A DNA stretch of 63,991 nt, counting the filler, from Reclinomonas americana ATCC 50394 (Eukaryota), in the NCBI GenBank assembly GCA_048213135.1. It is 19 parts of 19 records of this genome, joined end to end, with 100 filler letters (N's around TTAATTAATTAA, not from the genome) between each part and the next. Parts side by side here need not be neighbours in the genome. Positions count along the whole stretch, not along the records: positions 42,241 to 53,279 come from AFZH01024192.1; 18 more parts are not named here. The stretch is one strand, 5' to 3'. The notes under the pieces are model-generated. The model searched no databases and was not told the origin of the DNA. It saw nothing but the letters and a program-made list of their open reading frames with translations. Of the stretch, positions 1 through 63,991 are shown piece by piece (the first letter of the stretch is position 1; each line of letters begins with the position of its first letter). A program made the position numbers and the translations under genes.

Positions 1-1860
1 TTTGGCAGGAGCTACTGGAGGAGTTCCAAAAGCTGGAAACCGAAAGTCAGCGATTGCAGGCGGAGCGGGACGATTTTGCCAAGAGGTGTACGGAGGAACG
101 CAAGGCCATCGCCAGGGAGAAGAGCGAGATCGAAAGCCACCTGAAGGTTCCCTTGCGCGCCCGCTCTCTCCATGTGACGATGCATGTCTTTAATCTGTCG
201 GCGCGCAGGTGCTAATGGACAAGGAGGTTGAGACGCAGAAACGGCTCAACGATTTGGAGGTCAAGTCGGTGGTGCGGCGAGCCGAGCTGGAGCGGGAGTT
301 GGGCGCCTCGGAGGAGCGCATGAAGGCTTGTTGGTGTCTGTCGAAGAATTGCTCTTGACTCTGTTTACTCACGTGCTGCGCGTGCACAGCTCATCAACGA
401 GGAGCGCGAAAGACTGCAGGAGCAGAAGCACACGTTGCACAGCGATGTGACCACGATTGCACAGCAAAAGGCGGAGTTGACGGAGCTGGCGCGAAAGGTA
501 ATAATCCTGCTGTTGCATATAATCGCTCGTCTCCCACCTACCGTGTACTGACACTCGTGGCATGGCCTCTCAGCTGGAGCGTGAAAGCGTGCTTGTTGCG
601 GCACAGCGCGACGAGATGGCGCGGGAGAGCACCAATGCGCGTCTGCTGCACCAGGAGTGCCTGTCGATGCGTGAGCAGACCGACATTGACCGGCATCACG
701 TGGATGAGGAGCGGGCGCAACTCGATCGCATTCGCGCCGAGCTGGAGGAGGAGCGCGAGCGACTGCGTGCCGAGCGCAAGGAGTTGATGGGTGAACGAAC
801 ACAGACCATGCGCGCTGCGCAGCGCTCCAAGGAGCTGGAGGAGAAGCTGGAGTCGGAGCTGACGCGAGCGCGTGAGGAGTCGCGAAAGATGCGCGACATC
901 GAACAGCGTCATCGCGATCTCGACGTGGCGGAGCGCGACGGCCCGCCGCTGTCGATGCCTCTCTCGGCGTCCATGGCAGGTCCACCACGCGCGCGACCGG
1001 CCTGGTTGGATCCCGCAGGCAGCGTGCGCGCCTCCACCGGAGCCACGCATGCCAGCGCGGCGCCGACCGCCCAGGCCGCCAGTGGGCGTCTGGGATCCTC
1101 GATTGCCGTGTCACGGTGCGTTGTTGTTGTTGAGCAAAGAGGGGGGAAAAGAGAGGGGAGAGTTGACTTATCTCTCGTGCGCAGTTCCAGCGCGCTGGGT
1201 GGCGCCACAAGTGTGCGTCAATCGGCGCCTGGCGGTCTGCGCGGTTTGATGCCGACCACGGCGCCATCCGTGTCATTTGCCGACACGAAGCACATTGTGG
1301 CCTCGGTGCTGGAACAGCGGCACCACGACAACCACAGCCTCGCCGAGCAGCAGCGGTACCTGGAAGAGATTGGCAGCTGGTCGACTGGCGGCGTCAGCAA
1401 GACCGACTACTCGGACTCGACGACGCCCAGCGATGTGCGTCGTTCACAGCATGCACGCCTCGCCCCTCTCGGTCTCTCTTTTTTCCTTACACCTGTCACA
1501 GTACCGCATGTTCCACGGTGGAAACGGTGTGTCGGGCACGGATCCGTCGAACGGCAGCGGGTACCGCAGCACGAGTGGCAGCAGTGCGGCCGGCAGCAGC
1601 AGTCATCGCCAGCCGCGCTCGGTGAGTTGTCCCCCACGGCGAGTGAGAGAGAGGAGGAGGAGGAGAGACTCACTCTTTCGTTGTACAGGCGGCATTCTCC
1701 GACAGCACTGGAGGCGACGGCAACACCTTTGCGTTCACGCCACTGGATCCCGTGGACAGCGCCGGTTCCACAGACGACTTTGGCAGCGGCACCACCGGAT
1801 CGTTCTCCGATATGCGAGTCAACGGGCACCAGAGACACGAGCAACCAGTGGCGCTGTAGT
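1..1860 (+). CDS. Partial spliced coiled-coil protein (both ends missing)
   Basis: Glu/Arg/Gln-rich heptad exons (WQELLEEFQKLETESQRLQAERDDF..., LINEERERLQEQK..., LERESVLVAAQRDEMARE...) joined in frame by short introns, one with a GC donor at 326. Confidence 0.7.
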
Positions 1861-1960
1861 NNNNNNNNNNNNNNNNNNNNNNNNNNNNNNNNNNNNNNNN
1901 NNNNTTAATTAATTAANNNNNNNNNNNNNNNNNNNNNNNNNNNNNNNNNNNNNNNNNNNN
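1861..1960. other. Artificial contig linker N44-TTAATTAATTAA-N44. The others start at 3500, 5537, 7799, 10118, 13436, 14629, 17980, 19467, 24923, 30808, 38621, 42141, 53280, 55001, 59374, 61065 and 62299
   Basis: Identical 100-nt spacer with stops in all six frames, often next to microsatellites. Confidence 0.98.
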
Positions 1961-2152
1961 CCCCTCTCAGTATTAGCATGTGTCATATATATTTTTTCCT
2001 TTTAGGGAGAGGAGAGAGAGAGAGAGAGAGGCGGTGGACCTACGTCCCAGTCACGACGTCAATAACACGCGGCCACGTGCAAATGCATGCGAATGCGAAG
2101 CCGGCGGCATCATCATGTGGTGGTACGCGACATTTGTCCACCCACAGCCATT

Positions 2153-2725
2153 CTATTTCACTTGCACGTTTGTCGGGTGCGCCACCATTATAACGCGCAG
2201 GTCCTTGGCATCGCGGTCGCGCATCGCACGACCAAATAGAGCGAAAGACAAAATAAACCCGGAAGTGTCCAGTTTCGCCAGCAGCTCGGGCGGCGAATCT
2301 TCCAGAGCCACGATTGTGTTTATGAATCCCCAGTGGCTGGTGACCATCATCATACCGCTCGCGGCCGACTTGTCGACGTCGCCCAAAGATTTCACATTAA
2401 AATCGCCGTGCTCCGTCCCTGGAATCACCGGTCCAAGTTGGCGGAGCATTTTACGCGCAGCAGCAGCCGGCGGCAACCATGGACGCAAATCCTTGGCGTC
2501 GAGCAATACAAACGTGCCATGCTCGAACATTACCGCCGAGATGCGATTGAGACCGCGCTCCTTCGCCAACTGGGGATCTTCTTGCTCAATGCGCGTCTGT
2601 GCGGCATCGACGAGCTTCTGCAGCAACTCCATTTTCAGCTGCACGTGCGGCGGCAGGCTGCTGCGCGGCGGCACCGACACGGGGAGCAGAATGTTCCGCA
2701 GGCTCCACACAAGATCGCGAAGCAT
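2153..2725 (-). CDS. Intronless hypothetical protein resembling a bacterial uncharacterised family
   Basis: 190-aa ORF from ATG 2725 with motifs VMFEHGTFVLL, LGPVIPGTEHGDFNV, VTSHW, LFGRAMRDRDAKDLRVI. Confidence 0.65.
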   Translation of the reverse strand: MLRDLVWSLRNILLPVSVPPRSSLPPHVQLKMELLQKLVDAAQTRIEQEDPQLAKERGLNRISAVMFEHGTFVLLDAKDLRPWLPPAAAARKMLRQLGPVIPGTEHGDFNVKSLGDVDKSAASGMMMVTSHWGFINTIVALEDSPPELLAKLDTSGFILSFALFGRAMRDRDAKDLRVIMVAHPTNVQVK

Positions 2726-3599
2726 CACAGAGACAGAGAGACAGAGAGGGGGAGAGAGAGAGAGAGAGAGACGCACACACAGAGAAAGAGAGAGAGAGAG
2801 GCTGGAAGAAACGAAGGAGGAGCGAGACGACAACGCACTCACTGCGCAGACAAGCACACGAATCGTCAGAGAGCGGTCGGTACTATATATCGGCGGACAG
2901 CAAGCGGACAGTGCAGCGGACGGACAATTGCAACTACAGTGTACAGCGGTGGCTCACTGATGGCATGGCTGAGACGTGTTGGTGAAGAGAGGATCCATAC
3001 CATTTAGCAAGCGGCGAACTGGTCACGGCGACTGCGGTCGTTTTGGCTTCTACGTTATCTGCTTTTGCATTAATATCTTCACTGTATTGGAAGTTTTTGT
3101 CTCTCTCGCTCGGGTCTTGCTTTAACCGAGGCTCGAAAAGAAACCAAGTGAACTCCCGTCATTGTGTTGACTCTGATCGTTCATGATCACTGTTGAAACT
3201 TGCCGTTCGCAGCGCTAGCGACGTCGTTGATCATGAAGATGTACGGAAGTCGAGGTTTCCACGTGCCCGCCTGCTTCTCTGTGTTGCTGCAGGTCGAAGG
3301 GAGTGCTGCAATAGGCACACTGTCCTCCATTGTTGATACGCACGCATGACTTGATACGTCGAGCGACAACTGCGACCAACGGCGGGAGAGCAGTTTCACG
3401 GAATTTCCCTCTCACTCTCTTCTCCCTCCCCGCATGGAACGCCGCCGCCATTCTGCCGAGTGGCCGCCTCCAGGCTCCACCTCCCGTCGCCTAGAGTACN
3501 NNNNNNNNNNNNNNNNNNNNNNNNNNNNNNNNNNNNNNNNNNNTTAATTAATTAANNNNNNNNNNNNNNNNNNNNNNNNNNNNNNNNNNNNNNNNNNNN

Positions 3600-5455
3600 T
3601 CAGTCGTTGAGCGAGGCCATGTCGGGCATTGCCGGCCTGACGCAGTCGATGCCGTCGCACGATCGGCATGGGCGGCGGAGTAGCAGCAGCGCGGAGCGGC
3701 GGCGGAGTAAGAAGGGACGATCTGTGGTCTCCCCAGATGCCCTGCTTCGTTGCGTCTCTCTCTCTCTCTGTTTCTCTCTCGAAGCATGATGGCAAGCCAG
3801 CTCACACACACATGTATGCACAGAGGCGGCGGAGCTCTTGCAAAAGTCGATGCGCGGCGAGGACATTCAGCAAAAGCTGGCGGCCGCACAGCAGGCGAAT
3901 CAGCAGCGAGCACGCACCGATGCGCAGCAGGCGGCGCAGCAGCGGATGGCCAGCTCGCCGACCAAACCACGCGCCGTGGCGCAGCCGCATGTCAATGTGC
4001 GCAAGCGAGTGGAGGAGCGCATGACGGATCTGCTGAGTGCCTCCTCGCATGTGGTGGAGGACTTTTTCAAGCGTGTCGACACGATGCAGAAGCAGTGGCG
4101 GGTGGAGCGGCGCTCCAGATCCAACTCGCCGACTCGCCGCGGCACAGCAGTGGCGACTCCGGAGCGACCAAAGACCCCGGAGCAGCGCGCCGACGAGAAT
4201 CTCGACCGCTTGCGGCGGCATCAGGAGGAGCATGCTCGGCGACAGGCCGATGTGCTTGCCAAACGGCAGGCAGCTGTGGAGCGCACGGCGTTGCGCTCGG
4301 CCCAGGCCACACGCCACCGGCAAGTGGTCGACTACATGAAGCAGCACCGGCCGCAAGTGCGCACGTGGCTGATGCTGTCGGTGCTGTTTGGCCAGCTGGA
4401 GACCTGGTCGAAGACGTTGGAGGAGGATCGACAGCGGCGGGCGACATGGGCACGCGAGGACCGTGCCGCCAAGGTGCTGCAGCGCAAGCTGTTTTTCCGC
4501 TGGAAGATCACGCGGAGGGTGGAGACGCGACATGCCCGCAAGGTGCTGGCGCGCAACATTTGGCTGTGCACGCTGAACCACCGCATCCGCCGGCGACGAC
4601 GAGCCACACTTTTGATTCGCGCGTTCCTGGAGAACTTGGACCACGTTCGCAAGTTCATTCTCGCCGCCACGCGCTACTTTCACGACTCACGGCAAGCCGA
4701 GTATGCCGAGGCACTCGGCGCGCATGCCCAGTCCGCCTCCATTGCCGCCGACGTACGACGCGTCAATGGCTGCATGAAGATATTACACAAGGTGTGTTGC
4801 TCGGTACAGTGGTGTGCGTGGGCGCACGCGCGGTTGCTGACTGATTTCACCGCACAGCTGCATGCCGGTGCTCATGTCGACTCGCGACGGTCATGGCTCG
4901 ACGACTCGCTCCTCCCCCTGCCCGCCCTCATGCACAGCATCGGGCTCGACGAAGTCGGTCTGGCCACGCTGGAGAGAGCCATTGGTGACTCGCTCCCTCC
5001 ACTGCGCTTCGTCGAAGAGTTGAGCGCGCACCTGCTTTCTTCTTCTCCTCCTTTTCTTCGCCCGTCCTCACTGCCATGCACACAGAGACGACGTGCTGTC
5101 GGCAGTGCATGAGTTGGCGTTGGGGAGGAAGCATACGTACGCCGAACAGCGACGGGCGTGGGAGCGGCGGCGCGAGGAACTCATTCGCGAGGAGGCAGCG
5201 CGGCTGGTGGCCGAGCGACGACGCGACAGCGTCATGCAGAGTCTCCGTCGTGGCAGCCAGCCGGCGCAGCACGCAGTTCTGCTGGACGAGAGTGAGGCGT
5301 GCGAGGCACTGCGTAAGAGTGGCGCCGTGGACCACAAATTGGGCGATCCGCCAGCGGACCCGCGTCGTATCTTTGACTGGACCGAGTGTGGACAGGTGAT
5401 TCTGATGGCTGCCAAGAGAGCCAACTCACGCCTCGTGCCCGAGCTCGCCGTATAA
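3600..5455 (+). CDS. Partial spliced hypothetical coiled-coil protein with IQ-like motif
   Basis: Long exon 3838 to ~4790 containing AAKVLQRKLFFRWK; last exon ends at TAA 5455; 5' end lost in gap. Confidence 0.65.
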
Positions 5456-6001
5456 TTGCACGCCCCTCATTTCATCAATGCCTGGCCTAATATTAATGAA
5501 TCAATGTAAACTAGCCTCCCTTTCCCCACACACACANNNNNNNNNNNNNNNNNNNNNNNNNNNNNNNNNNNNNNNNNNNNTTAATTAATTAANNNNNNNN
5601 NNNNNNNNNNNNNNNNNNNNNNNNNNNNNNNNNNNNCACGAGTCAAAGCAGTACGCGATCACACAGAGTTCACTTGCGTGACACGCACACACCATTATCG
5701 CCCGTGTGCGATTCCTACATCGCACACGAACAGAAAGAGTGGTGGAGAGAGGGTGGTGGTGAAAAAAAAGGGAATGCTACACAGAAAACTCCATTCCTTG
5801 AGTTGACAACCATTCGACGAGAGACACACAAACACATCACAGGCGCACACTCGCTTGAGGCGCGCACTGGAGTCATCACCAAAGGGCACGACAGTAGTAC
5901 ACGAGGCACAGAGAGAAAAGAGAGCACGCAAACAGAAAAAGGAGGGACAGATTACGAAGGTAGTACACAAAAACAAAACGCAGGTAAGGTGGCAAGGAGA
6001 T

Positions 6002-7604
6002 TTACATCGCCGACTTCAGGCTGTCAAAGTACGGGTGCTCGAGAGCCTCCTTGGCGGAGATACGCTTCGATGGCTCGTACTGCAGCATGCGCTGTGGAGA
6101 CACAACAAAAGACACATGAGCACGCCAATGAAGAATACAGGAAAAACGGAAGAACTCCACACTCACCGCCAACAGATCGACACCAGCCGGCTCCAGCTCG
6201 GGGAACACCGTGCTGAGGTCCTTTGCTTGCCATCGGGGGAAGATGGCCTACGCGAGATGAAAGAATGATGAGCAACGACTGATGCAATTGCAATTTTGTT
6301 CTCTCCGCCACCAACCTTGTAATCCGGCAGGCTCGACACCCCGGGCCACGTCTGCTCCGTTGGTGTGCCGAGGACGCGGAACACCTTGTACAGCTCGTCA
6401 ATCTCCGAGTCGCCGGGGAACAGAGGCTTGCGCTGCACCATTTCTGTTCACAGACAGCGATTCAGCTGACATTGTGCAGGCAATCAGCGAGGATGAATGC
6501 CAACCGCACCTGCGAAAATGCAGCCGACGCTCCAAATGTCGACTGGAGTCGAGTAGGTGCGAGAGCCGAGGAGAATCTCAGGAGCGCGGTACCACAGTGT
6601 CACCACCTGCAGAGAAGAGAACGAGAAGAGAGAGAAAGTCAGTAAATGCACAAAAAAGCAGATTGGGCGGGAAAGGCAATGATTGCCGCTGATGGGCAAG
6701 ATATCCCGTTGCCCATAACGCGGGTGCATGTCTCTCTCGGTGTGTATGTGTGTGTGTAAAGTGTTGCTCTCTCACCTCGTGTGTGTAGGTGCGCAGAGGC
6801 ACATTGAATGCGCGCGCGAGGCCAAAGTCGGCGAGCTTGATGGTGTCGCCCTGCTCGACGAGCAGGTTCTGCGGCTTCAAGTCGCGGTGGAGAATGCGGT
6901 GCGAGTGGCAGTAGGCGAGGCCCTCCAGCATCTGGAAGGTGAAGCGCTTGACGGTCTCTGCATCCAGCGCCGCACCCACGTGGTCCATGTACCGCTTCAG
7001 ATCCATGTCGAGGAACTCAAACACAAGGTACAGCTTGGCGTCGTAGTGCACAACGTCGAGAAGGCTGTGTTTAGGAATAGAGAGTGAGAAGAAAGAGAGA
7101 GGGCGGGGGGAAGGACATGGCCCAACATCACTCCCAACGGTCGTGCGCGATGGCACGCTCTCTCTCTCTCTCTCTTGCTCTTGTTGTCTTGTGCACTGTG
7201 GCGCAGTCGTCCCTCTCTCTCACACAGACACACACCTCCTCTTTCTCTCTCTCTGTGTGTCACTCATTGGCAACTCACCGCACGACATTGGGGTGGTCAA
7301 TCTCCTTGAGCAGGCTGATCTCGCGAATGGCCGTCGATGGCACACCCTCGTCCTCGCTCTCCAGTCGGATCTTCTTCAGTGCAATCAGCTGGCCCGTCTG
7401 CTTGTCTTCCGCCTGTGCACAAGCAAGAGAGAGGGAGAGGGAGAGACAAGAGCGTGTCAGACACCAATTCGGCAACAATAGAACTTTCGTGTGCGTGAGC
7501 ATGCGTGAGTGCGTGTGTGTGTCTGTGTGCACCTTGTAGACGACGCCGTAGGTGCCCTCGCCGATCTTTTCCAGGCGCTTATACTTGTCCAGCTGTGAAG
7601 TCAT
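6002..7604 (-). CDS. CDK1: Cyclin-dependent kinase 1/2 (PSTAIRE class), 7 exons
   Basis: Six GT-AG introns join [63 protein letters not shown] and HPYF. Confidence 0.97.
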
Positions 7605-8249
7605 CTCTCTCGCGAATCACACAAAAAAACACAAAACACGCCGAAATCGCCGCGATTTCGCAACGGTCGGATCCCCTGGCGTCTTCAATGCATGCCCTCC
7701 CTTTCTTTTCGATCGAGCGCGTTTTTTCTTCATTGGTTTCGCATACAGACGGGGACAGAAAAAAGAAAGAAAGAGAGAGAAAGAAAGAAAGGAAAAAANN
7801 NNNNNNNNNNNNNNNNNNNNNNNNNNNNNNNNNNNNNNNNNNTTAATTAATTAANNNNNNNNNNNNNNNNNNNNNNNNNNNNNNNNNNNNNNNNNNNNTA
7901 TTCCCTATTGCTCCTCAGCCCTCTTGCCTCTCGCAACCGCACTCTCATTCACATCCTACCATTTCTCTCGCACATTCACAATCTACTTCGTGGCTCACCT
8001 GCCTCTCCCGCTTTCCTTCACCTCTCCTCCCGGCACCCACTGCTTTGTTCTTTCTGCCTCACACCATCCAATCTCACGCCAATTCTCTTTCACCATTTCC
8101 CCTCGCCCATTTCTCTCTCAACGGTAATGCCCTCTCTCCCATTGTCTCTCTTTCTTCACCGTCGTTCCTCCCTTTCCCTTCCCTCCTCCCTGTCTTTGTC
8201 TCCCTCCCCCTCCCCTCCACTCCCCTCCCCTCCCTCTCTCCCTTCGAAA

Positions 8250-11200
8250 CACACCGACCACAAATTTGATACGTGCCAGGTGGATCCAGGGTGCACGAGG
8301 CGAGAGAGACCGCAGAAATGGTGGAGACCGTGGCCGTAATGCGCGTCGGCGACACCGCGGTGACCACAAAGGCAGCCGCCCGCAAGTCCATCGACGAACA
8401 GTCGGTGGCGAGTGAAAGGAAGAATGCCAGTGGCGTGCCGGCAGGTGTGACTGGATTACTGCCATTGGCGGCACTTGTAGCCAGCAATGGGAAGTCACCA
8501 CCCGACAAGACAACAGTTTGCGACTTGATGCCCTGGGATATGGAAGGCGCGGAAGTGCTCTTGACACGATCTGCATATTCACCTCGTTAGAAGAAAAGGA
8601 AGTAATCTTGACAGTAAAATATCTCCAGCAGGAACGCAACAAATGGATACAGACGCCATGCTGAAGTAGCCTGCCAGGTCAGTGGACGACAAGCACAACT
8701 GCTGCTTCGTTGGTGTTGGCTCTCCAGTCGTGTCGAATGTCCATGTGATGGTATAGGTCGTGCCATCAGACGCGATGTTGAAGCCGCTGATGATGGTGGC
8801 CACATTTCCGCGGCAGTCGGCGTTCTTGAACAGCGTAAATGACGGTGTGGCAAAGGGGAACGAGGCCACTGGCACCGTCAGCACCACTACTTGTCCGGAC
8901 AAACCGACGCGAAGACCGATTGTGCTGGTTGTTGTTGCGCTAGTGACTACGGACAGATGCAGGAGAATGAGATGATGGATGTGAGCATGCCATGCTGGGT
9001 GACCGTACCAATAGTGGTTGTGTTGCCGATTGTCACCGTGTATGACGACGCGACGGTTGGGAATGAAAATGTTGGCAACGGCACTGCCGAAAAACACAAG
9101 CACATGAGCAACTTATTTCGATCGCTGCACTCTTTGCACTCTCCACTCGTACTCACAGACTGTAAGTTGGCCACCGGTGACGGCAGTGAACGATCCGACG
9201 CCACCAAACTGAATGCTGTAATACACAGTGTGAGTGAAAGGAATACATTCACACTGACTCAAGCTCGCTTCTCGCAGAGAGTAAGAGAAAGGAAAATGAG
9301 CTTTTTGACGCGAGTCGAGAATAGAACATACAAAGAAACCACTGCCGACGACCAGAAATGCTCATTCAGTCGATGCAAATGTCTCCAGTCTACAAAGTCC
9401 ATCCACTATCCTCTGTAATATGGGGCTCTATTCCAACGTGATCTCGTGCATCTCGCTCAACATGCATGCTTTCATCCACAGTGTCTCTCTGGCCACATAA
9501 CGCATCTCACAACTCACTCATTCTGTTCACCGTTGCTTCCCCATTCCTCCTCCCTTCACCTCCTTTTTATCCCTGCCGGCTGAGCAGGTCTCACTCTCTC
9601 GCCCTCGCTCACAAACTCACATATATACACACGGTCACAATGCACAAGCTCTCGCACACGAGAACAACCGCACAATCTCATTGGTCCCAGTTTCTATTCT
9701 CTCCATCTCATCTCTCACCTCCTCTTTTCTCTCTCTTCTTCCCCTCTCCTCTTCCCCTCCATTCCCTTCTCCTCCCTTCTCCCCCCTCTCCTCCTTTCCC
9801 TTCTCCTCCATTCCCTTCCCGTCCATTCCCTTCTCCTCCCCCCCTCTCCCTTATCCTCCCTCCTCGCACCACACATAGAAAGATCCAACTGGAACGGAAT
9901 TCTCCGCAGTCGTCGCCACGACGACCTCACGAGCCGACGCCACTCCACCAAACGACTGCGCTGCGAGACGATAGGCCGTCGCTCCCGAACACGTTCCAGA
10001 TGGCATCAGCTGCACGTTATCCGATGCCAGCAATCCGTGGCCGGTAACAGTCAGCAGCGCGCCAGCCAGCTGGCCAGTGATGGTGGAAGGAGTGAAAGCA
10101 TCGGCACTCGACACTGGNNNNNNNNNNNNNNNNNNNNNNNNNNNNNNNNNNNNNNNNNNNNTTAATTAATTAANNNNNNNNNNNNNNNNNNNNNNNNNNN
10201 NNNNNNNNNNNNNNNNNTCACACAAGCACGGTGAGCGAACGGAAGCCGCAGTGTTTTCCAAATACGGATAGGAAGCTGTTGGCATACCGACTACGAGAGC
10301 CGAAGTCGGGACCATGACGTACGGGTAACCGAGTGTGCCCACAAAGTGGTAGCTGTTGGGCAGGAAATGTAAGCAGAGGGCAGTGGAGACACATAAAGCA
10401 AATTCATGGATTGAGATGGATGACTGACCAGACAGCATAGTAGCCACTCGGAAGGAAACTCGTGTCCAGCGTCACAATCTTTTGCAACCCACCAGCCACT
10501 GACGTCGACGTGAGCGAGTACGATGTGGCAGTGTCGCAAGACACGAGAACACTTGTGCCCAAGAAGAGCGCAGCAGTATCTGTCAGTTGCAAACCGGCAC
10601 CCGTAATCGTTAACTGCACTCCGGCAGTCTCCGCGACGATGGTTGCCGGACTGTAGCCGGTAACTACCAACGGAGTCACTGGACGACAAGTACATGAGCA
10701 ACGACGTGGCAACGCTCATGATGCACGATGCGCGACATCAACGTACCAACGGAAATTTCAGTCGTGCCGACTTTGGTGTACGCGCCCCCCGTCGGGTACG
10801 TCAGTTGAACGCTATGACCGGATATCAACGATGAGCACAGCAAATACGATGACAAGTAATGAGTAGCGCAGATGGGGGATGCACGAGCACGAATAATCGT
10901 GCGATGGCAAGATGGCACACAAACACTGCACCAATTCTGCTTCTCTGCAAGCACCCGAGGTGAAATAGAGAAGACAGAAAGTACAAACAAAGGGCGTCTG
11001 AGCTGACGAACTTCGTGAAGAAGTCAGAGAAAGAGATAGCCCAGCGCTACTCCAAAACGTACCACACAGAGTAAGTGCCATTTGTGAGACTGGTATCTGG
11101 TGTGAATGCCGTCTTCAACCGCGCTCCTGCCACGCCAGCTGTTGCAGCACTCGGAGTCAAAGGGAACTGCGGACTGCCGCTGCAAGTCGTCCCAGACACC

Positions 11201-13550
11201 AGCTTGACCGCATCGGCCGCAAGCAAGCCGTGCCCTGTAATGGTGACCACTTGGTTGGCGGTTCCGGAGAATATCGTGGCCGGTGAGAAAGCATCGGCCG
11301 TCTCGACTGTTTATCAGCAGCACAGGAAAATGGAAACGAAGAAATGTGAGGCAACACAATCAATGCCCATTGAGACCGTGATATGAACGTACCAGCAGTA
11401 ATCGTGCCGCCAGAAACAGCCACATAGCCGGTGGTGTAACTGAACTGAATGCTGAAAGCGAAGAAATTGTTGAGAGAAGAGGAAGAAGAGAGGATACCAT
11501 GCAGTGCGCATTAGACAGAGAAAGCGCATCCACTAACCAAATAGTGTAAACACCCACCGGAATGGTGAGACCAGGAGTGGAAGCCGTCAAAACTCGCGCA
11601 CCCGCCGATCCGCTCAATGAGCCCGTTGACAGGCTGTACGTTGTACCCGCGCATCCAACACCGGCAGCAAGTTGCACAGAATCGGAGCCGGTAAGGCCGT
11701 GACCAGTAACGGAAATCAACTCGCCACTGGTCTCGGAGCGAATCGATGAAGGAGTGAAGGAGTCGCCGCTTGCACCTGTGGTAACGGAGAAAATGAAATG
11801 CGGGATAGATACGGGGAGACAACAAAGGGGACAAGGCAACAACGAGAAAACGGTGGACGCAATGTGTGTGAACGCACCAACTTCCAATGCACCGCCGACA
11901 CTGACAAGACTGCCGGTAGCGTCGTACTGATAACTATGAGAAAAGTACAGCAGCACCGAGTAAGCACAACCGACGTCCACAGCACCAAGACACAATCACG
12001 TCCAAAACATACCACACAGTGTAAAACCCCGCAGCGATGGCAGTGCTTGACGTGGTGAAGCGAACCGTGCGCGCTCCGGCGCTTCCACCGACAGTGCCAG
12101 TTGTCAACGTGAACGAAGTCGAACCACCACACGTTGCACCCAACACCAGTCGCACAGCATCTGTGTTTGACAAAGCACGTCCAGTTACAGTCACGGCTTC
12201 GCCAGTCGTCTCTGCAGTGATCTTCGACGGCGAGTATGACGTTGCCGATTTGGCTGTAATGGAGCGCACAACCAGTTAGCGGAATGGAACTAAAACTAGA
12301 CCTTGAATCAAGAAAACAGTTACGCAACAGACGATCAGTGCACCAGTGAGCGCCACAAACGATCCAGTGTTGTTGTACTTGTAGCTGTTCCATGCACAAC
12401 ACGTCAGTCGAAACAGTAGAAAATCGCATTAAAGAAGAGACTAACTTTGAAAAAAACAGCAAGCACGCAAACCCAATCCCTCTCAACCACATCACATCTC
12501 ATCTCCACACACACTCACCACACCACATACGATCCAGCCGGCGTCAGATTCACATCCGACACTGTGCCAACCACAGTCCGTGCTCCGGCAACACCCCCTG
12601 CTGATCCCACAGCCAGATCGTACGTCGTCGCTCCGCCACACGAAGCACCGAGCACCAGACGAATCGCATCGGCCGTCGTCAGACCACGTCCAGTCACCGT
12701 GATTGCCTGTCCACTCGTCTCCGCCACAATCGAGCTCGGCGTAAACGATTCCGCCAGTTTGTCTGAGAAGGGAGGAGAGAAAACGAAAGGAAACAGAAGG
12801 GGGAGTGGAGACGTAAACATGTTAGTTCCCTCGACATGAACACCTGAACTCACTTTCCGCTCTCTCTTTCTCTCTCCAATACACACACAGAGTCTGTCTC
12901 CACAAAATCACTCAACTGACATTCAACAGAGTCGATGTCACTTGCACATATGCCCCCGTGCCGTTGAATCGATAGCTGCATGAGTATTCACGCGAGCGTC
13001 AAACAGACACGCACGTACGCAAGCACATCAAGTCAGCAGCCAGTCGACTTCTTTTCAGTGTGTGCAGAGAAGACGAACCACACAGAGTACTGTCCCGCTG
13101 GCGTCAGATTCACATCCAACACTGCACCCGAAACCGTCCGCGCACCAGCAACGCCGCCAGCCGATCCCACCGTCAGATCGTACGTCGTCGCTCCACCACA
13201 CGAAGCACCGAGCACCAGACGAATCGCATCTGTAGCGGTCAGACCACGTCCAGTCACCGTGATCGCCTGTCCACTGGTCTCCGCCACAATCGAACTCGGC
13301 GTAAACGATTCCGCAAGTTTGTCTGCACAGCAGAGGAGAAGCAATGAAAGGGGGAGAGGAGAGGAGTGGAGACGCAAGCGTGTGAGATCGTTCGACATGT
13401 ACACCCGCACTCGCACTTCCGCTCTCTCTCTCTCGNNNNNNNNNNNNNNNNNNNNNNNNNNNNNNNNNNNNNNNNNNNNTTAATTAATTAANNNNNNNNN
13501 NNNNNNNNNNNNNNNNNNNNNNNNNNNNNNNNNNNACACAACAACACAAC

Positions 13551-13623
<73 letters not shown>

Positions 13624-14736
13624 CCAGTTAGCGACCAGTCCACTTTTTCTCAACAACGCCAGTGTGGATAGAAAAAGACGAACCACACAGAGTACTGTCC
13701 CGCCGGCGTCAGATTCACATCGCTCGCCGTAACAGTCAGCGTCCATGCACCCGCTGATCCTCCCCGCAAACCGGTCGTCATGCTGTACGACGGTGATCCA
13801 GAGCACCCAGATCCAGACACAAGCTTCACATCGTCACTAGCCGTGAGGCCATGGCCAGTCACAGTCACACTCTGCCCCGTCGTCTCACTCGTGATGCTCG
13901 CCGGTGTGTACGAGTCCGCAGATGGTGCTGGCAATCACAAGCAAAAGCAAAAATTGCAATGTATGAGTCGCAACCGAGTACCAGATCTCACATGCAAGAA
14001 AACACAAACGCACCGACAGTCAGCACACCAGGAACTTGCAGCCACACGCCAGCTTGCGCCGCTCCAAAGTGAATGCTGTGCAACAAACAACATGCAACAA
14101 TCAGTGCATGGAGAAAAGAAACGCATCCCACGGGAGATTTTTCTCTCTTCCCCACTGTCCATCTAACTCTTTCTACGATATGCACTGTTCTAATGTGACA
14201 GACAGTCACTGTCGCGTCCCGAACACGTGTTTCAAACAACATACTCACCACACCCAGTACGACCCGACCGTGAGCGAGGTGCTCGCCGTTTGTCGAGTAG
14301 TGGTAGACCCATTGGCCGCGGTCGAAACGAGGGACAACACAGTGCCAGCACCAGTGCACGATCCGGCACTCTGAACTTGCACCACATCCGAATCCGACAG
14401 ACCACTGCCACTCACAGTCACTTGCACGCCATTCGTCTCCGCAATGATGCTACTCGGTGTGAAGCTTGTCACTGCAACGACACACACACGTCAGAAACAC
14501 AGGACACTGACGATCGAATACTCATCACCGCGGAGACACACAGACCTGCGGCCACAAGCAACGAAGTGCTGCCGACTTGCACAGGCGTGCCCACACCGCC
14601 ATACAAGTAACTGAACACAAACAAAAGANNNNNNNNNNNNNNNNNNNNNNNNNNNNNNNNNNNNNNNNNNNNTTAATTAATTAANNNNNNNNNNNNNNNN
14701 NNNNNNNNNNNNNNNNNNNNNNNNNNNNCAAACAAC

Positions 14737-14813
<77 letters not shown>

Positions 14814-17800
14814 ACACACACACACAAACAAACAAACAACAATGTCATCAGCAAAAAAAAACACACAAAAATACCTGCATCACGAATGACGCTTCACAAA
14901 CCACACAAGATACGATCCACCCGCAAGACTGCCGTCGCCGGTCGACACTGTCAGTGTGCGCGCCCCAGCCGATCCACCCACTGCGCCGCTCGTCATGTTG
15001 TACGTCGTCGTGCCACTCGTGCAGGTGCCACCAGACACCAATCGCACAGTATCGCTTGCTGTCAATGCTCGCCCAGTCACCGTCACCGTCTGTCCTGCTG
15101 TACTTGCACCGATTGCAGCTGGAGAGAACGAATCCGCCAGCTCGGCTGTGATGCAATGCACAATGAAACACAATCAAACAACACGACAACATAAAAACAA
15201 CTACAAAGAAACAGTACGCAACACACGGTCAGTGCTCCCGTCAACGCCACAAATGACCCAGTGTTGTTGTACTTGTAGCTGTCGCATGCACCTAACGTAA
15301 GAATATGACAGACAACAACGCGCATCGCTCCATCCCGTCTCCACACACTCACCACACAACATACGATCCGGCCGGCGTCAGATTCACATTCGCCGCAGTG
15401 CCCACAAGCGTCCGCGCACCAGCAACACCGCCAGCCGATCCCACCGTCAGATCGTACGTCGTCGCTCCACCACACGAAGCACCAAGCACCAAACGGATGG
15501 CATCGGCCGTCGTCAGACCACGCCCAGACACAGTGATCGCCTGTCCACTCGTCTCCGCCACAATCGAACTCGGCGTAAACGATTCCGCAAGTTTGTCTGC
15601 ACAGCAGAGGAGAAGCAATGAAAGGGGGAGAGGAGAGGAGTGGAGACGCAAGCGTGTTAGATCCTTCGACATGTACACCCGCACTCGCACTTCCGCTCTC
15701 TCTCTCGCTCTCTCTCTCCTATACACAGACAGAGTCTGTCTCCACATAATCACTCAACTGACATTCAACAGTGTCGATGTCACTTGCACATACGCCCCCG
15801 TGCCGTTGAACCGATAGCTGCATGATTGTCACCGCGCATACAAACACACACACGCACACGCCCAGTCAGCGACCAGTCCACTTCTTCTCAACAACGCCAG
15901 TGTGTGCAAAGAAGACGAACCACACAGAGTACTGTCCCGCCGGCGTCAGATTCACATCGCTCGTCGTCACAGTCAGCGTCCATGCACCCGCTGATCCTCC
16001 CCGCGATCCGGTCGTCATGCTGTATGACGGTGATCCAGAGCACCCAGATCCAGACACAAGCTTCACATCGTCACTGGCGGTCAGACCATGGCCAGTCACA
16101 GTCACACTCTGCCCCGTCGTCTCACTCGTGATGCTCGCAGGCGTGTAGGAGTCCGCAGATGGTGCTGGCAATCACAACAATAATGAGTTAACTGCAGAAG
16201 TAGTCACTCACACACACACACACACGCACACACACACACACACATACACAAGCACGCAGGGGAGTAGAGTGACAATTCTCAGTTCAACGCATGCCACACG
16301 AACGCACCGACAGTCAGCACGCCTGGAACCTGCTGCCAGACACCCGCGCCCGCGCTCGCAAAGTGAATGCTGTGCGAGAAACACACATAGATGTGATCAG
16401 TTCAAGATGAATTCAAGACACACGATCCCATATGTCGATCATTTTCTCTCTCTCTCTTGCTTGCTAGTGCACGAACACTTCTTCGCTCATTGCACGCACG
16501 CATGCATCCCAATCCGCACTACACAAGCACACGCACCACACCCAGTACGACCCGACCGTGAGCGAGGTGCTCGCCGTTTGTCGAGTAGTGGTAGACCCAT
16601 TGGCCGCCGTCGAAACGAGGGACAGCACGGTGCCAGCACCAGTGCACGAACCCGCACTCTGAACTTGCACCACATCCGAATCAGTCAGCCCGCTGCCACT
16701 CACTGTCACTTGCACTCCACTCGTCTCAGCGGTGATGCTGCTCGGCGAAAAGCTACCGTCTGTACGCACCGAAAGCAGCACGAAAGACATGATGATCTCT
16801 CTTTCACAACTTGCCAAAAATTAGAACAAAACGCACCTGTTGCGACGGTCAACGACGTGCTGCCAACTTGCGCTGGCGTCCCCGATCCGCCGTACAAATA
16901 ACTGCATCGAAACAAGATGCCATCACACAAGTAGTAAAGTCGCAGATGCACAGCAACGAGCGAACCACACAAGATACGATCCAGCGGCGAGACTGGTGTT
17001 GCCAGTCGACGCCGTCAGTGTGCGCGCCCCAGCCGATCCACCCACTGCGCCGCTCGTCATGTTGTACGTCGTCGTGCCACTCGTACACGTACCACCAGAC
17101 ACCAATCGCACAACATCGCTCGCTGTCAATGCTCGTCCAGTCACCGTCACTGTCTGTCCTGCTGTAGTTGGAAGTATCAACGAGGGTGAATACGACTCCG
17201 CAGACTTGGCTGCAACGCACAGTCAGTCAGCAAAGGAACGCATGATGGTTACGTGATGACATTTGAATAAATCAACAAAGCACACGCAACAAACGGTCAG
17301 TGCTCCCGTCAGTGCCACAAATGACCCAGTGTTGTCATACTTGTAGCTGTCGCATGCACCCAACGTAAGAATGACAGACAACAACGTGCATCGCTCCATC
17401 CTGTCTCCACACACTCACCACACAACATACGATCCGGCCGGCGTCAGATTCACATCCGACACGGTGCCCACAAGCGTCCGCGCACCAGCAACACCGCCAG
17501 CAGATCCCACCGTCAGATCGTACGTCGTCGCTCCACCACACGAAGCACCAAGCACCAAACGGATGGCATCCGTAGCGGTCAGACCACGCCCAGTCACAGT
17601 GATCGCCTGTCCACTGGTCTCCGCCACAATCGAACTCGGCGTAAACGTCTCCGCAAGTTTGCCTACAGCACAATTGAATGCAAAAAATCAGAACTTGAAA
17701 ACATCTCTTCTTGTTGCTCCAACATTCTTGAGTTGAGCTGAAAACCCCGGCATGCACAGAATTGAAAACAACAAGAACAAGAACACAATCCAAAAACATC

Positions 17801-17886
17801 TCTCTCATGCAGGCAACGGTTATCAGAATGACACACACGCACGCAACCCCAATGTACACAACACCAACTTCAGAAGACAACACTCG

Positions 17887-17919
<33 letters not shown>

Positions 17920-18123
17920 GAGGAGAGAGAGAAGAGAGAGTACGAACAACGCACAACTAGCGCCGACCCGAACTAGCGCNNNNNNNNNNNNNNNNNNNNN
18001 NNNNNNNNNNNNNNNNNNNNNNNTTAATTAATTAANNNNNNNNNNNNNNNNNNNNNNNNNNNNNNNNNNNNNNNNNNNNAACTAACTACTCCTACGTACG
18101 ACGACGACGTACGTACGTAGTAC

Positions 18124-18154
<31 letters not shown>

Positions 18155-18177
18155 CACACACAACGACAACGACACAC

Positions 18178-18219
<42 letters not shown>

Positions 18220-19248
18220 AGAGAGAGAAGAGAGAGTGGTACAAACGCACCAACAGTCAGCGTCCCCGGAACAGTGCTCCACAGTCCCGTTCCTCCAAAC
18301 TGGATGCTGTTGAGATCATACGCAGTCAATTTCGTATCAAGTCGGCTCGATACCAGCCTTCACACACTCCCCCTTTTTCATCTTTCTCTCCATTGTTTCA
18401 CAAGTAAACACCCAGCTAACAAAAGAATTAGTCACCTCATTCCTTCTCGTTGTCTCTCAAAACACTGACAACTCGTCCATCGACGCTTCAAATCTCCTCA
18501 GTCTCTCATTCTCTTCTGCTTTCTCCCCCTCACAAAACGTACCACACAGCATACGATCCCACTGCCAGCGACACGCCACTCGTCTGCACCGTCTTCGTCG
18601 TTCCGCCGCCGCCCACAGACACCGACGACAGCGCTGTACCGCCACCCGTGCAGTCCGCTCCCAGTTCCACTTGCACTACATCGGACGTCACCAACGCAGT
18701 GCCAGTCACAACAATCTGCACGCCACTCGTCTCCGCAGCAATGCTGCTCGGTGAAAAGTTCGTTGCCGACGGTGCCACATCTACGACGAAGCGGGAAATG
18801 GAGTAAGACACCATGACTGTCGAAGGGGAGAAAACCCACACATTTCGCCAACGCAACTCGTCGTGAACGACAGCGTCGATCCGGCCACCACAGTCGAATC
18901 CGACAGCACAGTCACCGCACGGAAATAGTTGGCCGATCCAGGCGTCAGCTGCGACAGTGCATCACTGATGTTGGCGGTCGATCCAGACGCACTCGTTGAC
19001 GGGCCGGCAGTGATGCGGCATTCTCCAGGTTGAAGCGTGATCAATCGAATGATGTTGCCAATTCCAGGAGAACCGGAAAACTCTAATATAAATGAAACAC
19101 AGTGAGCAGGACAGTCGCCATGAATTCCGCCGGGCGCGAAAAAACAATTCTGCAACTCACCAGTCACATATAGTTGATTGCCTTGCGCCAAGTACATGCC
19201 AAACTGTAAAAGAGCAAGTAAGTACATCAGTGACACACATTGCCACAT
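8250..19248 (-). CDS. Giant secreted/surface protein: signal peptide, FN3-like domain, then at least 16 IPT/TIG-like Ig repeats; spans 5 contigs, 3' end missing
   Basis: ATG 19248 MWQCVSLMYLLALLQFGMYLAQG; FN3-like LSQLTPGSANYFRAV; ~100-aa units such as SFTPSSIVAETSGQAITVTGRGL...C...GSYVVC|YKYNNTGSFV, each encoded by two exons. Confidence 0.85.
13551..13622. repeat. (CA)n microsatellite. Similar tracts at ~14737-14826, 23332-23371, 24744-24825, 25182-25252 and 38832-38890; (GA)n at 19391-19451; (CT)n at 62245-62298
   Basis: Dinucleotide runs seen directly, mostly intronic and at contig ends. Confidence 0.95.
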
Positions 19249-19381
19249 ACTGTACGGCAACTAGCTGTTGCACGCGAAGCTCACAATTCATAAAGATGTG
19301 CACACGATCGACTAACGAGCAAGCACGGAAATCGCTCAAAGGCGCACACATACGCACCAGAGAGAGAAGGAGAGGGAGAGG

Positions 19382-19458
<77 letters not shown>

Positions 19459-19574
19459 AGAGAAGANNNNNNNNNNNNNNNNNNNNNNNNNNNNNNNNNN
19501 NNNNNNNNNNTTAATTAATTAANNNNNNNNNNNNNNNNNNNNNNNNNNNNNNNNNNNNNNNNNNNNCACACACT

Positions 19575-20005
19575 CACCCATGCACAGCCGCGGCCACGGC
19601 ATGACCCACTGCATTGGCCATGAGCTCCAGCGGAGGCGGCATGGGTGTGTAATACAAGGCAGCCGACTGCGCGCGCTCGTGTCGCTCGCGCTGCGCCTGA
19701 CGACGCGACTCATTCGCACGCTGCTCAGCTGCTGTTGTCACACCGTGCGCAACACCCGCGTCCTCCTCTTGCGGCACTCGCGTGATCATCATCTCGTCAA
19801 ACACATCCTCCTCGGCGCCCGCGTCGTGTGAGTCGGTGACAGTTGCAGAGGCGGCCGAGGCTGAGCGTGATGAGGGCGGAATGCGCACACGTCGCGGTCC
19901 TCCACCAGTGGCTGTTGTTGTTGTCGTAGTTGTTGTTGTTGAGCTGGAGGACGCGCTTCTGCCTCCACCGCGACTGTCTCGCAGGGAGCGCACAACGCGC
20001 GACAT
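19575..20005 (-). CDS. Hypothetical protein, first exon (continues into gap)
   Basis: MSRVVRSLRDSRGGG...DVFDEMMITRVPQEED..., followed by a GTGAGT donor and a (TG)n intron. Confidence 0.5.
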
Positions 20006-20082
20006 CGTCGGTTGTTTGAAGCTTAGCGCGTCGTTGGAACTCCAACGGTTGGTTTGATTTTGTGGCATTGGGCGAGAGGAAA

Positions 20083-21827
20083 ATGGAGCAGAGGCCGGCA
20101 GTGGGTCGCCGAGTGACTGGCGGTGCGCGTGTGTTTCTGCCGACGGCGCAGGTGCAGATGCAGCAGACGCCGCCGGTGAAGCGGCAGCAGGCGATTCGGG
20201 AGCGGAAGCGTGTCCACGTGCCGTCGATTGTGTGCATGGAGGAGGCGGGCGGCCGCTCGCCCCTTGCTGTGCCTGGTAACACGCTGATTACGGTCACGGA
20301 GGCCAGTCCGCGTAGCCTTCGGGATGAGGGCGATGAGACAATGGAGACGGCGACGGCACTGACGGATCGGAGCAACTTGTCGTCGGCGTCGTCCGTGTCG
20401 AATGCTCGTGCGGCACGCAAGCACAAGACGACGACCAAGGTGCCGGTGGTGCTTCAGTCCGACAGGTTTGTGAGCACGGGGGGGTTAAAAAGACGGTGGC
20501 GAGGTGTCGGCCTCCACTGAACGTGCGCTTGTGCTATTATGTGCAGGAGTATTGTGGCACGCTTGCACCAGTTGACTCGGCAAGATGAAGCACAGCAACA
20601 ACAGGAGCAGCAAGAACAGCAGCGCCAAGCGGCGTTGCAGTCGTCTCCGATCGCGGTGACGACAATGGCGGCGGAAGACAAGGAGAACGCACAGCCGCCT
20701 CCAGCTGCATCACCACCGCCACCACCTCCACTCGCAATCGCGCAGCCGTCTCTCACAGTGGACGACGAGGTGGCAACCAAGGGGCGGCGACACATGCGTC
20801 GACCAAGCCACGAGACAATGGCCATTCTGCGCGCCCTTCGGTTCCACGAGAGACGATCGTCGGTGAGACTCAGTGGCTTCTGTCGCGATCGATGGGCGGA
20901 TTTGTAATCTTGTTCCTCTTGTCGCTCGCGCAGACGCCCTCCGCCGCGGCCACCAGCATTGATCTGGACCACTTGTCGACCATGCTCTCCGACGATCGTC
21001 ACTCGATCGACTTTGCTTCGGTTCTCGGTTCCGAGGACAACTTTAGTGTGGCGCTCGATGCGTCGGACCAATTGGATCTCAGTGCATTCTTGCAGCACAT
21101 GCGTGAACAAACGAGAAAAGGTGAGCCAGCAGCGCGATATGTACGCCGTGCAGTGTTCTCACCATCGCGTCGTGCAGACTGGGAGGACCACCGAGATGGC
21201 GTGATGCGCAGCATACATTCACATCGTGTGGCCGCCATGCGAGCGGGCAGTCCCAGTGCTTTTGAGAGGGCACATGCGTGCGCAAGTCCCACCTCCCCGG
21301 CTGCGCCGGTGGACGACGACGACTCTTCTTCGGTGTTGACGCCGTCGGCGGCGCACTCTGCCGCTGCTGACGCACCCAACGACGGAGCACTGCCGTCGCC
21401 ATCCAGCAGTCTGTGCGAAACGCAGATCACCATGTCGGAAGACATGTCGGTGGTCACGCACGTCGTGGTGTCGGAAATCGTGCCGGAGCCGTCCCCACCG
21501 CGCCCATCCATCCACACGTGCTTTATCAGCGTGGCCCCTGGTCCGCGAAGCCATGCACTGGGCGTGCTTGCTCTTTCCCCACTGGCCACGCCGACCACCG
21601 CAATCGCGGCGACAGTCGTCGGCCCACAAACACCGACTACGCCACAGTCGCCGGGCACGGAGAGCCAACTGCACGCAACGCCCGTTCTTTACGACATTCC
21701 AGTGGCCGCCATGAACATTTTTCCGCGTGCACGACAGCCGCCAGAGTCACCTCCAGTCACGACTCGCCTGAAGCAATTCTTCTCTCGCTGTCTCGCGTGC
21801 CTCGCCTGGGAGGAGGAGGAGCAATAA
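20083..21827 (+). CDS. Spliced low-complexity hypothetical protein
   Basis: Three coding-like ORF segments separated by GT-AG intron-like stretches; stop TAA 21827. Confidence 0.55.
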
Positions 21828-21925
21828 TGGAAGCGAAATATACAAAACATGCGAACAGTAACTGTATTATAGTAGGATTGATAATCATCGTTTTCTCAAG
21901 GAGATAAACAGGTGGTGGCCACCCC

Positions 21926-23330
21926 TCACGCCATGGGTGCTCCTGATGGGGGCACCACTGCGGCACTACTTGGCGATCGTTTGGTGGCCGCATGTGCCGA
22001 TGTGGCCACAGGCAGCAGACCGCAGAACAGGCACCTCCAGAAGGACACCGACGATGCACTTGATGTCGGTGCTGATGTGGCCAAAGTCGGAAGCGGCAGG
22101 GTTGCCAGTGCGGCAGACGATGACGCGGATGTCGGCGCCGATGACAGGCGCTGCAGCGGCAGCGGCAGTGTCGACGAGTTGCCACAGTCGTCGTCGCCGG
22201 CGGCTGCCAGCTGCACATCGTGACGGGTGTCGCTGTCGTCGTTCTGCACCACCAACGTCAACTTGGACGATGACTTGCGTGTCGACTGTGCCATCGAGGT
22301 GACTGTCGACTGCGTAGCGCTGCCACCGAGGGTGGTGCCACTGGTGGCCGACTCATCGTCGCGACCAATACCGTCGTCTTCATCGTCCTCCTCGTCGGCA
22401 TCGGAACCCTTCCGCTCGCCGCCACGATTGCCTCGAGTTGCGGCGCGGTCGTTGGAGCAGCCCGACGCGCAGTCGTCTCCCTCTTCGTCGCCTGCGCAGC
22501 TCTTGGCGGCTGTCTCCGGGTAACTCAGCGTGTCCTCCTCGTCGCCAGTGAGCGAGTTGGCCAGCGAGTGCTGTGCAGCTGCTGGCCTCGAGTCGTTCGC
22601 CGGCGTGGCGTCGCCACTCGCCGATGCTGGTCCGCCAGCGCTGACGCTTCGTCGATGCCGCTCGAGCAGCTCCTTGATCAGTGAGGCAGGCGGATGCCAC
22701 GTGGACTCGCTCAGCTCATCCGATGGCGGCTCAATGCGCACATCCTGCAGCGCATTCCGCGCCTCCTGCAGCAGATGGAGCAGACCGTCCCAGCGATTCT
22801 CTCGACCACGCTCCCGCGCCTGCTTGCGAGCCGCCCTTCGCGTCTCAAGCTCCTCCAGCACCCGCCCTTCCGTGGCGCTGTCCGAATCCATGTGGTGTGC
22901 CGAGCCCGGACGCGGCGCCAGTGGCTCTCCACGCCACGACATGACACGCTGGTGCCACGAGCCGCGGCGAGGCACCTGCGACGTGGTCGCGGCAATGACT
23001 CGATCCTCCTCCTCCTCCATACCGAGGTCCACAATCGCCAACGGCGCCCCAGCTGCGAGTTCTGCGAATGAGACTACAAAGCTTTCCGGGATACGGGAAA
23101 TACTGGTCACACTCACCACCAGAAAACGTGTCCTCGACCACCACCGCGTCGTCTGTGGCCACACACACAGCTGGTGAGGAGAGAGAGCAATGATTCTCAT
23201 GCAGAGGATGGTATACATACCCAAGGAGGCGGTCGGTGTCGACACCCAGCCACCGCCGGTGCCGCCGGCAGCCTGCGTCCCGAGCTCAATATTAGCCAAC
23301 CAATTTCTTCCGCAGTGTTGTTCTTCCCTC

Positions 23331-23373
<43 letters not shown>

Positions 23374-23800
23374 GGGCAAGCATGTTCTGCACCACGACAT
23401 CCACATCAAGTGGCGCTCCACGACCCGTCAGTGGTCTGTTGTCGCTGGCCACGAACGACACGGGCGACGGTGGAGGCGGACGTGACACGGGAAGAATATG
23501 CCCCCACAGTGTCTGATGTTCGCACACTCGTGAGTGACATGGGCTCCACACCGCGGCACTCACCGCCATGCCTGTGCACGCACCTCATCTCCACCACCAA
23601 AGTCATCATCATCATCCTCCTCCCCTTCATCATCATCATCATCAAGATCCTCATCGTCATGATCGTCCTCCGCGAAATCGTCGTAGGTGTTGTTGTCGAG
23701 TTCCTCAGCGTTAGTCATGTAGATTATCACCGAGCCCTCTCCATCCACATCCCACCCATCGCCATTGCCGACAGCAACGCCATCGTGAGAGCTCTGTGTG
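21926..23800 (-). CDS. Spliced acidic/Ser-rich hypothetical protein (5' boundary uncertain)
   Basis: Long terminal exon to 21926, an Asp-rich exon at 23560-23790 and a (TG)n intron. Confidence 0.55.
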
Positions 23801-24167
23801 TGTGAGAGAGAGAGTGATCAGCGCCTGTGCTTTTTTGGCCACACAAGGCGCATTCACACACGCACACAAACCATCGGATATCGCTCTCGCTCGCTCACAC
23901 ACACACGCTCTCTCTTTCTCTTACACACTGGAGCGCCTCTGTGGTTTTTCTGTTGATGCGGGGGGCAGAGCGCTGATCGTCCAACAAACTCTCTTGTCTT
24001 CTCTCCCACTCGCGACAAAATAAGAATTGGGACGATGTGATACTCCGCGCCCGAGTCGAGTTCTCCCGCGGCCACCCCCACCGCGCGAAGCCAACCAATG
24101 AACGCGCGCTTATGGACTTCAGTCGGCGACGCCCATGTCTCCACACAGACTTGTCCACGTGGTGCAT

Positions 24168-25583
<1,416 letters not shown>

Positions 25584-25825
25584 TGATTCGCAATGGACAG
25601 TGGCCTCCCGCACAAACTCGCACTGTCCGTCGTACTTTTTGCCGCCCCTCCATCGCCGTGGGCACTCAGCGTGTGGTCTTGCGCCCCCGGCTGACCATTC
25701 CCAGAACTCCTCTCAGGGCTCGTGGGCGCGCTCGCGAGGATCAGTCTGATGGCACAAGTCCGCAACGAAAGCGAACCAAGCACGCCCCTCCCACACCGCA
25801 AGACTGGAACACAGTGTCAAGTGTC

Positions 25826-26950
25826 ATGAGCAAGAGCTCGTATAGACTGGAGACTCCACTTGGCGAAGGCCTTCACGGGCGCGTCGTTCGAGGTGAGAGA
25901 ACGTCTGTGATTCTCTCTGTGAGTCTAACTTACACTGGAGCACCAGCAACGCGGACTTCTCCAGAGGGGGACACCAGTGTTGTGGCTGTAAAAATCCACG
26001 ACATGCAGGCTGGAGCTAAGCTGGCCCCTCTTGATGTGGAGCACCGCCTTGCGGCATTGTTGGGGCGCGATGGTTTCGGTTCGTGTTGTGAGTCTCAACC
26101 AACCGTTCGACTGTTCGTGCGCTGACAGTTGGCAGCAGAGCTTATGCCTCGAATCGTCGAGTACTTCAGAACACCTCAGGCCGAATACTTGGTTATGGAG
26201 GCTTTCTCGTGTTCTCTGGATGACTTGTCAGAGGTGGCTGGATGGGACGCCGAGTGTTTCATCACACTGGCCCTCGTCATGTGCTCCGTTGTCGAGCGGT
26301 TGCATTTGGCCGGATGGGTGCACATGGACCTGAAGCCCGCCAACATTCTGCTCTCAACCGACGGCGATGTCATCACGCGGATGGTGCTTTGCGATATGGG
26401 AACCTTGCATCGCCTTGTTCACCTCACCCACTTCCATGGTGTTGGAACTCCACTATTCATGAGTATTCGAACTCATCAGAAGAAAGGTGCTGTTGATGCA
26501 TTGTGGTGAGTGTGCTGAAGTGGCCTCATCATGTTCATCTCCCCAGCACAAGTCGTTGCCGACGACTTCGAGTGCGTTCTTTACACTCTTGTGTATGTTC
26601 TCCTCGGAGGACGTCTTCCGTGGAGCAGCGCTGAGGACGAGGCAGAATTGCTCAGCGCCAAGCTCGCCTTCAGGGAGAGCATTCTCGGCGGAGCGGACAT
26701 GAAGACTGCTACGGGGTGTGACCAGTGTTCTATTCGAGGAGATCTCGGTATGTTTGCGTTGCTGTCGTTATTCCACTCGCGATGCTGGATCTGACGAACC
26801 GTAGTGTCGGAGTGCCTGGTGGCCCTAGCAGACTTCGCCAGACAAGTTTTTTCTGGGGGTGACGAGTTGGTGCCTACAGCAGCTTTCTGCGAGGTGCTGA
26901 ATATTCCAGTGGGTAGCTACATTGACTTGCAGATCCGTTTTTGTGCTTGA
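25826..26950 (+). CDS. Divergent CK1-like Ser/Thr protein kinase (spliced, possibly 5'-truncated)
   Basis: GEGLHG, VAVK, YLVME, HMDLKPAN, DMG, GTPLFMS, DDFECVLYTL and LPW motifs across ~5 exons. Confidence 0.85.
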
Positions 26951-27177
26951 AGGGAATGTATGTGGTTGAGGGTCCTTGACGGCTGTGTGGTATCAAGAGA
27001 GATTTCTTGATTGCAGATTGTATACTACACTCATGATTGCACTTGCGATCTATCGAGTACGTACTAGCTCGAGTGCCTGGTTTTGAGTTGAGACGAGAAT
27101 GGGCAAGGTCGACGAAACCAAATTCAAGGAGCTCCTCCGCATCATGCGCCAGGGCTTCCGTCTCCTGCCTCGTCTCC

Positions 27178-27314
27178 TGCCTCGATGAGCGGCGCACAGT
27201 TGCAGTGGACGACGAGGCGGCAGCAGGAGGCGAGGGGTTTTCCCCTCATTGCTTGCGATGGACAGTGGCCAGCTTCCCGCACAAACTCGCACTGTCCGTC
27301 GCACTTTTTGCCGC
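27178..27314. repeat. Direct repeat copy 2
   Basis: Diverged copy of 25509-25645, ending 3 nt before the RING gene ATG. Confidence 0.92.
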
Positions 27315-27317
27315 GCA

Positions 27318-29040
27318 ATGGAGGAGCACCGAGGTTCTCCTTCTGAGTGTGAGTGAGTATCTTTCTCACACTCACACACTGACGCGCCCACTCACAGAAT
27401 CCTCTTCTGGTGGTGGTGGAGGTGGTGGTGCCTCGACTGACAATTCCTCCTCTGACTCCGCCACCGCGACAACAACTGTGGTGACAACAACAACAACAGC
27501 AGCAGGTGTGGCACTGGTGTCTCCTTCTGGACTCGGGGACTGTAGTGTGTGTCTCGAGCCGCTGAGCAAGCTCCTCGACCGCGGGTTCATCGACTCGTGT
27601 GATCATGTGTTTTGCTTTCCGTGTATCACCACGTGGAGCAAGGTGCGTGTGAGAGAGATAGAGAGAGAGAGAGGGAGTGAGGCAGAGAGTGTATGTGTTT
27701 GTGTAATGATCTAACACAAAAAGATCAAACACAGTCGTCAAACGTCTGCCCCGTGTGTCGGAATCGGTTTGGACGCATTGTGCAGCGCGGGAATGCCGCA
27801 GAGGTGGCGGCGGCGGCGGCGGCGACCGGTGGGCAGACGCGTACGCACCGGATCAAGTTGATGCCGCGGAGTGCGCGCAGAAAACGGTCGCAGGTGATTT
27901 CGACCAGTTCGACATCGACTTCGACCTCGTCCACGACAACTGCGGCCGCCGATGGCACGGCGGTTGTCAACGAAGTGCAAGTGCCGCAGCGTGACTTGCA
28001 CATCCCGTACGTGTTCAACCCGGCCGATTTCATGGACGACTCGTCTGACAGCGACGACGACGATGGCATGTTCATGCCCGCGGTGCCTCTCGATCCAGGT
28101 TCGCGCCTTGCATTTGCACTTTCTTTGAAGATGCGTGCCTGACTCACACGGCGCGATTCTTTCATTCTTGTCACCCACCAGTCAGCATCATGCACCTGAT
28201 GATGTTGTGGGGAGGCAACTTTCTTGTGTTTGGCGGTCCGGAGGACGACGAAGAGGGAGCGGAGGAGGAGGAGGAAGAAGAAGAAGAAGAGGACGACAAT
28301 GAGGAGAGCGAGGAGGACGACGGTGAGGACCGCCCTGTCTTTTTGTGGGATGAGGAGGAGGCCGAATACGAATCGTCGTCGTTGTCATCGTCGTCTGCGC
28401 ACTTGTCGTCGCCGTCGGACGACTTGGAGAGTGACAGTGAGAGTGATAGCGACAGTGACGATGTGATGGAGGTGGTGCCGCCGCCGCCGCCTGCAGCGCG
28501 AGGCCGTGGGGGCGCGGGCACACGTGGAGTGGTTCGCGGTCGCGGCCGGGGTGCATCTGCATCAGCACCAAGTGTGCGCAGTCGTGGCAGTGCGCGTGGT
28601 GGCGCAGGCTCACGTGGAATGCCTCGCGGACGCGGCGCGAGTGCTTCTGGTCGAGGCTCTGCCACTGTGGCAGCGCCGCCAAGTAGAGGTGGTGGACGTG
28701 AGCGAGGACCGCCACAACCACCACCACCACCGCCACCGCCGCCACCGCCGCGACCAGTTGCAGCACGCTATTCTCGGCGCATTGCAGCGTCAGAGTCGGG
28801 GCGTCGGCGCACGCGCCAGAGTGCCATGGAGGACGATGATCACGAAGAGCAGCAGGAGGCTGGTGCGCCCCCACGGCAGCGACAGAGGACGAGTGCGGGG
28901 TAAGTCCTCCACGCGTCTCCTCTCCTCTCCTTTGTCACCGCGCTGATTGATGTACGTGGTAAGAAGTGCGGTGCAACAAGTGGAGGAGAGCGAAGAAGAC
29001 AGCGGCCGACAGTTGCGGCATCGAAGAAGCCGCCGCTGAC
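27318..29040 (+). CDS. C3HC4 RING-finger protein with acidic and RG-rich tail (3' end approximate)
   Basis: CSVCLE...SCDHVFCFPCITTWSK|SSNVCPVCRNRF reconstructed across an intron. Confidence 0.85.
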
Positions 29041-29113
29041 AGCCGATCATCTCGCAGTGCTTGTATGCATGGACAGTGAATACGAGAACGCTGCGGCTTG
29101 TGTATAATCGCGC

Positions 29114-30807
29114 TCAGATGCGGGTCATCCAAAACTCGTCCACCGTACTGCGCGTCTTCTCCTCGCGGAACTCGTAATGCAGAATGTCGGCGCTCTCGAA
29201 CGTCAGCCGACCGTACCCGTAGTGGATGCTGCGCGTTCAATGTTGTGCGTCAGCGAAGAATCACCCATCAGCAGTGCGCCGTTGGCATTGGACGCAACAG
29301 CCGCTCGCCACTCCACACCGGCTTGGCCTCCTTGAATTCCTCCGGGTAGAATGCACCACTGTTGCGGCTGTCAGTCACAAGGGAGACTCTCGCGCCAACA
29401 ACCAGCTCTCTATACTCACCCAGTGCCCTGGCACACGTGCACGGTGGCATTCGGTCGCGCGTAGATATTCATCGTCATATCGTACACTTCGACTTTGCCG
29501 TCGGCCACGGGATACTGCGCCAGCGAACCAGTGAGGGTCGTCCATACGCGCACGCTCACGTCAGGGAATGAACACAGACCGTACGCTCGTACACATGATG
29601 GTGGCCGACAATCATCAAGTCGACCTTGTGCTTGAGCAGCAGCGGTTCAATCACCTGCTGGATGTGCGAGCCGGGACCCGACTGGTCCGACTCGAAGTCA
29701 TCGGAGGTGTACATTGGACTGTCGCCGCAAGAGAGATCAGGGAAGCACTCGCTCTCATCCGCAATCGATAGACGCACCGATGAGTGGTGAGCACAATCCA
29801 CGGCCGCTGTGCCCGATTGGTGTTGGCCTTCGTAAGATCCGCGTCCAGCCACGCGTACTGTGTGTTACGCATAACACGTGAGCGGCGTGAGGTAACAATT
29901 GATCGCGCATGTATGCACACGCACCTGGGTGGAACCGGGATCATAGGAATGCTCGCTCGACATGGACACTGTGTGGGTGAAAGCACGTCGCTCAGATTAT
30001 CGTCCACATGCTGCGGAAGCACTACGCCCATAGAGCATCGTGTGCTCACCAAAGTGTGCTGGTCCACGGTCGAACGAGAACCAAAAGTTTCCTTCGCCAC
30101 CGCACTTGTCCGAGGGCATGGTGTAGCGGTTGCGGAATGCCGTGTAGTTGTAGTAGTGCTCTGCGTACATCAAGTCAGCGACCAACCACGATGTGCTCTC
30201 TGCGCACCAGCATGCGCCAGACCGTGATTGCCAACAGTGGTGGCAAATGGCACCACGGAGGCCAGCGGTTGCAGCTGATTGCCGTACAGGTCCCATACGT
30301 ACTCCAGCTCATCCGCTGCACACACAATGTGTGAGTAGATATCGCACAGGTGTTCATGGTGCACGCAAACAAGTACTCAACTGGATCCTGCAAAAAACAA
30401 ACACCACACTTTAGATGAGCGACTATTGTCGGAACAACAGACATGACGGACCACTGACGCACCAGTGCCAGCGTAACACAGATCGCCGACCACGTAGGCC
30501 AAGTCGAACGGCGCCTCCTTGTGATCCGCCACCATCTGGTCAGTAACGGCGTATCCACTGCGCGTGCACCCCTCGGGCGTGAGAAAGACAAACAGGAAAC
30601 ACAAGTGACAGAGACAAGACGAAACAGAGGAATCGCTGTGCCCTTGGTCGCCAAAGAGCGCCACTCGGCTCGGATAGCGAGTGACGGGGTCCGTCACGAA
30701 CTGCAGCTCCTCCGACCAGTCGTTGGAGGCCGGATCACCGACGCGATAGGCGTAGGTGACATTGGCCGACAAGGGCTCCACCCGCACACGATGAATGTGC
30801 CCGTGCC
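29114..30807 (-). CDS. Purple acid phosphatase (5' end missing; apparent 1-nt frameshift at ~30642)
   Basis: FN3 part plus metal motifs GDQG, GDLCY, GNHE, THRPMY and GHHHVYER; C-terminal YGYGRL...VDEFW. Confidence 0.92.
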
Positions 30808-30907
30808 NNNNNNNNNNNNNNNNNNNNNNNNNNNNNNNNNNNNNNNNNNNNTTAATTAATTAANNNNNNNNNNNNNNNNNNNNNNNNNNNNNNNNNNNNN
30901 NNNNNNN

Positions 30908-31920
30908 ACCCGCCACCAGCAGCGCCACACCAAAGGGTCGGCTCTGCACCGCACAGCGTGAGAAACACGAAACAAACAAGAAGGTGGCTGACAAACACAC
31001 GTATATGCACCAGTGCGGCATCGTCTTCCTTCTTCCCCTCGCCGAAACGCAACGCCAGGTCGCAAATCGACTGTGTGCACGACTCCACCAGCATGGGCTG
31101 ATCGTAGTTGAAGCGGTGATTCTGTGTCTCCACGCGCGCTCGTTCCACCATTGTTCGCGCGTCGGCCGTCAACCCGCTCATGGCACACCCAATGTGCTCG
31201 TCAATCTCCATCACCTTCTCAATCGACGACGGCTCCATCAGTGGTGAGGTCAGTCGCTTCTCCACTGCCAGCACCACACCCTCTGCTGTTTGAATGCCCA
31301 CTGCGGTCGAGCCCAGCTGCACAACAACAACTTGTGGGTGAGTGAGTGCGCTCTCTTTTTTTTCAACACAATGCGAGTGAGTGGACCTTGATGGCCTCGA
31401 TGGCGTACTCCACTTGGAACAGACGTCCCTCCGGGCTGAACGTGTTCACACCTGCGCGAGAGAGGGGGCGGCGTGTCTGTGAGAGCAAAGAACGAAATCC
31501 CACGCATGTTCGTTTTTCGCGCGCGCGCGCCCCCGTACCCCCGTGCATTCTCTCTCCTTCTCTGTCTGCCCATGTCTGCCTCACTGTCTCCCCCATTGTG
31601 CGCGTGTCAAGTCGCATGCTGCCACGAGCGCGCGGTCAAGCGAGCACACACGCACAGAGTGAGCGGGAAAGACAAGAGGGCAACAGTGGTGTTGCTCTTG
31701 ACCTCGCACACTGTGCTGGTGCCTCTGCCTCTGCCACCAGCACCACCGCCACTGCTCACTACTGTGTGATGATCATGCGATTCATCGTCACTCACCCCGA
31801 TCATAGCTATTCCTGAGCAGTCGGCCGCAGAAAAAGAGACACAAGTAGCAGCAGCACAGCGTTAGCGCAAAGAACAGGCACAGAAAGAGCAGAAGTAAGA
31901 CCGCACCCTGTGGAAAACAT
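30908..31920 (-). CDS. PSMA5: 20S proteasome subunit alpha type-5 (3' end missing)
   Basis: [40 protein letters not shown]...[16 protein letters not shown]...|[12 protein letters not shown]. Confidence 0.97.
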
Positions 31921-31985
31921 TGCGCACACACACAAACAATCGACGCTCGCTGCAGGACACCTGACGACGACTTGTCTTCCGGCAA

Positions 31986-34711
31986 ATGCACCGCGCAAAA
32001 CGTCTCCTCTCGCACCTCTGTTGCGTCCTCACTCTCGACACTCACATGCACACACACCACTCACAGTCATTTCACAGTGCTCTCGCGATCGGCGCAGCGC
32101 GTGCACGATCACCTCGTTGCACCGACGCTCTTTGTCGGTCCTTTTGCTTTCGAGGTGGTTCCGCGTGCAGGCAACGACGACGACGACGACGATGATGCAG
32201 CAGTGCCACCCTCGCATAGCAGCAATGACGATGATGCAGCGTTGCTGGAATTCGGACGTGATCTGACCGAGGAGGCGCGACAGGGACAGCTCGATCCCGT
32301 TGCGTACTCGCCTGAGCATGGAGTCGTGCATGCACCTCTATTGCTGAGCCTCGCGTACAGGTGGTTGGTCGCGAGGCCGAGGCGCGTGCAGTGATGGCCG
32401 TGCTCTCGCGTCGGAAGAAACGCAATCCGCTGCTGCTGGGCGATCCTGGTGTCGGCAAGACGGCGATTGTCGAGGCGCTGGCGCAGCTCATTGCCGGCGG
32501 TTGAGTGGGCGAGAGTGGAGTGTGTGTCTTTCTGCACGGGTTCTCACTGCTTTGTTGTGCAGGCGACTGCCATCCGTCGTTGCGCGGCGCTCGGATCATT
32601 GCGCTCGAGGTCGGTGCCGTGGTGGCCGGCACCAAGTATCGGCAAGTCTTGCAGCGATACATGCGCTCCACACTCACGCACTTTCTCACACACACACCGA
32701 CTGCAGGGGCGACTTTGAGGAGCGATTCCGTCGCCTGCTGGCCGTGCTGCAGCGTTCGCCGTCGCGCTACATTCTCTTTGTGGACGAGATCCACACTGTT
32801 CTCGGCACTGGTCAGACGGGAGAGCAGGGATTGGATGTGGCCAGCATGCTGAAGCCGGCGTTGGCGCGGTGCGTGAGCGGGAGCAGGCACGTGTTGACGC
32901 ACACAGTGAGACTGATTCTTTGGTGGTGCAGCGGCACGGTGTGTTGTATCGGGGCGACGACGCACGACGAGTACCGACGAATGCTGGCGCGCGACGGGGC
33001 ACTGGAGCGTCGTTTCACACCCATACAGGTGATGCCCCTCGATCGACTGCAGACCGTGCGGCTGCTGCGCAGCATGCGCGGCACGCTAGAGAAACATCAT
33101 GCCGGCGTGCTGCTCACCGACGCCGCGCTGGAAGCGGCTGTTGATCTGTGCGTGCAGCCTCACATGCACGCTGTACCTTGCACTGACTGACCGAGTGCCA
33201 CATGCAGAACGCAGCGACACGTTCGCGAGGTGTGTGTTTGTGAGCGGAGAAAAAACCGTGCCATGCGACTCACGTGCGAGCGCACAGCGGCATTTGCCCG
33301 ACAAGGCCATCGACGCCATTGACGAGGCGTGCGCCGAGTGTCAGCTGGATGCGTACGCACCCGTGGAAGTGGAGACGGCACGCAACACGCTGGCCTACAT
33401 TGCTGCTGAAGCCGAGCGCATCATGGTTGTGGAGTGTCGCCCCTCCCCTCACCCCACGACCAGGCCCATGTACCGACCCTCCTCGCCTGCACACCACAGG
33501 GAATAGATCCACTGCGTGCGGCCAAGCTGCGGTCCATGGCCGACGAGTTGCGAGCTGTCATCGATGATGCCATCGACGCGCCGCGACCACCACCTGCAAC
33601 TGCTATCGCCATTGTCGGTCGTGAACAAGTCGCCGCCGTGGTGGCTCGCTGGACCAAGGTGCCGCTCGAACGGTGCGCAGCAAGCGCTGCTCACATCAAA
33701 GCATCAGTGCAACACACTCACCTATCCCTTTCTTTCTGTGCGTGCAGGCTCACCGAGGACGACGCCCACAAGCTGCTGCATTTGGAGGAACGCCTGCGCC
33801 GCATCGTCATCGGGCAAGACGATGCCATTGGCGTGCTGTGCGACGCTATTCAGCGAGCGCGCGCGGGCGTGGTGCCAGCGTCGTCGCGGAGGCCCGTCGG
33901 CGCGTTCCTGTTGGCCGGTCCCAGTGGCGTGGGCAAATCGCTGACGGCCCGCGCTCTCGCCGAGTGTCTCTTCGACTCGCGCGAAGCTCTGCTGCGCATC
34001 GACATGAGCGAGTACTCTGAACGACACACCATCTCGCGACTCATCGGCTCGCCACCCGGCTACATTGGCTACTCCGACACCTCGCAGCTGTGCGACTGGG
34101 TCCTCAAGAGACCACACTCGGTGGTGCTGTTCGACGAGGTCGAGAAGGCGCACCAGGACATCTACAACCTCTTTCTGCAGATGCTGGAGGAGGGCGAGGT
34201 GACAGACGGCCGCGGCCGCCGCGTCTCCTTCTCCTCCTGCGTGATTCTGCTGACCACCAACATCGGCTCCGGCATCTTCCGCGACGCCGCAGCGCAGCGC
34301 GAACACACCCTGCCCGACGCCGCAAAGCAGCAGGTGCACGACGCGCTGCAGGCGGCCTTCCGACCCGAGCTGCTCAATCGCCTCGACGCCGTCCTCCTCT
34401 ACCACCCGCTCACGCCACAACACCTCGGCGAGGTATTCGACGCACAACTCGACGACCTCGCCCGCGCCCTGTGGAGCCGCCAGCGCATCCACCTCACCGT
34501 CACCGACACCATGCGTGCTCACGTACTCGCACAAGCGCACGACGACGCCCGCGCCATTCGCCGCGCCCTTCAACAATGCATCAGCAATCCCGTGGCCACT
34601 GCGCTCCTGCGTGGCAGCCTCCACCCCAACGATCACATCACAGTCGACCATCGCGCAGGCGAGCAGGGAGCAGCAGTGCTCGTGCGCTCCACAGCACCAG
34701 CAGTCACTTGA
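31986..34711 (+). CDS. Hsp100 ClpB/Hsp78-like AAA+ chaperone, likely mitochondrial
   Basis: Presequence-like [22 protein letters not shown]1 [34 protein letters not shown]2 [33 protein letters not shown]. Confidence 0.93.
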
Positions 34712-35036
34712 AATGCATGACCTCGTTCAGCTCTCGCAACGCCACAATCTGCTCTCGCCCGCGCTCTGCTCGTGCCAGCAAGCCAGGGATCAGCGCATCA
34801 GCAAGCGCCGGTGACATCTGAGTCTCGATTGTGTGAGGAAGACAGAGAGAGAGAGAGAGAGCACAGAGAGAGAGAGAACACACATGCATGTTCTGGCGGA
34901 ACTCGTCGCGCACTGCGGCTTGGACTTGCACGCGTTGAGCGGCATCGGGGAAGCGTGATGCCTCGCGCATGCATGTGCGGAACGCACTCAGCACCTCTTG
35001 CCGGAACACAAAGAGAGAGGCCGCAGCTGTTGCCAT
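34704..35036 (-). CDS. LYR-motif (Complex1_LYR-like) small protein
   Basis: RQEVLSAFRTCMREASRFPD...VRDEFRQN pattern; one in-frame (CT)n intron. Confidence 0.75.
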   Translation of the reverse strand: MATAAASLFVFRQEVLSAFRTCMREASRFPDAAQRVQVQAAVRDEFRQNMHVCSLSLCALSLSLCLPHTIETQMSPALADALIPGLLARAERGREQIVALRELNEVMHFK

Positions 35037-35115
35037 TCACACTGACGAAAGTGGGAGACGGAGAAGTGGGTCCCAGTGTCCTCCGTCTCTCATTCGCCCC
35101 TTTTCAGTCGTCGCC

Positions 35116-35604
35116 ATGAGCAAGGTCCACCCGCCGGAGTTGAAGCAAGTTACGTGTGTGTTGCTTACGTGTGCATGCGCTTCCTTGTGTTGCGCGCGAG
35201 CGTTTCTCTGTTTGTTTGCTGACATGTTCCATCTGCAACTTTCCCCTTTACCCTCGCCCAGTACCTTGACAAGCATGTGTATGGTGCGCGCACGAGCAAC
35301 AAGAGAGAGTGTGTGTGTCTCATCTTGGCTCTGACTTCTCTCTCTGTGTGCGTGTGTGCAGTCAAGATGAATGGCAATCGACAAGTGGCGGGCATTCTGC
35401 GTGGCTTTGACCAGTTCATGAACATTGTGCTGGACGAGTGCACAGACGAGGCGGCACCAGAGCGCAAGTCGTTGGGCATGGTGGTGCGTGTTGATAATTT
35501 CATGATTGTCGACCTTACTACTGCTTGTGATTGACATTGCGTGTGTGCAGGTGGTGCGTGGCAACAGCATTCACATGTTGGAGGCGAGGGAAAGAACGGA
35601 CTGA
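35116..35604 (+). CDS. SNRPG: Small nuclear ribonucleoprotein Sm G
   Basis: MSKVHPPELKQ|YLDKHVY|VKMNGNRQVAGILRGFDQFMNIVLDEC...GMV|VVRGNSIHMLEA. Confidence 0.96.
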
Positions 35605-35681
35605 GAGACGACAAAAAATGTGGGAGTAGCAGTGGGCGCGAGACAGGAATGCATGTGCTGCTGCTACATACACTATCGTTG

Positions 35682-38333
35682 TTATGATGGAGTCCAGGTT
35701 TCGTAGCGCTGCAGCATCTCGGTGGAGACGCTGCGTGTGCATCGCGAGAGTGCTGCGTGCACGGTGTCGTCGGTGATGGTGGAGGTGGCGTGGGAGGTGA
35801 TCTCGCGACACAGTTGCACGAGATCGGCACCCGTGTAGCCGTCGGTGCGCTCGGCTGTGGAGTCGAGCAGCTCGTCGCTGTGTCACATTATTCAGTCCAC
35901 TGTGTGCGTGCGTGTGTCGAGGAGTGTGGAAGTGAGTGCGCAACTGCATATCGGGTAGGTGCGTTTGCAGGAGCGCACGCCGTGCCTGTTGATCGGGTGG
36001 CGGCACGTACACGAGCCTCTCGAAACGACCTGCGACGAGCGTTAGAGCACGCAGGGAGCACTGTTGTTGGGCGCACAGGAGAATGCACCTGGTCGCAACA
36101 GAGCAGAGTCAATGGCTTCGGGCCAGTTGGTCGCCGCCATGACGATCACGGCATCGTCGGGCTCCAGCGCATCCAGCTCCACCAGCAGCTGCGCAATCAT
36201 CTGGCAAAGGCGGAAAACACAGTGACTCACCAGCAGCAAACCACACAACTGTGCACAACACTGCACCTTTTGTTCGCCACTTCCACCGCTGGCCGAGTCG
36301 CGCGACCCAAAGATCGCTTGCACCTCGTCAAAGAAGAGCACACATGGAGCCGCCTGCCGCGCCCGCCGAAACAGCGACGCAATGCGCTTCTCCGAGGCAC
36401 CAATCTGCGCAAGCCCGGCTGTTCAGATCAACTCTGCACTTAAAACCACCCGCATGTACGTACGCACGCACGCACCACACCCTGCACCATGTCCGGGATG
36501 GACAGGCTGAGAAAGGCAGCCGAGGCCTCGGTGCACACGGCCTTGGCCAGCAACGTCTTGCCGGTGCCCGGTGGTCCGTACCTGGAACGACGGGGTCGGC
36601 ACACACAAAAAGCAGGTGTTGCAAGCAAGCGAGACAAGAGCGCAACAGCAAAACCCCGCGAGGAGGCGAGAAGCCGACGGCGCGCAAGGCATCTCGATGA
36701 GAAATCGGCCACACGACGGACTCGCGCAGAACCTGCTTCACCGATTCGAGACCTGCGACGTGCGACCACGGCACATTCGGCACTGCTCGATCCACCTCGT
36801 CATCGTTGCCGTCCCCACCACGCAACAGCGACGGTTGCGAGCGTCGCAGTGCGTCGGCCACTGTCATCGTACCGCCGCTCATCACCATCAGTGAGCACAG
36901 TCGGAGCAGATCGGCGGGCGTGCGTCCCGCAGCACGCTCCACCAGCATTTCTTCATCGGCAGTCGACACTACCGATACCTCTCCTGCTCCGCCATGCTGC
37001 GCGAGCCAGGTGTGCAAGAGGCGTCGACGCACGGAGATGCTGACGGCCTGCTGCCCCAAGTCCACCACCTGACGCAACGCAGCGGCCAGCGAGCGAGGCA
37101 CTCGCTCAGGCGATTGTGCACACGCCACCACAGTCAGCCCGGCCACCGATACAGCCGCCTGTACCACCGCCGTCAACTCGGCCACTATCGAGTCATCGGC
37201 ATCGTCGCCATCGGTCCACAACGCGTCCACATGATCGAGCACCAACACCGCCGGCAGCTGGCGGTGAGCGGCATGCAGATACCGCCGCAACTGCGACGAT
37301 CCGTCCCCACGCAAACCGGCCACATCGGCCCCACTGACAGTGACCACACTCAGTCCAAGCTGCGCACAGCACGCATGCACACTCCAAGTCTTCCCAACAC
37401 CCGACGGCCCCACCACCAGCACGCCAGCACTCCGACCAGTCTCCGCCGCCTCTTCACCAGTGAGCGGCCACACGCACTGCTCCGTCAGCAACACTTTCAG
37501 GTGCTGCTGTGCGGGCGACCATTCATCGGTTCTCGGAAGCGACAAGTCAGGCACGGCGGCCACCGACGCACATCGCACCACCACCAGCGTGCTCGAGTCC
37601 ACAGTGCCCCACTGCCCCTCGCCCGCACCACCGCGCAGCATCTCCAACCACGATGCGCCACACTCAACCTGCAGTTCCATCGAGTCACCATCATCGTCGT
37701 CGACAAGACACAGTCTCTCGCCAGCCCTTCCCCACAGTCGGCGCGCACACAGCTCGTCCTTGGCCCCTGCTCACAATGAGCACATATATACACACATACG
37801 CACACGCACGAGCATGTACAGTCACGCACACAAGGCCAACCACTGCACCCGCTCCGGCGTCAGCGGCCACCGCGGATCGCCGACCGCCAGTCGCACCACA
37901 CTCCACGGCCGCGCCTCACACACCAGCGTCACTCGCGTCTGCCTCTCCCCAATGAGCAGCACGTCAGACAACACAAGAAAAAGCAACAAGACAGCACCTG
38001 CGCGCCAGGCACTCGACCACCCATCGCCTGCCACACCGCCGGCGTCACACACACATCCACATCGCGCTCTCGCGGCACCTCCAGAAACTCCTGCACTCTC
38101 ATCAGCATTTCCTCACCTTCCCTGCCACTCTCTCACACACGCACCTTACACTCCACCGCATCAACCGCAACCACACGACACACCACCGACTCAAACACCG
38201 CCCACTGTGCACACACAGTCTCCGAGGACAGCACGACACACACTCGCACATCGCCATCGCCTCCATAGAACGCGCGTCCACGAGGCGACAGTGCACAGGG
38301 AGCAACACGCACATCCAACACCTCTCCGCTCAT
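35682..38333 (-). CDS. Double-ring CDC48-family AAA ATPase (SPATA5L1/AFG2-like)
   Basis: D1 GPSGVGKT with degenerate Walker B (VLDHVD); D2 [46 protein letters not shown]. Confidence 0.88.
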
Positions 38334-38412
38334 GCTGACGAACACAGTGAGAGAGACGAGAAGAACGAACGCGCGCGGAAAATTCCAGTCACACTCTCAC
38401 TCTTCTTTTGCA

Positions 38413-38829
38413 ATGTTTGCGGCGCTGTTGTATGTGTCGCTGATCCTTGCTGCGGTGCTTCTTGTGTCGTGGCTTGTCGTGCGTCACGTGCACATGCGAC
38501 AGCTGGCGGCACAGGCGCCGGAGTTGAACCGTCGCGCGGCTGCTGAGCTCGGAGTCAAGCAAGTGTTCTTTGTTGCGTTTCTGTCTCTCTCTCTCTTTGT
38601 GTGTGCGTGTGTGTGACGTCNNNNNNNNNNNNNNNNNNNNNNNNNNNNNNNNNNNNNNNNNNNNTTAATTAATTAANNNNNNNNNNNNNNNNNNNNNNNN
38701 NNNNNNNNNNNNNNNNNNNNTATGTGCACACGCAGACACTGCCGAACTCGCCCTTCCGCTTCCATGGTGTGGTCGCTGGACCAGAGAACGGGCAGCTGAT
38801 GCTCATGCTGCACGGCTTCCCTGAATGTT

Positions 38830-38882
<53 letters not shown>

Positions 38883-40249
38883 CACACACACGCACGCACG
38901 CATTCTTCTCTCATTCCCCATGTCGTGTCTTTGGCAGGCTGGGTGTCGTATGCCAAGCTGATTCCGGGCTATGTGGCCAAGGGCTTCCGCGTGGTGGTGC
39001 CGGATATGCGCGGCTACAACTTGTCTGACAAGCCGCCGAAGCTGGAGGATGTGTCGGTGGTGGAGCTCGTCGAGGACGTCAAGGAGATGATTGCCAAGTT
39101 CAACAAGTGCCCCGACCTCAAGCCGGTGCTGGTGGCGCATGACTGGGTGCGCAGCCTTCTTTTGAAAACCCCCTGTCGTCGTTGCTCATTGTACAGTGTG
39201 GTCTCTCAGGGAGGCGCCGTGGCCTGGTTCTTTGCCATGAAGGTTTTGTGGGGTCAGTAGCCTTCCTTGTGGCGGACCCGCGACTCATGTTTGTGTTGCT
39301 GCTGCAGTACCCAGACCTGATCTCGTCGCTGATCATCATGAACTCGCCGCACCCGCAAGCCTTCAAGCGTGAGCTCAAGTCGAACCCGCGGCAGAAGAAG
39401 ATGAGCTGGTACATTGCCTTTTTCTGGTTCCCGGTGCGTTGTCTCCCGACCTCGTCCTTTTTCTCCTTCTGCCTCCGTCTGCTGATCACCGCGATAGATT
39501 TTGCCGGAGCTGTACTTTATGCGCTCGCCTCGCAACTCGATTATCGATCTCTTCAAGCGCACCAGTCGCAAGGAGGGCTTCACCGACATGCAGCTGGAGG
39601 TGCTGCGCGCGGCCGCGTGCATGCCCGGTGCCATTACGTGCACCATCAACTGGTGAGCACCACAAAAAAACAAAGGTCGCCTCGCTCGCTTCCTTTCACT
39701 TGTGGACTGACGCCCTCCTCGTCGACCAGGTACCGCGCCATGATGAAGCTCGGCCGCCGGCACTCGATCGAGTTCGCCAAGATCGACACTCCCACTCTGC
39801 TTCTCTGTGCGTCGCCAGCCTCCGTGCCATGCCGATGATGAAATTCGTGTTGCTCATGTCGATGCACAGGGGGCGACCGCGACATGGCGTTGCACAACGA
39901 CAACACCAAGGGCCTCGATCCGTGGGTGCGTTGCCTGCGTGTCTGTTGCCAAAGAGGATGTGAGCATGCTAACAGTGCGCGTGCAGGTCTCGAAGCTGAA
40001 GGTCGTCATGTTGCCGGGATGCAGCCGTTGCGTGCGCCCTCCCTTTCTCACCCCTGAGCTGCAATCGTCATCTTACCATCTTCTCTCCCGCCCGTCGCTG
40101 CTCACAGACTGGACGATGAACGACGTGCGTGCTCGCCGAATCGATATCCCGTACTCCTGTATGACAGAAACTGACTCACGTGGCCACAGGATCCCGCCGC
40201 GTGCGAGGCCGAGATCACCAAGTTTGTCACGATCATCAACGCAGGCTGA
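38413..40249 (+). CDS. Epoxide hydrolase-like alpha/beta hydrolase with N-terminal TM helix (spans gap)
   Basis: HGFPECW, DMRGYNLSDKP, AHDWGG, PTLLLWGDRD, and GCSHW (His codon completed by a 17-nt exon). Confidence 0.92.
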
Positions 40250-40548
40250 GCAATCCAAGCGCGAAGGAGCAATGCGTGCGCGTCACTGTGGCGACACACG
40301 TTCGCAACGAGTGAACGATCTGAAGGAAAAATCAATAGCGCGTCCTGTCCTCCTCATCAATCCCCACACAAAGCCGCACGACGCACTGCACACGCCGCGT
40401 CGTTGTGCCCACCTCCTCCTCCTCTCTCCCTCTTTCTCTCCCACCGTTCATTCCATCTCTCGGGCGCACGCTGTCAGTGACACGCACACACACGCAACAC
40501 ACGCGGCACACACACACACACTCGCACACACGCACGCACACAACTGAC

Positions 40549-42140
40549 ATGACGGAGCTGTGGGCGGCATCGTCGCTGGACTCCGCGGCCGCCGACATGG
40601 TGCCAGAGTCCGCCTCCGCAGCAGACACACCCCTCGCCTCCTCCTCTCCCACTCCACTGGTGACAGTTGTGGCGGCCGACGATGTCGACCTAGATGCGGA
40701 TGCCGACTTTGCGAGTCTACTGCCCCCTCCACTGCTGTTGCATCGACGCCAACAGCAACAACAACAGCAACATCAAGCAGTGCGTGAGACGAGCTCGGCA
40801 CCGGGAATGCGCAGTCGACAGTGGCGAGAGCGGGCGCGCTCGGCGAGCTCGTTCAGCTCCACGCACTCGGGCGCCTCGTCGTCCTCCAGAGGCTCCTCCT
40901 CGACAGAGGGCATTGAGCTGGAACCGTTGACGGTCGATGCGGGACTCGAGCGCCTCATTCGCAGCGAGTTCTTTGATCCCTGGCTGGCGGTGGTGTACTT
41001 TCAAAGGTCTGCTGTTGTAAGGCACTGCTCTTGCTGCTGCTTCTGCCTTGGTTCTTATGCACCTCTCTGCGTGTGTGCGTATAGATATGCCACCAAGCCG
41101 GCGGTGCTGTCGCGGCTGGTGCGCGAGTTGAGCGACTTTGAGGATGAGGACATTGAGTTTTTCTTGCCGCAGATTTGGTTGCGTATCTGCTGTTGTTGCT
41201 GGTTTCTGTTGCGTGCTGCTTGCGTGCTCACTGTGCGCGCATCGACAGCAATCTGTACCTGCATGCGTCGATGCACGAGGAGTACCTGGAGCGCTTCCTG
41301 CTCGACAAGTGTGCGCACTCGGTTCACTTTGCGCTAAAGTTGTACTGCCTGTTTCATTCGTGGAGTCACGTGAGCACGGATCCTTCGTTCCAGAAGCGGT
41401 GCGCATGCTCGTGAGGGATCTATCTCCTTCTCGGTGCACTCACCACGATGCATTGCAGACGAGAGCGGATGATGGAGCGCATTGAGCGTGCGCTCGTCAA
41501 TCGTGACATTGTCAGCAGTAATATGCTGATGTGCTCGCCACCGGGGCTCGATGGTGACGACCCCGAGGCCGCCGAGTTGCTCGACGAAGTCATTCACCAT
41601 CTGAACGAGGGAGTGGTGCGTGTATGAGCTGTGCTTGTCACCACCGGTGCGGGCGACTCACTTCCTTCCATTACCACACACAGATTTCCGTGGCAAGTGA
41701 TCGGTCACTGAATGCCGAAGCGGAGCGCGTGCTGCAGAGCCTCGACGGAGGAGCATCGCCGCGGATGGGCGGTCAGCGCCTGAGTGTAGACATGGTCGAG
41801 TCGCCGCCGCACATGCATCGGAGTGCCAGCGCCGACGAGTCGTTGGAGCGGGCCACAGCGGGGCATCTCTCGCCGCCACCGGTGGGCGGCGGTGTTCCAC
41901 GCTCGCTCAGCTTTGAGGAGTGCACGCACGCCGGCGCCACAGGGCTGGCCGGCGACTACGATGACGGTATGCACGGCGGAGCGCGGGCCGGCTTGCGCCA
42001 TGCCGTCTCGCTGCCGCCAGCATCCGTTGGCACGCCGGATGCGCGCACGCCAGCAGTGGGCGGGGGCACCGACTTTAATCTGGCACGCACGGTGCGCAGG
42101 AAACGATCAAGCGAAGAGGCGGCGGCGGCGGCAGCAGCAG
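40549..42140 (+). CDS. Phosphatidylinositol 4-kinase beta-like, N-terminal PIK-helical part (kinase domain not in window)
   Basis: RLIRSEFFDPWLAVVY...IEFFLPQIC...LERFLLDKCAHSVHFALK. Confidence 0.8.
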
Positions 42141-42240
42141 NNNNNNNNNNNNNNNNNNNNNNNNNNNNNNNNNNNNNNNNNNNNTTAATTAATTAANNNN
42201 NNNNNNNNNNNNNNNNNNNNNNNNNNNNNNNNNNNNNNNN

Positions 42241-42842
42241 CGGGGAACGGATCATCGAGAATGACCGTGTGCTTGATGCGAATGTTCTGCAGCGGCCGCT
42301 TCTGCTCGTCGACCATGGCCATGTTGAACTTGTCGAGCACCTCCAGACCCTCGGCGACCACCGCAAACACAGGATGCTTCTCGTCGAGGTACTCCAGGTG
42401 GCGGTCGGTCAGCTGAATGAAGAACTGCGAGCCATTGGTGTTGGGACCGCGACTGGCCATCGACACCAGGCCCTTCCTGTCGTGTCGGATCAGTGATGGC
42501 GCGAACTCATCCTCAAAGAACTTGGCCTGATCGCCATACAGCGACGCATACACCGACTCGCCTCCTGAGCCAATCATCATCATCATCATCAGTCCACATG
42601 CAATGCGCCTTTTGTGACACACTCGCACACACTTCTCTCTTCTGCGACCGCGCCTCACCTTGTCCAGTGCCTGTGGGATCGCCTGCTTGTGCGATAAAGT
42701 CGGGCTCGACGTAGTGAAAGAGCGAGTTGTTGTAGCGCTTGGCCTTGCACAACTTGAGAAAGTTCTTGGTGGCGATCGGGCACTCGTCGACAAACAAGTC
42801 GAGCACGAGCTCGCCAAACGTTGTCTCCAGCAGCACACTCAT
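42241..42842 (-). CDS. PPIL4: Cyclophilin PPIL4/CYP59, N-terminal part
   Basis: [17 protein letters not shown]...NFLKLCK...[15 protein letters not shown]...NGSQFFI...[15 protein letters not shown]. Confidence 0.95.
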
Positions 42843-42931
42843 TCTGCTCGGCGTGCAACAAAGGACACGGACAACTGTTGTAGTGCATTTATAAAAGTTG
42901 CATTGTTTCTTGCGCGGCCGGCCACGATGCT

Positions 42932-45900
42932 CAGTATGCTGGTGGAGGTGGTCGGCGTTGTGGTGGTGCAGCTCGTGATCGGGCCGGTGGTGAGACGCCG
43001 ACCTACGATGCACAGAGTGAGACGATAGAGAAGGTCAACGTCGAACGGAGGTGGTGGCACTGACCGTGGTTCCGTTCCACAGTGGCACCACCGACCGCGG
43101 AGAGTGCGCGGGTGCTGGTGGGCTCGTTGAGCGCACCACTGAAAAGTCGCCAGCAAGGCTCTGTCGTGCCTTTCTCACACTCTGCACAAAGAAGCAATCA
43201 GCACGACGTTGTCTTCCTCCCGACATCACCGCCTGCAAACCTCAATGTGGTAGCTGCTGTCAATGAGTTCCTTGAGTACTCTGCGCACTGCCTCCTCCCA
43301 TGAATGCGCCAGTGCCTCCGCGTAGTGTCGTTTGCCCTCTGTTACCGCGGTGACAGAGTGCGCAAGTCGCGAGTTCTCCTCCGCCAGCGATGCCAGTCTA
43401 CGTACGAATTAAAATCGCTGCGCACAGTGACATTCGAGGGGAGAGACATTACGCACCTGAGCGACATCTCCTCCATGACGTCGTTCATGCGCTTCTCCAT
43501 CACGTATTTGAGCCGGGCATGCTCCTGTGCCACGGCCTCGAGTGTGCGCTGCAGCGTGTCGGGATCGGTCCAACCACTGGACTCGATCTTGGCCTCCTGC
43601 AGCTGCTTCTTGATTTCCTCGCGATTGCGATGCACGTCCGACAACAGTCCGTCCAGCGCCTCCACGCGCTCCCGCAGCTCCTTGATCACCTCATCGCGCT
43701 CCTCGAGCGATTTGGTGGCATCGTCGCCGCGTGCAGCGCGCACCAGTGCCCGTTCGAGTGATGTCTCCAGATCGGCGGCCCGCTGCGACGTGCGCTTCAG
43801 CTGCTCTTCCACCCTGCCGCGAATTTTGTGATGAGTGCTCCACTCTACAAAAAACAAAGAACATCACGAATGAACGCACGATTCGAGTCGATCCGTGGCC
43901 TCGTCTCGCTCCTTCTCAGCCTCCACCAAGAGGTCCTGTAGCCGCTGCACCTCGACCATGACTTCCTCGGCCTTCTCCATCAAGTGATCGCGCTCTCCTT
44001 CTGCCTTGCGTGCTGCCGCCGAAGAATCGGCCAGCTGCTGATCGCGCTGATGCATCATCTTCACCGCCGAGTCGAGCTCGCGTTCCAGTTGCGCCACACG
44101 CTCGCTGTTCTGCAGGCGCACGGTGACCAGTTCGTTCTGCACTCGCCGCAAGTGCTCCTGCAGGTCTTGTTTCATTTGCTCTGTCAGGGTTATTCTGCGT
44201 GGCAGCAGGTCAGCACTTTGGAAAAGCCAAACGACGTTCTGTTTGTGACGCAACTCGGTCGACAAGTTGCGCTCCTTCTCCGCCAACTCCGAGTACGCGC
44301 CCTCATATCTGGCCAACTCGGCACGCAACGCCGACGAGTCGGCGTCGCTGGCCATCACCAGCGAGCGCGACTCGTCCATTTCGCCAATGGCCTTGAGTAG
44401 CTCGCTGCGCAGCATGTCCCGCTCCTGCTCCACTGCCTCGAGCTTCTCGCGCAACTCGGCCTCGACCTGGTGCGGCGGCGGTCGATTGGGCGGCTGCCGC
44501 CTCCGGGGCGAGAGCGAGGAGCGACTGAGCACGTCGGCCAGCTCCTGCTTGCATGACTCGTGTTCGCGCGAGATGCTCTCCAGCTGCAGGCGCGCATTGT
44601 CGAGCTCTTGCGTGAGGTCCATGCAGCGGACCTGCCAGCTGTCCACCAGCAAGTTGGCATCGCGAAGCTCCTGCGTCACCTCCTCGAAGCGCGTACGCCA
44701 GTGCGATTCGTGCTTCTGCGCCGAGTCCTGCGTGTCTTGCAGGTTGCGCTCGACATACTCGGCCCGCTCCCGCAACTCCTGCATCTCGTCTTGCAGGACC
44801 GAGTTCTGCGCCCCGCCACGCACAGTAAGCAACCCGCATGGCAGGGAAAAGGAGGGGGAGGGAAGGGGGCACAAACCTCCAGGCGAAGCGCATTCTCCTT
44901 TTCTCGCCACTCGGCGGCGTCCGACTCCACCGCCGCCAACTTACTCCTGTGCTCACGTTGCTGCTGCACCATGGCGTCCTCGACCTCACGCATCGTGACC
45001 TCTGTCACCGACATTTGCTGACTGAGCGACTCGTGCAGCTCCTTGACGTGGTCCTTCAGGCTGGCATTGGTCTGCTGCGCCACCAGAAGCCGATCGCGCA
45101 AATCTCGCACCACCGGGTCCTCTACGCTGCTCTCCTTGCCCGCATTGCCATACTTCTGCGCAACACGCACGCACGCGTGTCATGTACCAGCGGCGCAGCG
45201 AGACACAGAGACGCAGTTGGTGCACAAACCTGCGTTATCGTGTACATGAGCTGGAAACACTCGGCCTCGATCTGCGTGACCGTGTCGACCACCGCCATGG
45301 CATCGTTCACCGTCCGCGTCTGCTGCGCCCTCTGCGTCCTCCGTGTCAACTCCCCACGCAGCGCCTGCAACCGCGGCGGTGACGACGACGACGACTCCCC
45401 GTGCTGCAACGATTGCGCCTGCCGAAACACCTCATCATGCCGCTACACACACACACACACACGTGAGCAGTAAGACACACAGTACAGTCGCTGTGTCAGC
45501 GCACCTCCATTGACTGACTCAACCGCGACGCCGATTCCACCAGCGGCTGGACCGCGACACTACAAAGACGGGCCCGACATGCATTACCAACTCACCGCTC
45601 ATTTCCCCAACACACACACACACACACACAATCGCAACACACACATGCACATACCCGTCACCACCACCAGCGCTCGCGCCAATGAGCAGCGGGCGCGGTG
45701 TCTCCGGAGCGGTGCCACTCACTGGGCGAAAGGCCGGCGGTGGTGAGTCGTCCTCGTCCTCGCTCAACGCAACTGCTGCGCTGCCTGTGTCGCCTTCCTC
45801 TCCGCCTTCGCCACTACCACCTCCGCCTCGCTCGTGTGTGTCAAGCAGACGCGGGCGCGGAGGCGGCGGAGGCGGTGCCGGCGAGTCGGCGTCAGACCGC

Positions 45901-45959
45901 TCGTCCGCGCTGCTGTACGAGTACTCGTTGGAGTCGTACGCTGAGCGCAGAAGATCCAT
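42932..45959 (-). CDS. Long spliced coiled-coil protein (3' end approximate)
   Basis: ATG 45959 MDLLRSAYDSNEY...; several Glu/Gln/Leu heptad exons. Confidence 0.7.
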
Positions 45960-46129
45960 TCCTCGTTGCTTGGTCCTTCTCTTTTAGCGCAAGACACGGC
46001 CTTTTCGTTGCACGCACTCGGGCAGCAAGTGAGAAAGACCGCGCGCCTTCGTTCTTGCTTTTGTCCCAATTATGTGATTTTCGAACACTGACTGTCGAGC
46101 AGCTCTCGTTTTGTGTCAGTGTTGGAGTC

Positions 46130-48666
46130 ATGGCAGTGTCGAGTCCGAGTCAGGCCGGCTCTGTGGGTGTGCACTTGGCACTGTCGCCGACGTCGCATGT
46201 GCTGCCGACGGCCAGGTAACAACGCACGCGCGCTCGCTCTGTGTCTGTCTCTTTGTTGGCGACTGTTGACGGTTGTTTTTTCTGTGATAGCATCCCGCTC
46301 CCGTACGAAGTCACAACGCAGTTCGTGCCGCTGTCGCCGCCGCTGTCGATGGAGCAGCTGCGGAAGCGGCGGTTGAAGCTGCAGGGTGAGTCGCACGCGC
46401 GCGGATCAGTCCGCTCTGTCTCGGAATCGCTCACTCTTTGTGTGTTGTGCAGCGGGGCATCTGAACAGTCGTCCAGAGTTGGACCCGAAGCCACCGACGA
46501 GTGGCCCGAGTGGGCGACCGCCACAGCAGAAGCAGGCTCCAGCAAAGGCGAATGAGGGAGGTGAGGCGGTGCAGCCGACGCCTTCGCCGCGACCGCCGGC
46601 GGAGAATCCACCGCAGCGATCGCGATCGTCGTCGCGAAAGCCGCAGCAGCGGAGGAGAAGAGGGAAGCGAGCCAAGAATGAGCTGACGCCGCGGTTGAGT
46701 CCGCGCGAGAAGAAGTCGCCGAGGGAGTGGCGCGTGTACTCGTCGTCGTCCATGTCGTCGGGATCTGGCGACGATGATGATGGCGACGATGATGATGGAT
46801 GGGGATCGCTGTCGGATGATGGTGAGGAGGCGACGGGTGCGACGTATGTGGAGCGGCATGGTGGCACGCCGTACTTTCTCGGGCATGAGCTGGCCGCGCT
46901 GCCGCTGGTGCAGGGACAGCCGGCATTGGAGGTGACTCCTGATCTGTGGTGCTTTTCTTCCGCTCGAGATCTCTCACGTGCGTGTGCGTGTGTGTGCCAC
47001 ACAGTCGGCACGGCGAGCGTTGGAGCGATCGACGCCGCGCTCCATGACTCTGGACAGTGCTCGGGAACGCGAACTGCGCATGTCATGGCGCGAGTCAAAG
47101 GAGCTGTACGGTTTCCTGGTGGGCTCTCGCTACAATAGTCCGCGCGTGGTGGACCGCCAAGCAGAGCGGCCGATTCGATGTGTGGCCACGCGACGACCGG
47201 CCGTCGCACAAGACGTCAAGCCGGCGCCGGCGGTGCTGGAGGAGGCCAGGAAGCGACGCAATTCGCCGCCGCTCTCCGCTCGCCTCCGACACGCGCACGA
47301 TCGGCAGAATCAGTCGTTCAGTGAGCAGGTGGCACGCACGGCGCGTGGCTTTGGTCACAAGCGCAACTCGACCTCGGCTCCGTCGCTGCTCGCTCGCGCC
47401 GCCTCGCAGCGTCTCAATCGTTCCGAGTCCTACGCTTCGACGGCGGAGCAATACCATGCCGGTGGCAGTGCGTTCCAGTTGCGCGACGACAGCCCTTCGT
47501 CCGACACGCAGCAGCAGCAGTCGCCCACGTCGCACGTGTTTCCGGCGTACATGGCCATGGAGCGCGTCATTGACGGCAACGGCATTGAGCGTGTGTGGCC
47601 AAACAGCGTGCTGCCGAGCAACGTGCGCAAGCGCCAGGCGTTTTCGAAAACCGTGCGACCACCGCCACCGCAACCCGATTTCATGCTCAGCGATGTCTTG
47701 CATGGTGCGTCGCGCAAATGTTGCCATGATTCTTCCGCCTCCTCCTCTGTGTCTCTCACTCTTGTGTTGGCGCGACAGCGATTCCCATTCACCGGCGCGG
47801 CACTGCACCGTCGCACTCGGCATCGATGCAGGTGAAGCCGGCCCGACCACCGTCGACCACCATGTTGTCGCCGACTGGCGCACAGCCGCGGCCACCCTCG
47901 CGTACCGCCACACCTCGCTCCGCCACTCCGCGTTCCGGAAACGGTCTGCGCTACTACCATCGCTCGCATCCGAGTGAACCGCTGGGCGAGTGGAGTGGCG
48001 TGGCGAACCAGGCGGCGGTGGAGAGCGATGAGTTGCCGGATTCACTGCTGCGAGCCATGCACGATCTGCCCGAGTCACTGATGCCACCGCGGCAAGTCAC
48101 CCCTCCACCACCACCTCCGTTCTCCGCCTACAGCAGTGTCGGTGGCGGTGGCCTGACCAGCAGTCGCTCGGTCAGCACGCGCACAACACCACTTCCGTTC
48201 TCCGCGTCGCCCAATGTGGATCCGCTGATGGGTGGTGGTGGTGGTGGTGGCGGAGGTAGCGGAGGTGGCGGAGGTGGCGATCCGCGCCCGCCCAACTCGA
48301 GTCGCTCGGGGCGGCTGTCGGCGCCGCCTGCCGAGAGCGCACGGTTCCGCACATTTACGCCGCACGACGCCACCGTGTGGACTCGCACGTTGGCTGGACC
48401 AGGCGCGCCGGGGCCCTCGGGAAATCGGGAGTATGTCAAGGCAGTTTCGTGCTGAGAGTGTCTCTTCACAGTTGTGCTTCTTCTTCAGGTGGTCTCATTC
48501 GGCGATGCACGCGCAGGATCTCTTCTCAGAACTGCAGACGACCATCACTGATGTGCTTCCGCACAATCCCGCGACGGTCACACGGACGCAGAATGTGTTC
48601 CCGGCGCGATCGTCGTCGAGTGCCAGCAACAAGCCTGCGGAGTTTAGGTTATCGTGGCGCAAGTGA
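46130..48666 (+). CDS. Spliced Ser/Pro/Arg-rich hypothetical protein
   Basis: Successive coding-like segments with GT-AG introns; ends ...PAEFRLSWRK*. Confidence 0.6.
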
Positions 48667-49475
48667 AGGCAGGGGGAGGATTATGTTGCTTTGAGTGTGC
48701 GGGGAGGGAATGGGTGAGCTGCATTTTTGGTGTAGATTGAGAGGGCAAGACATCTACTTGTGCTCACAGCAAGGAAACTTACCTTGTGGTTGTCATTGCT
48801 GTGTGTGTCGGCAAGTTCTGTGTTCTCAGCACCGACGTCGTTCAACTTGGCGACTGAAGTCTATCGTGGTCGAGGCTTGTGCGTTTTGTGTGTGTCTGGT
48901 CATGTCATCAAACAAACAAACAGGAATACCGCCGTGTTAACATGTTGGCAATGGCATGGAGAATTCTTCACTGAGGTAACACCACTGAAGAAGAAGAAAA
49001 AACGGCAGGCATATGAATTGTCGAGGGGAAAAATAGGAAGTGATGTACATGTATGAATAAAATTCCTGGGGGAGTAGAAGCCATGAAGAGCGGACATCGG
49101 CACACAGAGAAAACGAGAGTGAAGCGCCCACGATGAACAGCGTAACACTCGCGCTGCGATCATTCGTCGCAAGTGGAGTCAACGTCAACATCCGGCGCAA
49201 ATTAATACTGTAATCCGGCAGTCGATGACGAATCATCGACATCGTCGTTCATCGCGCGGGAGTACGCGTACTGTCGTCGCGATCGACAATAAATACTGAA
49301 TTCAGAGACGAACATATATACACTGATGTGGACGCACAACTAGTACGGTGGAGTTGGTTGGGCAAACTCGAGCATGCACCAGCGCCGGAATTCGGAGCTG
49401 CTTAATCACCGCAGCGCGCGTGCATCAGTTCTAATTATCGATAGTGGAAAGCAGGAAACAACCACGCAGTGTCAC

Positions 49476-52400
49476 TCACTCATTCAACCGTGCTCCCGTC
49501 CCGAGGTTGACGAAGCCGTAGGCGAATTTCGCGAAGGCGTGAGATCGTGACAACCGAACCAGAGTGCGATGGTCGACAGTCGGCAAAGGGTTGGCTGGGA
49601 GGCCACATTGCACGAGCACATGAGGGAACGTGATGTTCGTGCCCTTAACCGTGGATCCTTCTCGTCCGAAATTTTCTTCTTTGTTGAACAAGTAGTCAAA
49701 ATTCCTGAGCAGCCATGTTTCCAGAGTCTTCGCGAGACCTGTGTTGCACGTGCACCACGATATAGAATTCGTCACAAGTGTCGTCAGCAATGCGTCATTT
49801 GACACAGCGATATCGAACAACAACGATTAACATTGCATACCTGCACCAACTCGCAATAGTTCGATCGGCTTCGGTGCGGCTGGTGACGAACGCCACCGCC
49901 AGCAAAACACACTGTCAAACGTGACCCAACGGATCACGACAAGTCGCTGTCGACCGTGTACCACACCGTGCACACGCGAAATGTTGATACCGGTACCGGC
50001 CAGGACCATCTGCTTGATGAGGTAGTCGAGGACGGCGTGGTTCGACCCCGACGCAATCCGGCTGCGCAAGTCACGTGACTGCCCGACATACACAGCCCGT
50101 ACGCGCTCACGCAGAACTCGATATTGATATTCCTGCCCTGCCGTCTCCCGAGACAACACAGTGCCATCGACTCGGATCTCTCTCTCATCATCGCGCAAGT
50201 GCCGATTGCTCAGTGGCTCAACTTCGGCAAGTCCAATTTCGTAGACACCAGGCACGTTGCGTACAAAGCGTCGAAGTCTCGCATCTGAGACTGTCATCCA
50301 GTCGCTGAACAATTCTTCCAAGTCAGTTGGAAGGCAGCAATTGTGACGACGAGTAAGAACTGCATCTGCAGTCGTCACTGTTAGCCAGTTCGAATTCTAG
50401 CTTTTCTCATGAATCATTCGGTCACATACCACGACTGTTCAGGAGGTCCACTAAGTCTTGAGCAGTCATTGCGAGCCCAGCCAGCAGAGCTTGACGAAGA
50501 GGAGCAGGTGCACGCACCAATTGCAGCTGCGTCACAGCGTCGTTCACATCATTGCCATCCATCTTGGCGAAGAATACGTCAAGAAAATCGCGAGAACTGA
50601 GCGGCAGCAACGGTGCATCTTTTCTTGACAGACAATGCCCAGGTCCTGGACACACAAAAGAAGTAACCGCTCTGAGTTGTTTGTCGACGCGTGTGAGATC
50701 AACGCGGTCGCCAGTTGACATTGTATCGGCGTCCATGATGAAATTGTCAGCAAGATTGACGACGTAGTTGTACGAGCGCAGCAAACGACGTTCGGCGCAG
50801 AAAGCAAGCGCCGTGGCAATGTGGCCCTTTCCGAAATCCAAATACCGAATCATCTACGGAGAGTGCATGCCACCATAGTCAACAGCATAATGGCAGCATC
50901 TTAGTGAGTTGACAGAAGTATGCAACCGTACAGGTACGACAACGAACCAGTGTGCCACAAGCAGGTTCTCGAAATCCTGCATTAATATTTCGGTGCTCTT
51001 GCACACGCCTGGCCAGAGAGTTTGTAGCGCCGACGTACAGTGGGTGGACGTTGCTGCATGCTGGCAAGCGCAAACCTGCATGTACATGTGCAAAGACGAC
51101 CGGAGCACAAGGTTAAGATCCAAATCTCCAAACAGAAAAAACAATGCAGCGCACTCACTGCTCGCTCTATAGTTACCACATGTACATGTGCATGTATACT
51201 TCTACAGTGGATCACGAGACGAGGTAACCCTCACCAATCTCGTACACACAAGCTCGATCCACCCTCGAAAGCACGTTACGATTGCCATGCAGTTGTACCC
51301 ACTCCGACAATGCGTTCTGAAGTGCAGCAGGGAGATCGCACAATACGCGATCAACTGTGAGCTGCAGCTGCTCCCCACGCATGCACACATCGCCACCGGC
51401 TGTGTTATTGGAGAAAGTAAATGAGCAGCAGCGGATCCGGAGGTGACAGAAATTGCAGACGAAAGGAACAACCCTTAAGCTTCTCTTGCCGTACGTACCG
51501 CGCATTTCTGGATCCGCTCCTTCCCCCGCTTGCATGAATTCTTCGCACATTGCACTCTCGCACCCAGCCCGTTCCAGAATCGACATCGCATGTGCATCGT
51601 AATCGAGTTGCTGGAGACAACGAGTCGGCCACTGCAGCAGTGTCTGCTCGCGATCGGGTTGCAGCTGCAGCGCACGATCGGCAGTGGAAAGTTGTGAAGA
51701 TGTTGCTGCAGCTGATGTTGTGTGCTTGTCGCCTACTCGACGTCGTTTCTGTGCCGGCTGTCCCTCCAGAACCTCATCCAACAAGCCACATGCGCACCTG
51801 GTTCGATAGAGAAGATCACTCCACACCGGCCTCAAATTATCAAGAGACCACTGTCTCGATTCAAATGGAACCGGAGGTGCTGCGGCTAGCATGAGGCGTT
51901 GTGTGAAGATAACCATCCTGCGATACAGAACACCCTCGATCCCCGACGAGTGGTACACCCCGGGCCTCTGGATCTCCATGAACTCGTTGTAGAGGTACAC
52001 GGCGTGATAAAACAGGTATTGAGTGTCAACAGCATTCTGGCACTTCCACAAGCTGTCCGACGCTAGCCTCCGGCTCCACTCCAGCCGTTTGAGAACTTCG
52101 TATTCGAAATATGCCAGTCGCACTTTCTCCGGAGTTTGCTCCTCATTCAAAGAATATATCATCTTGTATAGCCATTCGCTAACAGCCAGCACGTTTCCCA
52201 CGAGCTGGTCAAAGTGGCCTGCCATTTGCAGCACAAGAGGGAAAATGTATACGTAAGTTGATCGCGATATCGATGGTGCACGTGTGGCCGCGCGCGTGCG
52301 GTATCGGTATCACATGCAAAGATCTAGAACACAGTACATGCGCAGAACGCTAACAAACAAAACAATGTACATAGCAACAGCAGCACCAACCTTCCAGGTC

Positions 52401-52867
52401 AGGGTATGCGATGCGCATCGCCCTCAAAATACCCTGTGCTCGCTGGTGATCACAAGGAACCTGATCAAGAAGCCGCGTGACGTCGCTCAACGCTGATCAT
52501 TGAAATCTCACGTAAGCAAGCACACACACGCATTGCGACACTGCAACATCAGCGAGCATCATGTGTAATTTGCACGTGATGCGGCCAACAAACCTTCTGC
52601 ATCCAGCTCCTCGGGGGTTTGCGATGGAGCATCTGCACGATGACGCTTACGACAAGCGCTGATCATGATCATGAAGCTGCTCTCAGTCCGGATACTTTCG
52701 ACCTCGCTGTCGCAAGCCACCGGGGACTGACGGGGCCCACCAAGCACATTTTCTATGCGCCACTGAGTGGCGTGTGCGGGGCAGCAGAATGGAAGGTCGT
52801 ACGTGCTGACTTCGTAGTGGGGAAGACCGCAGAGAGTGCATGGCGCATCAGCAGAAAAAGCTGACAT
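49476..52867 (-). CDS. Spliced protein with two tandem ET-like GIY-YIG nuclease domains and a possible N-terminal Cys/His motif (termini uncertain)
   Basis: Domain 1: LSEW..CVYEIG|L..LYVGATNSLARRVQEH..|MIRY..AERRLLRSYNYVVN. Domain 2: FSDW..PGVYEIGL..VYVGQSRDLRSRI..VIRW..|LETWLLRNFDYLFN. Phase-compatible GT-AG introns at 51234-51076, 50947-50854, ~50429-50366 and 49840-49739. Confidence 0.82.
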
Positions 52868-53135
52868 GAGATGCACACAGCGTAGTATCGGAGCGCGAAT
52901 GACTGGGGGACGCGGGATATGTGACGTCATCAATATTCACGCGTTGTTTATCACTTCGCCCATCATTGGAGGACAGGTCACACTTTTCTGACTCTTTCCC
53001 CCTGAATCATTCTCCAACTCACCACAGGCGATTAACGCTTTGTGATACTTCGATATCTATCGAGAAACGGCTACAGGACAATCATGACTCACCTCTCCCA
53101 CAAACAACGCGCGCGCGCGCAATCATCCACCAGAG

Positions 53136-53279
53136 ATGGGCGACGCGCTGGACCTGATCGTCTGCGGCGACTTCTCCGGCGTGGTCGACTCAGTGTTCCA
53201 ATCCGCGCGCTCGGCCCTTCTCGATGAGTTCGAGGAGTGGCCGGATCGCGGCAATGTGCTCCAGATGAGACTCGCTGCG
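53136..53279 (+). CDS. 5' fragment of hypothetical protein
   Basis: ATG ORF with coding-like codon usage running into the gap. Confidence 0.35.
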
Positions 53280-53599
53280 NNNNNNNNNNNNNNNNNNNNN
53301 NNNNNNNNNNNNNNNNNNNNNNNTTAATTAATTAANNNNNNNNNNNNNNNNNNNNNNNNNNNNNNNNNNNNNNNNNNNNTCTGCTCGACGAGCCCCTCCT
53401 CACCCCGGCCGAGTGACTGCGCCAAATTGCGAAGCCCTCTCCCATGGCCCGGGCCAGCCCCGGGCCATGTCCGTTTGCAGCCCCAACCAAGCAACATCCG
53501 CGTCGGCTGCTCTGGGCTCAGCGCCGTGCGCCGCAAGTTTGCCGGGATCCTCGACGACTGGGTAGATTATCGAGCGGCCGGTCGGCCTCACAGGGAGTG

Positions 53600-54244
53600 A
53601 TGACCGCGATGCAGCGCCAAAGAGCATGTGGAGCGAGGTCAGTAGTTATGCTGGCCGCACTCGTCTTCGGGGAAGCGGCCAGCGGTCCCGTCTTTGCGGC
53701 ACCGGTCACGCAAACGATCGTCCTGATCCGGCATGGCGAAAAGCCGCCCGGCGGGCTGGGCCGGCTCGATTGCCGGGGATTGAACCGTGCCGAGGCGTTG
53801 CCGCCGGTGCTGGCGAGGCAGTTCGGCCGCTTCGACGCGATCTTCGCGCCCGACCCCGATCGGCAGAAGAAGGACGAAGGGATCAAATATCCCTATCTGC
53901 GCCCGCTGGAGACGATCACGCCGCTGTCCAAGGCGACGGGCCTGCCGGTCGAGACACGCTTCGGTTACAAGCAGATCGGCAAGCTCGAAGAGGCGCTGGA
54001 ATCGCCGGGCTATCGCGGAGCCACCCTCCTCGTCGCATGGGAGCACAAGCAGCTGGTCAAGCTGGCGCGCGACCTGCTCGACCACAATGGCGGCGATCCT
54101 CGCCAGGTCGGCAAATGGCCGGGCAGCGATTTCGACAGCATCTACGTCGTCAGGATCGTCCGTGACGGCGAAGGGACGCGCGCGACGTTCGAGCATGGCC
54201 ATCAGGGCCTGACAGGCAAGCTCAGCGCCTGCACCGACGGCTGA
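53600..54244 (+). CDS. Secreted histidine phosphatase superfamily protein
   Basis: Signal-peptide-like N-terminus, IRHGEK, RPLETITP, VAWEH, WPGSDFDSI. Confidence 0.85.
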   Translation: MTAMQRQRACGARSVVMLAALVFGEAASGPVFAAPVTQTIVLIRHGEKPPGGLGRLDCRGLNRAEALPPVLARQFGRFDAIFAPDPDRQKKDEGIKYPYLRPLETITPLSKATGLPVETRFGYKQIGKLEEALESPGYRGATLLVAWEHKQLVKLARDLLDHNGGDPRQVGKWPGSDFDSIYVVRIVRDGEGTRATFEHGHQGLTGKLSACTDG

Positions 54245-54289
54245 CGATCGCCCGGCGTACGCAAAGACGGAACCCGGTCGGAAGGCTGC

Positions 54290-54751
54290 TCACCCTTGCA
54301 GCATGCAATCCGCGAGACTGTAGCAATGGCTCGCCTGGTAGGCGTTCCGCCCCGTCATATGCGTCAGATTGAAGGTCCGGATGGCGCGCAGGACCCCGGG
54401 TGCAGCAAGGAAACCGCGGATCGAGGCTGGGCCCCGCACAGTGATGCCGAACATATCCGCGCCGCCCGGCACGAAATAGCTGACGTCTTCGGGCCTCGCG
54501 ACGCAGCTCTCCAGAAAAGCTTCGTCCACATGCTCCTGCATGGACGAACCGTCCCTCGCGACATCCGACAGATGCACCAGGAAGAGCGCGCGGATGCCCT
54601 CGCCATCCGCATAGAGCGTGAAAAAGCTCCATCCAGCTCGCATTGAAGCGGGCGAGCGCCTTGTCGGAGGTCGACGGCAGGCAGGATACCGACCAGTCGT
54701 GACGCTCGCTCCGTCACGGGACCGGGATGCAGCTGCGGCCGTGTCGCCCAT
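54290..54751 (-). CDS. Hypothetical bacterial ORF or gene remnant
   Basis: 153-aa ORF with no recognisable motif; N-terminus looks non-coding. Confidence 0.25.
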   Translation of the reverse strand: MGDTAAAASRSRDGASVTTGRYPACRRPPTRRSPASMRAGWSFFTLYADGEGIRALFLVHLSDVARDGSSMQEHVDEAFLESCVARPEDVSYFVPGGADMFGITVRGPASIRGFLAAPGVLRAIRTFNLTHMTGRNAYQASHCYSLADCMLQG

Positions 54752-54895
54752 GACATCAGCGGCTCGGCTCGCTCAGCATCCAGCGCCTACAAGTTCCCGT
54801 CAGCGCGTTGGCCGAACGTGCCGATCGCGGACGATCTTGCCCAGGCCGATCGGCGGCATTGGCACGCCCCTTTCGGGGAGGGTGATCAGCGACGA

Positions 54896-56280
54896 TCAGG
54901 CCGCGTCCTTCCATTTCGGCAGGGCGTCGCCATGGGCGGCGATGAGCTCGTCGACCATGCGCCTCGTCTCCTGCAGCGACAGCACACTCGCTGCATGGCG
55001 NNNNNNNNNNNNNNNNNNNNNNNNNNNNNNNNNNNNNNNNNNNNTTAATTAATTAANNNNNNNNNNNNNNNNNNNNNNNNNNNNNNNNNNNNNNNNNNNN
55101 CGCGGTGGACGCGCTCGCGATCGCCGTCGAGCGCGGCGCGCACGGTCAGGTCCTGGACGAAGACATGGGGTGCGCAATGCGCCGCCAGTTCCGGCGGCAG
55201 CGTCCCGGCATGGCAGGGGCGCAGGCCGTTGCGGTCGACGATGACCGGCACCTCGACGCAGCAGCCCTCGGGCAGGTTGTCGATCAGCCTGGTGTTCTCG
55301 ACGTTGCCGTAGATCACCGTCGGCTCGCCCGTGACCATGGCGCGGATGATCAGGGAGCCATACTCGTCGCTGCGCTCCAGCGGGAAGTCCTCGCCGGCCA
55401 GGAGCTTGCGCCGCGTCTCGGTGTAACGGCCGAGATTGCGGATACTGCGCCGGACATATTCGTCGACCGGAACGTCGTATTCGGCGATCTGGTCGTCGCG
55501 GCGCAGGAAATACGGGGTGTACTCGGCATTGTGCTCGCTGGATTCGCTGACGAACCAGCCCAGCGTCCGCATCAGCTCGAAGCGGACCTTGTCCCTGGCG
55601 TAGATCTCCGGATCGGCCATCGCCCGGCGCAGCGCCGGATAGGCGTCCTTGCCGTCGATCTGGAGCTTGAGGAACCAGGTCATGTGGTTGATGCCGGCAC
55701 AATCATAGCTCAGCCTCGACTGCTCGACGCCGAGATAGCTCGCAAGATCGCGGGCCGTGTGCTGGACGTTGTGACAGAGGCCGACGACGCGCTGCTCCGG
55801 AAAGGCCTTGTAGACCGCCCAGGTCAGGATGCTCATCGGGTTGGTGTAGTTCAGCAGCACCGCGTCGGGGCAGAGCTCGCGCATGTCGGCGACGAGATCG
55901 AGCATGAAGGGGATGGTGCGCAAGCCGCGGAAGATGCCGCCGATGCCGACCGTATCGGCGATGGTCTGCTTCAGCCCGTATTTCCGGGGTATGTCGAAAT
56001 CGAGCAGCGTCGCCTCGTGCATGCCGATCTGGACCATGTTGATGACGAAGTCGCAGCCCTCCAGCGCGCGGCGACGGTCGAGATGTTCCTCGACGACCGC
56101 ATCGGCGCCGAATTGCTGCGCCGTCCAGCGCGCCATCATGCCGCCGGTCTCGAGCCGCTCGGGATCGATGTCGTGCAGCGAGATCACCACGCGCCCGAGC
56201 TCGGTGAAGTTCAGGATGTCGGTCAGCAGGTTCTTGACGAAGACGGCGCTGCCCGCGCCCATCATGGCGATCTTGACCAC
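54896..56280 (-). CDS. melA: GH4 NAD-dependent alpha-galactosidase (spans gap)
   Basis: KIAMMGAGS, QTIADTVGIGGIFRGLRT, NYTNPM, GLCH, AGINH, ESSEHNAEY; C-terminus ..VDELIAAHGDALP in the neighbouring contig. Confidence 0.93.
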
Positions 56281-56336
56281 GGTATTGTCCTTCTCGAAAC
56301 GTCGAAACGGGTCGGCCCGCGCTCTTGCGCGAGCGG

Positions 56337-57182
56337 TTACTTGAGGCCGGAGCCGGAGATGCCCTGGACGAAATAGCGCTGGAAGAAGGTGAAGATGATC
56401 AGCATCGGCACCAGAGAGAGCAGCGCGATCGCCATGATCATCGACCATTCCGTGTTGAACTGGCCACGCAGCAGGTTGAGGCCGAGCTGCACGGTGTACA
56501 TCTCGTGCTTCATCATCACGATCAGCGGCAGGGCAAAATCGTTCCAGCGCCACATGAAGGTGAAGATCACCAGCACGGCGATGATCGGCTTCGACAGCGG
56601 CACGACGATCTTGAAGAAGATCTTCAGCTCGCTGGCACCGTCGATGCGGGCCGCTTCGAGCAATTCGTCGGGGATCGAGACCATGAACTGGCGCACCATG
56701 AAGATGCCGAAGGCCTCGGCTGCGCGCGGCAGGATGACGCCCCAGTAGTCGCTGAGCAGGCCGAGCTCGGAGACCACCAGGAAGAGCGGCACGATGATGA
56801 CCTGGAACGGGATCATCAGCGCCGACAGCACGGCGAGGAAGAGGATGTCGCGGCCGGCGAAGCGGAATTTGGCGAAGGCATAGCCGCAGAGCAGGTTGAT
56901 CGTCACGGTGATCACCACCGCGAATACGGTGATGATCAGCGAATTCGCCGTCCAGCTCAGGAACGGCACGCGCCCGATCGCATCGGCGAAGTTCTGCCAG
57001 ACGAAGCTCGACGGGATCAGGCCGGCGGCGCCGCTGAAGACTTCGTCCTTCGGCCGCACGGCGGTCGCGAACATCCAGTAGACCGGGAAGAACATGACCC
57101 CGGCCCCCGCGACGAGGAGCAGCCAGATGCTCGTGGTCTCGAGGCGCCCTGACAGGGCGCTGCGGCTGGTTCCCGCGATCAT
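56337..57182 (-). CDS. Carbohydrate ABC transporter permease (MalG-like)
   Basis: TM helices and EAA loop ELLEAARIDGAS. Confidence 0.95.
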   Translation of the reverse strand: MIAGTSRSALSGRLETTSIWLLLVAGAGVMFFPVYWMFATAVRPKDEVFSGAAGLIPSSFVWQNFADAIGRVPFLSWTANSLIITVFAVVITVTINLLCGYAFAKFRFAGRDILFLAVLSALMIPFQVIIVPLFLVVSELGLLSDYWGVILPRAAEAFGIFMVRQFMVSIPDELLEAARIDGASELKIFFKIVVPLSKPIIAVLVIFTFMWRWNDFALPLIVMMKHEMYTVQLGLNLLRGQFNTEWSMIMAIALLSLVPMLIIFTFFQRYFVQGISGSGLK

Positions 57183-57192
57183 GAAGGCGCCC

Positions 57193-58149
57193 TCATGCCA
57201 CGTCCTCGACCCGGCGATTCACTCGCCATTGCAGCAGGGTGAAGATCAGGATCATCACGAACAGGACCATGCCCATGGCGCTGGCATAGCCCATCTCGGA
57301 CCCGACGAAGGCAGCCTGGTAGATGTACTGGACGATCATCGTCGTCGAGAAACCGGGGCCGCCGCCGGTCATCACGTAGATCAGGTCGAAGACCTGGAAG
57401 GAGTGGATCACGCCGAGAATCAGCAGCAGGAAAGTGGCCGGCCGCAGCAGCGGCCAAGTGACGAAGCGGAACTGCTGCCAGCGGCTGGCGCCGTCCATCT
57501 GCGCGGCATCGTAATAGGTCGGCGAGATCGACTGCAGCGCGGCGAGATAGACCACCATGCAGAAGCCGATGCGGACCCAGAGCGAGGTGACGACCAGCGA
57601 GAACAGTGCCCAGCGCGGCGAGGACAGCCAGGCGACCGGCCCGATCCCGACCTGTTGGAGCAGCGCGTTGATCACGCCGTAATTGTCGTTGAAGAGCCAC
57701 GCCGCGATCACCGCCGTCGCCACATTGGAGATCACGACCGGCAGGAAGAAGACGCTGCGCAGGATGGTGCGGCCGTAAAGGTCGCGGTTGAGGGCGAGCG
57801 CCAGCACCAGGCCGATGGCGAGGCTCATCGGGACCGTGGCGATCGAGTAGACCGCGGTATTGCTCAGCGACTGCCAGAACAGCGTGTCGCTCGCGAGGCG
57901 AGCATAGTTCTCCAGCCCGATATAGCGCGGCGTATCGATCAGGCTCCATTCCCGCAGGCTGATGTAGAACGCATAGAGCAGCGGGAAGAAGACGAAGACA
58001 GAGAACAGCGCCATGTTCGGGGCGATGAACAGGTAGGGCGTCAGCTGGCTGCGTTTCGCCTGCAGCCAGTAGCGCCGCGCATCGGCCGCCGAGGGCCGGC
58101 CGACCGCCGGCCCTCTCAGGTTTTCCGCGATGGCCATCACCGCCGCCAT
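57193..58149 (-). CDS. Carbohydrate ABC transporter permease (MalF-like)
   Basis: TM helices, YDAAQMDGASRW, MTGGGPG. Confidence 0.95.
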   Translation of the reverse strand: MAAVMAIAENLRGPAVGRPSAADARRYWLQAKRSQLTPYLFIAPNMALFSVFVFFPLLYAFYISLREWSLIDTPRYIGLENYARLASDTLFWQSLSNTAVYSIATVPMSLAIGLVLALALNRDLYGRTILRSVFFLPVVISNVATAVIAAWLFNDNYGVINALLQQVGIGPVAWLSSPRWALFSLVVTSLWVRIGFCMVVYLAALQSISPTYYDAAQMDGASRWQQFRFVTWPLLRPATFLLLILGVIHSFQVFDLIYVMTGGGPGFSTTMIVQYIYQAAFVGSEMGYASAMGMVLFVMILIFTLLQWRVNRRVEDVA

Positions 58150-59509
58150 CAGACCAGCAGCGTCGAGCGCACGTGCTTCTCGATGTTCGCGACGGTCGCA
58201 GTTGGCGACTGGCCGGAGGTGAAGGCAAGTTCAAGCTCGTCGGCGAGCTTGGCGTTGAAGCGATCCCAGGTCGGCAGGACGATGGTGCTGACGAGATGCT
58301 CCGGCACGGTCGCCGACTGTTCGAGGAAGACCTTCATCTCCTCGTTGCGGATGTCGTAGACGAGGCCCTTCTCCTTCAGCGATTTTCGCACCGGCAGGAA
58401 CTGCGCCTTGGTGACGAACTCGCGCATCGCCTCCTCCGCGACCATGAACTTGACGAAGTCGGCCGCGACGTCCGGGCTCTTGCTGTCGCGCGAGACCGCC
58501 AGGGCATTGCCGCCGAGATCGGCCGCCATTGCCACGTCGCGCGGCAGATAAGTGACGCCCCATTTGAACCTGGCCTGCTCCTGGATGAAGGGGATCTGCC
58601 AGTCGCCGTGGAGCAGCATGGCGATCTTGCCGGTGGCGAACAGATTCTGCACCGGCTCGGAACTCTTGAGGGAGGTGTTCGGCGGGACGAGCCCGTCCTT
58701 GAACCAGCTCTGGGTCCAGGCGACAGTCTCGGCCGCCTCCTTGGTGTTGATCTGCGGGCCCTTGAGCTCGTTGTCGAGCAGCTGGCCGCCATGCTGGTAG
58801 AGATACATCAGCCAGCGATAGGCGTTCGAATTCTGCCAGTTCATCGCGAAGGCGTAGTTCAGCCCGGCCTTCTCCTTGGCCAGCTTCGCGGCGCCGATGA
58901 ACTCCTGCCAGGTCCAGCTCTTGTCGAGGCTTTTGGGCGCCTCGATGCCGCAGGCCTCGAAGATCTCGGCGTTGTAGAACAGCGCGAAGGTGTCGGTGTG
59001 ATGCGGCAGCGCATGCGGCTTGCCCTTGATGGTCGAGGCGCGCCAAACCGAAGGCAGGAAGTCCTGGCCGAAGCCGGCGTCGAGATATTGCGACAGGTCG
59101 ATCGCCGCGCCGCTCTGCCCATAGCGCCCGATCCGCTGATACTGGGCGCGGAAGATGTCCGGCGCCTGCTTGCCGGCGAAACGGGTGTCGAGCTGCTGGT
59201 AATACTGGCCGCTTGGAACCACCTCCAGCTTGATGGCGACGTTGGGATTGCGGGCCTTGTACCGCTCGATCTGCGCGTTGAAGGCGGCGATCTCGGCGGG
59301 CGAACCCCAGGAGGTCATGGTCAGCGAAGCTGCCTTCTGGGCGTTCGCGGCGCCCCAATACATGCCCACTCCCNNNNNNNNNNNNNNNNNNNNNNNNNNN
59401 NNNNNNNNNNNNNNNNNTTAATTAATTAANNNNNNNNNNNNNNNNNNNNNNNNNNNNNNNNNNNNNNNNNNNNGGTCTTGAGGAAACTGCGCTTGGTGAT
59501 GGTCGCCAT
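58149..59509 (-). CDS. Sugar ABC transporter substrate-binding protein with Tat-type signal (spans gap)
   Basis: SD plus MATITKRSFLKT at 59509; SBP motifs APDIF, ALFYN, PKS..WTWQEF. Confidence 0.92.
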
Positions 59510-59558
59510 TGTTTCGATCTCCCTTGGACTTTTTTATCGTTGGAAGGCGGTGGCTGGC

Positions 59559-60635
59559 TCAGGCTCCCTCCCCGTCCGAGACGGTACGGACGCCGCCGCA
59601 GGATTCGCGCACCAGCAGGCGCACCGGCAGAACCTGCTCGCGCAGCGGCTCGGCCTCGCCCTCCAGCCGGCTGATCACCGCCTCGACGGCGAGCCGGCCG
59701 ATATCGGCGCGGGAATAGTCCACCGTGGTGAGCTCCGGCGTGACAAAGCCACCGAGCGCGATGCCGTCGAAGCCGACGACCGCCATCTCCTCCGGCACGC
59801 GCACACCATGCTTGCGCAGCGCGTGCAGCGCGCCGACCGCCATCTGGTCGCTGTAGACGAAGACGGCGCTCGGGCGTTCGTCCTGCGCCAGCAGCTCCTG
59901 CATTGCCGAAAAGCCGCCGGCGAGGCTCGGCTCCGCCATTGCGATGAGCCGAGGGTCGGCTGCGATACCGGCGTCCTGCAGCGCCTGCAAATAGCCGTCC
60001 GAGCGCTCGCGACGCTTCAACAGACGCTGCGAGGCGCTGCCGATATGGGCGATGCGGCGGTGGCCGAGATCGATCAGATGCCGGGTCGCGACATAGCCGC
60101 CCCGCTCCAGGTCGACGCGCACCGCCTGGAGCGCCGGGTCGGGGCTGTGGTGCTGCATCACCACGATCGGCATGCCGTTCTCAGCGAGTTTCTTGAGGTC
60201 AGCCGCAAAATCGGCCGGGGGAGCGGCGACGATGACGCCGTCTGCGACGCCGCCCGAAAGCAGCGAGTAGGCCCGCCGCTGCACCTCGTCGAACTTCGCC
60301 GACATGATGTTGAGCGAGTAGCCGCGCTCGAGGGCAGCGGCATGGGCGGCGCCGATGATCTCGGCGTTATAGAAGCTGTCCAGCGTATAGAGCAGCAGCG
60401 CGATCACATTGGTGCGCCAACGCCGCAGCGAGCGCGCGGCATGGCTCGGCTGATAGCTCAGCCGGGCGGCGGCATCGGCGACGCGCGCCCGCGTCTCGGC
60501 GGATATGCCGAGCTCTCCACCGCGATCATTGAGGACGAGCGAGACGGTGGTTCGCGAGACGCCGGCGAGCGCGGCGACCTCGGCGCTGGTGGGCCGGCGA
60601 CTGGCTCGCCCGTGCGGAAGCGCACGCTTCACCAC
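59559..60635 (-). CDS. LacI family transcriptional regulator
   Basis: HTH TSAEVAALAGVSRTTVSLVLN, HLIDLGHRRIAHI, VPEEMAVVGFD. Confidence 0.95.
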   Translation of the reverse strand: MVKRALPHGRASRRPTSAEVAALAGVSRTTVSLVLNDRGGELGISAETRARVADAAARLSYQPSHAARSLRRWRTNVIALLLYTLDSFYNAEIIGAAHAAALERGYSLNIMSAKFDEVQRRAYSLLSGGVADGVIVAAPPADFAADLKKLAENGMPIVVMQHHSPDPALQAVRVDLERGGYVATRHLIDLGHRRIAHIGSASQRLLKRRERSDGYLQALQDAGIAADPRLIAMAEPSLAGGFSAMQELLAQDERPSAVFVYSDQMAVGALHALRKHGVRVPEEMAVVGFDGIALGGFVTPELTTVDYSRADIGRLAVEAVISRLEGEAEPLREQVLPVRLLVRESCGGVRTVSDGEGA

Positions 60636-60659
60636 AGCTTTTCCATCCCTGTATTGTTA

Positions 60660-60675
60660 TCTAACACGATTTAGA
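60660..60675. promoter_or_regulatory. Candidate LacI-family operator
   Basis: TCTAA-CACGAT-TTAGA dyad with central CG in the AT-rich region just upstream of the regulator. Confidence 0.5.
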
Positions 60676-61284
60676 AGAAGGCTATGTGCGGAACTGTCTA
60701 TCTGTCAAGGCGGTCAGGACGGGAGCTTTTCGCCGCTGCGGAGACGCACGCTGGAGAACTCGTCCGGTGCGTGATCAGATCGGCAAATGTTCGGTCCCCA
60801 TCAATGCCGGTTCGCCGGCTGCGCCCGCGTACTGGCATCGCTGATGATCCAGCCCAGGCGAGAAAGCCCTATGTCAGGTACGACATCGACGGCACTGTCC
60901 GGCCGAAAAGCGAGTTACCAGACCTGAGGCTGGCTCCCGTTGTGGAGCAGGCTGCTCAGCGGGCGCATTCTCCGCTCCCGCAAAGCAGAGAGCGCCCTAA
61001 AGCCTCAAACGCGCCGATATCGTTGAAGAAGTCGGGTCCGAGCAGCCTTGCGTCTGCAGGCCGGNNNNNNNNNNNNNNNNNNNNNNNNNNNNNNNNNNNN
61101 NNNNNNNNTTAATTAATTAANNNNNNNNNNNNNNNNNNNNNNNNNNNNNNNNNNNNNNNNNNNNGAGAGAGAGAGAGATGAGAGAGATGAGATGCATGTC
61201 GGGCATTTCATCGTGTCCTTGTCGCGAACGCCAGCACCTCGAGCTCCTGGGTCTCGTGCTCTCCTCCCGCTCTCCTCACCATTC

Positions 61285-61779
61285 ATGGCCTCTTTCGCTC
61301 AGTTCCGCCCACCGCCATTCGCGCCAACTTCGCATTGGTGGCCATCGCCTCGCCCTTCGCGGCGGTGGCTGTGGAGCCTCGCGCCCTGTCCACTCTGCCT
61401 CCAACTACGCTGTGCCACCTGTTTCCGTCCAACCCGTGGCGGCGGCGATTGTGGAACCAGCAGTGGCTCCGGCTGTTCCTCGCATGTCGCCTCTGCAGCT
61501 AAAGATTCAAGCTCTTCACGAGGCCAACACCATGAAGACCGTGCTCCCGCTGGCCAACGATCCGAGCAACCTCTCCACCCTGGAATGCCTCGTTTCGTTG
61601 AATTTGAGAAGAAAAGAATGTGGGTGAAGTCTCTCGTCTGACACGCTCTCCTCCCCCAGGTTCCTCTGTGGGCCAACCAGACCACAGCTGAGGCTGACTC
61701 GGCGGGCGGTCGTGCCACTGCGCAGCTGGCCGACGACATGTTGGTCAAATTTGTCAGTCGCGAGAAGCCAACGGATAAG
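61285..61779 (+). CDS. Eukaryotic hypothetical protein fragment
   Basis: Coding-like segments, an intron ending ccccag at ~61660, then a GT donor followed by a long CT-rich intron. Confidence 0.3.
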
Positions 61780-62241
61780 GTAGGCGGTGGACGCTCAGAA
61801 TGCACAGGCCTCTTCTGTGTCTCTCTCTCCCTTCTTAACGCACCTTTTCCTCTGTCTTCCTCTTTATCTCTCCCTCCTTCATGTGCCCTCAGTTTCATTT
61901 TCTCTCTCTCTTTTCGTCCTCACTCCTCTTTTGCTGACGCCCATCTCTTTCCAGTTCCCATTTTCTCTCCCTCCCTCTCTACTCTCTTCTATCTCTTGTC
62001 TCAGTCTAGATCTCTTCTCACCCTTTCTCTTTCTCTCTCCTTATTTTCTCTCACCTCCCTCTCTTCTCCTTCTATCTCCTCTCCCTCCCTTCTCTCTCCC
62101 TTCTCTCTCCCTTTTCTCTCCCTTCTCTTCTCCTACTCTTCTCCTTCTCTTCTTCTTCTCTCTCTCCTTTCTCTCTCTTCTATCTCTATTCTCTCTCCTT
62201 TCTCTCTCCTTTCTCTCTCCCTTGTCTCTCCCTCTCTCTCG

Positions 62242-62298
<57 letters not shown>

Positions 62299-62399
62299 NN
62301 NNNNNNNNNNNNNNNNNNNNNNNNNNNNNNNNNNNNNNNNNNTTAATTAATTAANNNNNNNNNNNNNNNNNNNNNNNNNNNNNNNNNNNNNNNNNNNNT

Positions 62400-63991
62400 G
62401 GCAGTGTGACAACAGCTGGCAGCATGCAGGCTGGCACGATCAGCACCGGCTCGACGGTGACTTCTGGTGGCTTGATCACTGGCGGCAGTGTGACGTCGGC
62501 TGGATCTGTGCAGGCTGGCACTGTTAGCTCGTTCGGTTTGGTGAGCGCCGGAAGCTTCACAACAGGATCGACTGTTATTGCTGGCGGTCTGATTACTGGC
62601 GGCAGTGTGACGACAGCCGGTAGCATGCAGGCAGGCACGATCAGCACCGGCTCGACTGTGACAGCAGGTGGTCTGATCACTGGCGGTAGTGTTACGACAG
62701 CTGGATCTGCGCAGTCGGGCACTGTGAGCTCGTTTGGTTTGGTGAGCGGCGGCAGTTTCACGACGACCGGCAGCATGCAGGCTGGCACGATCAGCACTGG
62801 TTCGACAGTGACTGCTGGTGGCCTGATCACTGGTGGCAGCTTGACGACGGCTGGATCTGTGCAGTCGGGCACTGTCAGTTCATTTGGGTTGGTGAGCGCC
62901 GGAAGCTTCACGACGACTGGCAGCATGCAGGCTGGTACGATCAGCACTGGCTTGACAGTGACTGCTGGCGGCCTGATCACTGGTAGCAGTTTGACGACGG
63001 CCGGCAGCATGCAGGCAGGCACGATCAGCACCGGCTCCACAGTGACTGCTGGCGGTCTGATCACTGGCGGCAGTGTGACGACGGCTGGGTCTGTGCAGTC
63101 GGGCACTGTGAGCTCGTTTGGGTTGGTGAGCGCCGGAAGCTTCACAACGGGATCGACGGTTATTGCTGGTGGCCTGATCACTGGTGGCAGTTTGACGACG
63201 GCTGGCAGCATGCAAGCTGGCACGATCAGCACTGGGTCGACAGTGAATGCTGGCGGCGTGATCGCTGGTGGCAGTGTGACAACGGCTGGCAGCATGCAGG
63301 CTGGTACGATCAGCACCGGCTCGACGGTAACTGCTGATGGTTTGATTTCTGGCGGCAGTGTGACGACGGCTGGATCTGTGCAGTCGGGTACCGTGAGCTC
63401 GTTTGGGTTGGTTAGCGGTGGCAGTTTGACGACAACCGGCAGCATGCAGGCTGGCACAATCAGCACCAGCTCGACTGTGACTGCTGGCGGCCTTATTACT
63501 GGCGGCAGCTTGACGACGGCTGGCAGCGTGCAGGCAGGCACGATCAGCACCGGCTCCACTGTGACTGCTGGTGGCTTAGTCACTGGTGGCAGTGTTACGA
63601 CAGTCGGTAGCGTGCAGGCTGGCACGATCAGCACCGGATCGACGGTTATTGCTGGTGGCCTGATCACTGGTGGCAGCTTGACGACGGCTGGATCTGTGCA
63701 GTCGGGCACTGTCAGTTCATTTGGGTTGGTAAGCGCTGGAAGCTTCACGACTACCGGCAGCATGCAGGCTGGTACGATCAGTACTGGCTCGACTGTGACT
63801 GCTAGTGGCTTGATCACTGGCGGCAGCTTGACGACTGCTGGATCTGTGCAGTCGGGTACCGTGAGCTCGTTTGGGTTGGTCAGCGCTGGCAGTTTGACGA
63901 CGGCTGGCAGCATGCAGGCTGGTACGATAAGCACTGGTTCGACAGTGACTGCTGGTGGCCTGATCACTGGCGGCAGTGTGACGACGGCTGG
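62400..63991 (+). CDS. Partial Gly/Ser/Thr-rich beta-solenoid-type repeat protein (530 codons, no start or stop in window)
   Basis: Frame from 62400 repeats GSVTTAGSMQAGTISTGSTVTAGGLITG and GSLTTAGSVQSGTVSSFGLVSA; many differences between copies are synonymous on this strand. Confidence 0.85.

Follow-up and report, generated by a model that had tools for sequence, protein, structure and literature searches.

A predicted spliceosomal-intron gene of Reclinomonas americana encoding one protein with two diverged, probable GIY-YIG domains

Introduction

A GIY-YIG domain provides a single active site, and how enzymes of this type cut two DNA strands is a standing question. The routes to two-strand cutting include sequential nicking, as in I-TevI, oligomerization, as in some restriction enzymes, and partnership with a nuclease domain of another kind, as in UvrC. 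A locus in the genome of the protist Reclinomonas americana ATCC 50394 (assembly GCA_048213135.1) raises the question of whether two GIY-YIG domains can be joined in one chain and encoded by a gene with spliceosomal introns. We analyzed a window of 63,991 nucleotides (the whole stretch under study, 19 parts of the assembly joined end to end with filler), along which all coordinates are counted; the locus lies in the part drawn from AFZH01024192.1 (positions 42,241 to 53,279). On balance, we favor the prediction of a minus-strand gene with spliceosomal introns that encodes one protein with two diverged, probable GIY-YIG domains.

Results

A continuous reading frame across four putative introns

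The initial annotation had described five open reading frame fragments that carry a repeated series of motifs and can be joined in frame through GT-AG introns. Both the fragments and the motifs were found at the places given for them, on the minus strand, and joining the five fragments yields 776 codons without an internal stop. The proposed bounds, 49476..51320, had to be revised: position 49476 is not the start of the gene but its stop codon, and 51320 marks only the start of copy 1 of the repeated module, the open frame continuing upstream to an ATG at 52225. The spliced frame thus described consists of five open segments between 52225 and 49476 (minus strand, 2331 nt, 776 aa), separated by four GT..AG introns of 64–159 nt. 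All features given below lie on the minus strand.

Exon 1 (52225-51235, 991 nt) opens with the ATG at 52225, encodes an orphan N-terminal region and holds the start of copy 1 (LSEW, CVYEIG). It lies within a 365-codon open frame (51212-52309), and there may be another exon upstream of it, the small ORF at 52562-52936 being a candidate. A basic motif within exon 1, KRRRV (51734..51748), looks like a nuclear localization signal, judging by the type of motif only. A 99-nt stretch of the same exon (51400..51498, GTACGT..CACAG) is a candidate extra in-frame intron: it contains no stop codon and is pyrimidine-rich, its translation is rich in Cys and Phe, and its removal reduces the product to 743 aa. 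It is possible that this stretch is an intron, in which case the predicted product of about 743–776 aa would be assembled from six exons and otherwise from five.

Intron 1 (51076..51234, 159 nt, GTGAGG..TGCAG, GC 0.46) splits the motif VYEIG|L and is followed by exon 2 (50948..51075, 128 nt), which contains the Y-V-G-x4-L-x2-R-x3-H core of copy 1. Intron 2 (50854..50947, 94 nt, GTTCGT..CGTAG, GC 0.48) is the least certain of the junctions: the donor GTTCGT is weak, and an alternative donor, GTTGCA, can be read in the sequence 21 nt downstream. Exon 3 (50430..50853, 424 nt) supplies the MIRY strand and the Glu..Asn helix of copy 1, followed by a linker of about 100 aa. Intron 3 (50366..50429, 64 nt, GTATGT..TGCAG, GC 0.44) has a CTAAC about 18 nt before its AG, and its removal places both copies in one frame. 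Exon 4 (49841..50365, 525 nt) carries the copy 2 elements CCLP..FSDW, GVYEIGL and EYQYRVL, the VYVG..R core and VIRW. Intron 4 (49739..49840, 102 nt, GTATGC..CACAG, GC 0.44) contains one in-frame TAA, and a weaker alternative donor, GTGTGT, can be read 72 nt upstream. Exon 5 (49476..49738, 263 nt including the TGA stop) completes copy 2 with the Glu..Asn helix and ends in a tail of about 68 aa. Because a GTGAGT overlaps its stop codon, a further 3′ exon is possible.

In-frame GT..AG bridging arises easily by chance and was therefore not counted alone as evidence. The introns are supported by the order of the motifs, which is collinear across the exons. Base composition differs consistently, with GC at 0.44–0.48 in all four introns and 0.52–0.56 in all five exons, and GC at the three codon positions of the spliced frame is 0.61/0.44/0.57. 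The conserved N-terminal module of copy 2 has no in-frame ATG before it in its own open reading frame, so an upstream exon is needed. The neighboring gene for cyclophilin (Pro_isomerase, E = 5.6e-22), which shares the contig, is likewise interrupted at a GTGAGG donor, which indicates that genes on this contig carry such introns.

Two diverged copies of one module

The motif series had been claimed to occur twice, and both the motif positions and a copy-to-copy alignment bear this out. Copy 1 spans 50755..51340 in the genome and aa 296–406 of the 776-aa model; copy 2 spans 49683..50339 and aa 524–708. In copy 1, LSEW (51310-51299) is followed by CVYEIG|L (51250-51071), which is cut by intron 1, by the YVG..R segment LYVGATNSLARRVQEH (51040-50993), by MIRY (50853-50842) and by the Glu..Asn segment AERRLLRSYNYVVN (50796-50755). 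The corresponding series in copy 2 comprises FSDW (50309-50298), GVYEIGL (50249-50229), the YVG segment VYVGQSRDLRSRIASGSNH (50093-50037), VIRW (49937-49926) and the Glu..Asn segment LETWLLRNFDYLFN (49724-49683). Relative to copy 1, copy 2 contains two insertions, one of about 37 aa and one of about 20 aa.

The copies were tested against each other by local alignment of three non-overlapping, collinear segments, each scored against shuffled sequences. The N-terminal module scored 53, a value reached by 2 of 2000 shuffles; the YVG segment scored 33 (reached by 1 of 1000) and the Glu..Asn segment 52 (reached by 0 of 1000). The module is duplicated within the open frame. When the spliced model was searched against the window with tblastn, cross-matches between the copies fell only inside the gene, and there was no paralogue in the window. 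A third, degenerate copy in the N-terminal region, suggested by VSEW and PGVY, was rejected: in a test covering the first 290 residues, 824 of 1000 and 723 of 1000 shuffles reached the observed scores.

Profile matches point to the GIY-YIG superfamily

We regard it as probable, rather than proven, that the modules are GIY-YIG nuclease domains, an assignment made from sequence. The GIY-YIG residue set ascribed to both copies by the initial annotation is present: a candidate Tyr-bearing strand, Y-V-G-x4-L-x2-R, and a Glu with an Asn 12 residues later. The Y-[IV]-G element, with the catalytic Arg about 10 residues on, reads LYVGATNSLARRVQEH in copy 1 and VYVGQSRDLRSRI in copy 2. The profile searches, hhalign among them, gave a signal to GIY-YIG and to no other family, the signal of copy 2 being weaker, and Pfam PF01541 and PF19239, our custom HMMs and hhalign all place the YVG..R of both copies at the corresponding part of the profile.

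With the exons scanned one by one, no single exon reached a Pfam gathering cut-off. PF01541 matched exon 2 (E = 0.0019, 18.9 bits; cut-off 22.6), and PF19239 matched exon 4 at profile positions 46-90 (E = 0.0026, 18.0 bits; cut-off 21.4). A fainter match of PF19239 to exon 5 (E = 0.25, 11.5 bits) covers profile positions 134-157 of 163 and is collinear with the match in exon 4; exon 3 alone had no Pfam match. The NCBIfam UvrC model matched exon 4 weakly (E = 0.02) at its N-terminal positions 21-78. An uncurated custom HMM built from 48 bacterial GIY-YIG domains recognized two domains in the spliced protein, at aa 336-380 and aa 590-636, with an overall score of 34.6 bits (E = 1e-9, 1388 targets searched), while the decoys (1386 unrelated window ORFs and shuffles) scored at most 5.0 bits. 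Copy 1 accounts for 20.6 bits; copy 2 scored 11.7 bits within the spliced protein and 14.6 bits when the exon 4 ORF was scored alone. Using hhalign, copy 1 aligned over 64 columns (59-65 across runs), through the Glu helix, with a probability of 83.6% (P = 8e-6) and a score of 36, compared with 19.6 for the best of 200 shuffles. Exon 2 alone reached a probability of 91% (P = 1e-6) and copy 2 a probability of 14%; exons 3 and 5 alone gave P = 0.2 and 0.5. Nearly all of the profile signal is contributed by the YVG..R core, about 25 residues long. In Atlas, a language-model search, 7 of 30 hits of exon 4 were clusters with GIY-YIG Pfam tags, some or all of whose members carry PF01541 or PF20815 (scores 0.91-0.92).

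In the superfamily, the first (‘GIY’) strand has its Tyr 10-11 residues ahead of the YIG Tyr, and the copies offer different candidates for it. For copy 2, the profile alignments take EYQYRVL, at a distance of 11 residues from YVG, and not GVYEIGL, at a distance of about 51 residues. The sole candidate in copy 1, CVYEIGL, precedes YVG by 16 residues and is left unaligned by the profiles. The pattern E-x11-N occurs in both copies, and hhalign puts the Glu of copy 1 on the Glu column of the family. The spacings in copy 1, 40 residues from Arg to Glu and 12 from Glu to Asn, presumably agree with those of UvrC (R39, E76/N88).

Conservation of the putative catalytic residues in both copies

A gene and a duplication that are both real could still yield a protein with a single catalytic copy or with none. 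Its partner would then be a degenerate, GIY-YIG-derived module that binds DNA or regulates the active copy, and the protein a nickase or structure-specific nuclease and not a two-site cutter. The two long insertions of copy 2, which might disrupt the fold, and its lower custom HMM score and hhalign probability are in line with such a loss. So is the difference in affinity between the copies: copy 1 fits a small-protein bacterial sub-profile (20.9 bits, against 0.2 for the UvrC type), whereas copy 2 scores 12.3 bits with the small-protein type and 13.6 bits with the UvrC type. However, the series Tyr, Tyr, Arg, Glu and Asn is retained collinearly in the two copies, and few segments match as well between them as the Glu..Asn segment. 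We therefore consider the loss of one or both sites unlikely, and proceed with two apparently intact sites as the preferred reading.

Relatives and genomic setting

A phmmer search of exon 4 against 1.84 billion representatives found no credible homologue; its sole match, to residues 59-84 of the query in a 2518-aa bacterial repeat protein, was judged spurious. When exon 4 was searched by word index among proteins of 306-2000 aa, none of the 1901 candidates reached E ≤ 10; for exon 1, compared with proteins of 181-578 aa, none of the 2282 candidates reached E ≤ 0.01. Exon 1 matched no Pfam, NCBIfam or PHROGs family and had no usable Atlas hit, and PHROGs added no match for the gene. Pattern matches in metagenome contigs (157 and 337) and in viral contigs (1 and 148) yielded none that was confirmed. 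A tblastn match in a phage (E = 0.5) was rejected, as it sits over a tRNA. Searching PDB sequences with phmmer gave nothing relevant, the one match (E = 0.46) being irrelevant. Phrase searches of the literature gave no published description of a tandem, double or duplicated GIY-YIG among the papers listed. The phrase ‘two GIY-YIG domains’ occurred in one paper and concerned domains of two different proteins, and a match to the motif strings concerned multiple sclerosis and was taken as irrelevant.

Around the gene, over 48.85-53.0 kb, GC is comparatively low at 0.49-0.55, next to DNA of 0.60-0.65. Other contigs in the window have a GC of 0.52-0.54, so the lower value is not foreign to the assembly. 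No terminal inverted or direct repeats and no target duplications flank the low-GC stretch, and no tRNA genes were found in the window.

These observations bear on whether the locus is transcribed into one spliced mRNA at all. It could instead be the decaying relic of one or two GIY-YIG genes of mobile or viral origin, or else a pair of separate genes, in which case the ‘introns’ would be bridgeable frame breaks. GIY-YIG genes are often mobile (PMC1564403). The empty homologue searches, the ease of chance bridging, the local drop in GC and the fact that exon 3 starts exactly with an ATG all fit this account. Against it, GC is lower in each of the four gaps than in any of the five exons, three of the donors are good (GTGAGG, GTATGT, GTATGC), and intron 3 has its CTAAC upstream of the AG. 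The conserved segments of the two copies all fall within open stretches and follow the right order, and the conserved N-terminal module of copy 2 lacks an ATG of its own. Neither flanking repeats nor target duplications mark the stretch as inserted, and its GC recurs on other contigs of the window. A relic or a pair of genes is, in our judgment, quite improbable, and we retain the single spliced gene.

Fold prediction

AlphaFold2, run in single-sequence mode on exon 4 alone (without the last helix of the module), returned a model with a pLDDT of 51.5. A Foldseek search of the PDB with this model gave 0 matches at E ≤ 0.001, a null result that is expected because the model is poor. A predicted complex between the exon 4 product and the first 50 residues of exon 5 scored 0.29, against a mark of 0.34. 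That the module is a lineage-specific duplicated domain of another fold and function, with convergent or chance motifs, would accord with the sub-cut-off scores of every curated-library match, the empty phmmer search of PDB sequences, the uninformative fold model and the confinement of the profile signal to about 25 residues, but has little likelihood given that two independent copies match GIY-YIG profiles at the same positions while 1386 decoys stay at or below 5.0 bits, that three libraries and the language-model search agree on the superfamily, and that the Glu/Asn spacing fits.

Comparison with known nuclease systems

The probable GIY-YIG modules share with the superfamily (PF01541 and related models, the UvrC N-terminal domain and YhbQ/UPF0213-type proteins) the Y-V-G-x4-L-x2-R(-x3-H) core; a candidate Tyr-bearing strand comes before it, a presumptive Glu/Asn pair spaced by 12 residues comes after it, and bacterial profiles match both copies. 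In contrast to these proteins, the studied protein has two copies per chain, each with a conserved N-terminal LP..[LF]S[DE]W..VYEIGL module; copy 2 contains long insertions, and single exons score below the curated cut-offs. Homing endonucleases of the I-TevI type have linked DNA-binding modules and reside at intron or intergenic sites in the genomes of phages, viruses or organelles. Unlike them, the studied gene has no NUMOD, HTH or zinc-finger match in Pfam or PHROGs, is split by GT-AG introns, adjoins a cyclophilin gene and has no relative in the phage and viral collections searched. An endonuclease of a Penelope-like element, in which the GIY-YIG domain is joined to the C-terminal side of a reverse transcriptase, was considered and rejected: the 330 aa upstream of copy 1 have no reverse-transcriptase or other Pfam match, and no repeats flank the gene. 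I-SceI-like LAGLIDADG endonucleases are single chains with a double motif that form a pseudo-dimer. They resemble the studied protein in having, duplicated within one chain, a nuclease domain for which two copies or successive cuts would otherwise be required, an analogy of architecture only, since their fold and chemistry are unrelated to GIY-YIG.

The initial annotation had called the domains ‘ET-type’, after the plant EFFECTOR OF TRANSCRIPTION (ET/HRT) proteins, to which it ascribed FSDW/VYEIG-type motifs. PF19239, which we take to be the ET model, is the best Pfam model for copy 2, at a sub-threshold score. Its matches begin only at the YVG region, and the FSDW/VYEIG pieces match no Pfam model at E ≤ 10. 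In controls, PF19239 had matches in 0 of 14 genomes and in 0 of 1 bacterial genome. As set out in a passage of PMC6585611, ET proteins have one GIY-YIG domain and, toward the C-terminus, Cys-rich ET repeats, which bind zinc and DNA; the same passage defines them by these repeats and describes them as plant-specific. Being eukaryotic and nuclear and having a GIY-YIG domain (PMC6585611, same passage) are traits in common with the studied gene, which is itself only apparently nuclear. Where ET proteins have one GIY-YIG domain, however, the studied protein has two probable ones. No Pfam family was matched outside the GIY-YIG pieces, and the 68-aa tail after copy 2 has one Cys. With neither ET repeats nor an above-threshold match, the ‘ET-type’ label is not supported.

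Discussion

The gene model leads us to propose the following architecture. The protein would consist of an orphan N-terminal region of about 295 aa with the KRRR motif, copy 1, a linker of about 100 aa and copy 2, the two copies being products of a tandem duplication within the gene. A GIY-YIG domain that follows a family-specific extension is the most likely identity of each module, the extension reading C-x-L-P..[LF]-S-[DE]-W..V-Y-E-I-G-L. In both, the predicted active site would retain a Tyr-bearing first strand, the YVG Tyr, the Arg ten residues on, the Glu, and the Asn twelve residues after the Glu. One polypeptide would then contain two metal-dependent active sites in a built-in pseudo-dimer and could, for that reason, cut both DNA strands without dimerizing. 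Target binding may be provided by the orphan N-terminal region or by the module extensions. We infer splicing, expression, activity of both sites and a biological role, and the ‘double nickase’ mechanism put forward by the initial annotation is of the same conjectural kind.

More tentatively, this cellular, intron-bearing gene could be the founding member of an unseen GIY-YIG lineage, a single-chain, two-site endonuclease that arose by internal duplication and bears an N-terminal extension on each domain. A domesticated descendant of a mobile nuclease, now responsible for programmed double-strand breaks or dual incisions inside the protist nucleus, is a possible form of this idea, which as a whole we hold to be doubtful.

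Two GIY-YIG-like domains in an intron-bearing, apparently nuclear gene would be an unusual architecture. If the prediction is true, this single chain, with both of its GIY-YIG sites apparently intact, would offer a natural test case for two-strand cutting by this superfamily, and possibly a scaffold for engineered two-strand cutters. If the gene is indeed nuclear and intron-bearing, it would also mean that a eukaryotic host has duplicated and retained a domain that is usually mobile or linked to repair.

A five-exon gene model on the minus strand

Five stop-to-stop ORFs on the minus strand (51212-52309, 50879-51112, 50422-50853, 49827-50396 and 49476-49826) carry the motifs listed in the initial annotation, and such fragments can be joined in frame, as it proposed: segments 52225-51235, 51075-50948, 50853-50430, 50365-49841 and 49738-49476 (exons 1-5) join into 2331 nt running from ATG to TGA, with 776 open codons and GT..AG at all four junctions. 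Introns 1 to 4 measure 159, 94, 64 and 102 nt, and their GC contents (0.46, 0.48, 0.44 and 0.44) all lie below those of the exons (0.52-0.56). By codon position, the GC content of the spliced frame is 0.61/0.44/0.57. A CTAAC element is located ~18 nt before the AG of intron 3. Since GT..AG pairs that bridge ORFs in frame are easily found, they count for little by themselves; the collinear motif order, the lower intron GC and the lack of an ATG proper to the second of the two motif-bearing modules (copy 2) argue more strongly for the predicted introns. A further candidate in-frame intron (51498-51400, minus strand, 99 nt, GTACGT..CACAG) would, if removed, give a 743-aa product.

Two copies within one predicted protein

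The two modules occupy aa 296-406 (copy 1) and 524-708 (copy 2) of the 776-aa model, and MAFFT aligned all their motifs in order. Three non-overlapping segments shared by the copies were each tested against shuffles. The N-terminal module (C-x-LP..L....S-x-W..VYEIGL) had a local score of 53, reached by 2 of 2000 shuffles; the YVG segment scored 33 (1 of 1000), and the Glu..Asn segment (LA....E..LLR...Y..N...NF) scored 52, which none of 1000 shuffles reached. Judged by sequence comparison, the two copies of the motif series noted initially are real and not a product of chance. A tblastn search with the model, covering the whole window, placed cross-matches between the copies in this gene only and found no paralogue on the other contigs. 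A possible third copy within the first 290 residues was rejected by the shuffle test.

Similarity to GIY-YIG nucleases

The curated library scans covered exon-sized pieces rather than whole spliced domains. On this scale, PF01541 matched exon 2 (E=0.0019; 18.9 bits versus a cut-off of 22.6), PF19239 matched exon 4 (E=0.0026; 18.0 bits versus 21.4; profile positions 46-90) and exon 5 (E=0.25; 11.5 bits; positions 134-157), and the NCBIfam UvrC model matched exon 4 (E=0.02; model positions 21-78). All of these matches are below cut-off, yet all point to one superfamily, GIY-YIG, and to a common region of the domain. A Bosea genome and the 14 control genomes yielded no PF19239 match. A language-model Atlas search with exon 4 returned 30 matches with scores from 0.93 downward, the lowest among those listed being 0.91. 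Clusters without a Pfam family accounted for 23 of the 30; the other seven (0.91-0.92) carried GIY-YIG Pfam tags. In two sets 12-17% of members were tagged PF01541, and in one set 100% were tagged PF20815.

We also built an HMM from GIY-YIG regions of 61 bacterial genomes, including only frames with a YxG..R motif; of 50 regions, 48 were used (L105 and L107 were left out). Its targets comprised the spliced model together with 1000 shuffles and 387 window ORFs of at least 80 aa. The spliced model scored 34.6 bits (E=1e-9), with domains at aa 336-380 (20.6 bits) and 590-636 (11.7 bits). The exon 4 ORF alone reached 15.2 bits, and all remaining targets scored at most 5.0 bits. With sub-profiles, copy 1 scored 20.9 bits for the small-protein type and 0.2 bits for the UvrC type; the corresponding values for copy 2 were 12.3 and 13.6 bits. 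In hhalign, copy 1 aligned over 64 columns with 83.6% probability (P=8e-6), a match that begins at the YVG strand, includes the MIRY strand and reaches the Glu helix, and the best of 200 shuffles scored 19.6 versus 36 observed. Exon 2 alone gave 91%, so exon 3 extends the alignment with nearly no added score. Copy 2 reached 13.6% probability (P=0.002). The solid profile signal is thus the YVG-x4-L-x2-R core of both copies. The Glu/Asn half is suggested by the motif itself, by the E-x11-N spacing, as in UvrC (E76/N88), and by strong conservation between the copies. An AlphaFold2 model of exon 4 alone had a pLDDT of 51.5, and with it Foldseek gave no PDB match at E <= 0.001.

First strand and N-terminal extension

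The initial annotation had read VYEIGL as a catalytic Tyr motif. This may hold for copy 1, whose VYEIGL, 16 residues ahead of YVG, could also serve as the first strand. For copy 2, the strand aligned by the profiles is instead EYQYRVL (50112-50132, minus strand), whose Tyr precedes the YVG Tyr by 11 residues, the canonical spacing; GVYEIGL lies ~51 residues upstream. GVYEIGL and [LF]S[DE]W are part of a conserved N-terminal extension common to both copies. The 'YxY' of EYQYRVL is reminiscent of a variant described for the bacterial GIY-YIG enzyme CMoRE, 'GIYxY', in which one Tyr is added (PMC12923530).

Plant EFFECTOR OF TRANSCRIPTION (ET) proteins are described as plant-specific, and their defining features are Cys-rich ET repeats and a single GIY-YIG domain (PMC6585611). 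In contrast, the predicted protein lacks such repeats and has no above-threshold match. The FSDW and VYEIG pieces, previously taken as an ET signature, gave no Pfam hit at E <= 10. We place the protein, as a probable member, in the GIY-YIG superfamily and not among ET proteins.

Genomic surroundings

The 63,991-base window chains 19 contigs and is not one piece of a chromosome. The spacers are 12-nt A/T-only linkers with 44 N on either side (for example, 42141-42240 and 53280-53379); blocks joined by them are therefore not physically linked. The gene lies on the largest contig (42241-53279; 11,039 nt), which is eukaryotic. At its low end, a cyclophilin-type gene (42241-43034, minus strand; Pro_isomerase E=5.6e-22), cut by the contig end, switches frame at a GTGAGG donor near 42665, indicating that genes of this contig carry GT-AG introns. 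A Glu/Leu/Arg-rich open frame of 358 codons (43864-44940, minus strand) with a weak IFT57 match (E=0.0054) is probably a neighbouring coiled-coil protein gene. Upstream of the nuclease gene, a small minus-strand ORF (52562-52936) with a C-x2-C ... CC-x2-H pattern and a faint zinc-finger match (E=0.096) could represent either a gene of its own or a 5' exon of the nuclease gene.

GC content steps sharply near 48850, from 0.60-0.65 over 43.4-48.8 kb to 0.49-0.55 over about 48.85-53.0 kb, the stretch holding the nuclease gene. Similar values (0.52-0.54) occur on other window contigs, and no terminal repeats or target duplications marking an insertion were found flanking the low-GC stretch. Four blocks at 53380-61064 (GC 0.64-0.66) are bacterial, and their ORFs include some resembling ABC-transporter permeases, LacI and family-4 glycosidases. 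One ORF of 440 aa shows 100% identity to Bosea vestrisii and 98% to a second Bosea record. These blocks probably derive from an associated or contaminating bacterium. The last contig (62399-63991) is a single long imperfect tandem array (periods 84, 150, 201 and 318 nt; 81-88% matches), with an open frame spanning the entire contig on each strand. Two stretches, 61964-62298 and 45440-45654, hold microsatellites: (TC)n, repeated ~178 times, and (CA)n.

Interpretation

On balance, we lean towards a spliced gene whose two GIY-YIG-type domains stem from an internal duplication and each retain the catalytic residue set. That one copy is active and the other degenerate seems unlikely. An unexpressed relic, or two genes, is rather improbable. 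We infer splicing and expression of the five-exon gene; the ORF holding the conserved first module of copy 2 has no in-frame ATG before it, so this module would be translatable only if spliced to exon 3. A protein outside GIY-YIG altogether is very doubtful.

For the favoured two-domain protein, one polypeptide with two active sites would constitute a single-chain enzyme, and both sites may be active, cutting opposite strands. Among the papers listed (PMC1564403 included), phrase searches found no published description of a tandem GIY-YIG architecture, and no homologue search found relatives of the predicted protein. The setting is unusual: the gene has no detectable kin, lies on a cellular contig and is split by predicted spliceosomal introns, and each of its copies has a distinct N-terminal extension.
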